Shown here in pieces: positions 1 to 64,000 of a stretch of 64,000 nucleotides of DNA. Both the position numbers and the translations under genes were made by a program. The notes under the pieces were generated by a model. The model did not search any database. It saw only the letters and a program-made list of their open reading frames with translations, and was not told where the DNA came from. Position 1 is the stretch's first letter, and every line of letters begins with the position of its first letter. The stretch comes from Cyanophora paradoxa CCMP329 (Eukaryota > Plantae > Glaucophyta): NCBI GenBank assembly GCA_004431415.1, contig QPMI01000692.1, positions 64,204 to 128,203 of the forward strand, in the 5' to 3' direction.

Positions 1-33
1 CAAGCGATCATTCACGATAATACCGGGTATTCT

Positions 34-285
34 GTGCGATGGTGGGTCGAAAAAGCCGATATGATCGATGACCATCCGTTTACTAAATTCCACAAGCGGG
101 CGGCTTTTGAAGAAAAGAAGCGCAAACAGCAAGAGGAGCAAGCGACAAAACCGCCGCCTGTCAAAGATTCGACAACTGTATGCAAAACTTTATCCAAATT
201 TGAGCGTGAGCTTGAAGGTATCCCCAAACTTTCGCAAATTTCGCCCAAGAAAAAGAAAATGTTAATCAAATGTAAGAGAAGATAA
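34..285 (+). CDS. Small basic hypothetical protein (start uncertain, may extend upstream)
   Basis: 83-aa Lys-rich ORF ending 2 nt before the next ATG (virus-like packing). Confidence 0.4.
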   Translation: MRWWVEKADMIDDHPFTKFHKRAAFEEKKRKQQEEQATKPPPVKDSTTVCKTLSKFERELEGIPKLSQISPKKKKMLIKCKRR

Positions 286-287
286 TC

Positions 288-971
288 ATGGTCTACCGAA
301 AGAAGCCTCAAACCATTCAAACGGTCGCTTCTGGTAATCCTAATCGCGGACTTGAAGAGTCTGGATTAACGTCGGGCGGCGGTCTCGAAATGCCCCAATA
401 TCTTATAGACACTTCGCCAGAAGAGGTCGCCAAGCAAGAGGCGATTATTGCGAGTGCCACCGCGGACAAGGGCAACCAAGATAGCGGTAAACGCCGAATG
501 GAGGATTTAGCTACTGTAAAACCACAGATTGGAGGCGGCTCCATCGATGAAGCAACCGACAAAGTACTCAAAGCGCAAGTTGTCGCAAGCCAGCACAAGA
601 CACAAGACGTCCCGAAAGCCGCCGAAACCGAGCTTAAAAAGCGCGGATCCTATCAAAAACACACGGTTCCTGTTGACGTTGTCATGAGCTTCGAAGAGAA
701 AGTGCGAGACCTTGAAATGAAAGTCTCTAACTATGAGAAATGGATGCAAGATTATAACGAACGCAAGAAATTAAAGGGTCTCGTAAAGAAAGAGATCTCC
801 AAACTCGGATTAAAGCAAAAGGTCGACGTAGAGGAGATTAAAAAGGAGGAAAAGACAGATGCGCAAGCCGTTACTCGTCAGCAATCGGTCGCCCCGCAAT
901 ATGCACATATAGTGCCGACTGCACCAGCGAATTTCGCGGCAATGCTCGGTGGTAAACGCCATATCCGCTAA
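288..971 (+). CDS. Hypothetical coiled-coil viral protein
   Basis: 227-aa ATG ORF with charged coiled-coil segment (FEEKVRDLEMKVSNYEKW); imperfect hairpin follows at ~1002-1024. Confidence 0.65.
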   Translation: MVYRKKPQTIQTVASGNPNRGLEESGLTSGGGLEMPQYLIDTSPEEVAKQEAIIASATADKGNQDSGKRRMEDLATVKPQIGGGSIDEATDKVLKAQVVASQHKTQDVPKAAETELKKRGSYQKHTVPVDVVMSFEEKVRDLEMKVSNYEKWMQDYNERKKLKGLVKKEISKLGLKQKVDVEEIKKEEKTDAQAVTRQQSVAPQYAHIVPTAPANFAAMLGGKRHIR

Positions 972-1175
972 TGACTGTGAATATCCGCAAGGCAAAGCTG
1001 AACCCGCCCGTATTTAGAGCGGGTCTTAATATGAACGCCCTTGCAAAACGGGCATGTGGGTTCTGTAAACAGCATTATAAGTTCGACCAACTCATAAGGA
1101 AACACACGAGCAAGCAATAGCCTCATTCCCTTTTATTTTCTCCGATATTTAATACGTTGCCCAATTGTAGGGTCG

Positions 1176-1610
1176 ATGAATTTCATCACACAATGCATCG
1201 AAATGTTTCATTTACATTTCATATCTCACTGTAAGTCCGGATGCTGCGACACAACCGTAGAGGTTGATATTACCGATGAAGACCATGGAGGTAGGCGCCT
1301 TTCTGTATATTCTAACCACAGCGACAATCACAACCACCCACGATCTCGATCACCCTCGCCTGTGACCGCGGCTATGAGTTCCAATATCGAAACCGCTCAG
1401 ATAGAGGACGTGCATGTAGAGCATATTAGAAGGCGCTCATGTCCTGAGTTTGTGGAAGGTCATTTGCGCGCTGACTCCCCTTATCCGATGTATAGATTGG
1501 ATCAAATGGCATTAGGCGACGATGAAAATGTAACGAACCCTTATGTTTATCCTCAGCAACCTTATGTATATCCTCAGCAACAAGAAAGAACCGTCTGGAA
1601 TGGTTATTGA
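1176..1610 (+). CDS. Hypothetical viral protein (HCKSGCC N-terminus)
   Basis: 144-aa ORF preceded by TATTTTCTCCG motif (~1134-1144); internal 21-bp duplication encoding PYVYPQQ twice. Confidence 0.6.
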   Translation: MNFITQCIEMFHLHFISHCKSGCCDTTVEVDITDEDHGGRRLSVYSNHSDNHNHPRSRSPSPVTAAMSSNIETAQIEDVHVEHIRRRSCPEFVEGHLRADSPYPMYRLDQMALGDDENVTNPYVYPQQPYVYPQQQERTVWNGY

Positions 1611-1711
1611 GCGGTGAATTTTGGTGGCGATTGTATCGAGCCAAGGGCAAAAATTGAAGGTTTCGGTTAAAGGTTTTTAAGGGCAAGGGAAATAATACAG
1701 AGTGACAAAAA

Positions 1712-1731
1712 ACTATTTTCTCCGGTTATAG
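1712..1731 (+). promoter_or_regulatory. Putative element promoter motif TATTTTCTCCGGTWA (also ~2283-2297, ~7617-7631, variant ~1134-1146)
   Basis: Near-identical motif a short distance upstream of four ATGs. Confidence 0.7.
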
Positions 1732-1734
1732 TAA

Positions 1735-2148
1735 ATGGCGAAACCCAAGATTTCAAACCAAGAGGCGATGGCGGCACAGCAGGAAAAGCGCAGACCCGGG
1801 CGACCGAAAAAGGTGATCACAGAAGAGGAGAAGGCGGAGAGATTAAGATTAAAACGCGAAAAAGACGCCGAGCGGCAGCGAAACAAGCATCAGAGACAGA
1901 AGGAGGAGCGATTAGCCGCCGGGGAAGCGACTGTATTTACCCCGGAACAGCTACAAAAGATTGCAATTCGTAAACAGCAGCGATACCAAGACGATGAAGA
2001 GTATCGGGAGAAAATCCGAGAGAAGGCAAGGGAATACCAACGCAGAAAGAGAGCGGAACGAAAGCTGTATCCGCCGGTGAAGCCCCAGCCGCAAAAGCCC
2101 GCTGGAAGACCCCGAAAGCATGTGGTCGAGAACGCGAAAAATCCGTAG
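1735..2148 (+). CDS. Basic protein with two AT-hook-like motifs, probable DNA-binding protein
   Basis: RRPGRPKK and PAGRPRK motifs; charged helix; promoter motif immediately upstream. Confidence 0.7.
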   Translation: MAKPKISNQEAMAAQQEKRRPGRPKKVITEEEKAERLRLKREKDAERQRNKHQRQKEERLAAGEATVFTPEQLQKIAIRKQQRYQDDEEYREKIREKAREYQRRKRAERKLYPPVKPQPQKPAGRPRKHVVENAKNP

Positions 2149-2317
2149 CGGAAAGTATCCATACGATGCAAAAAATGATTGATTTTTTACCTCCCTTTTT
2201 ATTCCCCGTATCGGTCAAAAAAGCACTTAAAGAATTGGCGACAAGGGTATGAAAAGGAAAATTTGGTAGATTGCGCCGAAATTATTTTCTCCGGTTATTT
2301 TAAAAGAACTAATAGAG

Positions 2318-5300
2318 ATGCCGCGCGCAACCAAAAAAATCGCTAACAATGTTCGGGACGAAATTATCGGATACATTATGCAGGGATTGAGTCAGGATTT
2401 GCTAACCGAAGAACAGGCGCATTGGGCGATGCACAACACAATGAACCGGAAGCCCAAGCTCCAAACGCTGATAGATATTCGGGATACTCTGAATGGCATC
2501 ATTAATCCCCGCGTTTTCCGCAGGGCAGAGCGGAAAGAGAAGCGCGCCGCTCGCACCCAAGTTAATATAGAAAAGCAAAAGCAAAAAGAACAAGAGGCGA
2601 AGCGTTTACAGCGCTTCGATCGCAAACAAAAACAGAAACGGGCGAAAGAGAAGAAGCTTCAAGCGAAGCAACTTAAAGAAGAGCGTAAAGCGTTAGAGGA
2701 TGCGATTAAACGCATTATTCTCGATCCAATCGCCGCATACGATCCGGAAACTCTCGCAACAATTACGTTCAAGCTATGGGGACCTGGATCCGGTGCTCGG
2801 TCGTCGGAGGTAATTGTTATTCCCGGAATTCCCGGAACATATATAAAAGACAGAACCTTTGTCACCTACAAGAATATAAGAGAGACAGTTTCGGTGAGGG
2901 TGTTGCGAAACTTTGCTCTGGCAAAAATCGATAGAGTGTATGGAATTCTCACCGCTCAAAATCGTTATTATTCGGAAGAGAGAGAGATTCAATCTTCGAT
3001 TTACTCGAAAACTACGATGAATTGAAGATTGGTCTGGGAACTTTCGCACAAGCATACGAGATGTTCTTCTTTAAGACACCACCAACCGAGGAACAGAAAA
3101 AACTACGCAAAGGTTTCGATGATTTTGGCGGCAGTGTCGATGATGCCTTTATAACTGTTCATGAGGTCGTGATCTATGGGGACGAAGGTGTCGAAGATGA
3201 CGGAGCCGGTGCTATACCTGGAAATCGCTATGGGTTTCTGGATGAGGAGCTTACGGACAGTATGCGATGCACCGCGATTATGAGCAAATTCACAGACTAC
3301 ACATTAAATCCAAACGCGTCTGAGTTCGAAGATATTATTGAGCTTCCCAAATCATCGACATCTAACGCTTGCGGCTATGATATGATCATCTCCACATGGG
3401 GAGCGTCCATTAAAAAGTGTCAGGAGGCGCCAAAACCGCGATATACTGACTTAACTATGTCGTACGACGGTCTCTATAAATTCTTTCACGGTCGTGAACG
3501 CACACCTGGCGACTCTCTGGCTCTCACGCTCCGCCACATCGAGAAATTCTGTAAGAGAATCCAGACAGGCTTCCGCGTCTTTGATGTCGACGGAAAGTTA
3601 GTATACAAATTCGCGGCGGAATCAATTAACAAAAACATCTTTCCCCGCAATATTCACTTTATGATTCACAACAAGCATATTTATATATTCAACGATAACA
3701 TCAAGTCGCTCGAAATGCGCATGGCAAAGATGGAGGTCGAAGAGCTCGATGATCATGTTCCTAAGTCGACCTCTTCGTTAGCACTATACAAAATTCCGAC
3801 GTGTCTTACTCACGATATCTTCGCGCACACATCCAAGGATCTGTTAAAGATCACGCAATTAAAACTATCGCCCGACGAGCGCAGTTTCATCCGCATTCTT
3901 TATACTGGGCGCGAAGGTCTGGAAGGTCTTCTATTTACGTTCCTGAAAATGCGATATGAGCCCGCTGTGAAGCTAACACCATCGAAACAAATCGACAGCA
4001 TCACATTCAAAGCTAATGGCTCGATGTTCTCTATCAAAGATCCACGCACAACATCCACGCACAACAGACCACTTTATTGAGCAAGATTTCGAAACAGAAG
4101 AGTATTATAATAAGGTCTGTGAAATCGGTAAGGGGTTCCGCGAGTCGCTACTAAATGCGACGAATATCTCACATTACAGTCCGAACATGCGCGAAATTCT
4201 CACGCACTACAAGCGATCCGCACTAAGCGGCTTTTTCTATAAGCCGAACCCGAAAGCTACCTACACAGCTGTCGATATGGCGAAGTGCTACCCTTCGATA
4301 CTGAAAGGCATGCAATATCTTCCGAAATACAATGTATTCGATGACTTCGTTCCCTTTAAAGCGGGAAGCGATATTCTCGAATACGCGATCTACTACGTGC
4401 GCGTGGTCGCGTTTGAGAGAGAGCAAGCGACTTTCGCCGACGACGAGGACATTGATTATGATGCCGCCGTTTCCCGCAAGATTGATGGAATCGAAATTAT
4501 TCTGGATCGCGCATTTTCCGTGAGTGGTCGCTGTTATAATTTCATGACAGGCTACACTCTCTCCATGCATTGGGCGGACGTAAAGGACAAGATAGAGATT
4601 ATCGCGGTCGCGGAGCCTTCGCATTTGGTGCCCAATACGTCGATCGCTGAGATGCAAAAAGTGCTGTCAAGCGACATTCAAACCACAGATAAGAAGCACA
4701 TTTTAGTGAAAGAGATCGGAATGCTCGGCAAATTCCAAGACTCGCAAACATCCACGAAAATGTTCTACAACCGTGCCGAGGCTGAGAGGTTCGCCCAAGA
4801 ATGCGGAGGAACAGTAGAGGTGTTTACTTTCAATCCTAAGAATTCGAAACGTGTCAAAACTCTTAGCGAATTCGAAGGTCACATCTATTTCGTTAAGATC
4901 AGCTCCCACCGCGAGCTCGTTAACGGATTCCTTCCTATCCACTTTCATATTTACGATCGTAACCGTGCCAATATGTTTGCGCAATACAAGCGCCTGACAG
5001 CGCGCGGGCACAAGGTTGCCGGGATCAGAACGGACTGTCTATATATCGAAGGTTCATGGACAAGTAAGAAAGAGTTCGACCGAAATGCGTTTGAGAACAT
5101 GGGCAAATTCAGCTATATTCCCGGGAAAAGATGCCCTGAGAATGCACTCCGCCCACCGCGGGGTGTAACTCTCGAATTTCAGGATCCCGAGACACTCATT
5201 AACCGGTTCTCGCTGAGGGACGAATTTAATCCGGAGTGCTTTCATTGGGTTGCGGAGCTCCATTAACGTCCTGAGTCTACGCATAACGTCCTGAGTCTAC

Positions 5301-6202
5301 GCATTAACAAGCGGCACAAGAAGGAGACAGACCGTGAATTAATTCGGGCGATTAAAGAGGATCTCTTCGAAAACGGACTCGAAGCCTCACAGATCATTTC
5401 AAAATACGGCTTACCGACAATTAATGATCTAAACGCTATTCCCGACGGCTACTTTGGCATCGCTTACAGAAACGAAATGACCTTAGCCTATAACAAACTG
5501 ATGCACGATAGACGGAAAGTAAATATTGCAACCGTAGAGGTCAACGGTATCAAATTCTACAAAGGTCTGGAAGTCGTTTGTCGCGGGTATCTACGCATTT
5601 CGCGATCTGAGGGTGAGTCTATTAATGCATACACAAATTACACCTATCGAATCACCAAAATCACAAAGCAAATGGTCACATTAACTGACGTTTTCGATGG
5701 CGTCACGTTCGAGGTTCCGTGCGCGATGTTAGAACATTTTTCTCTCCCTTATGCAGGAACAGGTCATTCAACGCAAGGTCTCACACTTGATTCGGGCATT
5801 GTCATTTGTGAGGCTACGTTCCGCTATACCACTCGCGAATGGTTCTATACCGCTCTCACTCGTAACCGCGATCTGTCCACTGTGCTGATTTATACACCGA
5901 TTCACAGATTCCAAGGAAAGAGCGACTACATCGAATATCTGAAAACGAAGATCCGCGGATATAAATGTCAGGATCAGCGTGCCGGGCGCGATTTCGACGA
6001 AGCGGATTATATTACGCCGGAGTGGATATTAGAGCGCAAGAAGCAACAGAAGGGCGCCTGTGCGATCTGTTCCCTTCCGATTCCGATTGAGCCGCAAGAT
6101 CCGAATTACAAGCTCGTCGTGGATCGCATTAACAACAGGCGCCCACATCTTAAAGACAATTGTCAACTCGCGCATCACGGGTGCAATTGCAGCAAAAAAT
6201 AA
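2318..6202 (+). pseudogene. Disrupted polyprotein: N-terminal domain / putative vOTU protease / protein-primed family B DNA polymerase / SF1 helicase C-half / HNH nuclease
   Basis: PolB motifs A (AVDMAKCYPSIL), B-like (KHILVKEIGMLGK) and C (GIRTDCLY) in 4016-5266. SF1 motifs LSLRINKR, YAGTGHSTQGLT and YTALTRNR after 5282. HNH CAIC...VDRINN...NCQLAHHGCN. Frames rejoin if slippage duplications at ~2976-2987 and 4040-4065 are removed. Confidence 0.8.
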
Positions 6203-6220
6203 ACAGGTTTAATTAGAAGA

Positions 6221-7603
6221 ATGTCACGGATCGTTAGAAGGGTAGCGGGCGAGGAAACGGAGACCACCATACTACCTATCGCGGTTCCTGAAACTGAGCA
6301 AGTCCCCCAAAAAATTACAAAACGCCAAGCAAAATCAAATTTATTAGGATATGTTCCTTTTAGCATTGCTAACCCGTCCTCTAAGATCGTGCGACGCATG
6401 TATGACCCAAAGACAGGTTTTAAGAACCCGTCCGCGATATACGAAGAGCTGAGAAAAGAGGACAAGACCCTCACACTGAAAGAAGTGCAAGATGTCGCAG
6501 CGAAACAGGAATTTATGCAGATCAACAAGAAGCCCCCCGCACCGACCCAAACCGCTTTCATTCCCATCACAGCCCCGCCGTGGTGCTATCAAGCGGATCT
6601 CATTTTTTATCTCTCATATGGCAATTATAATTCCGGCTACATTGCAGTCCTTACTCTCATTGAGATGACAAGCCGAAAAGCATATGCCAAGAAGTTAAAA
6701 AATAAGGAGGGCGCAAGTGTTGCCGCCGCTTTTGCGGAGATGCTCACAGAGCTTCCGGCTCCAATGAATCGATTGGAGACAGATAACGGCTCAGAATTCA
6801 TCGCGAAGGAGTTTCAGGAGGTCGTAAAAAATAATGGAATAGAGCACCGCTTTAAACAGGTCGGAGATCACACTTCGCTGGGAATTATGAATCGCTTTCA
6901 TTTGACCTTAAAAACGATGATAAATAATTACTGTGTCGCTTATAACACAGTGCGATTTATGGATAAATTGGACGACTTCGTTTTCAATTATAATAACACC
7001 ATTCACAGAACCATAGGAATGAAACCCGCGGATGTTAAGCTTTCTGATATGGAGCGGATCCGAGCGGCTATTATTTCAAGGAAGAACACAATCGTAAAGG
7101 ATATATTCAGCGACTTTAAGCCGGGTCTCCACGTCCGTGTATTATAGCCGAGATCAAAGTTTGATAAAGGAGCAACACAAAGGTATAGCCGAGAGGTCTA
7201 CAAAATTGCGGGAAGGAGAGGAAACGCGATAGAGGTGCAAGATGCAGCCGGGAACGTAATGCCGAAGCTTTTTAAGCCGCACGAGTTGCAAATCATTACA
7301 GAGGTCGAAGCTGTGGTGGAGCCATCAGGCAACGCTATTTTAGCGGCTGATGTAGAGGCAGCTTCTATCCGGCAGGTTCAAAAAGAAGGCATAGATGTCG
7401 CAGCAAGTGTTCCAAAAGGCGCATTATTGGAAAATCGCGCAGAAAAGACAAAGAGGGCGCTGAGAGAGCTCGCTAAACTCACGATTGCCGGCACTGAGAA
7501 GCTCTCTGAGGTAAACAGTCAGCGGTGGTATAAATCATTCAAGAATCAGAGCGCAAGCTATACAGCCCCTACTACGCGCATTCTTCGGTCATCTCGTTCA
7601 TAA
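6221..7603 (+). pseudogene. Retroviral-like (rve, DDE) integrase of Polinton type with in-frame TAG at 7145-7147
   Basis: YQADL, ETDNGSEF, NRFHLTLK and YNNTIHRTIGMKP motifs; past the stop the same frame reads PRSKFDKGATQRYSREVYKI (typical Polinton integrase C-terminal region) and joins ORF 7235-7603. Confidence 0.85.
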
Positions 7604-7642
7604 CAAACCCCGAAATTATTTTCTCCGGTAAATATAAAAGAG

Positions 7643-7957
7643 ATGGAGGGTGAAAAGCATTTCGTGGATATTCCGTATGATAAAAAAGACGTTGCGAAAT
7701 CCCTCGGTGGAAAGTGGGATCGTGAGAATTCATGCTGGTATGTCACGAAAAAAGATCACTCTCTATGCTCTCAGTTCAAAACTCTAAGCTATGAGCAAGT
7801 GTATCAAAGAAACGTGAAGGTTTACCTCGATATTCCTTATGAATTTAAGGATCAAGCGAAGGCTGAGAAAGCCCGCTGGGATCCCGTTATGAAATCCTGG
7901 TATGTCATGGGTCTCGATCACCCGCTAATGGGCAAGTTTCCGATCAAGGAGCATTAA
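7643..7957 (+). CDS. Tandem DUF5710-domain protein
   Basis: Two copies of the D-I-P-Y-x-x-K-D-x-A-K-x-x-x-x-x-W-D-x(5)-W-Y-V pattern. Confidence 0.8.
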   Translation: MEGEKHFVDIPYDKKDVAKSLGGKWDRENSCWYVTKKDHSLCSQFKTLSYEQVYQRNVKVYLDIPYEFKDQAKAEKARWDPVMKSWYVMGLDHPLMGKFPIKEH

Positions 7958-7981
7958 TGTATATGTCGTTTTTTTCATTTT

Positions 7982-8374
7982 TTATGAAATTGGGAACCTT
8001 TGCTCGACCTGTAAGTCCCACTTTCGCACTTTCAGCCTTTCTTGTATGAGTTCGTTAATGTCCCGTGCTATACCCATCGTCTTTGCTTCGGCATTTGAGC
8101 CGCATGTAAAGATATCGATCGCTAATAGCCCCTGGTCGCTATAAGAGTGAGCTGTGGCATGCGACTCATCTAATAGAAAGCCAATCGCGAAACCGGGAGG
8201 GGAAATAGAGCCATCGAAAATGCATGTGTGCTGGTGCACGATGCGCATATTGCGATCTGTGATATATTGCGATAGGTTCGCTGTGATCCACTCGGCGCAT
8301 GCCTCCGGGGACTCAGTAAACGGCTCGGTTATATAGTCGAGCATAACGTGGTAGCCGCGGTATCGGGAATCCAT
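7982..8374 (-). CDS. speD: Prokaryotic-type (class 1b) S-adenosylmethionine decarboxylase proenzyme
   Basis: GYHVMLD N-terminus, PPG, autocleavage site LLDE|SHATAHSY, and IDIFTCG with catalytic Cys; 130 aa, open frame. Confidence 0.88.
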   Translation of the reverse strand: MDSRYRGYHVMLDYITEPFTESPEACAEWITANLSQYITDRNMRIVHQHTCIFDGSISPPGFAIGFLLDESHATAHSYSDQGLLAIDIFTCGSNAEAKTMGIARDINELIQERLKVRKWDLQVEQRFPIS

Positions 8375-8758
8375 TATTATTTAAGTCGATATTTTTGTAA
8401 GCTATGTGGTTTCGTAGCCGCCAAATCGCGCCCTTTGCGAATCTGACCGCGCCGCTTTGTAGTAGCGTAGAACTACTCTATACGCGCGCGGATGCAAAGT
8501 ATAACTAGTGGAGCCTCACGGGAACGCGCGCCGGCGCTCAGAATGTAGCGGACACCTCCGTTTTCGGGCACTTGTGTAGAAATCGAAGTCGGTCTTTGCT
8601 TCACGGTGGGCTTAGCTAGTCAAAGCATAACCATCATGCCCGGAATCAAGGTGTGAGCACGTAGCAATTAAGAGCGCGCCGAGATCGGCTTCCTGTCCAA
8701 AGTTATGCCCGGAAAACGGAAGGGGGTCTCCGCGAAGTCGCGATCGCGATGTTATCGA

Positions 8759-8840
8759 GTCGGGACTCGGGACTCGGGACTCGGAACTCGGGACTCCGGG
8801 ACTCGGGACTCCGGACTCGGGGCTCGGGACTCGGGACTCC
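8759..8840 (+). repeat. ~7-bp (CGGGACT)n minisatellite, about 11 copies
   Basis: cgggact cgggact cggaact cgggact... read directly. Confidence 0.9.
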
Positions 8841-8975
8841 AACTTTGCAACTTAAAAAATGCAACCGACGGGGGTCAGAGGCTTAGAGCCCCGCGATCGT
8901 TTTTTTAAAAATATGCATTTTACACATTATTTATTGAGCCTATGAAACTTATTCAAAAGCCTATTATTATTTATT

Positions 8976-11900
8976 AACAAGATCCGTGCTCCTGCGGAGC
9001 ACTAAGTACGGCGAAGCCTCGCGGACGCCCTCGCAGCTGTCACAGTAGGCCTACAGGGCACCCACCGACTGCCAGGCTGGCCAGCGGCCTGGCCGATCGC
9101 GAACAGCTTTCTGGCTGGAAGCTGGCTGGCTGACGGCCAGTCCAGCTAGCGCTGGCCGGCTAGAGGAATATTAATGTACTGAGGAAATAAAGGGTGGAGC
9201 AGATTGAGAGGAGATTAATTATATAATATTGTTGGGAAGGAGGCCCGGGAGGAGCGAAGTTCCCGCGGCCAGGCGCATGCACATGCGTAGAGCTTGCGAA
9301 TCTCTTAGAATGCATATGCTATCAATGTGGAGGGCTGCGGAGGCGAGGGCGCACGGAAATATGTGCAGGCCTGTGCAGGATCGAAAATTTGGCGTCGGCT
9401 GGGTTCTTGTGCTCTTTCGCCCCCAGAGAGCTTGCGCAAAGCTTGGAAAAGCTCTCAAATGAATACTGTACGGATGGGCATGCGTGAGGATGCGATGGGC
9501 ATTCGAAGCTTGTGGAAGGCTTTTAAAACATCTCTGATGAATATTGTAGCGATGCCCGTGCGTGAGGATGCGAGGGCGCGCGGAAAGATGTGCAGGTCTG
9601 TCCAGGATCGAATTTTCGGGGTCGGCTGGGTCCCCGCGGCCCGGCGCATCCGTAAAGCGTGCGGAAGGCTTCTTCTACATCTCAAATGCTTATGCTATTG
9701 TTCCGCGCATGCACCGCGGCGTGGGCGCGCGGAAAGATGTCCGGGCCCGTGCAGGATCGAATTTTTGCCGCCGGCTGGGTTCTCGTGCTCTTTCGCGTCT
9801 TCGAAGCTTGTGGAAGGCTTTGATAAAATCCCAAATGAATATAGTAGCGATGTGCTTGCGTGAGGATGCGAGGGCGCGCGGAAAGACGTGCAGGTCCGTG
9901 AAGGATCGTATTTTCGGGGTCGGCTGGGTCCTCGCGGCCCGGCGCATCCGTAAACCGTGCGGAATGCTTTGTCTACATCTCAAATGCTTATGCTATTGTT
10001 CCGCGCATGCGCCGCGGCGTGGGCGCGCGGAAAGATATCCGGGTCCGTGCAGGATCGAATTTTTGCCGTCCGCTGGGTTCTCGTGCTCTTTCGCGTCTTC
10101 GAAGCTTGTGGAAGGCTTTGATAAAATCTCAAATGAATATTGTAGCGATGCGCATGCGCGAGAATGCGAGGGCGCGCGGAAAGATGTTCAGGTCCGTCCA
10201 GGATCGAATTTTCGGGGTCGGCTGGGTCCTCGCGGCCTGGTGCATTTAGAGACCGTGCGGAAGTCTTCTTCTACATCTTAAATGCTTATGCTATCGTTCC
10301 GCGCGTGCGCCGCGGCGTGGGCGCGCGGAAAGATGTCCGGGCCCGTGTGGGATCGAATTTTTGCCGTCGGGTACCTTCCTGCGCTGTTCCGGCTCCGAAA
10401 AGCGGATTTCGGGGGTGCGCAGGCCGTGCTATGTCTATACGCGCCAGTACGCGTCGATTGCGCGCGTCGCGGGACCGGCCGGAACCGGGAGGATCAAATT
10501 TCGGCGTACTGTTCGGACTGCAGCGTCGAGGGCGCCCGAAATCGAGCTTGCGGCGATGCGCTCGCCCTCGCCCGTCATTCTGTATCGTTCTGGGGCGTCC
10601 CTGGCGCGATTTCGTTGCGGGACCGGGTCCCACCTTCTGACTCGGACTGCATTTGTCGGAGGTTAAGTACCGGAATTGATCCAGAGGGAAATTCGATTTT
10701 CGCGCGACGCCCACGGGGGAGCGGTCGTCTTAGGGGAGCCAGGACGCTAAAAATGGATCTAGAGAGGTCTGTGGGGGTTCGGGTGGCTGAGTGACTAGCG
10801 GCAATCGTGTCCGTGTCGAGGCAGAATTAATAATTCTGTCTCGAGGGAGTGCGACACGGAAATTATTCGGCAGGGGGGATCTCGAGTGGAAAAAAAGGTT
10901 AAAAAAGGAATTTGGATCGGCGGTTTTTGGTTTTGAGACAAGATCCGTGCTCCTGCGGAGCACTAAGTACGGCGAAGCCTCGCGGACGCCCTCATGGCTG
11001 TCACACTAGGCCTAGCGCACCGGCCAGCGGCCGGCCCGGCCGGGCCGATCGTGAACAGCGCTGGCCCGGGCCGGGAAGCTGGCGGCCAGCTGCAGCCCCA
11101 CTTGTACTGGCCCGGCCAGCTAGAGGAATATGAAGGGGAGGGGTACCGGTTGGACTGGCTTTTAACTGGTGGAGCAGATTGAGAGCTCGAGGAGATTAAT
11201 TATAAAATATTGTTGGGAGGGAGGCCCGGGAGGGGCGAGGTTCTCGTGGCCAGGCGCATGCACAGAGCTTGGGAATCGCTTAAACAGAACCTAGAATGCA
11301 TATAGCATCGATGTGCAGGGGTGCGGAGGCAAGGGCACGCGGAAAGCTGTGCAGGCCTGGCCAGGATCGAATTTTAATTTCGGGGTCGGCTGGATTGCCA
11401 CGCCCTGTCGCGCCCGCAGAGCTTGCGAAAAGCTTTCAAAAGATCTCTGATAAATATTGTAGCGTTTTCCATACATGAGGACGCGAGGGCGCGCGGAAAG
11501 CTGTGCAGGACCGTCCAGGATCGAATTTTCGGGGTCGGCTGGGTCCCCGCGGCCCGGCGCATCCGTAAAGCGTGCGGAAGGCTTCTTCTACATCTCAAAT
11601 GCTTATGCTATTGTTCCGCGCATGCACCGCGGCGTGGGCGCGCGGAAAGATGTCCGGGCCCGTGCAGGATCGAATTTTTGCCGCCGGCTGGGTTCTCGTG
11701 CTCTTTCGCGTCTTCGAAGCTTGTGGAAGGCTTTGATAAAATCCCAAATGAATATAGTAGCGATGTGCTTGCGTGAGGATGCGAGGGCGCGCGGAAAGAC
11801 GTGCAGGTCCGTGAAGGATCGTATTTTCGGGTCGGCTGGGTCCTCGCGGCCCGGCGCATCCGTAAACCGTGCGGAATGCTTTGTCTACATCTCAAATGCT

Positions 11901-14534
11901 TATGCTATTGTTCCGCGCATGCGCCGCGGCGTGGGCGCGCGGAAAGATATCCGGGTCCGTGCAGGATCGAATTTTTGCCGTCCGCTGGGTTCTCGTGCTC
12001 TTTCGCGTCTTCGAAGCTTGTGGAAGGCTTTGATAAAATCTCAAATGAATATTGTAGCGATGCGCATGCGCGAGAATGCGAGGGCGCGCGGAAAGATGTT
12101 CAGGTCCGTCCAGGATCGAATTTTCGGGGTCGGCTGGGTCCTCGCGGCCTGGTGCATTTAGAGACCGTGCGGAAGTCTTCTTCTACATCTTAAATGCTTA
12201 TGCTATCGTTCCGCGCGTGCGCCGCGGCGTGGGCGCGCGGAAAGATGTCCGGGCCCGTGTGGGATCGAATTTTTGCCGTCGGGTACCTTCCTGCGCTGTT
12301 CCGGCTCCGAAAAGCGGATTTCGGGGGTGCGCAGGCCGTGCTATGTCTATACGCGCCAGTACGCGTCGATTGCGCGCGTCGCGGGACCGGCCGGAACCGG
12401 GAGGATCAAATTTCGGCGTACTGTTCGGACTGCAGCGTCGAGGGCGCCCGAAATCGAGCTTGCGGCGATGCGCTCGCCCTCGCCCGTCATTCTGTATCGT
12501 TCTGGGGCGTCCCTGGCGCGATTTCGTTGCGGGACCGGGTCCCACCTTCTGACTCGGACTGCATTTGTCGGAGGTTAAGTACCGGAATTGATCCAGAGGG
12601 AAATTCGATTTTCGCGCGACGCCCACGGGGGAGCGGTCGTCTTAGGGGAGCCAGGACGCTAAAAATGGATCTAGAGAGGTCTGTGGGGGTTCGGGTGGCT
12701 GAGTGACTAGCGGCAATCGTGTCCGTGTCGAGGCAGAATTAATAATTCTGTCTCGAGGGAGTGCGACACGGAAATTATTCGGCAGGGGGGATCTCGAGTG
12801 GAAAAAAAGGTTAAAAAAGGAATTTGGATCGGCGGTTTTTGGTTTTGAGACAAGATCCGTGCTCCTGCGGAGCACTAAGTACGGCGAAGCCTCGCGGACG
12901 CCCTCATGGCTGTCACACTAGGCCTAGCGCACCGGCCAGCGGCCGGCCCGGCCGGGCCGATCGTGAACAGCGCTGGCCCGGGCCGGGAAGCTGGCGGCCA
13001 GCTGCAGCCCCACTTGTACTGGCCCGGCCAGCTAGAGGAATATGAAGGGGAGGGGTACCGTTTGGACTGGCTTTTAACTGGTGGAGCAGATTGAGAGCTC
13101 GAGGAGATTAATTATAAAATATTGTTGGGAGGGAGGCCCGGGAGGGGCGAGGTTCTCGTGGCCAGGCGCATGCACAGAGCTTGGGAATCGCTTAAACAGA
13201 ACCTAGAATGCATATAGCATCGATGTGCAGGGGTGCGGAGGCAAGGGCACGCGGAAAGCTGTGCAGGCCTGGCCAGGATCGAATTTTAATTTCGGGGTCG
13301 GCTGGATTGCCACGCCCTGTCGCGCCCGCAGAGCTTGCGAAAAGCTTTCAAAAGATCTCTGATAAATATTGTAGCGTTTTCCATACATGAGGACGCGAGG
13401 GCGCGCGGAAAGCTGTGCAGGACCGTCCAGGATCGAATCTTCGGGGTCGGCTGGGTTCTCGCGGCCCGGCACATCTGTAAAGCGTGCGGAACGCTTGATC
13501 TACATCTTAGATGCTTATGCTATTGTTCTGCGCATCCGCCGCGGCGTGGGCGCGCGGAAAGATGTCCGGGTCCGTGCAGGATCGAATTTTTGCCGTCGGC
13601 TGGGTTCTCGTGCTCTTTCGCGTCTTCGAAGCTTGTGGAAGGCTTTGATAAAATCTCAAATGAATACTGTAGCGATGCGCATGCGCAAGGATGCGAGGGG
13701 GCGCGGAAAGATGTTCAGGTTTCTAGCTATAGAGGATCGAATTTTCGGGGTCGGCTGGGTCCCCGCGGCCCGGCGCACGTGCAAAGCGTGCGGGGTGCTT
13801 CTTCTACATCTCAAATGCTTATGCTATCGTTCCGCGCATGCGCCGCGGCGTCGGCGCGCGGAAAGATGTCCGGGCCCGTGCAGGATCGAATTTTCGCCGT
13901 CGGGTACCTTCCTGCGCTATTCCGGCTCCGAAAAGCGGATATTTGGATTGCGCAGGATCTGCTATGTCTATGCGCGCCAGTACGCATCGATTGCGCGCGT
14001 CGCGGGACCGGCCGGAACCGGCCGGATCAAATTTTCGGCCTACTGTTCGGACTGCAGCGTCGAGGGCGCCCGAAATCGAGCTTGCGGCGATGCGCTCGCC
14101 CTCGCGCGTCATTCTGTATCGTTCTGGAGCGTCCCTGGCGCGATTCCGTCGCGGGACCGGGCGGGACCGGGTCGACGTCCCACCTTCTGATTCGGACTGC
14201 GTTTGTCGGAGGTTAAGTACCGGAATTGATCCAGAGGGAAATTCGATTTTCGCGCGACGCCCACGGGAGAGCGGTCTTCTTAGGGGAGCCAGGACGCTAA
14301 GAATGGATCTAGAGAGGTTTGTGGGGGTTCGGGGAGCTGTGTGATTTGTGTGTGATGGGGGAAGCGTCACGTCCGTGTCGAGGAAAAATTATTAATTTTT
14401 CACGAGGAGGCTGCACAGGGAAATTATTTACAGGGGAGATGAAAAGTTTCGGGTTCGAATCCGACCGGAATTTGGCTCGTTGTTGACCGGGTTTGAGAAA
14501 GAGGCTTCGCCTGAAAGAGGCTTCGCCTGATAAA
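8976..14534 (-). mobile_element. Non-autonomous Helentron/Helitron2 (DINE/HINE-like) head-to-tail trimer with internal satellite arrays
   Basis: Subterminal inverted repeat GGCGAAGCCTC (9010-9020) vs GAGGCTTCGCC (14501-14511, 14517-14527); hairpin GTGCTCC-tgc-GGAGCAC (8986-9002); minus strand ends in CTTGT|T and starts in a T-run. Units restart at ~10938 and ~12850; internal ~300-bp subrepeats. Confidence 0.75.
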
Positions 14535-14734
14535 ATTCAAAAAACACTACTTTGAGGCATTCTATATATATTCGGAATCGCCGCGATGTGATGACCCCGA
14601 ATACGTCGGTGACCCTGTATATATGTATATGTCGGAATATGCGAAAAAAGAAAAAACAAAAAAGTGAAAGCTGTGCGGGATCACACACACGGAGGTTCAG
14701 ACATATATACGAAATATATACATGACTGAATTGT

Positions 14735-15544
14735 TTATTTTTCACCAAGTTCATAGTTAGTCATAATGAGATGGTTTCTTTTCTTTTTTGTCATACCATA
14801 CACTTTGCCATACGTATGGCGAATATAGGGTTTAAATAGGAGTTTCATTAAAAGAGCATCATTTACAACCATCATAACCTTGCATTTCGCTGTCTTAAAT
14901 AGGTCTTCCAAATCCAAAAAGAAGGTTTCTAAATCGAATTCTACATTTTCGTAAAAGTCATTATTGCTGTTTACGTATGGAGGATCGAGAAATATAAAAG
15001 CCGCTTCATCATCTCTATATTTGGCTACGATATCGCGAAAATCCCCATGGGATAGGCTGGCTTCTTTTATGAAATCATCGTAAGGTATCTTCTTTTTAAG
15101 AGTTGTATATGGACTCACCTTCACGTTTCGTTTTTTGAAATCACGGAGGGTTTTAACATTTAAAACGCTGTTTTTAAGAAGATAGAAATGGTGAGCCAAG
15201 TAATCCATTGCATCTTTACGATCATGTTGTAGAAACTTCTTATAGACTTCTTTATGCTCTTCTATATTGCTAACTGCTTCGAACTGTTTAAGACTCTCTA
15301 AGAGTTTAACTTTATTGTCTGGGTCTTTCATTGTATTCAAAAAAAGGGTATGGGTTTCGTCGTTATCATTCATATAATAATTAAACCGGTCTTTATGCTT
15401 TTCCCAAAGATAGAAACTACAAGCACCTGAACCACAAAACGGTTCTATAACTTTATTAATTCCTTCTAAATCGATATATGGATAGATCGTATCCATTTCA
15501 TTATACTTGTTGCCGGTATATTTATGGTAAAAGTGAGTCTTCAT
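14735..15544 (-). CDS. D12-class (Dam-like) N6-adenine DNA methyltransferase
   Basis: Y-T-G-N-K, IEPFCGSG (motif I), MND, FIFLDPPY (motif IV); 269 aa, intact, AT-rich, intronless. Confidence 0.9.
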   Translation of the reverse strand: MKTHFYHKYTGNKYNEMDTIYPYIDLEGINKVIEPFCGSGACSFYLWEKHKDRFNYYMNDNDETHTLFLNTMKDPDNKVKLLESLKQFEAVSNIEEHKEVYKKFLQHDRKDAMDYLAHHFYLLKNSVLNVKTLRDFKKRNVKVSPYTTLKKKIPYDDFIKEASLSHGDFRDIVAKYRDDEAAFIFLDPPYVNSNNDFYENVEFDLETFFLDLEDLFKTAKCKVMMVVNDALLMKLLFKPYIRHTYGKVYGMTKKKRNHLIMTNYELGEK

Positions 15545-15760
15545 TTATTATAGGAAGAGAAAAACAATTTATATATGTATCTCGCATGTAGTTTGCATGT
15601 ATCTTGCATAGTGGGCGGGGCGCGAGTGGTTCCAGTTGCGATTAATCGTGGTCTATCGTCGTACTTTGTCGGTGGGGCTTACCTTGGTCTCGCAAGTTTG
15701 TGCAGGTGGGCATTTTCGGCAGCACAAACTTGCTTTAAAAAATATAAAATGAAATTCGGT

Positions 15761-16108
15761 TTAACTCTTACGTGTTTTGCTATAACACTCTCGGCATTGG
15801 TAGTTGAGACCATCCTTCGTTCTTTGTCTTTTATTAAACTTACTTGCAAGCTTCTCAATCTTCAAAGGCTTGCAGTGCGAGCATATCTTCGATTGTACTT
15901 CGATCTTCGGACGCGTTTTTAACACACAATGATAAAGGTAATTGTGATACTCTCGGTCGCAGTCTTTGCATCTCCAATTCAAAAGTACATTCCCTGAGCT
16001 ACGCTTTTGCAATGCATAACTCGATGCCGGTTTTACCTTATCGCAAACATTGCACCGCTTACTCTCAGGTAAATTTACTTGATTGCTTGCCATTGTTACA
16101 TTATACAT
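15761..16108 (-). CDS. Small protein with two CxxC...CxxC zinc-ribbon repeats (NCLDV/PLV type)
   Basis: KRCNVCDKVK...WRCKDC and KICSHCK...YQCRECY. Confidence 0.7.
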   Translation of the reverse strand: MYNVTMASNQVNLPESKRCNVCDKVKPASSYALQKRSSGNVLLNWRCKDCDREYHNYLYHCVLKTRPKIEVQSKICSHCKPLKIEKLASKFNKRQRTKDGLNYQCRECYSKTRKS

Positions 16109-16474
16109 TCGGGATATCTTTAAGTGGGGATCACTTGTTTATTTGGTGGGGTTTACCTGGATTTTTCAATTTGGCTAACTGAAAACAGTCCGGAAACGAT
16201 CGGGAACATTTCGTAAAAATAAGGGTCTTACTGTCCTTACTGAGAGATCGGGGGAAAGTTAAAGGGCTTACTGGGAATGGTAAGGAATTAGAAAAATAAA
16301 GAATGAAAGGGTTTCGTGATTGGTTTCAGTAAGGAGAGGTTAGAAGTCTGAAAAATACAGTGCTATTTTATAGTTTGTTACTGAGCCTTACTGAGAAATT
16401 TGAAAATGGATAATGGGCTTACTGAGAATGGTAGTGGGAAGGTCGCGCAATTGGTGGGGCTTACCTGCATGCGA

Positions 16475-17040
16475 GCGGCAGCGAAGGCGTACCCCCACCG
16501 GGGACCCGGAGGGAGCGCGCGGGGAGGGGTTTGTGCATCTAGACCTAGGGCCTTCTCCGGGCCCGCGCGGGAGGGGTACGCCACCGCCGTCGCCTTCGGA
16601 CCAAGGGCCGATGGGGGGCCCCTTGCCCGAAGGCGGCAGCGAAGGCGTACCCCCACCGGGGACCCGGAGGGAGCGCGCGGGGAGGGGTTTGTGCATCTAG
16701 ACCTAGGGCCTTCTCCGGGCCCGCGCGGGAGGGGTACGCCACCGCCGTCGCCTTCGGACCAAGGGCCGATGGGGGGCCCCTTGCCCGAAGGCGGCAGCGA
16801 AGGCGTACCCCCACCGGGGACCCGGAGGGAGCGCGGGGGGCGGGGTACGGGTATCTAGACCTAGGGCCTTCTCCGGGCCCGCGCGGGAGGGGTACGCCAC
16901 CGCCGGCGCCTTTGGACCAAGGGCCCCCGCGATTGGGGGGCGCCTTGCCCGAAGGGGCCAGCGAAGGCGTACCCCCACCGGGGGGCCCGAAGGGAGCGGG
17001 AGGGTGGAAGTTTGGGTCGGGGCGGGGTACGGGTTCTAGA
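16475..17040 (+). repeat. 158-bp GC-rich tandem repeat, ~3.5 copies; probable terminal-repeat region of the PLV
   Basis: Units start at 16475, 16633, 16791 and ~16955 (gcggcagcgaaggcgtacccccaccgggg). Confidence 0.9.
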
Positions 17041-17639
17041 CTCTAGTAGGAAGATGTGCTAGTGGGAAGATGTGGGTGAGTCAACAACTGAGCGCACCAG
17101 ATTGCATAAGTTGGACGTGCTCGAATTCGAAGCTGCGCTGTCGCAGACACATGCTGAGAAGACCTTGCCGCAGCCGAAGACGATGCAGGCCTAAGGACCT
17201 AAGGACCATGACTTCATGAGCATGACATAATCCAGAGAAAGTCTTCTTATGACGCGCATCCGCAGGACGGACTTATGATGACGGCAACACGTTAAGCACG
17301 AAGGAAACCTTCGACGACCGCAGCCTCTCCGAGCGCAAGGTTTACGTGGCGGTTGGCTGGTTCGTACCTTACGGGATCCACGGACCGGAACGGCAGAGCG
17401 CAGGTCCAGCAACCACTCCTGCGCAACGAATCAAGTACGAAGAACGTCTCGATAGCCTAGTAATACGCAACCCGGCGGCCGCCGGCCGGAACGCAGGCGG
17501 AACGCGGGGCGTGTAGAAGCATCCGACATGCGGGGGCGCATTCTCGACATGGGATAGTTTCCGAAACACATTTGTGCTGCGTAGTTTGCCGGTGCATCGC
17601 CCGCTCATTCCCGTTGGCGCTTTCAAAGTGACGATCTGA

Positions 17640-18704
17640 CACTAGTAGATAGGGGGGGGGGGAAGTGACATTATTCTGACAATATTCTGGTATTATTTAA
17701 AATGTCAGAATGAATGACATTATTCTGACATCATTCTGACATTACTAGACAGCGCGAGACTTCAAATGCTAGAATCAGCTCGGAAACTAGGCCGGCAGGC
17801 GTCCCCGGCCCAACATTTAGCGTCGGGCGGTGCTCTTTCGATGATGAGTGTCCGCTTGCGCCGGTTTAATGTCAGAATAATGTCAACATGCCCGATATTA
17901 TCTTGACTTTACTTTGACAATATATAGCCTCTTAATACTAGACATCCGTACTATACGCGCGCGGCCGCGCGGGCGGCCCCGCGAGGAGATTTCGGGCCGG
18001 CGCTCCCCGGACGCCGGCCGCCGCGCCCGGCGTATGGATAGGCCGTGTCAAGGCGCGCACGGGAAGCCGCGCACAGGAAGCGGCCCGGTGCGCCCCCGTT
18101 GGCCGCCCTAGGAGATAATGTCAGAATAATTTCAGATCAAGGTCAGGTGAGGGGTGTTCGGATGGGGGCGATCCGAGGTACGTACGCGTTGCAGCGCGCA
18201 TTAAAGAGACATCTAATATCATGTATAAAGGTTGAGAGCGGCGCCGTGGGCTGGCGAGCGCGCACCAGAAAAGCGCGGAGCTTCGCTGCAGTTTCGCTCG
18301 GACAGATCGCCTCCGAAATCTGGACACGCAAAGCTTGAGGTTAGATACAAACCAGTGTGAGGGGAAAGAGAGTGGGCCGAAAGTCGGCTACCTCGGCGAG
18401 TTCGGCCAGGGCGCGGCCAGGGCGAGCTCGGTCGCGTAAGAAGAGGGGAAGGAGCGGCGGAGGAGCCGCTCTTACACGGCCGTTTCGCGAGCATGTTGTT
18501 AGATTGTTGTTAGATTGATGTTATTGTGACATCAACATGACATTATCTCTGATATCACTCTGACAGTATTCTGACATTTTGGGATAATGTCAGAATAATA
18601 TCAAGTCGGACAAAAATAATGTCAGAATAATATCGGGTCTGACATTATAAATAATGTCAGAGTACTGTCAGAATAATCTCACTTCCCCCCCCTATCTACT
18701 AGTG
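17640..18704. mobile_element. Non-autonomous CACTA (EnSpm) transposon/MITE
   Basis: TIRs CACTAGTAGATAGGGG...GAAGTGA / TCACTTC...CCCCTATCTACTAGTG; 3-bp TSD TGA at 17637-17639 and 18705-18707; many subterminal TGACATTATTCTGACA-type repeats in both orientations. Confidence 0.93.
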
Positions 18705-18717
18705 TGATGGCGCGCCC

Positions 18718-19587
18718 ATGAGAGCCGTGTGCCGACGGTTTCGGCGGATCGCGGACGACGGCAGCCTCTGGGAGCGCGTTGCGCTGCGCGAGCCGAACGA
18801 CGCGGCGGCAGAGGCGCCGCGCGCGGCGCTGATCCATGGCCAGCTGCCTGAGAAGGCGCGGGCGGCGGTACCGGTGCGGCGGATTTGCCCGGCCAGCTTC
18901 AGGCGGCTCGTGTCAGCATTCCGGGAACAGCTGGAGGAGCTGCACGTGCTCCTCAGCGGCGGCCAGGGCGCAGCAGACGTGTCTGGCCTGGGGGCCATCA
19001 AGTGCGCGAGCGCGCTTCGCGAGCTGTGCGTCGGCGTCGCGATCGACAACGAGAAGTGCGCGTGGGACCCGCCACTTCACGCCACGGCTGCCTTCACCCA
19101 GCCCCTGTCGATCATCCAGTTCCTATCCAAGCTCGAGGTGCGCGTTCGCTTCGCAAACGTTAGCGTTATAACTAGTGTCAAGCGATCCGAGACTCAGAGT
19201 CTCGTTCGTAAACCACGCGCTCGCCCGCGCACCGCAGCGCCTCGCGACGGGCGCGCCGTCCCTTCGCACCACGGACATCGGGGCCCCGCTCCCGATCGCC
19301 GCGGACCTCGCTGCGGTCTCCTCCCTTGCGTTCCTCCACGAGCTCAGGGCGCGTTTCATGATCACCGCTCCTCTAGATCCGCGCTGCGTTGCGTTGCATT
19401 TTGGGAAGATCTGACGTTTAAATTTGCCCGCGCATACATAGATCTCGGACGGCGCTGCAAAGCGGATCGGCCCCGCGGAGCGCGAGAACCTGCTCAGCGT
19501 CCTCCTGGACACGAACGTCGTCTTCGACGACGACGACCAAGACGTCTACGTCGACTCGGAGGCCAACTCGTAGCTTGGCTTATATAA
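18718..19587 (+). pseudogene. F-box-like protein fragment downstream of the CACTA insertion
   Basis: RAVCRRFRRIADDGSLWERVAL resembles the C-terminal half of an F-box, followed by LRR-like LEELHV/LRELCV; exon structure unresolved. Confidence 0.45.
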
Positions 19588-19864
19588 GAGCCGCCACGCC
19601 CGATCGTCCCAGACCCCGCCGAGCACTGGTCCGGTCCCGTCCTTCCCTGCGGCTGGGCCCTGTCCCGGGGACACGAACGTCGTCTTTGAATTCGAAGACG
19701 AGGACTCGGAGGCCGGGTCTGTTGTCACCGAGTACTAGCTAGTGTAGCTAAGTACCAGTACAAAGTAAATATAACCATGGACAACACGATTATTTTACAA
19801 AGTAGTGCGCGGGGCCACACAAAAAGGGAAAAGGGGGTCGGCCGCGGGGGCCTCGGGGCCCACA

Positions 19865-22800
19865 CTAGCCGCCGCCGAGGCCCATCAGGACGTCGACGGC
19901 GCGCGAGAGGTCGCCCCGCGCCTCCGCCAGCGCCCGCGCGTTCGCCGCCGCGTCCCCGAAGCCCATCCCCGCCAGCTTCCGCATCTCCGCCTCGTAGGGG
20001 TACTGCAGAGGATGAGGGGAAGTGGGGGGGATGGCACGGTACGAGGGGGCGGACCTGCTGCTGGGCGGGGGCGGCGGGGGGCGCGGAGGGGATCGGCGCC
20101 GCGCCGTATCGGCTGCGGGGCGGGGCGGGGGGCTGTGAGGGAAGCCTGAAGGGCAGCGGAATCGGGCAGGGCGGGAGCGCACCCGGACACGGGGCCTGAG
20201 GGTTCTGGAATTCGAAGGGGTGTGAGCCCAAACAACGGGGGGTACAAGCGGAGGACTCACCGGAGGGATGGGGGGCGGAGGGGGCGGAGTGGAGGGAGGG
20301 GTACATGGACTGGGGGCGGGCCATGGGGGCGATCCGGTGCCTCCGCATGTACGTGAGGAACTGCGTGATGGTAAAATATACCGTACCCCGCCCGAATACT
20401 CGGGGGGGGGGGGAACCCGGACCTGGGTAGGGATCTCGGCGAGGACCTCTTTGGCGAGCTTCTGGTGCGCGCCGTGGCCCTTGAAGTCCCGGAACGGCAC
20501 GAACTGCAGTACCCCCCAGCCGGGTCGGACGACAGAGGGGGGGGATGAAAGGAATGGGGGTACCTGGACGATGTCGTTCTCCATGACTTTGCCGTCGGCG
20601 CGCAGCGGCTCGTCGTCCGCGTCGAGAATGTCCATATTCGAGAAGTCGGCCTGCGTGGATTCGAACCAGGGACGAAGGTCAGAGGGGACAGAGTAATGGG
20701 GCGGGACGGGGGAGACGCTAGGCACTCCGGGCGTGCGCGGCGCGCGGCTCGGGGGGAGGCGGGCGGGCGGGGCGCGGGGGGGTGGGGGAGGCGGGGGGGT
20801 AGGGAAAGTGGGTACGCACGCTGCCGACGCCGACGATGACTATAGAGAGCGGCAGCGACGAGGCGTGGACGATCTCACGCACCGTGGCCTCCATGTCTGA
20901 CGGGGGGTACGCGGCTCTTTCGCGCGCGGGGTACAGGGGGGTGGGGCGGGGTACGCGCGCGCACCGTTGATGACGCCATCAGTGAGGAGCAGGAGGATGT
21001 GGTAGTTCTGGCGGTCCGCAGTGAACCGCTGCTGCGCAAGCTCCGCCGCCCTCCGGACGATCTGGGGGGTACCGCTTCTGCCAGGGCGGGGCGAGGGGCT
21101 TACGAGGTTTTCATCATCTTTTTTTCGCACCTGGCTGAAGATCGTGGGCCCGTGGAGCCGCACGGAGCGCAGCGTCTGGTGGTACGCCTCCAGGACGCCC
21201 TGTACCCCCGCGCACTCGGGCTGCGTGCGAGAAAGGAAGCGCTCAGCCCCGGAGAAGGCGAGGCGAGGAAAAGCTTCGTTCGCACGCTGAACTCGTTGCC
21301 GTTGAGGGGGAAGCAGTGGTTGACGGCCCAAGAGGGCGGCAGCTGCGCCCCGAAGCCCCACGCCTGGCGAAGGAGAGGGGGGGGGGAGTCAGGCGAGCAG
21401 GGGGGAAGGGAGGGAGGGAGGAAGGTGGGGTACCGGGAACAGCTTGTCGGTGTCGTAGTGTGCGAGGATTTCTCCTACGGCCCGAATCGCCTGCGGAGGG
21501 AAGGATACCGGCTCGGGCGCGAGGGCGAGAAGAGGCGGGACGGGGAGGGCTGGGGCGGGGGCGGGAGCCGTTGAGGGGATTGAATTCGAAGAGCTGAACC
21601 GCACTCTAGACCGGGCGCGCCTAGGGGCTGCTTAGAACGAGCGGCAGGGGTCGCGCTTGAGCTCGAGGCAGCTCGGAGCCGGGGAATAGGGTCATATGAG
21701 CTCAGGCCCGGGCTAGCCCGGGACACCTGCTCGTATTCGTTCGGCTGGCTCCTGCGGGCCCGCTCCGGTGAGGCGGGGGGGTGGGAGGGGGGGGAAGGAA
21801 TGGGGGTACGCGGACCCGCCGACGTAGTGGAGGGACGTCGAATCGGTGGGGGCCCTGCGGGGGTACGTGAATCGCGCCGTGCCCTAAAACAATCCTGCGC
21901 AGGACCCGCGCGCACCCGTTGCTCGCCGTGAAATCGATCGCGACGAGAAGGGATATTTCCTGCGGGGGTGCGGTTCGAGCCAGGGGGAGGAATCCCGAGG
22001 CGGGTACGGGGACGCACGCAGCCGCCGGCGATGTAGTCCAAGAACGAGTGTTCTCGTGTCACGGAGAAGCTCTCGACCTGCGGCGGCGTCGGGAAAACCG
22101 GTCGCGACCGGGTTCGAACCCGGGCGCACCAGGACGGCCCCGCAGGAGGGGTCCGGAGGCTCGCCCTCCCGCTTGGAGAGGGGTAGCTCCTTCCGGCCCG
22201 AGCGGAGCTCCCCAAGGCTCGTCTGAGCCGTCTGAGCTCCGGGCCGTCCGAGCGCGGAAGGGGGGTACGGGATTGCCCACCTGTGCCCGGCCCAGGAGCT
22301 CGTGCGCCCCGCCGGAGTGGTAGTGGAACACCTCGACCAGCAGCGGCCGGTCGAAGTCGCCTGTACCCCGCCTCATATCGGCCCCAGGGGTACCGGGGCG
22401 TGCGGGAAGGGCAGGGGAGGGGTACCGTTGCAGAGGGTCTGGACGGTGGTCTCGTGCTGCTTCCACTTCGGGTGGAGGGTGTTGTCGTCCACCTGGGGGT
22501 AGAGGAAAGTTTTAGGCGGGTAGAAGAAGAAGAAAAAGTAGGGGAAGGGATACGCCGACCTCGCTCTTGTACACGGGGCCGTACGTGTTGTCCTCGCGCG
22601 CCCGGCTGACCACCACGAAGGCGTCTGGGGCACGGGCTCGGTCGCGGGCGGGCGGCGGCCGCGGGTTCGAATCCGGGCGCACCGGTCTTCCACCAGAGCA
22701 TGCGCATCTTCGGTATGCCCCGGGCCGCCAGCTTGAAGCTGCGCGGAGCGGGGCGGGGGCCCGGGCGCGTCGGGGCCGCGAACGGGTCGTAGCGCGCGTA

Positions 22801-23764
22801 CCCGGCCGAGCGCACCGGACCGTGTCGAGGAGCCCCTTCACCTCCTCCGCGTGGATGGTTATCTGACCGTTCTTCCGCGTGGGGTGCTTCCCGTTCCTGC
22901 GAACGAACGTTCCTCCGCGACAGGCGGGGCGCCGCGCAGGTCGCGTCAGACTCACCTGAGCTCGCGGGTGAGCCGCTGCCCCCGGGAGGAGACCAGCTCT
23001 CCCAGGACGATGTCGGCCTCCCCGATGAAATCGTGAGCGGAGAGGTCCCGGCTGTTGCTGTCGCTGTCGTACACCTGCGCGGCCGCCCCGTTCGATTCGC
23101 CCTTCCGTCCTTGTTCGGAGAGGAAGGGCGGCCCGTGCGCGGCGAGGCGCGGCTCGCCTCGAGCTTGAAGTGCTGGTTCTCCTCGAAGTAGTAGTCCAGG
23201 CGGAACGTGGTGGTGAACTTGGGGTTCTTTTGGAGGGCGGGGCGCAGGCGGGCGGGCGCCGGGCGGTGAGGCCGGCGCGGGCGCATGCGGAGGGGCGGGC
23301 CGGGGCGGCGGGGCGAGCGCACGGGACAGTTGTCGATGGTTTCTGTGCGCCCGATCTCCTTCCACTGCCTGCGTGCGTCAGGGCGCCGTCGGTTAGCCGA
23401 GGCCGCTCGACGGAGGGCGTCGGCGCTCGGCGATGAGCGCTCGTCGTCGGCACTCGGCGCTCATTCGGAGCTCCGAGGCTTAACTTCGACGGGCGCCACG
23501 CACCCCGAAGGCACACGCCCGTAGAGTACGACGAAGGGGTCTGCGCTTCCCGGCGTCAGCGAGGCGAGCGCTTGACGAGCGCCGCAGGGCCAGCGCGCCG
23601 GACTCTGATAGGACATCGAGCTTGACTAGGCTCGTGCAGGAGATGCTCAGCTCCACCTGCGCGAGGCGACACTCGTCGGCATTGCGCTCGGAAGCCGGCA
23701 AAGCACGGACCTTGCTGGCAAGGCTTCCGCCGTCCCCGATAAGCTCCTCTATTACCTTCGTCAT
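19865..23764 (-). CDS. Copine (C2A-C2B-vWA) with Pro-rich linker and C-terminal UBA domain; roughly 25 short exons
   Basis: Exon peptides VELSISC, WKEIGRTETIDN, NPKF..YYFEENQ, HSFLDYIAGG, VAIDFTASNG, YDTDKLFP, HCFPLNG, LHGPTIFS, LLLLTDGVI, LPLSIVIVGVG, DIVQ/FVPFRDF, LAEIPTQ; UBA LAGMGF...GDLSRAVDVL. Confidence 0.93.
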
Positions 23765-24126
23765 CGTTGCAGCGCCAGTGGTGACGTGAGCACTTCGTGT
23801 GGCGACGTGTGCACTGCCGGGGATACAGGATCAAAAGTGCACTGAGGTCACCCACCTCTCCCGGCCCGCTGCGATGGCTGTGCGAGCAGCTGCATAGTCT
23901 CCTGCTCGACCATAGGAGCAGCTCATCGGCCGCTGGCTCGTCGAGCTCCGCACACGCTCTTGCAGGCTAGTGCAGCTCTGCCGAGTGGTGCATCTCTGCC
24001 GGCGCCGGACGACGCTTTTGGACCTGCGTGAGCGACGGCGAAAGTATGCGTCGGCGAGCACGCGCGGGCTAGCGAGCCGGCGAACTGGCAGCGAGGCCGC
24101 TCCCCACAGCTGCAGCTCGCTCAGCT

Positions 24127-24452
24127 ATGGACCGCTTTGGAGGAGACGACAATGCCAACTTCCAGGCGAGCCCGCGCGGCGCGGAAGGGCGACCCTGCCC
24201 CCTCCGAGCCCTGACCGGTTCGCGCCGCAGCTCGCCCCGCCGGGCGTACGGGAGCGCTCGCAGGAGGAGATCGGTGCGCTCTGCTCCATCCTCTCGAGCC
24301 ACCCGTGCGCGGCCTCCCGCCCCGCTTCGCTTAGCTTGGCTTCGCCCACGGCGCTCGGCGGCCGACGGCGCCGGCCGCAGGAGCCGCAGAGGGGACGTGG
24401 ACCTCCGGAAGATCGTCCACTGGCTGAGCCCGATGCAGGCGAGCGGCCCGGC

Positions 24453-24483
<31 letters not shown>

Positions 24484-26995
24484 GCGCCTCGCCGGCCGCT
24501 GACGCGTTCGAATTCGTCCGCAGCCGTTCGACGGCCAGCGTGAGCCGCGGCCCCCTCCCGCCGACCCGCGCGGCCGCATCTCACCGCCCGCGCGCAGCGG
24601 CGAAGGCGCTGCGCCTCGCGGCCCGCGCCTGCAGGCTCGAGGTCCACCCCAGGGACCACAAAAGTGCGCCGCCGGCGTCGCCCAGCCCGGGCCGCCCACC
24701 TTTGGTCCTTCCCGCTCGCCCCGACAGGCGCGCAGTCTTCCGCAGAGGGGAGCCGGCCGACAAGTTCTACATGGTCGTCGCAGGGTCGGTGCGCCGCGGG
24801 GAAGCGCCCCCGCCCGGATTCGATCCCGCGTCCCTGGATCGACCCCCCTCCAGCTCTCGGTCTTCGCGGAGAACGAAAACGTGACGCTCGGCGGCCGGAA
24901 GGTGCGGTGCCTGTACCCCTCCACGTGATTTCTGAGCCCGTCCGAAACGGGACCGTACCCCCCGCAGGTCCCCGAGCTGACGGCGATGCTGAGCACGGGC
25001 GATGCCGTCGGCGGGTCGACCATCGCCTCCCCCACCACCCAGATCTGGTACCCCCGTAACCTTGGCCCCCCTCCCCCTCGACCCGCGGCGACGCCGCGCC
25101 GTACCCCCTCGCAGGACGATCACAGCGCTCGCCTCGACGCCCGTGCAGCTCCTCTCGCTGGGGTACGTCGCCTTGCAGCGGATCCTCGAGACCGTCGCCT
25201 CGGAGAAGGTGCCGTACCCCTCTACTGAACCCCGTACCCCCCTCACGCCGCCCAGTTCGCCAAGGAGAAGCGGTTCACGCGAACGGTCCCCTTCCTCTCC
25301 GACCTGAGGCGAGCACCCCTCCCCGCCGAGCCGCGTACCCCCTCCCGCTTACCTGTACCGCCAGCGACGCGAAAGTCGAGCGCTTCTTCTCCTTCGCCCG
25401 CAAGCGCGTCCTGCCCCCGGCGACTGGTCCGCTCCGTACCCAGGCTGCTCGCCCCGTACCCCTCTTTCTGACACCGACTCCGCGTCAGTCTTCTGGCGGC
25501 CGGGCGCCTTCGTTGGGAACGTGTGGCTGATCCAGCACGGACGCGTCCGCTTCTGCTGGCCCTCCCAGGAGGCGATTCCTGTACCCGGCCCCCTCTTTGG
25601 CCCCCGCTGAAGTGGGAAGCAGGGCGGGGGCGAGGCCGGCGGGCGGCGGCACCCCTCTGCGATCGAGGGCGATGAGGCGTGCGAGCTGGGGTCGGGGGCC
25701 CTCGTGGGGGGTAGCTCCTTCTTCGAGCGGCACGGCCGATACACCGTACCCCCCGCTTCCTTCCCGGTACCCCTCCTCTCCGCTCACAGGCGGCAGGTGC
25801 ACGCGATCGCGTCGTCGCGGGTCGTCGCGTGGGAGCTCCTCAAGCTCGCCGTACCCCGGGGCGCGTCACGTACCCCCGAACTGCTCCGCGCCCCTCCCTG
25901 CCCCTTGACCGGCTGCCGCAGCTCTGGACGAGAGCGTTCGGGCGGCGATCGACGCGCGCGCCGCGCGCCTGACCCGCAGCGACGGTGCGCTGCCCCATCG
26001 GGCCGCAGTCCGCCGCCCGCCCACGCGCCCCGCCGCCCGCACTCGCAGGCGCCGACACGAGCGAGTACGCCCTCGTCGCCCCCTCGGCCCGTACCCCCGG
26101 ATCGACCCCGGCCTCCCGCCCCCTCCCGGCCCCGCCCCCGCCCCCGCCCATCCGCCGGCGCCCGGCCAGCGCGTGGGTTCGCCTCTCCTCCCCGCAGGCC
26201 GCCCGGCCGTCCCGCCGCCCCGCCTCCGCCGCGAGCCACTTCCGCCCCTCCTCCACCGTACCCCCCGGCGGCAGCTCCTCGGAGGACGAGGGGGGTACGG
26301 CCGACCCCGACGTTCGGAACCTCCTCGAGCTGCGCGCCGCGCTCCGTACATCTGCCTGGGACGAGCAGGGCGCGGACCTGGACGCGGGGTCGAGCCCCGG
26401 GGGGTCCCTTTCCCCGCCCCGCCCGGCCTCGGCCGCCTCCGCCTCGGCTGCGCGCCTCGCCGCCTCCGCCTCCGCCGCCTCCCTCGGCACCGGTACCCCC
26501 CGCAGCCTCCTTCTCCGCTCCCGCATCTCGTCCACGCCGTCGCTGTCCGCGGGGGTACCGGCGCGCCCCGCCTCCGCCTCGGCCGCCTCGCTGCGGTCCC
26601 GCCCCTGGAGCGCGGCTTCCTTCCTCTCCGCGGGGCGGCCCCCCAGCGAGCCGCCCCCCGAGCCGGCCCCGGTACCCCCCCTCCAGCCTCTCCCCTCCGA
26701 CCCCGCCGTCGCCCCCCCGCCCTCCCCGGGCCGCCGTACCCCCCGCGACGAGGATCTGGAGGGGGAGGGCGCCCGGGCCGTGGACAGACGGGTACTGGAG
26801 GTACTGCACCCCCCGCAGAAGCCGGCGCCCTTGGACCCGTACGCGGCGGCGCGGCCCAAGATTGCCGTACCCTTCCGGCCGGGCTCCCTCCCCCACCACC
26901 TCCGCCCCACGTCCGCCTCCTCCAACTCGAGGTCCTCCCGCGCCCTCGCCCTCTCCGAGGTCCGTACCCCCTGTTTCTCCCACGAAACTGTGTGA
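24127..26995 (+). CDS. Cyclic-nucleotide-binding domain protein (two cNMP-like domains) with low-complexity tail; multi-exon, 3' end uncertain
   Basis: RERSQEEI, VFRRGEPADKFYMVVAGS, LSTGDAVGG, RTITALASTPVQLLSL, VPFLSDL, VWLIQHG, ELGSGALVGG and VHAIASSRVVAWEL exons. Confidence 0.75.
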
Positions 26996-29354
26996 CCCCG
27001 GTTCGAATCCCGGCAGGACCTGGACGAGATCTTGGCGCACGTGCAGTCCCGAGGCCGCGCGCCTGCGGCGGCGGCGGCGGCGGGGCGGCCCCAGTCGGCC
27101 CTCTCGCGGGGGGCCCCCTCCCGCCCCGGGACAGCGGGAAGCACACGGCCCCTATAGCTAGAGCTGTACTCGTAGCCGTCGGCGCCAAGGTCCGCTCGGC
27201 GCTACAGCTTATGCATGAACACTGATCGCGGAGCGGAGCGCGAGAATACTTACGCTATAACTTCGTAAGCCGCACAGCCGCTGAGCGGCACTAGCTCCAG
27301 TAATAGGTTTTCAAACTACGTATACAGCTAAAATTCTGCCTAGCTAGGCAAGCCGGACAAGCTGGGGGCAACCTCCCTTCAAAGAATCAGCAAAACTACA
27401 GAAGAACGCAGGACTGTCAAAAACACGCAGGATCTGTTGAAAAGGCTGTGGGAACTAAGCAAAACATCTGCGACATAGAAAGAAATAGATTGTCGATCGA
27501 TCGACACTGTGACGCGTTGAAAGCATGCGAGTCACTGGGCCCCCCCAGAGCGTGCCTGGGGCGGCAACGGCGCGCGGTGAGCGGCGCTGACGAGCTGCGA
27601 CGGCTCAGAGCGGAGCACACCTTAGTGGACTGAGCCGTGTCGGGTGTTGGGCAGCGGTGCGTCTCGTGCTCGAAGGCGGAGCCGGGGCGGGCCCACTCCG
27701 GGCACGGCAAGCCCTGCGGAGCAAGCTTAAGGGTCACGCCGGGACGCGTCTGAAGGGCCCGGGGAAGACTGAGCCATTACGAACCGATTCCTTAAACATG
27801 CTCTCGAGAAGAAGCTGCTTCTCCCGAGTGAGCTCAAGGAGGAGCTGATGCCGCCCAACGCCGGCCGCGGCGGCGACTGTGCTCTGCAAAGGCACTTCGA
27901 CGACGGCGGAGAGCTCTGGATCCGGATCGCTGTCGTCGCGACCGGAAGCTGCGAGGGAAGCCAGCGCCTCGACCTCCATTGGTCGGCGTCCACACGAACC
28001 CCGCAGGCGTTAGTGCGCGCTGCTGGATCGACACTGCTCCGGCCTCGAGTCCGGCGTCGACTACAACTCCCTTGCTAGTTGCCTGACAAGCCGAGCCTCG
28101 GCAGTCACAGCCGAAGAGGAATCGAGGCGCACGCGGCACAGTCTTCGCTAGCTCGGTTCAGTCCGACGGTCGACGCCTCTCCTGCAGGAGGCAGACGAGT
28201 CGGTGAAGATGCTGGGCGGCGGAGCGGCTGCTGCCCGGAGCGGATTGCTGACAATTTCTACAGACACTGAGTCTTGAGGCCCCGCAAGCGGATTCTGCTT
28301 TGTACCCCTCGAGCTCCGCGGTTACAACTGCCGAGCGACAGTCACGTTGGTTACGCCTTAGGTGCAGAATGTCCATCTAACGGAGATAAAATAGCGCTTT
28401 TCTGGCAGGCCCGGCGGCCGGGAGCGAGTGCTATTGACGTTGCTGATGTACCCCTCAACCTTCACATCCCCCTCGCAGATAGACTTGCGCGGGCGCGAAG
28501 AGTGCAGCAGCAGCGGCCACCGGGATGGCACGCGACGCTGCCAGGTAGATTACGCATCATCAGGCGCGGTCGCGGCCCGACTTGTGGGCTCGCTCGCCGC
28601 TTCCGAACTCCCATCGACGCCGATTGCGCAAGCGGGACCGGTACCGCACACACGCTGATTCCCCCAGCCCGGCACGGCACTGCGCGAGCGTAGATGCTAT
28701 CTGAGTGTACTTGCAGCTCAGAGAGCGTGCAGCCCGCGGCCGGCCGCGTTTCAGCTAGTTGGTCCAGCGCCCCGCGGTCGAACGAGATGACCGGTGCCCT
28801 GTCGGCGTCGGCCGAGCCGGCCATGCATCCAGAGACGCTCTCCAACTGCGTGGATGCTGTCGCACAGGCCGTTCTCGGCGACCTGACGAAGTTCAGCTGT
28901 GCGCTCCCATCTCGGCCCATCGAATCTTCAAAGAATCTGGCCATCTGCGGGCTCGCCGCGCTGACGGGACGCTCTCCTCGCGTTTTTCTTCAGATGTGGA
29001 GTGCATGGCGCTCTCGGGCGGGGCCGCGAGGGACGGGCAGGGCGCAGTCGGCCCCTCCCTTCGGATCAAGCGCGTCTGCAGCCTTTCAAGTGTCGGTAAG
29101 CGAATCGGGGCTCCCTCATCTCTTTCCTTCTGTGCTCCCTGAGCCTTTTAGCGCTTCAATTTGACGTTGTGCATGTCATCGTTGAAATTTGATCGCGATC
29201 ACAGGGGCGAACCCGCTCGCGGTCCAGTTCAGCAAGGAGGCAAGCTGCAGGGATCCGGAGTCCGACGCCGGCTCTCCCGACGTCGTCGCAAGCTCTGCGA
29301 TCGCCAACCGATGCGAGTGAGTCCGGATCCGCGCCATATGCTTTGCCTTTCCAG

Positions 29355-31381
29355 GTCGCCGAGCGATTTGATCGGCACCATCGCGATGTCGCGATCGATC
29401 GACCTCGCGTGCACTCGAGCTCACTCTTGGCCTGTTTCAGGTGGTTGGTGGACGCTAGTCTTGTCCCCAAGGAAACCTTCTCTCGCTCCGGACCCTCCTG
29501 CCCCTTCAAAACGCTCTTCGTGGTGGGTTCCTTCTCGCTCGGATTGGGTGATCGTCGCTGTTCTCGCGTGCTTATGTGCCCGCCCGTAGGTTCCTTGCTC
29601 CTCCCCCCTCTCGAGACGGCCCCTTCTCGTGTTTCTCTTCTTCTCCTCGACCGCGAACGAGTACGATTCAATTGTCGACGGGGTGCGATTGTCGAGGGTG
29701 CACATCCATAGCTCTCTCTTCGCTGATTACGTACGCTGCAGTATGTGCGGGCGAATGTCTTCGCCAACCTCTTCCGGCACTGCGGCGCGGTCGAGGTGGG
29801 CGGCGGGCCGCTCTGCGTCGTCGGGCCGGGCGCCCCCGCCCGCCCGCTCGACGTCGACGACTGCGCACTCGACTTGCTCCGAATCAGGTGCGGCGTCCCG
29901 CGGCTGTCCACGGCAAGCTTAAGACTCGACTGCTCAGTCTGCCCGCGCGCCCCGCAGCCCTGCGACGCGGTCAGAGACCTCCTCAAAGCTCATCGAGACC
30001 CGGATGGGCGAGTCCCTCTCCCTCTTCCGAAAGGTATATACCGTTTTCATCAATCTTTCTCTTACGCTCGCCCCTCGCTGACGCCCTTGTTAGTTCCCGA
30101 GCATGCGGACGCGGCTCTTCCAGGGCGCCCTGCTCCGCACGTTCCCCGTCGGCTACGAGCGTGCGCGCGTTTAATTTACAAGCCGAGCTCGAGCTTCATC
30201 TGAAGCTTAAGCTTAAGCTTCTGCGTCCTGCGTCCGCAGTCATGGCCATCGGCGAGCCGTACACGCGGGCGCTGGTCATTCTGGTGGGCGCCGTGCGCTG
30301 CACCGACTGCGTGAGCGCGTCGGCGGAGGCGGAGGCGGACGCGGCCGCTGTGCATATGGACGGGTGGGAGCTCAGGCCCGGCGACAGCCTCGGCGAGCTC
30401 TGCCTCCTCTCGCCCTGCCCCGTCAGGTTCGCTTAAGGCCAGCGGAACTCGCTGATTCGATTCCGTTCTGTTGACGCTCTCTCTGCGCATGCGCAGCTCG
30501 GTTTCGGCCGTTGTCACCTCGCCGGTGCTCTGCATCGAAGTCGACGCGTCGTACGGCATCGCCGCGCCGGCCCCGAGCGCAGTCCCCGCGCCCGTGCCGG
30601 CGCCTCTCGAGGCGGGCCGCCCCCGGGCGCGCAGCGACAGCTGCGGATCCGGATCCCTTTCCGTCAGCGTCGAGCGCGAGCGGGCCGGCAGCTTCAGCTT
30701 CGGCTGCAGCGAGCAGCGCCCGCCCGTGGCGAGCTCGAGCCCCTGCCAGTCCCACGCCAGCTCGTCCCCCGCCACCCCGCCCCCGCTTCCGCCCCCCCCG
30801 CCCGCCTCCGCCTCCGTGGCCCCACCATCCGGATCCGAACCCGAGCCTGACTGCGTCGCCGCGACGGCCGCTCTCCACATATCGCTCTCCCGATCGAACA
30901 GCATGCATATGACGAAGCCTGGCGGCCCTTGCTCCCCGCATTCCCAGGTCGTCCCTCCGGCCCCCGTCCCGGCCCCGGCCTCGCCCCCTCCGGCCGCGCC
31001 CGCCGGCCCCTCGGCCTCGCCCCCTTCGGCCTACGGGGGCGCCGGCGCGGACTCGCTGCCCCCGGCCCCCGGCCTCATCCTCCGCCCCGTCAAGAAGGCT
31101 GTACCCACGAAGCGGAAGCGGGACACGATCACGTGCGCCCTTCTCTCTTCTTTTCCTTCCTCTTCTCTGATTTGATTTGATTATAGGTACGACATGATCA
31201 AGGCGCACTTCGACGTGCCACTGAGCCGCGCGGCGGAGCGGCTCAACGTGTGCAGCACGACGCTCAAGTCGATCTGCCGCGAGCTGGGGATCAGCTCGTG
31301 GCCGCACCGCGCCTCGTCGAGCGGCTCTGGCGGATCGAAGCCCGGCTCGGGCTCGAACTCGCCGCGGCCGCCCCCGCGCGC

Positions 31382-31424
<43 letters not shown>

Positions 31425-31706
31425 CCCAAACCATCCGCGGCCGCCCGACAGTCGCCCCCAGCCGCGGCGGCCGAGCCGCAGCCGCAGGCCGTCCCCTCTT
31501 TCTACCCGTACGCATTCGACGCGAGACCGGCGCAGCAGACGCGGGCGCCGACGCCGCCCCTGTACCCGGCCCGCGGGCAGGAGGGGTACGGCCTGCCGAC
31601 CGAGTTCCGGATGCTGGACCCCTCCCAAGTCCAAGGCCTGCTCGACGTCGACATGTTCGACATCGACGGAGCGGCGGCGGCGTTCCCGCTGAATTTCGGC
31701 AGCTGA
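29355..31706 (+). CDS. RWP-RK transcription factor with upstream cNMP-like domain; start uncertain
   Basis: KRKRDTIT|YDMIKAHFDVPLSRAAERLNVCSTTLKSICRELGISSWPHR; upstream GEPYTRALVILVGAV...ELRPGDSLGELCLL...SVSAVVTSPVLCIEVD; polyQ tract. Confidence 0.8.
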
Positions 31707-32811
31707 AATATTGATGCCGGAGTAGTTTCGGCACCGACCAGAGTCCCGCCGGCCTGCAAATGGCCACCGCGGAGCCTCGAGCTCGGAAGCCAAGCTCGCT
31801 CCCCGGCCGAACGGGGCAGCAACTCGAGCACCATTTCCAGATTTCGGACTTTTTCAAGCCGCTAGGACTAATTAATAGTTTTAGAGATTGATAGCCTGAT
31901 GAATGCGAGGTTTCTGATATCGATGTTTTTGTGTTCTGACTGCAAACGTGTTCTGAGTAGTTTTCAATAGGGCATCGTTCCTTTTGTGTTTCAAACTGAG
32001 CGGCAAAGTTTGCCGAGTCGGCCAGTTGTTGGCCGTGTTTAGCGAGCGACAGCGTGTAATGTACCCTAGGCCTCCCCGAATACGTCGTAAGAACTTTTAC
32101 GTCACGGCGTTGACTTTCCCCGTCGATTCTGCGTTCACCTCTTGCGATTGCAATTGGCCTAGGCCTCATGATTAGTAGGTGCAATTTTGTCTTCCCCCAT
32201 CAGATCATCCGCATTTGGTCTCTTCATTCGCCGCTCCTTTTAATCTTTCAAAACCCGGGTCAGGCCCAAGGTGCGCCTAGCTATATATAGGCACGCGCCC
32301 TGCACACGTCTACGTAGTCTTTATTCTACTCATTCTTTGACAGTATGCATATATGTCTTTAAATTCTTAAGCTTGCTGTATGCAGCTAATTTTATAATCG
32401 TTGCCGAGGCCCATCGATAGCATCGATCAACCTGTAAATTCTAGAATTCATAACCTTCGATACAGTGACTCAGTGATATCAGTTTGAATTCATTTTAAAA
32501 TTGAAGCGCGTTCAAATCATATGCATGAAGCAAGCCAGGGCGACTCAGCGAGCTCGAGGCGGCGCCTGGCCTCAGGCCTAGGGCCTGGCGCCCCGGCGTG
32601 CAGTCGTCGGATCCGGAGCTCGAGACGCTCTCGAGCTCCAAAATCGTGGCCGGATGCTGTTGCAATTGCACATGTACAGACCGTTCTCCGAGAGGCTCGG
32701 CGACCTAACGAAGTTCCGAAGTTAACCGCATTAATTGCATTAATTCGGGACCGCATTAATTAAGCTAGCGTTCCCTTAGCCGGAGTTGAACCCGCACTAT
32801 AGTCGGCCTTA

Positions 32812-33195
32812 GTGATGCCTCCGAAGCGCGGCGTCCCTCAGCCGGGCGAGGAGCCTGCCGCTGGCGTCTTCGGCAAGGAGAAGCAGCCGAAGCTCCAGCA
32901 GGGCATCACTGAGTCAGGGGCTTCCTTGTGGAGAAGAGCGTCAATTGCAAGGGCTTGCCGCGCGGCGCACTCAGCGATACGCGCGCGCGCGGACACGCCT
33001 GAGCAAGCCGCCTTCTTCAGGAACGTAGCCAGCGATATGCGCAAGCAGGAGGAGCAGAAGGAGGTGGCAGCCGAGTCGTCGCAGCCGCAGAAGCGTTCCG
33101 TGCCCTCGCCCGCCTTCAAGACGACGAGGCAGAGTCCGGCGAGGACGGGTTCGGCAACGAGGACGTATGATTACGTGGCAGCGCTACTAGGCTAG
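32812..33195 (+). CDS. Hypothetical protein flanked by CGCATTAATT repeats
   Basis: 127-aa ORF with coding-like codon usage; motif repeated at ~32727-32762 and 33293-33372. Confidence 0.3.
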   Translation: MMPPKRGVPQPGEEPAAGVFGKEKQPKLQQGITESGASLWRRASIARACRAAHSAIRARADTPEQAAFFRNVASDMRKQEEQKEVAAESSQPQKRSVPSPAFKTTRQSPARTGSATRTYDYVAALLG

Positions 33196-34361
33196 CTTGT
33201 ACTGCAGGCCCGCCCGCAGCCCAAGGCCTAATTGTCTAATTTTCAGTAAAATACCCCCCGCCCCCCCCCATACAAGCCCGAAAGTTATAAAACGCATTAA
33301 TTCGGGACCGCATTATTAACCATACTAGGGGTCCGGGTCCAAAAACGCATTAATTACCGGCGCATTAATTAAGTGTTACACGGTAGTACTAGTATACGTA
33401 CTAGCTAGTGCTGAGTCACTGAGTCCGAGGCTTTCGAATTAAAATATTCCGAGGACATGATCGATATTATGATCGATGATCATGCATACTATGATATGAA
33501 TCATATGATCAGCCGCTCCGAGGCTCGGCGCCGGCGCGGCGCGCGCGCGCGCGGGGCGCTGGGCGGCCTGGCCCAGTGGGCCTCGAGCCGCGCGCTGACT
33601 CAGTGAGGCTGCGCTAGCGGATCCGGAACCGACGCACGTGTCGACCGCATGCGCAGCCGCGCGCTGCGCACGCCCGCGCGCGCCTGACCGGCCGCGGACT
33701 CGGCGCGGAGTCGGCGCGGACTCCGCCGCTCTCTCCGCGTAGAAAATTAATTAATTAATTATAACGTATACTAGTACCGACTCTATTACCGAGCCCTAAA
33801 CCGCGAAGAAAAGCTTAAGAGAGCGCTAGCCGCGAAGCGCGAAGCAGGCTTCAAGCAGCGCGCGATCGCGAGCGCCGGCGCCGCGCGCTGAGCTGAATTC
33901 GGAGCTTCACCGGGTACAGCAGCACGTGAGGGGTACACGTCTCAAATTCCCGCAACACCCAGGTTCGTCTCACGGCGCCGTCGCTTGCGCCAGTTGGTCT
34001 ATCTCGGTGTGCTGGAGCTAGCGGGCATGCTTGGAGCAGTTCCCGCCGGCGCCAATCGCACTGCGCAGCCCGGCAGCGAGGGCCGCGCCGACGTTTTGTG
34101 CTGCGAAGGGAATAAGACTGCTTAGACTAATACCACGCTGTCGACGCGAGCTTGGGCCAGCCGTTAGCGAGCTAGACGGCGCGCGCCTACCGCACGTAGC
34201 CGCGCGTGCCCCGCGCTCCAGACTCCCCCAACACGTCTCGTTAGGCCCCGCTTAACCGCCGGTCCATCTAAACCCCGCCGCCCCGGTCCTCGCCTTGCGC
34301 CGTGCCGTGTCCCATCTAGCTCTGACCGCAGCTCTGACCGCGGGCCGCGCAGAACGAGCCG

Positions 34362-36597
34362 ATGTCGCAGCTCACGCTCGATGCCGCCAAGCGCGCTGTC
34401 GACGAGGGCCGCCCCGTGGACCTCTACAGGTGCGGCGCTCGACGGCGGCTCGCTCGCCGACCGCGTGTCGGTGTCGCGTGAACCGAGATGAGCCCGCGTT
34501 CCATCGAGAGCGGTGCCCTAGATAAACCGGAGTTGGCTGCCCTGCGCAACCTAGGCTGCCGCCGGCCGCCGCGCTCCGCTCAGGCGGGCCCGGCCGCGCG
34601 CGCAGCGACCAGGACGTCCTCACGCTCCTGGCCTGGATCGAGGAGGGGCAGATCCCCGGCGACTGCGCCATGATCATGGGCTACGCGAAGTGCGTCCCGT
34701 ACCCCTCCCGGACTCCCCCCCCCCGCCAAACTGCGCCTCTGACCGCCGCCGCCTGATTCCCCGCAGCTGGTGTGGTGCGTCACAGCCCCAAGGGAGCCAC
34801 GCCCCGCGCCCCGCGCCCCGCCGAGCGCCCCGCCCCGCCCCGCCGCGCAGGGTACAGCAAGGCCGCCCAGCCGATCCTGGAGGAGCTGTGCGCACCCCCA
34901 GCTCGCTCGCTCCATCGGGGTGCGCTCTGACGGCCGCCGGGGTACAGCGCGCAGCGAATGAAGGGCACCCACGCGATCGCGCGCGTCGACGCGGACCAGT
35001 GCGGCCGCCCTCGTACCCCCCGCCCCCTCCTTCCCCTCGGGGCCAACATGGGCGTACAGGTACATTAAGGAGCAGGATCCGCAGGGCAGCAAGGTCCGGA
35101 AACGGTGTACCCCCTTCCCTCTCCTTTCATCCATGACCCCGCAGCCGTACCCCGCAGCTCGTCGCCGGCCTCCCGCTGAACGGGTACCCGACGTTCGTCT
35201 TCGCTGAGAAGGCGACCGAGGCCCCCGGCGACTACGGTACCCCTTCTGCTTCCCGTCCTCTCCTGCCGGGATCCGACGTACCCCGCTCGCAGACTTCGAC
35301 ACGGCGATCGTGCAGGTGCCCCGCACCGCTGACGCCCTCGAGCACTACATGAACAAGAACTGCGGTTCGTCCCCGTACCCCCCTCCTGGGTCCCCCGGTC
35401 CTTGCCGATTGCTGTACCCCCAGGCCCACACAAGTCGACTTTCGATCTCGGGAAGGCGCAGGCGGACGTCAGCGCCGGCCGCGTGATTGAGGCGTGCCCC
35501 GCCCTCCGTACCCCCTCCACCCTTCTACCGCCCCCCCTTCCGTCGAACGAGCGTTCGCCCGCAGCTCGATACCGCCGCTGAGCTCACTTCGTTCCTGCAC
35601 GCCGTCGAGGACGACGCCTTCCCCGGCGGTACCCCCACCCGGCTTCTCCCCCCCCCACTTCTCTCCCCCTAACTAATCGGGGTACCCATGCCCAGACGGC
35701 GCCCTGGTCGAGGGCTACGCGAGCTGGTGTGGTGCGTGGCCCCTGTACCCGCGTACTCACTTTACCCCGCTAAATCCCCCCCCCCCCCCCCCCCCCCTCC
35801 CCGGGTAGGCCACTGCAAGAGCCTCAAGCCGCAGTACGAGAAGCTCGCCCTCGATCTCGCCGGCAAGGTGGGCGTACCCCCGTCTCCGCCCCGAATCGTA
35901 CCGGTACCCCCCCTTTCCCCAGGGCTGACGCCGCCCGCCCTTTTCATTAGGTTCCGGTCGCCCGCATCGGTGCGCTTTAATCTGATCTGCTTCGGTGCCA
36001 ACGCCCTCGCGAGGCGAGTGCCCGCCGACGCGTGCCCTCCTCCCGCCCTCCCCCTGCAGACGCCGACGAGGCTCGCGTCTTCTCCCTCGGGAACACGACC
36101 ATTGCGGGGTACGCCGTTTGTTCGTCGAGGCGGGAGGGGGATGCGGATCGCTGTCAGGCCCCGGTCTCACCCGCGCCCGCGCGCCCGCGCCTCGAAACAG
36201 GTACCCCACCGTCGTCTACTTCGACGACAACGGCTCCGCCGACGGCGTGGTGCGTACCCGTACCCCCGCCCCGCCCGGTCCCGGCCCGCAGCCGACGGGG
36301 TCCCGGGTACCGCAGTTCGAGGAGAGCAAGTACGAGGGGATGCGCACGACGGATGCGCTCCGTAAGTTCGTGGACGGGTTCCGCTCCTCGCTGGACGAGG
36401 ACGTACCCCTGGTCCGAATCTCCCCCCCCTCTTTTTTTGAGCGCGCTGGGTCTTATTTCTTCTTCGTTCGCCAGGTCTCGGAGGAGGGCGCCGAGTTCGC
36501 GGGCGCGGAGTTCGGGGCGAGCTGGGCCTCCTCCGAGGAGGACGCCCTCTTCGGGGCGGACGAGGAGGCGGCGGGCGAGCTGCCGTTCGAGCTCTGA
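34362..36597 (+). CDS. Two-thioredoxin-domain (PDI-like) protein with WCGYS and WCGHC sites; multi-exon
   Basis: GYANWCGYSKAAQP, IARVDAD, NGYPT, EGYASWCGHCKSLKPQYEKLA, YPTVVYF, YEGMRTTDAL; acidic tail ending PFEL. Confidence 0.85.
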
Positions 36598-37714
36598 GGC
36601 GGGAGGCGGGAGGCACGCTGTTGCCCGCCGCGGCGCGCGGGCTTGGGTCTAGGGGACCGGGCCGCCGCGCGCGACGCGGCCGTCAGGAAACCGATCGCGA
36701 GCTCGAGGTTGGAATCGCAGCATAGAGTGGGGCGCAACTTGGCCTCATGAGACCGATCGATTATGAGAATAGATGACATGATCACGAAAGAAACGTATAC
36801 CGGCAGCTCGGCCGCGGGGAAGGGAGGGGGGGGGGGGGGGGAGGGAGGGGGGAGGGGGTTCAGGGACGTTTGTGGCAAGCTAGCTGGGCCGGGCCGGGCT
36901 GCCCCTTGGCAAAGGCGAAGCCCACGTGCACCGCAACTGGCGTGCTGGGCCCCGGGGAGCATGTGCATAATGCGGCGGGGGCGGGCGCCGAGGGCCGGGA
37001 TTGGCCTGGGAGGGGGATCCGGGGGGTACAGGGCGCACAGCTCGCGCTGGATCTCGGGGAGCATGCGGAGTACGGGGCGGGCGAGGTCGAGGGGCGAGGC
37101 GAGGAGCGCCGCCGCGGCCGCGAGCGGCGAGGCGGCGGCGGGCGGATCGGGAGAGGCAGGGTGCGGGGACGAGGCAGAAGCCGCCGAGCGCGCCGTGGTC
37201 GATCGTGGTCAAGCTTAAGAGACCGCTGCGGCGTCTCCCACGCCGGCGTTCCCGGGGCGCCCCGCGGCCGCGGGGCCGCCGAGGCGCCGGCGCCGGCGAC
37301 GGCGCCGCTCCAGCTCCAGCTCCGGTTACCGGTCCAGCGGCTTCATGATCATGATCAGGGCCGCCGGCTCGCGCGCGCATGCGCAGCGCCGGCTCGCGCA
37401 GCCACACCGGGCGCGTACGACTCGCCCGGAGCCAACGGAGCGTCGCGAGGGATCGTTGCGGACGTCGTCGCGCTGCCGCAGGCCGGCGCCAGGCCGAATT
37501 ACTGCGGTAGCTCGCTCAAATGGCTCGACGCCGCGCCCATCGCGAATTCGAACGACTGCCCGATGCGAGGGCTCCCGCGTGCCGCCCAGCTCGATTTTGC
37601 TCGGGGTCAGTCAGTGTGATCAGCGCACTGATCGCAGCGAAGGGGGTACGGGCACCAGGGCTGACCGTAGAAGCAATCGGCCAGGCGCTGACCGTAGAAG
37701 CAATCGGCCGCGTT

Positions 37715-39173
37715 ATGGGCAGGCGCACGATGACGCCCTCGCCGGTGCCGCGGCTGTCGGCCAGGACGCCGTCGCCGGTCCCTCAGGCACTGCGGGGGCA
37801 CCAATCAAAGGAGAACATCCCACCGCAAGCAAAGCCGCAGCGCCAGAGCAACGCGCTCTCGCCGCGAGGCTCGCTTGCCTCGCCTCGCGGGGCAGCCGGA
37901 GGGCAGCCGCGCGGATCGGCCGGAGGGCTGCCGCCCGCTGCACCGCGACCGTCCCATGCAGGCCAGCAACCAGATGCGGAGCCGACGGGAACCGTGGACC
38001 TCCGTCTTTGCGCCTGCCTTCCGTTCCTGCTCTGCTCGACAGCGGTGGCCGAGCCGAGTGCGAATGCCGTGGTCGACAGGAAGCTTGAGCAAATGTTCGA
38101 GGTGGGTCTCGAAGCGCGCGCTTGTCGCTCGAAGCTAACGATGCAAACAACGAACAGGCCGCCGTTAGCGAAGGTTCGACACTTTCGATTTGAAGGCAGC
38201 ACCGGTCGCCAACCCCGACCCCGCCGGCGCAGGGCGCGGGCTGCACGTGGCGACCCCGGACGAGGTCCGACAGTTCTACGAGCTCGCGGGGAAGGGACAG
38301 GACAAGTCCCTGGTTCGCCCGCGGCGCCGCGCGCCAGGACTCGCCTTCTGATCGCTGAGCGCGCCGCGCAGTCGCCGGGCAAGCGGGCTCAGGCGATGCG
38401 TGACCTCATCGGGCTCGTTCAGGTGCGCGGAGCGGACGCTCGTCTCTTTCCCGGAGACCGGCCTGCGCCGCTCGCCGACCGCCGACCGGCCGCGCCCAGA
38501 TCCTGAAGAAGCACTACCTGGCGAAGCCCGAGCTGCGCTCCAGCCTCCTCAAGATCGATCCCAAGAACCAGCAAACCCTCGCCCTCCGCATGCCCTCCAT
38601 CGACTCCGCCTGTGCGCCGTACCCCTCCGCGCCGCGATCCGCCCCGCCCCGATTCGAACCCGCGCCTCCCATCCAGCCTCGTCGCGGCGCTCGCTGGTCG
38701 AAGAGTTTTTGATGGAGGCGTACGACACGAAGCCCCTCTTCGAGCGCGTGCGCGTCGCCGTACCCGTCCGACGAGGACCCCCGTACCCCCTCACGCCTTC
38801 TCCCCCCCCTCAGATGGCCATCTCCGAGCTCCTCAGGTCTTACGGCGCGCGAAACGCTTTGCTGTACCCCTGCGCGGCGAAGCCCGTGACGTCGTCGCTC
38901 TGCAGGCCTGTACAAGCAGGCGTGCGAGGGGGACTGCAGGGTAGCCGAGCCCGGCATGTTCGAGGTCCGCCGCAAGATGAAGGTGCCGCAGTACCCCCCT
39001 CCCATCCCCTCCCCTCCCCTCACCGCCCCCCTCCCTCCCCACTCGTTTACCGGTACCCCCCTCTTTCGCCGCAGTGGTCGGCCTGGAGGGAGCTGCGGGG
39101 TATGCCTCGGGACGCGGCGATGAAGCGGGCTGTCGAGCACTTCCGCGTTATGAAGCAGAAATACGGGTCATAG
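37715..39173 (+). CDS. Protein with C-terminal acyl-CoA-binding (ACBP) domain; multi-exon
   Basis: GLYKQACEGDC...PGMFEVRRKMK|WSAWRELRGMPRDAAMKR matches the ACBP signature. Confidence 0.8.
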
Positions 39174-39514
39174 GCAGAGGCCTAGGCCGCTAGCTAGATA
39201 GCTAGCTAGCCAGCTAGCTTCGATTCCGGCGTCCGTGGACCTTCTCTTTAGTTTAAGCCTTCGAGAGTAAATATTCGAACTCGTGTGCGGTGTTGCGCTT
39301 GTATGCTATAGCTCTAGCAACGTGCAGCTATTCTTTGAATTAACGATTCTGCGATTTTATGGTTTGGTTTTCAATGTGCAAATATTGAGTTTTGCCGATC
39401 CCGTTGCGAAGGCGGGGACGTCAAAAAGTGTGAGTCAAATGTATACACGCCGCACACGCATATGCATGGCCAACAAACAAGAGAAGCGTGCAGCCCCGGA
39501 GCCGCTCTGGCCGC

Positions 39515-42500
39515 TCATATGATCACGTCCGCGCGGCGCCGCCGGCCGCTGCCGTCGCCCCCATGCCGCGCGGGTCCTGGGGGGTACGGCGTGAGACAAG
39601 AATAGCCGGCGGGGTACGGAACTCTGTGAACTCTGACCTCGCCCTCCCGCGGGATTTCGTAGAGCTTGTCCAGGTGCTCCCGGATCAAGTGCCTTACCTC
39701 GGCGTCGTTTATCTTCTCCACGTTCTGGATGATGCGCTGTACCCACCCCCGGGAAGCGTCAGCGGATCGCGGGCCGCCCTCCACACTGCGCACGGCGCGC
39801 GCGCGTACCCGTCCCGTGACGGGGTCCGAGTCGATGTAGTAGGGGTAGACGTGGTACTCGACGATCTGATTGCGCGCGCGTCACGCTTCGTCGTTCTCGC
39901 GCCCTTTCGAAGAGAGGCGCTGCGGGGATCAGAACCTGGGTCATGCTGACGACGACCTCGAACATGGCCCCGAGGCGGCGCAGAGGGCTCTTCTCCGATG
40001 TCGAGACGTCTCCCAGGGAGTACAGGCAGATTCCCTTCTTGGGCAGGTCCTGCAGGGGGGGGGGGGGGGGGGGAGAATTAGGGGTAAGGGTCGAGGCCGA
40101 CGGGAGGAGGGGATAACGGGGTACGCGCCTGCTGGTCCCAGGCGTCCGGCGCGAGGTTCAGGAGCATCTTACCCCCCAGGCCCGCGCGGACCTCCTCGGA
40201 GTCTGGCGGGGGTACGCGATTGATCAGCAAGAGGGAAGGGGGGTACCGCGGTCCGCGAACGGTTCGCACTGGCGTGGGGGTCGGAGGAGAGGATGGAGCC
40301 GCCCTTCTTGGGGGGGATCAGGCCGCCCTTCTTCCCCCCCCCGAAGGCGTCGCCGCCGCCTCCCTTGCCCGAGGAAGGCCCGGCGACACCGGAGCCGCCG
40401 GGCGGCCCCGCGCCCCCGGCCTCCTCCTTCACCTCGGAGTCCAGCATCTCCATGGGCAGCAGAGTGCTGGGGCCGTGCCCCACGATCAGATCGAACTCGG
40501 CGTTGAGCATGAGCTGCCGCGCCGACTGCGCCATGCCGGCCGTCGGCTGCGTCGTCCCGGGCTTGCCCCAGTCCACGAAGCCGATGAGGAGGTCCAGCGC
40601 GGCCCCCGCGCTCGGCTCGTCGTAGAGGCTGCGGTCATCTCAAGTCAGAGGGGCGAAAGGCGAGCGGCGCTCGCTGGCTCGCTGGCTCGCTCGATTACCT
40701 GGCCATGGAGTCGCCCCGCTGGAGCGCGCGGCTGCTTGCGCCGCCGCCTCCGCCCGCCGTCGACGCGCGCCGCGTGGAGAGCGGCGGGGCCCGCGCGATA
40801 CTGGACTTGCGGCCGTCGGGTCCGACGAGCGGCACGCCGGCGCCGCCCTCCTTGGCCGCCTTGGCCTCCTCCGCGGCGATGCGGTTGGCCTCGGCGTCGG
40901 CGCGCTGCTTCCGGCGCTTGGCTATGAACGACTTCTTCGATTCCTCCAGGTGCACCACGTCCACGATCTGGTACCCCCCCTCGCCCGTCAGCAACCCCGG
41001 AACGCCCTTGGATATCTTCTTGCTTAGCTTGCTTAGCCCTTGGCGCCCAGACGTCTACTAGCCTCGCGCTCTGCCCTCTTGGGGGCCCCGCTCGGGAGGG
41101 GGGAGCGGGGGTAGGGGGGACAGTACCTCGCGGGTAATGCAGTCGACGCGGCCGAGGCCCATCAGGTGGTTCCAGCTGGGGGCCGACGTCAGGGGTACGG
41201 GAATCGTCGACCTGCGCGAGCGGGCGAGCGCCGGGGCGGGCGAGCGCGTCAGCCATTTCATCCTCGCGCCCCGCCTTCGCCCGACCAAGCGCACTCGGTC
41301 CACGCCGCGAAGCCGACGGTGCCGGAGCGCAGGGCGACGCGGAGGTAGGCCTGCCCTCCCTCCTGCGTCCCGATCACGCGGATTCCTGCGCGCAGGGGCG
41401 AGACGGGTCAGGTAAGGGGCGGGCGGGCGGGCGGGCGGAGGCGGCGGAGCAAGCGCGCGGGCGGGCCTCGTGTGCGGAGGAGCTGGAGCGTCGTCAGGAA
41501 GCCGTCCGGATTGCCTATGTACCCGGTCAGGTGCGGAGGAGGGGCCGGGGAGTGGCCGGGTTGCCCGCCTATGTTGCGGTCGGCGCTGTAGGGGTTCGCC
41601 ACGGAGAGCAGTAGACGCCGGGCGTCGATGTCCAGGTTGTACAGGAATGCCTCCAGATACGCCTCCGACATCTCCCGCCCAGACTGCGCGAGCGGAAGGC
41701 AGGAGAAGTCAGCGGGGCGGGGAGCTGGGCGGGGAGCGGGGCGGGGGAGGAGCCGACCTGCAGGGTACGCTGCCACTTCGTCTTCTTCGCGTCGTTGCGA
41801 ACGACGGGGGCGCCCAAATTCGCGACGATCAAATCCGCGCTCGAGAGGATGGATTTGAACTCGAACGCGGCCTCTGGTGGCTCGTCCGTCGAGACGGGGT
41901 TCAGGCTGCCGAGGAAGACGATGCGCGTGGCCCGCGCGCGGCGCTTGCCGTCTGCCATGACGCCCATCGTGTCCTCCTCGTCCGCCCAGAAGTGCATCGG
42001 GAGCTTCCGGTTCGGCGTGAAGAGCGACTCCCGGAAGATTGCAGTGAGGCCAGGGCACGGGCCCGCCAGCTTCGCCAGCAGCGCTGCGCGAGCGTCAGCG
42101 GGCGCTGCGGAGGGCGGGCGGGCGAGCGGGCGCGCCCTCCAGGGCCGCCTTGAACGAGCGCTTCTCGACTTCCTCCTCGACCTTCCGCAGCAGCTGGGTC
42201 GCCCGCGCCTTGATGTTGTGCGCTGCGGGCGCGTGGGCGGCGTCAGGCGATAGGAGCTACGGCAATCCGCGCAGAGGCTCGCCGACCTTTGCTCTGCGCC
42301 TGTGCGAGCGTTTCCGGCTTCAACCGCTTCTGACCCCGCTCGAAGTTGCTAAGAGCTTGCATCGCATCGGCCATGCTGCCCTTCATGATCACAGCTCTGT
42401 TCGGAGGCGCGTTGTACTGCTGATGCTGAGGAGCGCCCGGTGGGGCTCCGGGCGGTGGTGCTCCGAGCGAGGACGGTCCCGCCCGCGGTCCGGCGAGGTT

Positions 42501-42820
42501 TCGCGACGATTCTGCGTCGAACAACTCAGCGATGCAGATGACGGTGCACGTTGTCGGGTGCTCTCACCGTAAAGAGGTGTTTGGGTCGCTGGAGGTGGGC
42601 CGAACGACGGGGATTGCGCCCCGTAACCAGAAGGAGCCCCGTATCCCGACCCCGAGTAGGAACTGCCTGCATAGCTGGGCGCCCGGTCGTAGCTGGCCGC
42701 CGGCCCATAGCTTGTTGGCGCCTGGTAGCTGGGCGGCGCCTGGCCGTAGGCTGGGAAAACCCCTCCGCCGCCGCTCCTCTGGTCTCCCGCATACATCGCG
42801 CTCGTCTCTGTCGAGACCAA
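39515..42820 (-). CDS. CapA/PGA_cap-like metallophosphoesterase-fold protein with degenerate metal ligands; multi-exon, ends approximate
   Basis: Motifs in CapA order: IVFLGS, ADLIVANLG, LSVANPYSAD, GFLTTLQLL, VGFAAWT, IGFVDWG, DLIVGHGPSTLLPME, LYSLGD. Confidence 0.65.
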
Positions 42821-43488
42821 GCGCGAGGGCGGACGCTGGAGAGTCGAGGCGGTTGGAAGGTAGGGGTACGTGTCAGTCCAGCGGCCACCAGGCTACCAGT
42901 AGCTAGCGGGCTATCTGTGCGCCATCTTGTTGTGGATCCAGCAGAGGTACATCTAGAGCGGCGATCCCTGTCTGGGCCGAAGTGTGCAGGGGGATGCGTC
43001 GGCCGCAGCCCGCCGCCTTCGCGGCCCCCGTCGCGCCTGTGGGACTTTCGGGCGCGAGGCACGCTCACGCCGTGTCGAGCTGGCGAGCTGCGACCGTCGG
43101 CCGCGATTCTGTGACGACGTCGCTCCGACGAACGCTGGTGCGCGCCCTTGAGGGCGTTCCTGACCTCTGCTTCGGCGCTTACGCGCGCTGCGGCTAGATT
43201 GGAAGGCGGCTCTGCGCCGCGCCGCTCCCGGCTGCAGCGGCGCCGCGCGACAGCAGGAGATTCACGTGGACCGGCCCGCGCGCCGCCGCCGGGGGCTTCG
43301 AGGGCCTCGTTCACTTCGCAGCATATCACCGTGCGCTTTCGCACCCGCCCCCGCGTGTCCGACGGGCAAAGCTAAGCTTTTCGTGAGCAGGGTCCGGTCT
43401 CCCGCGTCCGCGGCCGCCTCGCGCCGCGCCCCTGCGCGCTGACTCGCCGGCCGCGAGCAGGGATCTGTCCGCATGGGTCGCCGATCAG

Positions 43489-44247
43489 GTGGTTTACGTG
43501 CAGACTCACACGCGGGAGATCGCAGATCAAATCTTCAACAAGGTCCGGCTCACGCCACCCTCTGTCAATGATTCGCCGCCCGCCCTTCCGACATCGGCGG
43601 CCGCCATCCGCAGGATCAGTTCTTCGCCCTTTCCCTTTTCCCTTACCTCGCGTTTCTGTACGAGGCGAAGAAGCTGGTCCGCCCCGCCCCCCCCTCCCCC
43701 CAAGGGCTTGGGCCATAGCTAGGCCTGTGCCTAGGCCTCCGGCCGCTCTCAGGCTCACCGTCCGAGACGCGCAGGCCGATGCAGGTCACTTCCCGAAGCA
43801 GGCGTACAAGGGATTCGTCTTCCTCCTTGTGTTCGTATTCGGGACTATCCCGGCGTGCGTCACTCTGTTCTCTACGATGAAGCGTAAGCCTCCGGATCGA
43901 ATTCCGCTGAGGACATTTCCTGCAGAGGGCTCTACGCGCGCTCGGCGTACGGGCGGGAGCTCATGGATGTGGACTGGCTCCACGGCTCGGCGGAAAGCCT
44001 TCTGACCATCACCAACATCGTGCGCTCCGCTCCGTCCAGTTTCAATTCAAAAATTCAAATCTGGCCTCGGCTCGCGCGCGAGCGAACGCTCTCTTTTGAT
44101 CTGGGGCGGGCACGGCATGCGCAGCTCATCGTGCTGGGCGTACGGAGCAGCGTGGCGGAGCTGATGGAGGGGGGGGAGGACGCGCGGCGCGGCGAGGGGC
44201 CGAGGGAGGAGGCCGAGCGGCCAGATGGAGGAGACGGCGAACGTTAG
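43489..44247 (+). CDS. Hypothetical membrane protein, partial exons
   Basis: Exon-like segments including hydrophobic YKGFVFLLVFVFGTIPACVTLF bounded by GT/AG. Confidence 0.35.
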
Positions 44248-45349
44248 CTTCCTACATATACAGCTATAAGAGCAAGGAGGCCTGCCGCAGTACCAGCTAG
44301 CTTCAATGAGAGTAATCGGTTTTTACGTGTCCGCCAGCCCCGGGGCCCGCGGCCCTGCCATCGAGATCAGCAGCCTGGCAGGCTGAGCCCGGAGCAGCAT
44401 ATGCATATGCATGCAGCTGCAGGGAGGAATTCGAAATGGCTCCGAACATGTACCGTAGTATTACATGAAATAGCACTGGTCATGAAGTAGCTATATATAG
44501 GTTATTGCCTTGAATTGGCCAGTGGCCATGGGCTGTGGGTTATATAATTAGGAGCTGGGCCCTGCCATCCGCAGCATGCGGCTGATCCGAGTGATCATGA
44601 GCCCTGGCCATGGGCCCGGGGAGGAAGCACACGATTCTCGAATTCGTACAGGCAACAAGCTTAAGAGTCAACAAGAACAACATCGCGACTTATCTGCCTA
44701 CTGAAGGGAAATCGGATCTCACCATCGGCGCCATTCGCACATAGTACAGGGCGACTACATCGTCCGCTGTAACTACTACCAAGAAGGTTTGGGCAACGGG
44801 GCCAAGGACAAGTACGTGTACACGAGCGGCCTGCCATGCCGGGCTCGGACTAAAGCTGTGAGCAGGCGGCTCCTACTAGATATAGCTACTAACTGGGCCT
44901 CTGCTCTGCTGTCTACTCTGCTGTGCTACTGCGACTAGAGAATGAGAACTACAGTACAAGCAAGAGAAAAGGCTGCCATACTGGAACACAATATAAAGAA
45001 TACTGGAGGATCGAGAAAGCAGATACGTATAAGCACACAAAAGAAGAGGGGCACACTTGATTTGAAAACAACGCCGCTATCTTAGTAAAACACTCTCTGA
45101 CTGCTCAAACACAATGCAAACTGCACGCGAGGCTTTGTACAAGCTGCTGTCGTCTAAGAATTCAAATCAAACGGATATCCTGAACTAGGTAGCACACTGG
45201 ACAAATGAAAACGCTAGCTTCAAATATGAAAATATATGCGATGAAACACTCTCACACTGCCGGATGGCTGTACACAGGAAGGAAGGAGGGGGCGCCGCCA
45301 ACGCCGACGCCGCCGGGTACCAGTACAATTCGCGATCGAGCGTGCGAGC

Positions 45350-47470
45350 CTACGGCGAGCCGCAGCGGGGGGGCGGGAGCTCGGGGGTCGCCGCCGGGCT
45401 ATCCACCGCGGAGCAGACGGAGGCCCCGCGGTCCCGGGAGCGCTGTCCCGGCGCCTCGTCGCTCCCCGCAGGGCTCTCGTCGCCGCTCGACTCAGGAGAC
45501 TCCACGGTACCCCCCTCCCGCTCCCGCCCCCGCTCCCGCCACCGCAAGAACGTCGGCGGCGGCGCGGAGGCCGCCGCGGCCGCCGCGGAGCGACCGCCGC
45601 GCTCCTTGTCCCGGGAGCGCGCCCGCCGGTTCTGGAAGTAGATGCGAACCTGCGAGCCGCCGCTAAGAAAAGAAGAAGAGAGAGAAAGAAAGAAAGAGAA
45701 AGGAAGCGGACCTGGTGCTCGCTAATGCCCACGTCGCGGGCAATGGACGCGATCTCGGCCGGGCTGTGCTTGATGCCGTTCCGGTCCTCGTAGTACCAGT
45801 TCAGCTTGGCCTTCTGGTCCTCGGAAAAGAAGATGCGCTTCCGGCCCGCGGCGGGCGCCAGCGCGATCGGGCGGAGGAAGGGGCTCGGCGCGGACGAAAG
45901 CACCCCGTCGGACCCCGAGGTGGGGGGGGACCGGCCGCTCCCCGGCGGCGAGGTCGGGACGATCGCGACGGACGTGAGGTGCAGCGGGATCGGCGAGATC
46001 GTCTGCGGCGGAGTGAGCACGCGGGAAAGAGAGCGAGGCCGGGCGGAGCCGCACAGTGGGGTCCGTGGGCGAGTCAGCGTCGCGGCCGGTGCCGGAGTCG
46101 GGAGACGTGGAGCGCGGGCGGCACTCCGCGAACTCGCCGTGGCCGTGCAGGAGAACGAGGCGCATGAGGAGCTGCGGAGGCGATGCGGTCAGCGCGGGCG
46201 CATGGAGAACCCGCAGTCTGGCGGCTCTGGCGGCTCGCCTTCTGGCAGGGGTCCTCGAAGGGATCGTCGGAGCGGGGCGCCTCGGCGAGGCGTGCAAACG
46301 AGGAAGAAACGAAGCGCTGCAGGAGCGTTCCCTCGGAGAGCCCGAGCACGGAGTCGCGCATCGCGCCGAGCCGTTCGGCTGCCCGGCGACGGTCGGCGGG
46401 GAGGGCGGAGCCGGCGCGCATGCGCGGAGCGCACCGAGCTCGGGGACTGGCAGGTTCATCCAGTGCATCGGGGCGGACGTGCTGACGGACTCGTCGCCGC
46501 AGGAATCTTCGCGGCTGTAGCGCTGTCGCTTCCGGGACGAACGGGAACTCCTTTCGCGGTAGACAAAGTCCCTGTCTTCATGCTTCCCGCTGCGTACACT
46601 GGCAGGGGCGGATCAGATGTATGCCGTGCGATCGCGTGCGACGGCAGCACAGACCCCTCATAGTAGCTCAGCCGCTCCTTGCGGCCGCTAACTTCGTACG
46701 GGCTCCCGTCATAGGGCTGACGGCTGGGGACCTGGCGGAGGGTCGCGGAAAGTTAGGTCGTACGAAAGAAACGGAAAGAAAGAGAGCGGCGAACTTCGCA
46801 TTCATCATCAAGCTCCTCCATTGCTTCATCGATGTTGTACTCGAAAAGGGGATCTGCGGTGCACCACACTCTTCAGCGATCACATCTGAACTCATATTCA
46901 ACGGACGCCGGAAGACTGACCTTGCGGGGCCTGCGATCGACGCGGCTGCTTGCCAGACCGTCTCATTGAATGATCTAGAGCATCCTGCGGCGAGGAATGA
47001 GCTCAGCGACTTCCTCCGAACATGCGGGCCTGAAACGTGCGACTGAAGTTCACCTCGTGATACTCGGATTGGACACTCGTCCGCCGAAAAGGTACGTCAT
47101 GAAGCATGAGAAGAGCTTCGGCTGCGCAGTCCAACAAGGAAGGCTCCACTTTGGGCTCGCTTCGAAGTGCTGCGTGAGGGGTCAACTCGAGGTCTTGAAC
47201 TCGGGCAGCGCCAGGGATCGCCGAGAACTGACCTGTACTGCTGAAAGCATGTCGACCTCCGAAGGCGCAGCTCGACGGCGCTGGCATGTGTACGGCGGGC
47301 ATCACGGCCAACATCTGGTTCTCCGTGACTGGAAGTAGAGAGTGGGCAGCGGTCTGACTGACTTCTTCTATCTGAGCGCATGCGCAGAGACGGCGTACGT
47401 CAGCGCCGGAGGTCGCAGGGCTCGCCGATCGCCGTGGAAGCGAATCGCCGGCAAGGTCGAAGGCGTTCAT
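45350..47470 (-). CDS. Homeodomain transcription factor; multi-exon
   Basis: RKRIFFSEDQKAKL...IARDVGISEHQ|VRIYFQNRRARSR, with an intron at the Q|V position of helix 3. Confidence 0.8.
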
Positions 47471-49077
47471 TGTTGCGACATCGGAGGCCGGGAGCGCGTA
47501 CTAGGCCGCAAACTAAGTCATTAAGGGCCAGCTCACCTCTTCAGCAACAGCGGCAAGCTCGGAGCACGAGCGAGATCTCCGGAGCGACGAGAGGCAATCT
47601 CCGGCGGGCAATGGGGCGGTGCTCCGCTAATAAGGGACGAGATGTCGCACGCTAGATGCCGCGCGGCGCCGCCGCTGCCAGGCTGATCAGCCGTCCAGAT
47701 CTCCCGCGCGTGCGGCGGCAACTCGCCTTTTGCCGCGTACCCACCTGGAGGCTGGAGCATGCAAGAAAATAACCGCCGATATAATGAAAAACCCAAATCC
47801 AAGATCATGATTCCATCAAGAAAGCACGTGCTCTGACAGCCTCTGAGCACTGCTCTCGCGCCGAATGGATCCCTCAATCGCGTCACCGTTGGATTGAGGG
47901 CCCGAATAGGCTGCAGCTTGCTGCGGCAGGCTGCGCGCGCGTGCATCCAAATTCCTGCAATTTCGAAATTCGAATTCGCGATCGACGTCACGCGCGAACT
48001 CGCCGCGAAATCGCGATCGCCGGCGGATTCGCCGCGAACTTGCAATTGCGACTCTCGGAAGTTTGCCATTGTTAAATTGTGCTTAACTTACAAATAACTT
48101 ACAATGATACGTTTTTCCAAGTTGCCGTGAACTCGCGAGACGCTAACGGATTCGAAAAGAAAGCTCCCCGAGGCTGTGAGCCTGTAATCATTGAATGTCT
48201 GTACATCATTCACAGTACATGTACATGTGAGTCTGATGTGACTCCTGTCACGAGTCCTGTGAGCCTGTGAGGCTGTACCGGTACATGTGAGCCTGCATGT
48301 GAGTATGTGACCCGGGTGAGTCCCGAGTCCGGGCCCCGGGGCCTCGAGCTCCGGCCCCCGGAGTCCGGACTCCGGAGTCCGGCCCTCCGCCGGGCCAGCG
48401 CAAGCTCCGGGTTCGATGCGGCCGGAGGGCGGTCCGGAGGCCCGCCGGACCCGGGCGGGGGATCGATATCTGTACTGCTTCCCGGAGGAGCTCGAGATCG
48501 ATATCCCGGGCCCTTCCCGGCCCCTCCGGCCCAGGCTCCGATCGCGAGTCCGGGCCTCCGGCCCAGGCTCCGGCCCTCCGTTGCATACTGGAGAGCCAGA
48601 AATATTCAGTGGGCTGCATATTTATAGTTCTAAATTAAACGTTTTTGGGCCACCTACTAAACATTTCTCGCCTTCTAAAGCCGAGAATTTAATTTGTAGG
48701 GGAAGCCCCGTCTCCGCCATACAAAAGCCGGCGCCCTGCGAAGTGGCAGTTTTCTACTTATTTTCCTGTACCACATTAACCAGTTCTAGATCTACAGTAT
48801 GCAGTGCCATCACTGCCATGCACAGGGCTAGGTGCACGTGGCGCGGGGCATTATATTGGGGGGCTCTAAGTTCTAGCCTAGTAGCTGCAAGCTGATATGG
48901 GGATTCGCAGAAGGATCCGGACAAGCGGGAGGTCCACAGGGGGACAGCCGGCAGGGGGAGGCCGGGGCCAGAGCGGGATCTAGATCTGGAGCGGGGGCGG
49001 GAGCGGCGCCGGCGGGGGCGTACGCGTCGGCGATTACTCGTGGATTTATAATTAGTAAGGTGGCGCCAGCTGCAGGG

Positions 49078-49355
49078 CCGGCGGCGCGCGAGGGCGTTAT
49101 AATTAGGGGCGGGGCCGGGGCCGGGGGCGGGGCGGCCGGCCGCGTTGTCCCGGCGGCGCGCGAGGGCGTTATAATTAGGGGCGGGGCCGGGGCCGGGGCG
49201 GGGCGGCCGGCCGCGTTGTCCCGGCGGCGCGCGAGGGCGTTATAATTAGGGGCGGGGCCGGGGCCGGGGGCGGGGCGGCCGCCGCGTTGTCCCGGCGGCG
49301 CGCGAGGGCGTTATAATTAGGGGCGGGGCCGGGGCCGGGGGCGGGGCGGGGCGGC
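49078..49355 (+). repeat. ~72-bp tandem repeat x4 with TTATAATTA and G-runs
   Basis: ccggcggcgcgcgagggcgttataattaggggcggggccggggcc... repeated. Confidence 0.9.
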
Positions 49356-50870
49356 CGGGCAAGGGCGGCGGTGTCTACGTATACGTGGCGAGCCTCGGAG
49401 CGGCGGCGGCGGCCAAGCGCGGCGCCGGCGGCTGCGGGGACTACGTATACGATCGCGAGGTCCCGGGCCGGGTGCGCCCAGTTTATAATTAAGTCCGATC
49501 CGGCGGCCGCATCTCGCTGGGTAGGCGGGCGGGTCCGCGGATGCGAGCTAGTGTACGTATACGAAGACTCTCATAGTATAGCTAGTCAGAGTAAGTCAGA
49601 GTATAATTAATATTAAGGCAGCTAGCTATAGGATCCCAAAGCTTAAGGGCTCGGCCAGGGCGATAGATCTAGATCTAGAGAGAAGGCCAGCGAGAAGCAG
49701 GACCGGAGAAAATGGGACGCACCCCCCGGGGCGAGGCTGGCCACCGTCGGGAGGAGGGCGAGGAAAAGAAAAGAGAACAATTGCAAAACAAGCGGAGAGA
49801 TTAGGCCGAGGGCCCGGCCCGGGGTTCGGCGGATGGCACGTCGTTCGAACGCCGTCCACCCGCGCGCGCGCGCCTCGCAGTGAATGAGTGGTAATTTGGG
49901 AACTGCGGGGCGGGCGTGATCATGATCATGAGGCCCGGGCAGGTGACGCGAAAGACGCGCAATGCGGGGTGATGTCCCTTTGCTCGACCGTAAAAAACAA
50001 CGTTGACCTTGAATTGACTTTGTGATCATGAGATCATGATCAATCGTTTCGATATCGATATCGTGTAGCTGCCCCGGACCGCCCCGCGACTCGGCGAGCT
50101 CGAGGTGGCGCACTACGACATCAATCCCCAGAGCCCCGTGGCAGCCGCCGACATCGCCTTTGCAATTGGGATCCTTTTTCACGCCACGGTTTCGCGCTGG
50201 TTTGAATTTCGGGGGCACATGTACATGTACAGCGCTAGTGCGCGCCGCCTTTCAGCCGGCAAGGGCCGGGCCCCGCGAGCAACGCCGCCGCCACGAGCAG
50301 GGGCCGCGGCCACGAGCAGGGGCCGCGGCCGGGGATGCTGGGGGGGGGGGGGGGAATACATGCCCCGACTTGCAATATTAATTGAGATCTGAGCTATAGA
50401 CGCCGACAGACTGAAAGCTTACCTTAGTAAAGTTTGCAATTGCGCACGGAGTCTCAGGGGCTCCCCGGAGTCTCAGAGTCGTGCGCGCGCGAGAGAGGTC
50501 CGACATGTACTAGTGTACACTGTGACAGCCGTTGCTCAGCGGCTGGCCATGGCGTCGATCGCGTCGCGCCGCCGCCGTCGACGTTGTTGGCTATAATTAA
50601 TAAACGGTCGGCCGGCGCCGTACGCGTACGCGCGCCTGCCACTAGTACTAGCTAGCGCTGTATATACGTGGGCCTTTGTGAAGCGTTGAGCTCTCGAGCT
50701 TGCCCCTTCGCTGTCAATGCATTGTTAACCCTCGGAGGTTGCATGAGTCACGCGTCGCGGAGGTTTGGGTGTTATATTGCGATCAGGTACACGCTGCACT
50801 AACAGGGGGGCTAGCACTAACCGACGCGGGGAGTAACAGCCGGTGTACCCCTCGGGGGGCCTCCCGGCCT

Positions 50871-51653
50871 CTAACGATGCTCAGGCTCTAACTGAATGCT
50901 GTACCCCCCGCTGTTACTGCCCGAACCTTCCGAACTTGCGTAATTCGGCCTCGCCCTGTACCCAGTGGCTGGTGTCGTCCATCCATTCGCGTACCTCCCT
51001 CTGACGCTTGAGTGACTCACGCTGCTCGGGGGTAGGGGAGGGGGGGCCTTCGAGGCGGGGTGGGAAGGGGGTACGGTGGCAAAATTCAGCCACTCGGGGG
51101 GTATGCCGAATTCGCCGTGAACGATCCTCTGCGGTGTGAAATACCGGTCGCTGCTCACGGCCAAGTGGAAGAACGCGCTCCTGAGCCCGGAGAGGAAGCG
51201 TGGTTGCATGAATGGCTGCTGGAGGGACTCGTCGCGCCAGGGGGCTACGAAATCAATGATACGCTGCTGTACCTGCGCGGGCAGGGCAAGGATCTGGCTC
51301 TTGCGGTTCGCAAAGGCCGTCCACAGCGCTTGCAGGTCGGCCCAATCGCCGTTCAGATCCCTGCGTTCGCGCCTCAGGTACGATCTCGGGTTCTCTGTCA
51401 TACCCATCAAGCCCGCGGCCCTGATCATCTCCCTGTCCGGGAGCTCTCGCTCGTCGTGGAATTCGTCTCTAATCCAGCGCACAAGGTAGAGCACGCGCTC
51501 CATGAAGTTCTCCGCCGGCGAGCCGCCCCCTGAGGACGTGCGCCTCCCCTCCAGCACTGCGTTCGCATCCTCCAAGTCCACGTTCCGCTGTCGAATCTCC
51601 CCGTCCAGGTCGCCGTTGTTGTACAGCACGTCGGACTCGCGTGTTCGCGCCAT
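50871..51653 (-). CDS. Hypothetical viral-type protein
   Basis: Intronless ORF MARTRESD...; shares LWxAFxxRKS..LPxxVQxxI motif with the upstream ORF. Confidence 0.6.
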   Translation of the reverse strand: MARTRESDVLYNNGDLDGEIRQRNVDLEDANAVLEGRRTSSGGGSPAENFMERVLYLVRWIRDEFHDERELPDREMIRAAGLMGMTENPRSYLRRERRDLNGDWADLQALWTAFANRKSQILALPAQVQQRIIDFVAPWRDESLQQPFMQPRFLSGLRSAFFHLAVSSDRYFTPQRIVHGEFGIPPEWLNFATVPPSHPASKAPPPLPPSSVSHSSVRGRYANGWTTPATGYRARPNYASSEGSGSNSGGYSIQLEPEHR

Positions 51654-51687
51654 GCTCGCGGCTCGGTGAGAATTTATACCTGTACCC

Positions 51688-52416
51688 CTACTCGCGGTCG
51701 GGGTATCGAGGGCCTGGCAGCCTCGCGCGCTTCCGCAGCTCGGCCTCGTCTGGCGACCAGCTCGTCGGATCATTGCTGTACTCCATCCACCTGCGAATCT
51801 GACCCTCCCGCAGTATCTCTTGGCGCTGCTCCGCCGTGGGCGCCGGTGGGCCGTACGGTGGGCCGGCAGGCGTCAGTTTTCTATACTTGTATCTCTTGAA
51901 CCGTTCTTCCATATTGTCTTGTTCTTCGTCCCATCCTTCAGGGATCAAATCCGATGGGGGACATAGGGTACCACCCATTCATCTTCCTTGTTTTTGGCGT
52001 GGTGAACGAAGCCTTGGAAGTAGTGCTTCAAAATATTGAGCGGGCGATTGATGATCTCCGTGCGAGTGCCCGCATTCAGGAAGAGATCCAGTATAACTCT
52101 CTGAACGTCTTGGGGCAGGTAGGTCATGGGGCTCTTGCGCGAGCCGAACGCCCACCAGAGCTTGCGAAGTTCATCGCGAACCCTGCCCATGTCGTCCCTG
52201 TGTTCGATTTCGTACACCGGCGGCTCATACGTTCGGATGTCTACCCTGGACCGAGGCCTCTGCGTGCCACATCGCGCAAATACGTCGCAGCCATGCCCCG
52301 TCTCGCATTGTATTGGGGATCTCTTCTTTCACCCAGCCGATCAGCCCGTTTACCTGCTTAGTGTAATCTCGGATGTACCCCGATAGCGGTGGGAGGGTAG
52401 TCTGATTATCAGACAT
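51688..52416 (-). pseudogene. Frameshifted paralog of the 50871-51653 protein
   Basis: Three consecutive ORF pieces (52225-52428, 51945-52217, 51688-51978) containing LWWAFGSRKSPMTYLPQDVQRVILD. Confidence 0.5.
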
Positions 52417-52466
52417 ATGCATTCGCACACATCAAGAAATTCTAAACGCTACTGCGAGGCTAAGCT

Positions 52467-53131
52467 ATGCATACCGATACAGATTGCGAGACTTGCGAGA
52501 ACTTACAACAGGGGAGCGCGGCGTGGCACGCGGCGCGCCGTGAAAAACTAACTGCATCTAATTTTGCGGCTGCGTGCGGTATAAACCCTGGAAATCCAGG
52601 GCCCGCCTGTGGGCGGAGCTAAGCGGGATAGCGGAGGAAAACAACTTTGACAACCCTGCCCTAACCTACGGGCATGACTATGAGCCCTTCGCGGTCTCTC
52701 TCTACAAAACGTTGAACAATAACGTGGACGTGCAACATACTGGATTGCACGAACATAAGGAACTGCCCTTCCTGGCGGGGAGCCCGGACGGGCTAATCGG
52801 AAACGATCGCATACTCGAAATAAAATGTCCGTACAAACAAGAACTCTACGACAAGGTTCCTACCTATTACATGACGCAGCTGCAAGGACTTTTAGACATA
52901 ACGGGCCGCGAGTGGGCCGAACTTTTTTGCTTCACGCCTCTGCGCGTGCGAACGTGGTACGTCAGACGGGACGAGAGGTACATTCAGCTCATGCGGCGGT
53001 GCTTACATCTATTTTGGTCGCACGTGAAGGCTGGAACTCCGCCCGAGCCCTACAGCGATCGAATGAAGTCAGAGAACCTCAGCGAGGAGCAGGCGGCGCT
53101 GCGCGAGTTTAAGTTGTACGCCCTCCTCTAG
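52467..53131 (+). CDS. YqaJ-like viral recombinase / lambda-exonuclease (1-bp frameshift at ~52585)
   Basis: QQGSAAWHAARREKLTASNF, YGHDYE, FLAGSPDG, LEIKCPY and YYMTQLQG motifs. Confidence 0.9.
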
Positions 53132-53385
53132 TGTCTCGACCCTCTCAGATATTAATTTAAAGATCTGGGAGGGTCGGGACACGTCTCTTGGTCAGACTAC
53201 TTATGTACGCCCTCCTCTAGTGTCTCGACCCTCTCAGATATTAATTTAAAGATCTGGGAGGGTCGGGACACGTCTCTTGGTCAGACTACTTATGTACGCC
53301 TCCCTCCTCTAGTGTCCGGACCTTTCCAATAATCTATAAAGAAAGTAGGGAGGGTCCGGACACGTCTCTTGGTCGGACTCACCGT
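53115..53385 (+). repeat. 89-bp tandem repeat x3, each with a 50-bp AT-centred palindrome
   Basis: Palindromes at 53132-53181, 53221-53270 and 53313-53362; further copies at 53659-53708 (reverse), 57001-57050 and 57087-57136. Confidence 0.92.
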
Positions 53386-53809
53386 AGCTTGGTGTAGCTC
53401 AGGCCCAGGCGGGGAAGGCGAGTCTGCAATGAATCAGACCCCACAGGATTTGGTTGAGCTGCTCTTTGCAGGGGGGCAGGAAGGCGGCCGCAGAGGGCTA
53501 GGGAGACTAGATCTAATTAGTAATCCCACACCGCGCATGTGCAAGCGACAGAGAACGAAGTGAGTAAATGCAGATCGATGATACGGCAATCATGAGTTGT
53601 TCAGAAAAGGTCGGGACACATAGAGAGTGCATGCCCTCACTCTCGTCCGCCCTCGCAATGTCCCGACCCTCCCAGATCTTTAAATTAATATCTCAAAAGG
53701 TCGAGACATTCATTGATCATATGCATGACGTCACTTGAATTCGCACGTTCGTATTTACACACTGGCACGCGCATCCCGTTCGCGAAGTCCACACTGTGAC
53801 ATCCGACAA

Positions 53810-56800
53810 TCACACGCGCCTGTGAATGAGAGCATAGCAGTCGGAGAAAACGTTGTAAACCTCTGGGAAGCTTGGCGCCATGCCTGCCCTTGCCTGCTTA
53901 GCCTGGCGCTCTACTGCGTCGTCGAGCATGTCTTCCTCCCACGTGATGTAGCGTCGCTTTCGGCTGCCCATTTGCCCTCCGTCCGCGTCGGAGAAAGCGC
54001 GTCTCACTCCGAGGTACTTCTCCAGCAGGTACTTGATGACTTGCCAAGACTGCTGCGAGAGCCGCTTCTTCTCACCGTCCGCTGCATCGAAGCGGGGCGC
54101 GCGCTCGTCCAGACTCTGCAGAGCCGCGTACGCCTCCCGACCTCCGGCGACGCCAGGGCCGCGTAGGCTTCGTCCGACCACAGAGCACGCCCCGCGAGCT
54201 TTCCATACCCCGCCAGCCGAAGAGTTTCTTGAACAGCGCGACGACCTTCGATACCTTGAGGCGCTCAGCAGTAGGCACGATCTCGGCAACGTCCGCGCCA
54301 TGCTTCAGCACCAGCGTGACCACGGCAGTGAGCGGGATGGAGTAGAACGAATCCACATCCAGGCGACGTCTCCTTCGGTCAGCTCGCTCGGATCCTTGGC
54401 CAGGAACGCGGCGATCGACGTGCGAGCAAGCGAAGCAACCTTCTCGATGTCCAGCTTAGCGAGAGACTCGCGGACTGCCTCCAGGCCAGCACCGTGCTCC
54501 ACAGATCGACGGGCTCCAGCGCGCCCGCCTCCAGCACGCTCCTGATCTCGCGCAGCCGCTGCTCCTTCTCCTGCTTCGGTCCGCTCGGGTTTTGATCCTC
54601 CGTGACTTGCACGTTCATCAGCGCGCAGGTCGACATCAGCCGCAGGCGCGCTGCCACTGCGAGGCGCCGAGTGGGCATGCCGGCGCGGCGGCTCCCGCGG
54701 TGGCTAGCCTTCAGGTCCAGGTAGCGCTGCATGTCGTCCGAGCTCTCGTCGTCGTCGCTCTCACGCCAGTGCGCAGCGCCGCGCCGACCGCAACCGAGGG
54801 CGTCCGGTTCTTGCGCACGGCGACGAGCAGGTGCTCCCCGTCGGGCGTGCTGCGTTTGCGCAGCCTTCTGACTCGAAACAGCAGCTGCACGATGTCGTCC
54901 GCCTCCAGCTGCGCGGGCTCTGCCTGGAACACGCCGTAGACCTTGTCAAAGTGCGCGTCCGAAAAGTCCACGCCTGCCCGAGCGCGGAAGTTGCGATGAG
55001 CACGTCGCAGGCCTTGTACGCGCCCTCCTCAGACACATCGATCGACACGATGCGCACTGGGCCGTCGTTCGTGAAGCGCACGCTCTTCTCCTTGGCCTGC
55101 CCAACGATGAGCCCGATCGTGAACGGTGCGCCGCTGCCGTCCTCGGGCCCTGCCTCGAGCTGAGTCACGTACTGAGCGCCGCCAGGCTGAGCTGCTCCAG
55201 CGCCTGCTTCGCAATCTTCTCCTGCATCTCGATCGCCTTGGCCGGCGTCTCTGCAATGATCATCGCCCGGCAGCGCCCGGTCTGCACAGCGCCATGATGT
55301 CCGCCTCGACGTGCGCCGGGCTGTCTGACACGCGCATCTTCCAGTCGCAGGTGCGATGCGAGTTGTACAGGAGCCCCAGGCGCGCCCCGACCTCCTGCGC
55401 CGACTCTGCCAGGTACGCGAGATCGACCGACCGAACGAAGCCGTCCATCGCCACGATGCGCGATGCCTTCATCACGCCGCGCCATAGGCCCACGCAGCGC
55501 GCGTTTCGAGGCACTGACCGCATACCTAGGTGCAGGCCGGTGGGCTCGAGGGTGCCGCTCGAGGTGAGGTGCTTCGTGAGGGAGGAGAGCTCGTCCAGCA
55601 CGACCAGTAGCGGCGCCGTCGACCAGCCCTCCCAGTCCTCGAGCACCTTGTGCAGCGAGTCCATGTGATGACGACGCACCTGCACTCCTCATGGCGGAAG
55701 CCCACTTGCCATGCGATCCCTTTGAGCTCTCCGGTGGCTTCTTGATGTCCATGTAAAGCACGGCGTCCTTTGACAACTCCGCAGCATCAATGCGACGCTT
55801 GAGGTCGCGGGAGAAGGCCCGGCGGCAAGTCACGAGGATCACTCGCCAGCCGCCTGCAAGGGCCGGGTCCAGGTACGCATCGATCAGCGCCTGCGTCTTC
55901 CCGTGTTGAGTCCGAGCAGATGACGTCGACCTGCGGCTGAGCGGATCTCGGGTTCTGCTCCAGCGCCCCGAATGCGGAGGTAAGGATCTTGCACGAGAGG
56001 TGGCGTTCATCCACTGCATTGACGCAAGCCTCCAGGCCCGTCGACTCGAGCGCGATCAGGAGGGAGGGGAGGGCAATGTCGAAGGCGACAGGCTGCGAGG
56101 GATCGGTCACATAGCGGGTCTGTGCCACGCTGCCCGACTCCCTCCGGTCCCTCCCCTCGAGCTCGACTTCAATACCGTGCGCCTGGATGGAGATTCGAGC
56201 CGCCGGCGCCCCCGGCTGACTCCCGCCCAGGACGAGGGTGATGGACCCGTCGGGCTCGACTCCAAGGTGCTGAACGCGGCGGGCGTCGTGCAGGCCAAGG
56301 TCCGCGCGCAGCTCTGCCCCGCCTTCCAGATCTCGTCCTCACCGCCTTGTTCTTGCGCAGGCGGTCCAGGAGCCGCTCCAAGGCCGGCAGGCTTGGGCTC
56401 GAATCCAGGAGAGCGCCCGGCTCCGGGATGGGCTTAGCGCGGGGCGCCGAGCTTCTGGATGGAGTGGGGAGGAGCTCCGCTCGCGGCCCGGGCGCCGGCC
56501 CCGCAGAACGTAGCCCCCGTGCATCCACACCGAGCTCCAGGCCGCTCGAGCTCCCAAAGAACCATGCATGAGATCGCAAGCCTCCGGGCTCTGTAGGACG
56601 TAGGCAGCCTTGAATCCATTATCCAAGGGGCGAGAGAAAGTGAAGCCTCCGAACTTGGTTGCAAAGGCGCAGGCTGCCGCGGTGCTCGTCTCATCCTCGG
56701 CACCCGAGAAGTGGCTGGGGGTGATGCAGGGCGGGTGGAAGACGCAGAAAGCCGTCCCCAGGGTCGGGCTGCAGGCCTTCTGGACTTCGACGAGAGGGAA

Positions 56801-56911
56801 TCGAACGAAAAAGCTGCACTCCTGCTCGCTCAGATCTATCTGCTGTACCCCGGGCCGGGCATACGGGCCAGGAAGGCGTCGACGTCGAGAGACACGCGTC
56901 CGGTTGCCATG
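53810..56911 (-). pseudogene. Herpes UL9 / NCLDV replication-origin-binding-protein-like SF2 helicase, multiply frameshifted
   Basis: GKTQAL (Walker A), VILVTCRRAF, MDSLHKV, VVLDELSSLTKHL (Walker B), IVAMDG, VLIATS..GVDF..HFDKVYG and QLLFRVRRL, in the correct order across frames. Confidence 0.75.
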
Positions 56912-57000
56912 GTCGTCTCTCTATAGCTAGGCTTGGAAAATTCTAGATCTACTAGGCTAGTCAACGTCTGTTGGCTAGCTATAGTCGACGTCTGGACTGC

Positions 57001-57136
57001 TGTCTCGACCTTCTGAGATATTAATTTAAAGATCTGGGAGGGTCGGGACAGGCTCTGGTCCGTCTGGATCCGGACTGCTCAGCGGCTGTCTCGACCTTCT
57101 GAGATATTAATTTAAAGATCTGGGAGGGTCGGGACA
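57001..57136 (+). repeat. Two copies of the 50-bp AT-centred palindrome upstream of the helicase gene
   Basis: tgtctcgaccttctgagatattaatttaaagatctgggagggtcgggaca twice. Confidence 0.92.
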
Positions 57137-58289
57137 GGCTTTGGTCCGACCTTAAGCGCTCAACTAGACCCGGTTGACACCGTCTTGATCTCTCCTTCTT
57201 GGCGCAGCGGACGATGTGACGCGCAGACCGTCGGCCCGGCGGACGGGGAGGCGCGCGCGTAGAACTTCGGAAGCGCTAGCCCTTGCTTGACCGAAGCTTA
57301 GAAAGTTTTGAGCGCACGTGAATGCGACACGTGTAGAGAGAAGGCAGAGCGCGCCGGAGCTAGCTTGCGCGGCCGAGCGCTCGACCGCCTTTGCTCCTAA
57401 GCTCAGAAAGTTTTGGGCTCACGCGGTTGCTCCACGTGTTTCGACTCAAAACACAGTACCCCAACCCGAAAAAAAGCGCCCGGGCAGCGCATCTCGCAGC
57501 GCCCGGGCCCAGCGCTCCTTGCAGCACTTGCCAGAGGCACTAGCTTGCATTCCGCTCAGCCCGGAGAGCCGCCGCCTCGCTCCTTTCGATTCGGAGGTGC
57601 GCCTCACTTCGCAACCTCTTTCTCCGCACCACGGCTAGCTCCGGACCTCAGATTTTGGGCGCTGGAAAGCTCTCTCGACGCCGCACTCACGCCGCCACGC
57701 GCAGGGTCGCTCGCGCCGGCCGCGGACCTTCGAAAGCTCGATGGCGCCCGAGCCGGAGCACTCCGCCGCATCCCGCAGGTGCCAGCTCGCTCTCTTGCCG
57801 CTCTATCCCTTGCATTTAGCACCTAGAACATGCCCGCAACCTCGCGCTCGATTCGCCCGCGTCCGCTGACATTTGGTCTCTGAGCAGGTGCCGAGATTGG
57901 CCGCCGCGCCTTCCGCAACTCGAGCCGACGTTCGCGGCGACTTGCGCACGCTTCTAGATCTCGTTCTCAAGCCCGCGCATCGATTCGGCGGCTCCGGCTC
58001 GCCTCCCCGCGCCTCCAGCCCCGCGCCCCACACCCGTTCTTGTCCTAGCTAAGCCCTCCCTTGTCCGCGGCCAGTCGCGGGCTACGCGCATCGCGGATAG
58101 CATCAGTGGAGCTACGTTTCAGCGCTGGACGCAGGCCCGCCGCCAATCCCTCCCACCTCCCGCTCGCAGCACGCTCACTGGGCCGCAGGCAGCTTCGCGG
58201 GGAGCCGCTGGATTCGAAGCCGCGCACCTTCCCCGCCCGTCCCGACGTCGTACGCGCTAACGTCGCCCGCGCCGCAGGTGGCCGCCAGG

Positions 58290-59373
58290 CCTCCTGCATC
58301 CAGGCCTTCGAGCCGGCGTGGCTGCGGGCGCAGCGCCTCGGCTTCTGGCAGGAGACGGCCTCCTGTCCCTCACCCGCTTCATCATCGCCCACTGCGCCGT
58401 CGACCCACCACCTACGTCGCCGCCCGAACACGGAGGGCTACATGACGAGCGTCGCGGGCATCGTCGAGTACATCGCGCGCACGGAGGGCCCCGACACCTC
58501 GCCGCCGTCGGCGCCGACATCGAGAACGGCCGGCTGGACGAGACCCTCGCCGGCTTCGGCTCCTGGTGCCGCCCTACTCCTACAAGCTCGGCGGCGTCTG
58601 GCAGACCTACATCCGCGGCATCGTCCCCAAGGCCCGCTCTCCCTCGGCGAGAGCCAGCCGGCGCTGGAGGCGATCGCGATCCCCGTCGCCCAGTTCAAGG
58701 ACCCGGTGGCCGACGTCGGGCCTTCCTCGTCAAGCCCCACACAAGGGCAAGGGCAAGCGCACCCGCAACTCGGCGCCGGCCTTCCTCCCGCCCAGCCCCC
58801 GCCACTGCCCCCAGCAGCGCCCCGGCCAGCAGCGCATCGACGAGATGCTGCCGCGCCAGGTCCGGCCCGCGTACCCCCGCTTTCCTCCCGTACCCCCCTC
58901 CCCCGCCCCCTCCTGATCCAAGGGCAGGGTACCTCCGCCTCCCCGCGAGCGCCGACGGCCCAGCCCCCTCCCGGCCCGGCGCCGTCCTCACCGCGATCCA
59001 GGGCTTCGGGGCCCAGCAGGAGGCCGAGCGGCGGGCGCTGGCGGCGCGCCAGGCGCGCGAGGCGGAGGAGCGGCGCCAGGCCCTCTGGCCCAGCGCCTGC
59101 AGGCCACCATCGCCTTCCGCGCCGAGCTGGACTCCGGCTTCCGCGCCGGCCAGATCGCCGGGGCGGAGGCTCGGAGCGCTGGCGGGCGTTCGAGGCGGAG
59201 TCGGCGGGGCTGGCGAAGGGCCTCGGCTACAGCTACCGGCGCGTGCCCGTGCTCAAGGACTACGCGTCGGCCGCGGCGCGGAGGCCTCGCGGGCGGAGAT
59301 CGACGCGGCGGAGGAGCAGGCGGCGCGCGAGGAGGCCGAGGACAACGCGCGCTTCCGGCACCTGCACCACTGA
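58290..59373 (+). pseudogene. Heavily frameshifted hypothetical viral-type gene
   Basis: Coding-like peptides hop between frames (EGYMTSVAGIVEYIAR, PYSYKLGGVWQTYIRGIVP, LGYSYRRVPVLKDY). Confidence 0.45.
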
Positions 59374-59700
59374 GGCCCCGAGGCGGTATTTTTCTCAACC
59401 CTCCCTCAATTCGGTCCCGCGATGGCCTTCGAAGCTTATCCTGCCCACTACTCGCTAGAGCGCTGGCCGCGACCTCACCTGGCTCCTCGGCGGCACCCCA
59501 CGGCCTCGGCGGTCATAGGCGTGGGCTTCGGCTACGCCGCCAAGTCCCTCTACGCCCCGGCGGCGCCTCGCAGGCGGCGGCCGGCATGCGCCCCGCCGGG
59601 CGCTAACTTTTCAAAGTTCATTCTCCCCTCCCCTTTTCCGAGTTCCGAGTCCGTTGGCGTTCCCTTTTAAATTTTCTTCATTCTCGTTACACGTTCGAAG

Positions 59701-60177
59701 ATGTCGAGCGCGGTAGAGAAGCTGCTGTGCACCGTGTTCAAATCGGATTCGCGATGCAGCAAGATCGGCGAGGCGGCGAGGGCTAAGGGCGGGGCGGCGG
59801 CGGAGGGGCCCAGGGTGAAGGCGGCGGATCCCGCGCCGCCGTCGCTGAAAACGATCAAGGGGGCGGGCAAGGGCAGGAGCGTGGGGGCGCTGCCCTCGTG
59901 GCGATCGCGCCGGGCAGAGGGAGGCGGCGCACGCGGCGACGGCGGCGCTGGCCGCGCGGCGGCAGGCGGAGGCCTACCCGTGCCTGGGCCGGGGGCTGCA
60001 CCCGCCGGCCGGCCGCCCTACGCCGTGAGCGCCTACTTCGACGAGGCCAACCGGCTGAGCTGCCAGGAGCTGTGCGACAACCGCATGCGGCGCGCCGTGG
60101 ACGGGCACCTGCCGCTGCTGGTGGCGCTGGGCGGCTCGCTCCTGATGGTCTGGTACCTGCGCGGCCTGGTCATTTAG
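59701..60177 (+). CDS. Small protein(s) with C-terminal transmembrane helix
   Basis: ...LPLLVALGGSLLMVWYLRGLVI*; TTTTCT motif upstream of the ATG. Confidence 0.5.
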   Translation: MSSAVEKLLCTVFKSDSRCSKIGEAARAKGGAAAEGPRVKAADPAPPSLKTIKGAGKGRSVGALPSWRSRRAEGGGARGDGGAGRAAAGGGLPVPGPGAAPAGRPPYAVSAYFDEANRLSCQELCDNRMRRAVDGHLPLLVALGGSLLMVWYLRGLVI

Positions 60178-60203
60178 ATAGTTTTTCGAAGTCTAGGTCA
60201 AAG

Positions 60204-60604
60204 ATGGGCTGGGTGGACGCCGTGCTGACCAAGGTCTTCGGACCGAAGAGCGCGCAGCCGCCGCCGAGCTTCAACCTGGCCGCGGCGATCAGCACGACGA
60301 TCGAGCGCAAGAACAACGAGCTCATCCTAAAGAACGACGGCAAGCTTCCCTGGGCCGACGTGGCCGCGGGCGCACTCGGCAGCACGCTGACGGGAATCGA
60401 TCGGACGGGCGCCGCGGCGTGAAGGTCGGGCAGGCGGTTGCGGCCGTGCCGGAGCTTGCGATGAAGGGCTGGCACTACGCCAAGATCGCCGCCGGCGTCG
60501 CCGCCGTGCTCCTTGCGATCTGGCTCGCGTGGCAGCTGCGCGGCGCCTACCAGGGCGCGCGCCTGCAGAGCGCCCAGCTCGACTATTTTCTAAAGGCTAG
60601 GTAA
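60204..60604 (+). CDS. Small membrane protein (one frameshift at ~60420)
   Basis: MGWVDAVLTKVFG...KIAAGVAAVLLAIWLAWQL. Confidence 0.5.
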
Positions 60605-60616
60605 AGCGAGCGAACC

Positions 60617-60895
60617 ATGCGCGGCGGCTCTTCCCCCCGTGTTTCCTTCGCTGAGAACCCGGTGGCGAACGCAGTCGCCCCTACCCCCCTGGAGCCCGGA
60701 GTGAAGCTGGAGCGTGCGAACGCAGTCTCCACCAAGAAGGCCAAGCGCGCGCTGGCGCTGGAGGTCCCGGTCGCGGAGGATACGGAGAAGGTTGCATTCA
60801 ACAAGCGCAAGACGTACAAGGCGATACGCGAGGGACAGCTGCTGCCACGGACTCGGTTCCCGGGCTGCCGGGCACCACGGCCGGCGAGCTCCTAG
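60617..60895 (+). CDS. Small basic hypothetical protein (3' end probably frameshifted)
   Basis: ATG preceded by TATTTTCTA; coding-like codon usage. Confidence 0.4.
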   Translation: MRGGSSPRVSFAENPVANAVAPTPLEPGVKLERANAVSTKKAKRALALEVPVAEDTEKVAFNKRKTYKAIREGQLLPRTRFPGCRAPRPASS

Positions 60896-61346
60896 TGCGC
60901 AACCTGCGCCTGCAGTACGTCTCCCGCCTCCGCCGCTCCAAGGCCAAGAAGGCGCGCCTGGACTCGGGCGATAGCAGCTCTAGCTCGTAGGGCTCTGTAC
61001 TGTTGTATTCAATGCCTTTACCAGTTCCTGTTCCTATCCAGAGCACGACTCGGGTGAAGGGCACGGTCATAGCGAACATGAACTCGGCGAACTTTGCAAA
61101 GTTCATCAGGGTTCCCAGGCGGGGATCCTCCAGTAGATCGCCTCGCGCAGCGCCTCGTAGACGCGCATGAGGGAGCGCTCGTTCTCCGTCGCGAAGGCGT
61201 CGCCGGGCTCGTCGGGGTCGGGATCCGTGAGCTCGGAGTACTCGTCCGAGCTGCCCGCGCTCTCGGCACTGCGGCGGGGTCGGGCGAGGGTCGGGCATTC
61301 TTTGCTGGTAGAAGGGTTAGAAGAGGGACCAGAAAATCACTAGCAA

Positions 61347-61687
61347 TCACGGGCGCCGGAACTCCATCGAGTCGCCGCGCCAGTACTTGTTGCCGGAGGC
61401 GAGCAGCTTCATCGGCTCGCCCGTCGAATCGTGCTTCCAGGCCTCGCCGTCCCAGAGGGCCGTGCCGCCGTCCTCTAGCTTGAGGCGGTGGCCCGGCTCG
61501 AGCCGGTTGCCGTCGAGCATGCGGCCGGCCATGAGCGCCAGGTCCCACTCGGTGAGGTTGCGCTGCTCTGCGGGGGTGAGGCCGCGCTCGACGCGCTCGG
61601 GCTGGCGCGCCTCGCGCTCATGCGGCTGAGGCCCACCAGGAAGAAGATGGGCAGCGCAAAGGCCATGAGATCTAGCAGGGCCTCCAT
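61347..61687 (-). CDS. Small protein with N-terminal hydrophobic anchor (frameshifted)
   Basis: MEALLDLMAFALPIFFLVGL, then NLTEWDLALMAGR...ALWDGEAWKH in another frame. Confidence 0.4.
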
Positions 61688-62051
61688 TGAGGAGGGACTT
61701 AGAAAAGGTTCCGGACCAGGCCCGAGAGCTGCGGGCCCAGGCGCCGGGCGGCGTAGTAGAGCGCGGCCGCCGCCGCGCAAGGATCAGAAGGCGCGGCGGG
61801 CCGCGCGCCGGCTCCTCCAGGGTCAGGTCCACGGTCTCCGGCCCGCGCGCCGGAGCCGCCAGGATCTCGGGCTCGGAGCAGAGGGACTTGGGCCGCGGCG
61901 GCGGCGCTGCTTGGGCGCCGAGGCGGCGGCGGTGAGAAGGTCCTCAGGCTCCTGCTTGATACCTGCGCAATCGGTGAAGTCCATGCTTGCTGGGTACTTG
62001 GAAAATTGTGGGAGGCGTCCGGAGTGTGCGAACGTAGCTCCAATGGGATTT

Positions 62052-63130
62052 GCGTCATTTACGTCCGCGTCATTTACGTCACGGAGTTTGCCGGCGACTC
62101 GGGACTCGGGCCCAACTTCTCCGGTAAGTTCGAGACTTGAACTCGGCGGGGTACCCCCGGTGTCCTAGTGTCCTAGTGTCCTAGTGCTACTAGCTAGGTG
62201 GTATCGATATCTAGCTAGCTAGCGCTAGCGCTTGCTTAATTAATTAACCTGAAGGGTCGCGTCATTTACGTCAGCGTCATTTACGTCACGGAGTTTGCCG
62301 GCGACTCGGGACTCGGGCCCAACTTCTCCCGGTAAGTTCGAGACTTGAACTCGGCGGGGGTACCCCCCGGTGTCCTAGTGTCCTAGTGTCCTAGTGCTAC
62401 TAGCTAGGTGGTATCGATATCTAGCTAGCTAGCGCTAGCGCTTGCTTAATTAATTAACCTGAAGGGTCGCGTCATTTACGTCAGCGTCATTTACGTCACG
62501 GAGTTTGCCGGCGACTCGGGACTCGGGCCCAACTTCTCCCGGTAAGTTCGAGACTTGAACTCGGCGGGGGTACCCCCCGGTGTCCTAGTGTCCTAGTGTC
62601 CTAGTGCTACTAGCTAGGTGGTATCGATATCTAGCTAGCTAGCGCTAGCGCTTGCTTAATTAATTAACCTGAAGGGTCGCGTCATTTACGTCAGCGTCAT
62701 TTACGTCACGGAGTTTGCCGGCGACTCGGGACTCGGCCCAACTTCTCCCGGTAAGTTCGTCACGACCAGTAGCTACTAGTACCGCTAGTACTACGTAGTA
62801 CTACTTAGTACTACTTGGTATACTTAGTACTACTAGCTTAGTACTAGTAGCCACCGATACTGGTACAGCTTTTATAGATTTAAGCATTCATTCAATGTGA
62901 ATAACGATAATAGTAATAATAATAACGATAAGTAATAGGGATACCTATTTTCCAAGTCTCGAACTTACCGGGAGAAGTTGGGCCCGAGTCCCGAGTCGCC
63001 GGCAAACTCCGTGACGTAAATGACGCTGACGTAAATGACGCGACCCTTCGGTAACCTCCGCAACCTTCAGGTAAATGTCAGGTAACTTCAGTTGAGTTAA
63101 TTAAGCAAGCGCTAGCTAGCTAGATATCAC
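62052..63130. repeat. 210-bp tandem repeat (~3.4 copies) plus an inverted copy across an AT-rich core
   Basis: Units at ~62052, 62259, 62469 and 62679; inverted copy ~62953-63049; paired TTTACGTCA motifs in each unit. Confidence 0.92.
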
Positions 63131-63263
63131 AGCTCTACCTTGCCCAAGTTGATGGTATCTAGCAGGGCCTGCTCTCAAGTCTGCACCGCCGCCGCCGCCA
63201 GCGCTAGCGCTAGCTCGATACCGCCTCCGGCCTTGATCTCCCTTGGCTCCAGCACCTGAGGGC

Positions 63264-63539
63264 TCAGGCCACCTCCTCCTGGTGAAGCCGGTATCGTTGC
63301 TCTTGTCCAGCTTGAGGTAGCGTAGGCGCCGGCGCCGGCCAGTCCGGCCTGTGGCCGCTTGCTCCTTGGCTATGTCCTTGGGCTACGCGGTCGCAGGTCC
63401 GCTTGGCCTTCGCCCTCTGCAAGGGGCCCAGCGCCTTGAACTTCGGTGCCTTGGTCGCCGGCAGGGCCTTCGGCTGGGGCTTCACCGCCTTCGGCTGCTG
63501 AGGCTTAGCTGCTTCGATTTCGGCATACTTCTTGCTCAT
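63264..63539 (-). CDS. Small Lys/Pro/Ala-rich basic protein
   Basis: MSKKYAEIEAAKPQQPKAVKPQPK...; TTTTCT just upstream on the coding strand. Confidence 0.45.
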   Translation of the reverse strand: MSKKYAEIEAAKPQQPKAVKPQPKALPATKAPKFKALGPLQRAKAKRTCDRVAQGHSQGASGHRPDWPAPAPTLPQAGQEQRYRLHQEEVA

Positions 63540-64000
63540 AAATGAGAAAAGCGCCTCGAGTCGGCCTTTATCTCTCCTTGTCAGGATGTCACCTGATCCG
63601 GGTCACCTGAGAACGGCGCATCGAACGCCACGTGGAGCGATTTGCAGGCCTGAGCTATCATTGGCTCGGGCCAGGCCAGCTCGATCAGCTGAAGGTAGAT
63701 GTTCAGGGCCTTGTCGAGCTTGGCGCCCTGAGGACTAGCTGGGAGATAGCGGGCTCCATGGTACAGCAGAGCTTTAGAAAATGGCGCCAAGTCCAAGTCC
63801 TTTTTACGGGCGAGGCCTGGGCCGGGGGCCAGGGCCGAGTCCCAACTCCGTGACGTAAATGACTGAGTAAATGAGCGGACGTAAATGACGCCGAATTTTC
63901 AAGTTGCCCTCACCTGAAACTCAGCTGAGCGCTCACCTGACCCTCACCTGAACGGCCTCAAAACCGACGCCCGCCGCGCCTCTCCTCACACTTCAAAGCC

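Follow-up and report, generated by a model that had tools for sequence, protein, structure and literature searches.

A likely pyruvoyl arginine decarboxylase gene and an optional DNA methyltransferase cassette in a decayed Polinton-like element of Cyanophora paradoxa

A 64,000-nt stretch of the Cyanophora paradoxa CCMP329 genome (contig QPMI01000692.1), here termed the window, carries a SpeD-family decarboxylase gene and a DNA methyltransferase gene, both with open frames and both on the minus strand. A sequence-only reading took the pair for a SAM-manipulation module, and this raises the question of which substrate the decarboxylase uses and whether the two enzymes act together. The reading that we consider probable is that this sequence forms the right arm of one decayed copy of an endogenous Polinton-like virus (PLV). 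The product of its SpeD-family gene would be a self-cleaving pyruvoyl enzyme, likely an L-arginine decarboxylase, and the methyltransferase an optional cassette that likely works on its own.

The element and its Helentron-like insertion

The element is decayed, present in many copies and Polinton-like, with a pPolB-helicase and an rve integrase. The window starts inside it, so that the left end falls outside, as would any capsid or ATPase genes. Its features are as follows.

3061..5266, plus strand: protein-primed DNA polymerase B-like gene (motifs DMAKCYP, K..LVKEIG, RTDC)
5477..6202, plus strand: SF1 helicase C-terminus joined to an HNH/EndoVII-like domain (domain matches)
6221..7603, plus strand: rve integrase (PF00665, 52.4 bits)
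7643..7957, plus strand: DUF5710 protein, convergent with the decarboxylase
7982..8374, minus strand: class-1b pyruvoyl decarboxylase from the SpeDA-like clade, with L-arginine as its likely substrate (profile and trees)
8375..8976: non-coding, multi-copy stretch that includes an array of 7-bp tandem repeats (8760-8839)
8977..14532, minus strand: non-autonomous Helentron-like element, three tandem units (repeat anatomy)
14735..15544, minus strand: alpha-class DNA amino-methyltransferase of the D12 family, a presence/absence cassette (PF02086 profile)
15761..16108, minus strand: double zinc-finger protein, which some sister copies also skip
16475..16998: GC-rich hairpin repeats of 158 bp, located at the element's right end or past it

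The earlier naming of a Polinton-like element holds, as rve integrase, pPolB-like frame and SF1 helicase C-terminus with HNH are all present; the N-terminal part of the helicase was not seen. The pPolB assignment comes from the motifs and from an ESM Atlas similarity of 0.97 to a cluster with PF03175 on 15% of its members, which is a lead only; AlphaFold models built from the single sequence of each polymerase half have pLDDT values of 33.7 and 33.3, too low for use. The polymerase gene is broken by a frameshift near 4016-4080, and after it come a stop and, at 5264-5304, a duplication of 20 bp. The integrase has one premature stop that is missing from the contigs of other copies compared with it, and 13 of the 15 integrase variants listed are synonymous. 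One contig spans the DUF5710 gene to the decarboxylase, and multi-copy contigs continue from the decarboxylase up to 8750. No inverted match for terminal inverted repeats was found inside the window, the left end lying beyond it. Sister copies were read only via short unitigs, and copy-number ratios taken from unitig depth were discarded as unreliable, since depths are not copy numbers.

The two genes had been placed under 1 kb apart once a Helentron is removed, and subtraction of the three-unit insertion indeed leaves 804 bp. The insertion is non-coding and contains internal 149-bp repeats. It has an 11-bp subterminal inverted repeat (9010, 10971 and 12883 versus 14501 and 14517), a 3′ hairpin at 8986, 10947 and 12859, and A/T-rich flanks. 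Subterminal inverted repeats, 3′ stem-loop and T-rich target are those of non-autonomous Helentrons, and the repeats and hairpin match the Helentron/DINE-1 anatomy described in the excerpted text of PMC4067079. A 5-bp flanking repeat raised the possibility of another insertion at 8460-14549, which was rejected, with no dominant junction among those listed.

Perhaps the two genes come from different elements or element ends and were brought together around the Helentron, a reading that we regard as possible but rather unlikely. Among the rows listed, no contig connects 8976 to 14533, the Helentron-free junction; 8375-8976 holds a tandem array of the sort that terminal repeats can have, the right part is higher in A/T, and the 5-bp direct repeat (8455-8459 and 14550-14554) around short inverted ends could mark another insertion. 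However, the sequence on either side of the Helentron is A/T-rich and not that of the host, no host DNA intervenes, GGCC is missing from both parts (none in 1-9047 or 14041-16548), and no dominant loose end at 8459 is found among those listed.

The decarboxylase and its relatives

The 130-aa decarboxylase scores 45.2 bits against Pfam AdoMet_dc (PF02675; cut-off 25). E70|S71-H72, H76 and FTC91G are present, and the self-processing residues S71, H76 and C91 are the counterparts of T. maritima S63, H68 and C83 (PMC10407285, section 7). Profile and Ser/His/Cys residues together make this a class-1b pyruvoyl decarboxylase. The part of the sequence-only reading that saw an intact class-1b enzyme with E|SH and FTCG stands; the label 'SAM decarboxylase' is not confirmed, as trees place the protein in the clade of an assayed arginine decarboxylase.

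In all three trees (29, 41 and 62 rows) the protein falls in a SpeDA-like clade at 100/99 support, shared with an assayed arginine decarboxylase. This is Tribonema minus KAG5182568 (PMC10407285, Table 2), which the window protein matches at 64.5 bits by phmmer, against 23.1, 23.0 and 16.3 bits for the AdoMetDCs of S-PM2, phiYS40 and P2559S, assayed viral enzymes according to the excerpt of PMC9992855. The protein groups away from these three, and a long, fully supported branch parts it from canonical SpeD (29- and 62-row trees). In the 62-row tree it lies in a 23-row subclade (96/91) that contains no assayed member and is the sister of the subclade with the Tribonema enzyme and Poseidoniales homologs; it is therefore not bracketed by assayed enzymes. 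A comparison of nested with sister placement favours neither (p-AU 0.27, 29-row tree). The trees are drawn without E. coli class 1a and without L096, L119, L122-126, L133 and P0178, missed by the motif picker; the 62-row tree also leaves out VL130, VL132, VL137, VL138, L088 and P0068 as redundant. The placement, from a phylogeny that the earlier reading had called for, fits its aside on neofunctionalised arginine or ornithine decarboxylases among viral homologs.

Other sequence signatures were compared. Against TIGR03330 the protein reaches 48.6 bits, below the cut-off of 75.65, with no SpeDA model scored beside it. It is not of the TSL..GHF type of SpeDC ornithine decarboxylases, and L120 and L121, SpeDC-like by motif only, fall far off in a quick tree. 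A proline at S+8 occurs in 22/22 canonical proteins and is absent from the window protein, from Tribonema, from 120/120 profile matches and from 119/119 representatives with the motif; a proline at S-12, also seen in canonical enzymes, is retained. At these two positions, candidates for the conserved 'gamma' proline of PMC10407285 (Fig. 8), the window protein equals the Tribonema enzyme. It should be pointed out that the assayed phiYS40 AdoMetDC has neither. A single-sequence homolog search with the decarboxylase found nothing.

Gene neighbourhoods add to the picture. Archaeal homologs have a gene like deoxyhypusine synthase (DHS) inside 4-kb flanks at 79 of 80 loci, and speE and a D12 methyltransferase at 0/80 each; speE is found at 6/23 canonical SpeD loci. 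PF01564 is present in none of five genomes with such homologs, which are incomplete MAGs. The long matches scanned (27 of 150 listed) carry fused domains of DHS (5/27), agmatinase/arginase (1/27), PQ-loop (4/27), SAM-dependent NNMT-like (4/27) and SET (2/27) type, and spermidine synthase in 0/27; nor does tblastn find it beside viral homologs (0/15 loci). The spermidine synthase partner of a bona fide AdoMetDC is thus missing from all four sets. Neither agmatinase nor homospermidine synthase is encoded in the part of the element inside the window.

Clade membership suggests that the decarboxylase likely acts on arginine to give a polyamine precursor, and not on SAM. The proenzyme would self-cleave at E70|S71 and the mature enzyme would turn arginine into agmatine, from which enzymes of the host or a helper virus would make putrescine and (homo)spermidine while the virus replicates. 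The polyamine option of the earlier reading fits these data. A true or dual-specific AdoMetDC that gives dcSAM for host spermidine synthesis, independently of the methyltransferase, appears improbable. The unassayed subclade, the canonical-like proline at S-12 and the class-1b AdoMetDCs of eukaryotic giant viruses assayed in the excerpt of PMC9992855 speak for it, but the branch away from canonical SpeD, the lack of spermidine synthase beside or fused to any relative examined, and DHS-fused relatives both within and outside the subclade (P0211, P0216, P0232) speak against it.

The SpeDA-like clade is also found in other PLV-sized and in giant-virus contigs; the 41- and 62-row trees suggest that the gene is in at least two separate viral lineages. 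These loci were recovered only with the broad alignment A3; neither single window proteins (decarboxylase, methyltransferase, integrase, polymerase, helicase) nor the narrow alignments A1 and A2 brought up any. L136, L141 and L134 are putatively PLVs by size, A32 ATPase, primase-helicase, lipase and a resemblance of the N-terminus, and their putative capsid genes have no Pfam or PDB match.

It is very improbable that the decarboxylase is an inert passenger, retained solely through recent family amplification. The copy is decayed, as the polymerase frameshift and integrase stop attest, but the catalytic residues are intact, 4/6 of the best-supported variants listed are synonymous, and syntenic homologs, 74-82% identical, occur in four other PLV-like contigs.

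The methyltransferase cassette and palindrome avoidance

The 269-aa methyltransferase scores 59.9 bits against Pfam MethyltransfD12 (PF02086; cut-off 22), and its FCGSG ahead of DPPY marks the alpha class of DNA amino-methyltransferases. The best PDB match is M.CbeI, at 40.6 bits versus 27 for Dam, a remote similarity (E about 1e-9). On TIGR00571, the model for Dam-type N6-adenine GATC enzymes, it reaches 50.4 bits, below the cut-off of 114.85. Since M.CbeI, the closest solved relative, methylates GGCC cytosine at N4 (PMC3425538, PMC8616854), the 'adenine' label is unproven. The earlier description of a Dam-like adenine enzyme is right as to an intact gene with FCGSG and DPPY, and not as to the Dam type. 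Aminopropyl transfer to DNA, also proposed earlier, was dismissed: a spermidine-synthase-like signature was not detected, and DPPY/FxGxG is that of an ordinary amino-methyltransferase.

The gene appears foreign in composition (GC3 34% versus 42-58%); its GC is 33.6%, and the decarboxylase has GC 49.4% and GC3 56.5%. For 3/4 runs, a joint is listed that leaves out all of the methyltransferase (14735 to 15581), and the fourth run shows loose ends that agree with it; the short side of such joints is just 26-36 letters, matched at 80% likeness. No joint across the decarboxylase is among those listed. The methyltransferase is thus a separate, optional gene, absent from some sister copies and predicted to be a likely anti-restriction cassette. 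It would protect viral DNA against restriction endonucleases of co-infecting giant viruses, and methyltransferases, common in PLVs, have been proposed to counter giant-virus R-M systems (10.1101/2022.05.02.489867 and bioRxiv 2026.06.19.733378, in excerpt).

The two genes are probably neighbours through their shared place in the variable cargo arm, and not because SAM is common to both. Linkage in other viruses, a check suggested earlier, was looked for at 15 viral loci on partly covered contigs: an amino-methyltransferase motif ORF is found at three, of which one has a canonical SpeD, and in no case does the ORF match the window enzyme. In L127, the nearest viral relative in the 41-row analysis, a D12 methyltransferase is encoded on the opposite strand at a distance of 4.2 kb, but tblastn does not match it to the window enzyme; L139 has an adjoining methyltransferase of another family. 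Least probable of the readings is the coupled module, in which dcSAM would hold down methylation in the host or an enzyme of methyltransferase fold would move aminopropyl onto DNA: proximity on one strand here, methyltransferases near the decarboxylase in L127 and L139 and small-molecule methyltransferase domains fused to some cellular relatives favour it, but the arginine decarboxylase clade, the skipping and foreign composition of the methyltransferase, the rarity of such enzymes at viral loci and their absence from 80 archaeal ones, and the carriage of a methyltransferase by most PLVs regardless (bioRxiv 2026.06.19.733378, in excerpt) speak against it.

Across 13 ORFs of the element, GGCC occurs 0 times versus 16.7 expected, CTAG 0 versus 12.1, GTAC 4 versus 18.6 and GGNCC 1 versus 12.9, and 0/500 synonymous-codon shuffles reach such low counts. 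The avoidance of these four short palindromes in the element interior suggests restriction pressure. Giant-virus restriction systems acting against virophages and PLVs have been proposed (PMC13196603, PMC7253447, both in excerpt), and the purge of 4-bp palindromes offers a sequence-level handle on this idea. One could go further: PLVs may have repeatedly recruited a pyruvoyl arginine decarboxylase, common with giant viruses, to steer arginine/polyamine flux in the co-infected cell, and this family, having purged its own GGCC, may carry an M.CbeI-like GGCC N4-cytosine methyltransferase that, on account of the purge, would mark only host or helper-virus DNA. This larger scheme is quite unlikely as a whole.

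Significance and comparison with known systems

The best reading is a polyamine auxiliary gene next to an independent, likely anti-restriction cassette, both being predicted functions. Viral polyamine metabolism, known in phages and giant viruses, would now extend to Polinton-like viruses. There is also an annotation trap: in small eukaryotic DNA viruses, a gene labelled 'SAM decarboxylase' and one labelled 'adenine methyltransferase' may each be misnamed.

The insertion resembles the non-autonomous Helentrons HINE/DINE-1 in its 11-bp subterminal inverted repeats, 3′ stem-loop, internal tandem repeats and T-rich site; it differs from those of PMC4067079 in being a three-unit tandem array with the 5′ end retained by one unit only, and neither an empty site nor an autonomous partner was seen. 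M.CbeI/DmtB and E. coli Dam (PMC3425538, PMC8616854) share the D12 family, FxGxG and DPPY with the methyltransferase, although the similarity to M.CbeI/DmtB is remote and no cognate endonuclease was found in the window. PLVs with a polB-SF1 helicase fusion (PMC12721341, bioRxiv 2026.06.19.733378 and PMC10120064) are alike in pPolB followed by SF1 helicase, in the rve integrase, and in being low-GC insertions in a GC-rich protist-type genome with many copies and an orphan methyltransferase as cargo. Unlike these, the present element has a SpeD-family gene, and the window contains neither a capsid module nor the termini.

A literature search found no paper on this decarboxylase family in Polinton-like viruses, and the word 'polinton' is missing from the main text of PMC9992855. 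The viral polyamine genes of that paper (the SpeD-derived ADC of HTVC201P, phycodnavirus AdoMetDCs and the PLP-dependent ADC of PBCV-1) are similar as viral polyamine cargo, the present one being small and PLP-independent; their carriers are phages and giant viruses, whereas the carrier here is a Polinton-like element. The closest parallel is SpeDA clade 1 (Tribonema minus KAG5182568, Nannochloropsis gaditana, Ca. Poseidonales, Gimesia maris; PMC10407285), with which the decarboxylase shares the class-1b fold, the S/H/C triad and the signature PPGF..DESH..AH.Y..G.LA.D.FTCG, and it is 42% identical to the Tribonema enzyme over 101 aa. Unlike members of that clade, the window gene is virus-borne, stands alone without speY or speB, and belongs to the sister subclade of the assayed enzymes.

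The decarboxylase and its relatives

Both genes stand where the sequence-only reading had placed them, on either side of an insertion in a decayed, multi-copy Polinton-like element:

7982–8374, minus strand: decarboxylase, 130-aa class-1b SpeD-family ORF (Pfam AdoMet_dc, 45.2 bits)
8977–14532: three-unit tandem element bearing a 3′ hairpin and subterminal inverted repeats of 11 bp
14735–15544, minus strand: methyltransferase, D12 family (Pfam MethyltransfD12, 59.9 bits)

S71, H76 and C91 of the decarboxylase correspond to the three residues required for self-processing in T. maritima, as described in section 7 of PMC10407285. A profile search gave 1370 matches, and the 120 listed include Marine Group II archaea, Emiliania and Tribonema minus KAG5182568. 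According to the accessible text of PMC10407285, KAG5182568 accepts arginine and not ornithine or lysine, it belongs to an arginine decarboxylase clade (the SpeDA clade) with Poseidonales, Gimesia and Nannochloropsis, and the Poseidonales member does not complement delta-speD. Against the Tribonema enzyme the window decarboxylase reaches 64.5 bits, as opposed to 16–23 bits against three assayed phage AdoMetDCs; it is grouped with the SpeDA clade at 100/99 in three trees. The largest of these, of 62 rows, places it in a subclade of 23 rows together with a Chromulina protein and deoxyhypusine synthase (DHS) fusions. Since this is the sister of the subclade holding the assayed Tribonema enzyme, arginine specificity of the window decarboxylase is inferred, and is quite probable.

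A DHS-like neighbour is present at 79 of 80 archaeal homolog loci, and neither a spermidine synthase gene (speE) nor a D12 methyltransferase was found at any of the 80. These neighbourhoods agree with the tree placement. Fusions were sought in 27 long proteins drawn from 150 listed representatives. DHS is fused in five, PQ-loop in four (P0180, P0189, P0205, P0206), NNMT-like in four (P0211, P0216, P0272, P0310, all with DHS), SET in two (P0196, P0239) and agmatinase/arginase in one; spermidine synthase is fused in none of the 27. PQ-loop domains are cationic amino-acid transporters. The PQ-loop, NNMT-like plus DHS, and SET fusions of the SpeDA clade suggest undescribed transporter-coupled or methylated-polyamine pathways.

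The methyltransferase and the cargo region

The 5.6 kb between the two genes consists mostly of the 8977–14532 element, whose anatomy is that of non-autonomous Helentrons as set out in the available part of PMC4067079. Its subtraction leaves 804 bp; among the contigs listed, none bridges the Helentron from decarboxylase side to methyltransferase side.

GC content is 45–47% in 1–8459 and ~37% in 14533–16450, versus ~68% in flanking DNA, which carries RWP-RK, copine and F-box-like genes, a set that would indicate a protist or alga. The Polinton-like element also contains a frameshifted pPolB-like gene (an Atlas lead), an SF1 helicase-HNH remnant, an rve integrase interrupted by a premature stop, a DUF5710 gene and a zinc-finger gene. 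The motif TATTTTCT, also given as TATTTTCTCCG, occurs at 1134, 1714, 2283 and 7617, each time shortly 5′ of a plus-strand ORF, and is likely a viral promoter; it was not found upstream of the decarboxylase.

The methyltransferase has 33.6% GC, with GC3 of 34% versus 42–58% in the eleven other ORFs measured. Two close homologs (38% identity) are both uncharacterised. The best solved relative, of remote likeness, is M.CbeI (7M6B; PMC8616854, in part). M.CbeI had been labelled a D12 adenine enzyme and carries DPPY, but by the accessible text of PMC3425538 it methylates N4-cytosine in GGCC. With a likeness this remote, the target base may be adenine or cytosine.

About half of the words of 1–8450 occur in 20 of 24 listed sequencing runs of one organism, and contigs matched to the window include many variant copies of the element. 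Over 6900–8750, contigs cover all 30 bins in three of three DNA-type runs, and no joint spanning the decarboxylase turned up. Over 14440–16450, contigs of three of four runs carry joints from 14735 to 15581 that leave out the entire methyltransferase (short side of the joints, 26–36 letters); matching loose ends occur in the fourth. The zinc-finger gene is left out by other joints, which makes the right arm a cargo region of the presence/absence type.

Further features lie to the right. At 16475–16998 are 3.3 copies of a 158-bp unit (70% GC, strong hairpins), which may be a terminal repeat or a satellite of the host; CTAG and GGCC are frequent in it, unlike in the element interior. The non-coding element at 17640–18704, with ~65-bp terminal inverted repeats beginning CACTA and a 3-bp flanking duplication, is a CACTA-type MITE. 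A minus-strand fragment at 55165–56055 matching a herpes origin-binding-protein-like helicase (PF02399, 21.9 bits) is possibly a further viral relic. Tandem 210-bp units with one inverted copy occupy 62052–63049.

Palindrome avoidance

GGCC has 568 sites in the whole window and none in 1–9047 or 14041–16548. In 1–8459 and 14533–16450, CTAG is also wholly absent, and GTAC and GGNCC are strongly depleted. In 13 element ORFs each of the four is rarer than in all 500 synonymous shuffles; eight other palindromes, GATC included, are not below them. No such loss was seen in host DNA or the Helentron. Low counts of GGCC and GTAC also mark the PLV-like contigs L134, L136, L139 and L141, with no depletion in L127 or L129. 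The cause would be restriction pressure; alternatively, palindromes might be avoided because the methylated motif is toxic.

The clade in other viruses

A broad alignment against IMG/VR gave 15 loci, three on contigs named GVMAG (giant-virus). The window decarboxylase's clade takes 13 of 14 placed loci; L140 is a canonical SpeD. L136, L137, L138 and L141 form a syntenic family with decarboxylases 74–82% identical. In these PLV-sized contigs, and in L134 and L139, the SpeDA-clade gene lies between helicase and A32 ATPase modules. In L136 (18.9 kb) and L141 (20.1 kb) an A32 ATPase gene accompanies one for a primase or helicase (domain scan of 63 ORFs from eight of the 15 loci). L134 (18.3 kb) and L139 (16.4 kb) resemble them; capsid genes of the four are putative. 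The decarboxylases of these contigs form a branch separate from the window's, which implies at least two viral acquisitions. In GVMAG locus L133 (9926–10814), an ATG8 gene directly follows the SpeD-family gene.

An amino-methyltransferase motif ORF occurs at three of the 15 loci (L127, L139, L140), and none matches the window enzyme by tblastn. In Croceibacter phage P2559S (L091, 1–236) the assayed AdoMetDC overlaps a gene with an annotated methyltransferase domain, an adjacency separate from the window's.

Most PLVs are reported to carry methyltransferases, with protection against giant-virus restriction proposed, in the accessible text of bioRxiv 2026.06.19.733378 and 10.1101/2022.05.02.489867. 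The available part of a 2,355-PLV survey (bioRxiv 2026.05.28.728513) names auxiliary genes of other kinds, and the word 'decarboxylase' does not occur in it. No report of a SpeDA-type decarboxylase or AdoMetDC in PLVs was found in a search mostly outside the subscription literature, and bioRxiv supplements or the PMC9992855 appendix could list some; literature listings held nothing relevant on palindrome avoidance in PLVs. The proposal that the two genes form a coupled SAM-manipulation module is not upheld: the methyltransferase is unrelated to its neighbour and optional, and the decarboxylase belongs to a known enzyme class, in a viral carrier that is new.

Follow-up and report, generated by a model that had tools for sequence, protein, structure and literature searches.

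The 64-kb window analysed here, a stretch of 64,000 nucleotides of Cyanophora paradoxa CCMP329, carries two convergent genes accompanied by short palindromes, an arrangement already reported in the first-pass annotation of this DNA. The plus-strand gene (52467..53131) encodes a YqaJ or lambda-type exonuclease. This identity was verified by a match to PF09588 (E 8e-20); the gene also matches TIGR03033, the PD-(D/E)XK core is present, and the SPDG and ExKCP motifs are invariant in 9/9 aligned YqaJ sequences. Its reading frame has one break, near 52585, where reads carry an extra base. The minus-strand gene (53810..56910) encodes an SF2 helicase of about 1,040 aa, and no introns were seen in it. 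GC content is 55% in YqaJ and 66% in the helicase. In the window the helicase open reading frame is broken across about a dozen frames. These frameshifts are very likely long-read or assembly errors, and the gene is therefore probably intact.

The helicase had been described as UL9/OBP-like. That it is an origin-binding-type SF2 helicase was upheld by PF02399, whose cut-off of 20 bits was exceeded by protein models P0001 (29.7), P0016 (22.5) and P0042 (21.7); P0044, which is without part of motif I, scored 17.2 bits and fell below it. The top PDB match was HSV-1's origin-binding protein, both by sequence (E 0.009) and by fold (E 4e-4), and giant-virus origin-binding proteins took ranks 1, 3 and 4 in a viral fold library. 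The label itself should be widened to the UL9/R8/CyRepA1 group, since both lobes of the helicase core align with CyRepA1 initiators (hhalign against NF042913: probability 95.5, 313 columns, 22% identity), including an aromatic residue in motif VI. The curated CyRepA1 cut-off of 200 was not reached (best 57.6 bits), and the N-terminal DUF3854, present in L082, was absent from the four Cyanophora helicase models scanned. Catalytic residues of motifs I, II, V and VI are kept across the helicase subfamilies. The N-terminal 300 aa, where the model is unreliable, gave no match in Pfam, NCBIfam, PHROG or Atlas and hence no AEP primase, and no acidic motif common to the N-termini of the window helicase and P0016 was found. 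The C-terminal domain matched no family and its predicted model was poor (mean pLDDT 41); a low-confidence model could be laid loosely over the corresponding domain of UL9, across 265 residues at rmsd 9.7 and as far as UL9 residue 805. A single-sequence fold of P0006 was uninformative (pLDDT 36).

Six 50-bp palindromes with AT-rich centres (10-11 of 12) flank the helicase. Copy 1 (53132..53181, plus) begins immediately 3' of the YqaJ stop codon, copy 2 (53221..53270, plus) follows in an 89-bp tandem unit, and copy 3 (53313..53362, plus) has variant arms. Copy 4 (53659..53708, minus) is reversed and lies 101 nt beyond the helicase stop; a truncated seventh copy consisting of a single arm (53609..53618, minus) is found 90 bp from it. 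On the other side of the gene, copy 5 (57001..57050, plus) lies 90 nt upstream of the helicase ATG and copy 6 (57087..57136, plus) forms an 86-bp unit. Five copies (53132, 53221, 53659 reversed, 57001 and 57087) match a strict arm pattern, against 0.00 expected from 100 shuffles, and the variant at 53313-53362 is the sixth, as the first-pass annotation had placed them. Each of the six folds with a z of -4.0 to -8.2, and 0/200 shuffles folded equally well. The gene-proximal copies, claimed to be near-identical and inverted, are 98% complementary (53659-53708 vs. 57001-57050), and the stem mismatches in copies 1-2 are indeed G-T. Of the compensatory stem changes attributed to copy 3, a single genuine double change, located in the outer arm, stood, and the inner stem is broken. 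Read on the transcript-sense strand, 5/5 distinct wobbles are G-T pairs and none is A-C, and as RNA this strand folds better by 7-12 kcal/mol. The right arm is purine-rich and invariant except for one base. The palindromes recur in the arrays with a period of 86-92 bp, and the right array (57001-57150) directly repeats the left one (53132-53286) at 82.6%, spacer included; together the two arrays enclose a 3.87-kb unit. All copies in the 64-kb window fall within 4 kb around the helicase, and within that scope they occur solely beside the YqaJ/helicase module. A loose contig end carries a variant palindrome in which the inner stem is altered yet still paired. An Rfam scan returned sub-threshold miRNA hairpins only. 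The one locus recovered by an IMG/VR scan (L001) was a 47-nt match without the AT centre, and was rejected as a chance hit.

A spliced antisense RNA with at least 10 GT..AG introns runs over the helicase (seen over 53746..57045, plus). Its splice joints were present in runs X15 (10/10) and X17 (7/10), which were classed as RNA-type solely by these joints and not by record, and were absent from the DNA-type runs X3 and X4 (0/10 in each). A coding antisense gene was rejected, given that all frames are closed once the introns are removed (8-21 stops, longest 304 codons); the RNA is likely host-made and non-coding. RNA-type contigs extend into DNA beyond the left array, and an additional plus-strand GT..AG joint lies past the right array. 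A strand bias in intron-like motifs was discarded as circular.

Tightly packed small open reading frames, some with hydrophobic stretches, occupy 58443..61984. No Pfam or PHROG family was found among those scanned, and the one at 59701 has no relative in viral contigs. A TTTTCNAAG motif, picked by eye, lies 30 nt upstream of the helicase ATG (56932..56940, minus) and is common to the small reading frames. The motif, together with one paralogue model, links the small reading frames (59-64 kb) to the helicase, and they likely belong to the same element. In the paralogue model, P0003 on another contig, the 60204 reading frame is joined to a helicase and lies on the helicase strand, unlike the arrangement in the window. 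No palindrome follows any of the seven small reading frames that share the motif (0/7). Further right, a 210-bp repeat present 3.4 times, with an inverted partial copy over an AT-rich spacer (62052..63049), is possibly the element end or a junction. No capsid, packaging ATPase, polymerase (pPolB) or integrase was recognised among the scanned reading frames at 50-64 kb, several of which are broken, and this agrees with the earlier view that the element is not a standard Polinton; the element may exceed the window. Double jelly-roll capsid, VLTF2/3, HUH and RuvC genes were not found in the 64-kb window.

The gene pair proved to be a repeated module in C. paradoxa. The helicase is represented by 31 accessions on at least 22 named contigs, in four subfamilies that are 43-73% identical, and YqaJ by 14 paralogue accessions, of which those compared are 95-99% identical. 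A helicase accession adjoins 7/14 of the YqaJ accessions, against about 0.002 per gene by chance. The YqaJ P0033, beside a subfamily C helicase, is 97% identical to P0007, beside a subfamily A helicase, and the two helicases are 67% identical. Because nearly the same YqaJ adjoins two helicase subfamilies, the helicase looks, on sequence comparison, to have been exchanged as a cassette. This pattern and the direct repetition of the arrays lent real support to the mobile cassette that had been listed as an alternative. For the 10 helicase accessions in subfamilies B and D, no neighbouring YqaJ is known. Gene numbers hint at a helicase-YqaJ-helicase order and at tandem helicase pairs, which may be model artefacts. 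Contigs depart from the window sequence at the left array or shortly beyond it (53295, 53424 and 53486), into DNA absent from the window. In both DNA-type runs the contig depths summed at the left array come to about 7x the helicase value, a rough figure that gives no copy number.

Outside Cyanophora, no close helicase relative was found among 1.84 billion representatives searched with a profile of 548 C-terminal positions, nor among 7,996 candidates that were scored (178-1,140 aa), in contigs from viruses or metagenomes, in phages, or in the 81 viral loci fetched (0/81). P0017, an insect repeat protein, was dropped as spurious. Plasmids held no relative at E 0.01; of the 10 weak plasmid matches listed, 9 were cyanobacterial and 8 were annotated CyRepA1 or DUF3854. 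These searches miss distant R8-type proteins, and they show isolation rather than absence of kin. For YqaJ, two relatives (64% and 49%) were found, both on short contigs, and none in metagenome contigs. The accessible portions of the literature contained no description of this Cyanophora element, and six contig names were absent from one supplement file of PMC12344493.

We tentatively interpret the repeated YqaJ and helicase genes in the C. paradoxa nucleus as the module that replicates a so far undescribed, endogenous virus-like element, a quite possible reading in which the hairpin arrays would have two roles, as the sites where the helicase acts as initiator and as joints for swapping helicase versions. 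The hairpins are likely candidates for both origins and recombination joints. The C-terminal part of the helicase may recognise either the purine-rich invariant arm or the hairpin in its folded form (UL9 is described as binding the hairpin form of its origin; PMC12543377), the AT-rich centre would then melt, and the element would be copied in the nucleus by host polymerases. YqaJ resection followed by strand annealing between arrays could leave the helicase cassette duplicated, inverted or replaced. Of the replication module proposed in the first-pass annotation, the helicase type and the repeated gene pair are supported, and its viral nature stays a proposal, no capsid having been seen: with capsid, ATPase, polymerase and integrase unrecognised at 50-64 kb, the label "virus" derives from gene style alone. 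Several observations count against our interpretation. The C-terminal domain matched no family and superposes only loosely on that of UL9; pairing is kept despite changed sequence in the variant palindromes, as would be expected if structure mattered more than the reading of bases; copies 1-3 and copy 4 lie exactly where the 3' hairpins of two convergent mRNAs would be, in the G-U-tolerant form for each mRNA; and the subfamily B and D helicases are without a known YqaJ neighbour. A bolder and doubtful version would have the 3.87-kb unit be a nuclear mini-replicon, a CyRepA1/UL9-type initiator with its own hairpin origins, existing in at least four types each with its own palindrome variant, moving via the arrays in and out of a YqaJ-bearing endogenous virus and checked by the spliced antisense RNA, which would amount to an exchangeable, plasmid-like cassette for replication in a eukaryote.

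A somewhat unlikely alternative is that the palindromes are RNA hairpins at the 3' ends of the element's transcripts, as in mimivirus, and that the helicase is an ordinary endogenous-virus replication gene that does not bind them. The positions of copies 1 and 4 at the two gene ends, the wobble and folding bias towards the transcript-sense strand and the preserved pairing in the loose-end variant all suit such hairpins, and copies 5-6 face the far end of the antisense RNA. However, mimivirus hairpins are described as not sequence-conserved (PMC4402537) whereas the copies here are near-identical, and no palindrome follows the motif-sharing small reading frames. No protein gene terminates at copies 5-6, and RNA-type contigs past the left array and the splice joint past the right array argue against termination there. 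The terminator alternative, which the annotation itself had raised, is weakened but keeps some support. It is unlikely, too, that the helicase and its arrays are a self-contained 3.87-kb plasmid-like circle, integrated by a single crossover into the array behind YqaJ so that the right array is a duplicated target. The direct repetition of the arrays with their spacer, the GC contrast, the same YqaJ beside different subfamilies, the plasmid initiator family as best profile match and the differing strand of the 60204 reading frame in P0003 would all fit such a circle, as would the helicase-YqaJ-helicase order and the tandem helicase pairs if these are not model artefacts. Yet four runs listed neither a joint that skips the cassette nor one that closes a circle, although contigs break at these repeats; the upstream motif shared by the helicase and the small reading frames suggests one transcription programme; and the 17% divergence between the arrays makes any event old. 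A dispersed MITE-like repeat or selfish hairpin that repeatedly landed beside these genes without a role for them is very improbable. The TGTC...GACA ends and the tandem arrangement recall small inverted-repeat elements, but the flanks of the six copies have no consistent target duplication, every copy in 64 kb lies around the helicase, and the left-array depth, a rough measure and not a copy number, is only about 7x in both DNA-type runs.

Origin-binding helicases of this group have been studied in depth in herpesviruses and also, in their capacity as replication proteins, on the plasmids of cyanobacteria. For their giant-virus and protist relatives, no described origins were found in the accessible portions of the literature. 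With a probably intact, expressed helicase lying between sharply defined candidate origins, in a culturable model alga and in four diverged versions, the pairing of initiator and origin becomes testable. The locus also outlines an endogenous element in glaucophytes, where mention of endogenous giant-virus regions has been in general terms only (PMC12344493). Should the cassette indeed excise and reintegrate, it would represent a type of mobile nuclear replicon for which our searches found no precedent.

Compared with HSV-1 UL9, the Cyanophora helicase has the same SF2 motif pattern, the palindromic arms surround an AT-rich spacer in both systems, and neither protein has a recognised primase. 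Identity is only 14-18% in fold alignments, the UL9 RVKNL recognition motif (PMC12543377) was not seen in the Cyanophora sequences inspected, and the alga differs in that its protein has about 300 additional aa at the N-terminus, its six palindromes form arrays and no further herpesvirus gene is present. CyRepA1 (NF042913), which supports plasmid replication (PMC9978351), is alike in the helicase core over both lobes; the Cyanophora protein is without DUF3854, its N- and C-terminal parts do not align, and it is nuclear, eukaryotic and paired with YqaJ. Giant-virus primase-helicases (mimivirus R8, ASFV F1055L, SmDNAV and a subset of mriyaviruses) were the top matches in the viral fold library, and SmDNAV combines YqaJ with a UL9-like helicase, has no polymerases of its own and is presumed to have nuclear replication (10.64898/2026.08.29.747986). 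These proteins carry an intact N-terminal AEP primase, whereas none was detected in the Cyanophora helicase, and the window showed no capsid, VLTF or HUH gene. Polintons and Polinton-like viruses are multi-copy endogenous elements of protists with packed intronless reading frames and variable replication modules, and their usual substitute helicases are named as SF1/SF3 (PMC10120064; 10.64898/2026.06.19.733378). The Cyanophora element shares the multi-copy endogenous style, the tightly packed intronless reading frames and a replication module that varies, and differs in that pPolB, integrase, capsid and packaging ATPase were unrecognised at 50-64 kb. With the mimivirus hairpin rule it shares palindromes at gene 3' ends, but its copies keep their sequence, stand in tandem, accompany two genes only and are found upstream of the helicase as well.

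The six AT-centred palindromes reported in the first-pass annotation were recovered at their positions. Five fit a strict arm pattern, for which the chance expectation is 0.00, and one is a variant. Three copies stand behind the YqaJ exonuclease gene (52467..53131, plus strand) and form the left array (53132-53362); one copy and a truncated arm, reversed, lie behind the helicase gene (53810..56910, minus strand); and two in front of the helicase form the right array (57001-57136). The array period is 86-92 bp, and all six copies fold far better than shuffled sequences. The right 15 bases are identical in five copies, copy 3 differing by one base, and the centre is A/T at 10-11 of 12 positions. 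Left and right arrays are direct repeats (82.6% over 155 bp, spacer included). Copies 4 (53659-53708) and 5 (57001-57050), described earlier as an inverted, near-identical pair, proved to be 98% inverted repeats flanking the helicase. Close to the left array, contigs depart from the window sequence and continue as unrelated DNA; further palindrome variants were found on them. Other copies part from the window sequence at 52412, between YqaJ and a group of two or three ORFs (50871-52300, minus strand) that look intronless and match no known family, so these ORFs may or may not belong to the element.

Proteins near-identical to those of the window bear Cyanophora paradoxa accessions. The helicase in the window is broken about a dozen times across the mapped part. 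These breaks are very likely assembly errors, because at those listed (12 of 30 rows) the contigs of two DNA-type runs carry one extra base at full depth, paralogue models cross the breaks at 100% identity, frameshift repair with one placeholder per break restored a single open frame (720 codons, 53813-55960), and the assembly was built from PacBio reads (PMC6704402); the contigs are collapsed across copies and so are not proof for this copy. Host genes average 9.2 introns and none was seen in the 3.1-kb helicase gene, an absence that marks foreign origin. The assignment to the origin-binding type held, with the PF02399 cut-off passed. The top PDB match by sequence and by fold was UL9, HSV-1's origin-binding protein, and giant-virus origin-binding proteins headed the viral fold library matches, both fold results coming from a weak model (mean pLDDT 41).

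On the plus strand, opposite the helicase, ten GT..AG stretches of 47-117 nt were skipped in two runs from different studies, taken as RNA from their splice joints (X15, 10/10; X17, 7/10), and in neither DNA-type run (0/10 in both). Most contain branch-point-like words. No frame stays open after splicing, so the antisense RNA is probably a non-coding product of host polymerase II; it is perhaps read-through from YqaJ. A loose end in X15 gave a further GT..AG joint (57597-57704, plus strand), past the right array. X17 contig depth was 13,000-37,000 over the helicase 3' end (53871-54190) vs. about 120 further in.

The window has 9 occurrences of a TTTTCNAAG-type motif, picked by eye, where 1.8 would be expected, and 8 of 10 matches to a looser pattern at 52-64 kb precede an ATG by 11-32 nt, helicase included. 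This common upstream motif with its downstream ATG appears to tie small ORFs at 59-64 kb, which match no known family in any scanned, to the helicase's element. At 62052-63049, an array of a 210-bp repeat, accompanied by an inverted copy, may be the element's end or a junction. The repeat contains doubled TGACGTAAATGACG words, which resemble CRE/ATF sites, with more at 63851-63890. As previously noted, there was no recognisable capsid, polymerase or integrase, here among the scanned ORFs at 50-64 kb.

Elsewhere in the window, a separate Polinton-like stretch of low GC (46%; 276-8840) contains an rve integrase (E 7e-14), the C-terminal domain of a UvrD-type helicase and, judged by eye without Pfam match, a likely polymerase-like region. 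It also has several stops in frame, and TCGGGAC is tandemly repeated at 8760-8839. An intronless D12-class adenine methyltransferase (14735-15544, minus strand; E 4e-16), typical endogenous-virus cargo, lies within an AT-rich patch. A 149/298-bp tandem repeat occupies three blocks at 9502-13903, and a 71-bp tandem repeat (x3.9, 49078-49357) has a TTATAATTA core inside GC-rich arms, the word recurring at 49046 and 49483.

We found 31 helicase accessions, a number that includes some alternative transcripts. They come from at least 22 named contigs and fall into four subfamilies (A-D) that are 43-73% identical. Seven of 14 YqaJ accessions adjoin a helicase accession (chance about 0.002 each), judged in five cases from gene names within a single contig and in two from accession number only; helicase, YqaJ and adjacency counts are minima, since they come from the clusters looked up. 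Of the seven, five lie beside subfamily A and two beside C, and among those clusters 0/10 subfamily B and D accessions had a known YqaJ neighbour. The YqaJ proteins are 97% identical but the neighbouring helicases (A vs. C) only 67%; helicases have thus probably been swapped next to a nuclease that stayed constant. Gene numbers suggest helicase-YqaJ-helicase and tandem helicase arrangements. Protein model P0003 places the window's 60204 ORF and a helicase on the same strand, opposite to the window's arrangement.

We tentatively hypothesize, as the most likely reading but at a little short of an even chance, that an endogenous virus-like element carries the helicase as an initiator along with its origins. 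Pointing this way are the family to which the protein belongs, the restriction of the AT-centred arrays to either side of the gene, the invariance of one arm, and the binding of UL9 to a hairpin form of its own origin (PMC12543377). The helicase would initiate replication at the hairpin arrays as candidate origins, host polymerases would copy the element, and YqaJ-driven recombination at the arrays could explain helicase swaps and duplications. That the palindromes are instead hairpin terminators is unlikely: the positions of copies 1-4 fit, as does the G-U polarity (distinct wobble positions are G-T on one given strand in 5/5), a polarity that cannot separate RNA from single-stranded DNA, but copies also lie upstream of the helicase and, set against the account in PMC4402537, neither the conserved palindrome sequence nor its absence after other ORFs fits. 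A plasmid-like circle integrating at the array would best account for the direct repeats and helicase swaps, but is quite unlikely, with no circle and no empty site seen. The origin, terminator and integrating-circle roles are compatible with one another.

Endogenous giant-virus regions have already been noted in C. paradoxa (PMC12344493, section 9); no description of the YqaJ-helicase module, its arrays or its exchange pattern was found in the published literature searched. Every part of the module falls in a known family. The N-terminal 300 aa of the helicase are 33% conserved between subfamilies and matched nothing in family scans; thus the primase described for mimivirus R8-type proteins (10.1101/2024.02.29.582850; 10.64898/2026.08.29.747986) was not detected in the Cyanophora helicase. 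The C-terminal part had no family match, and UL9 alone among the 50 structures listed aligns past the first helicase lobe into it, loosely (model mean pLDDT 41). The strongest profile match was to CyRepA1, an initiator of cyanobacterial plasmids (E 1e-15, at a score well under the family cut-off); the R8 and CyRepA1 likenesses come from different methods and do not rank a nearest group. The CyRepA1 core and the Cyanophora helicase core align over 313 columns (probability 95.5).
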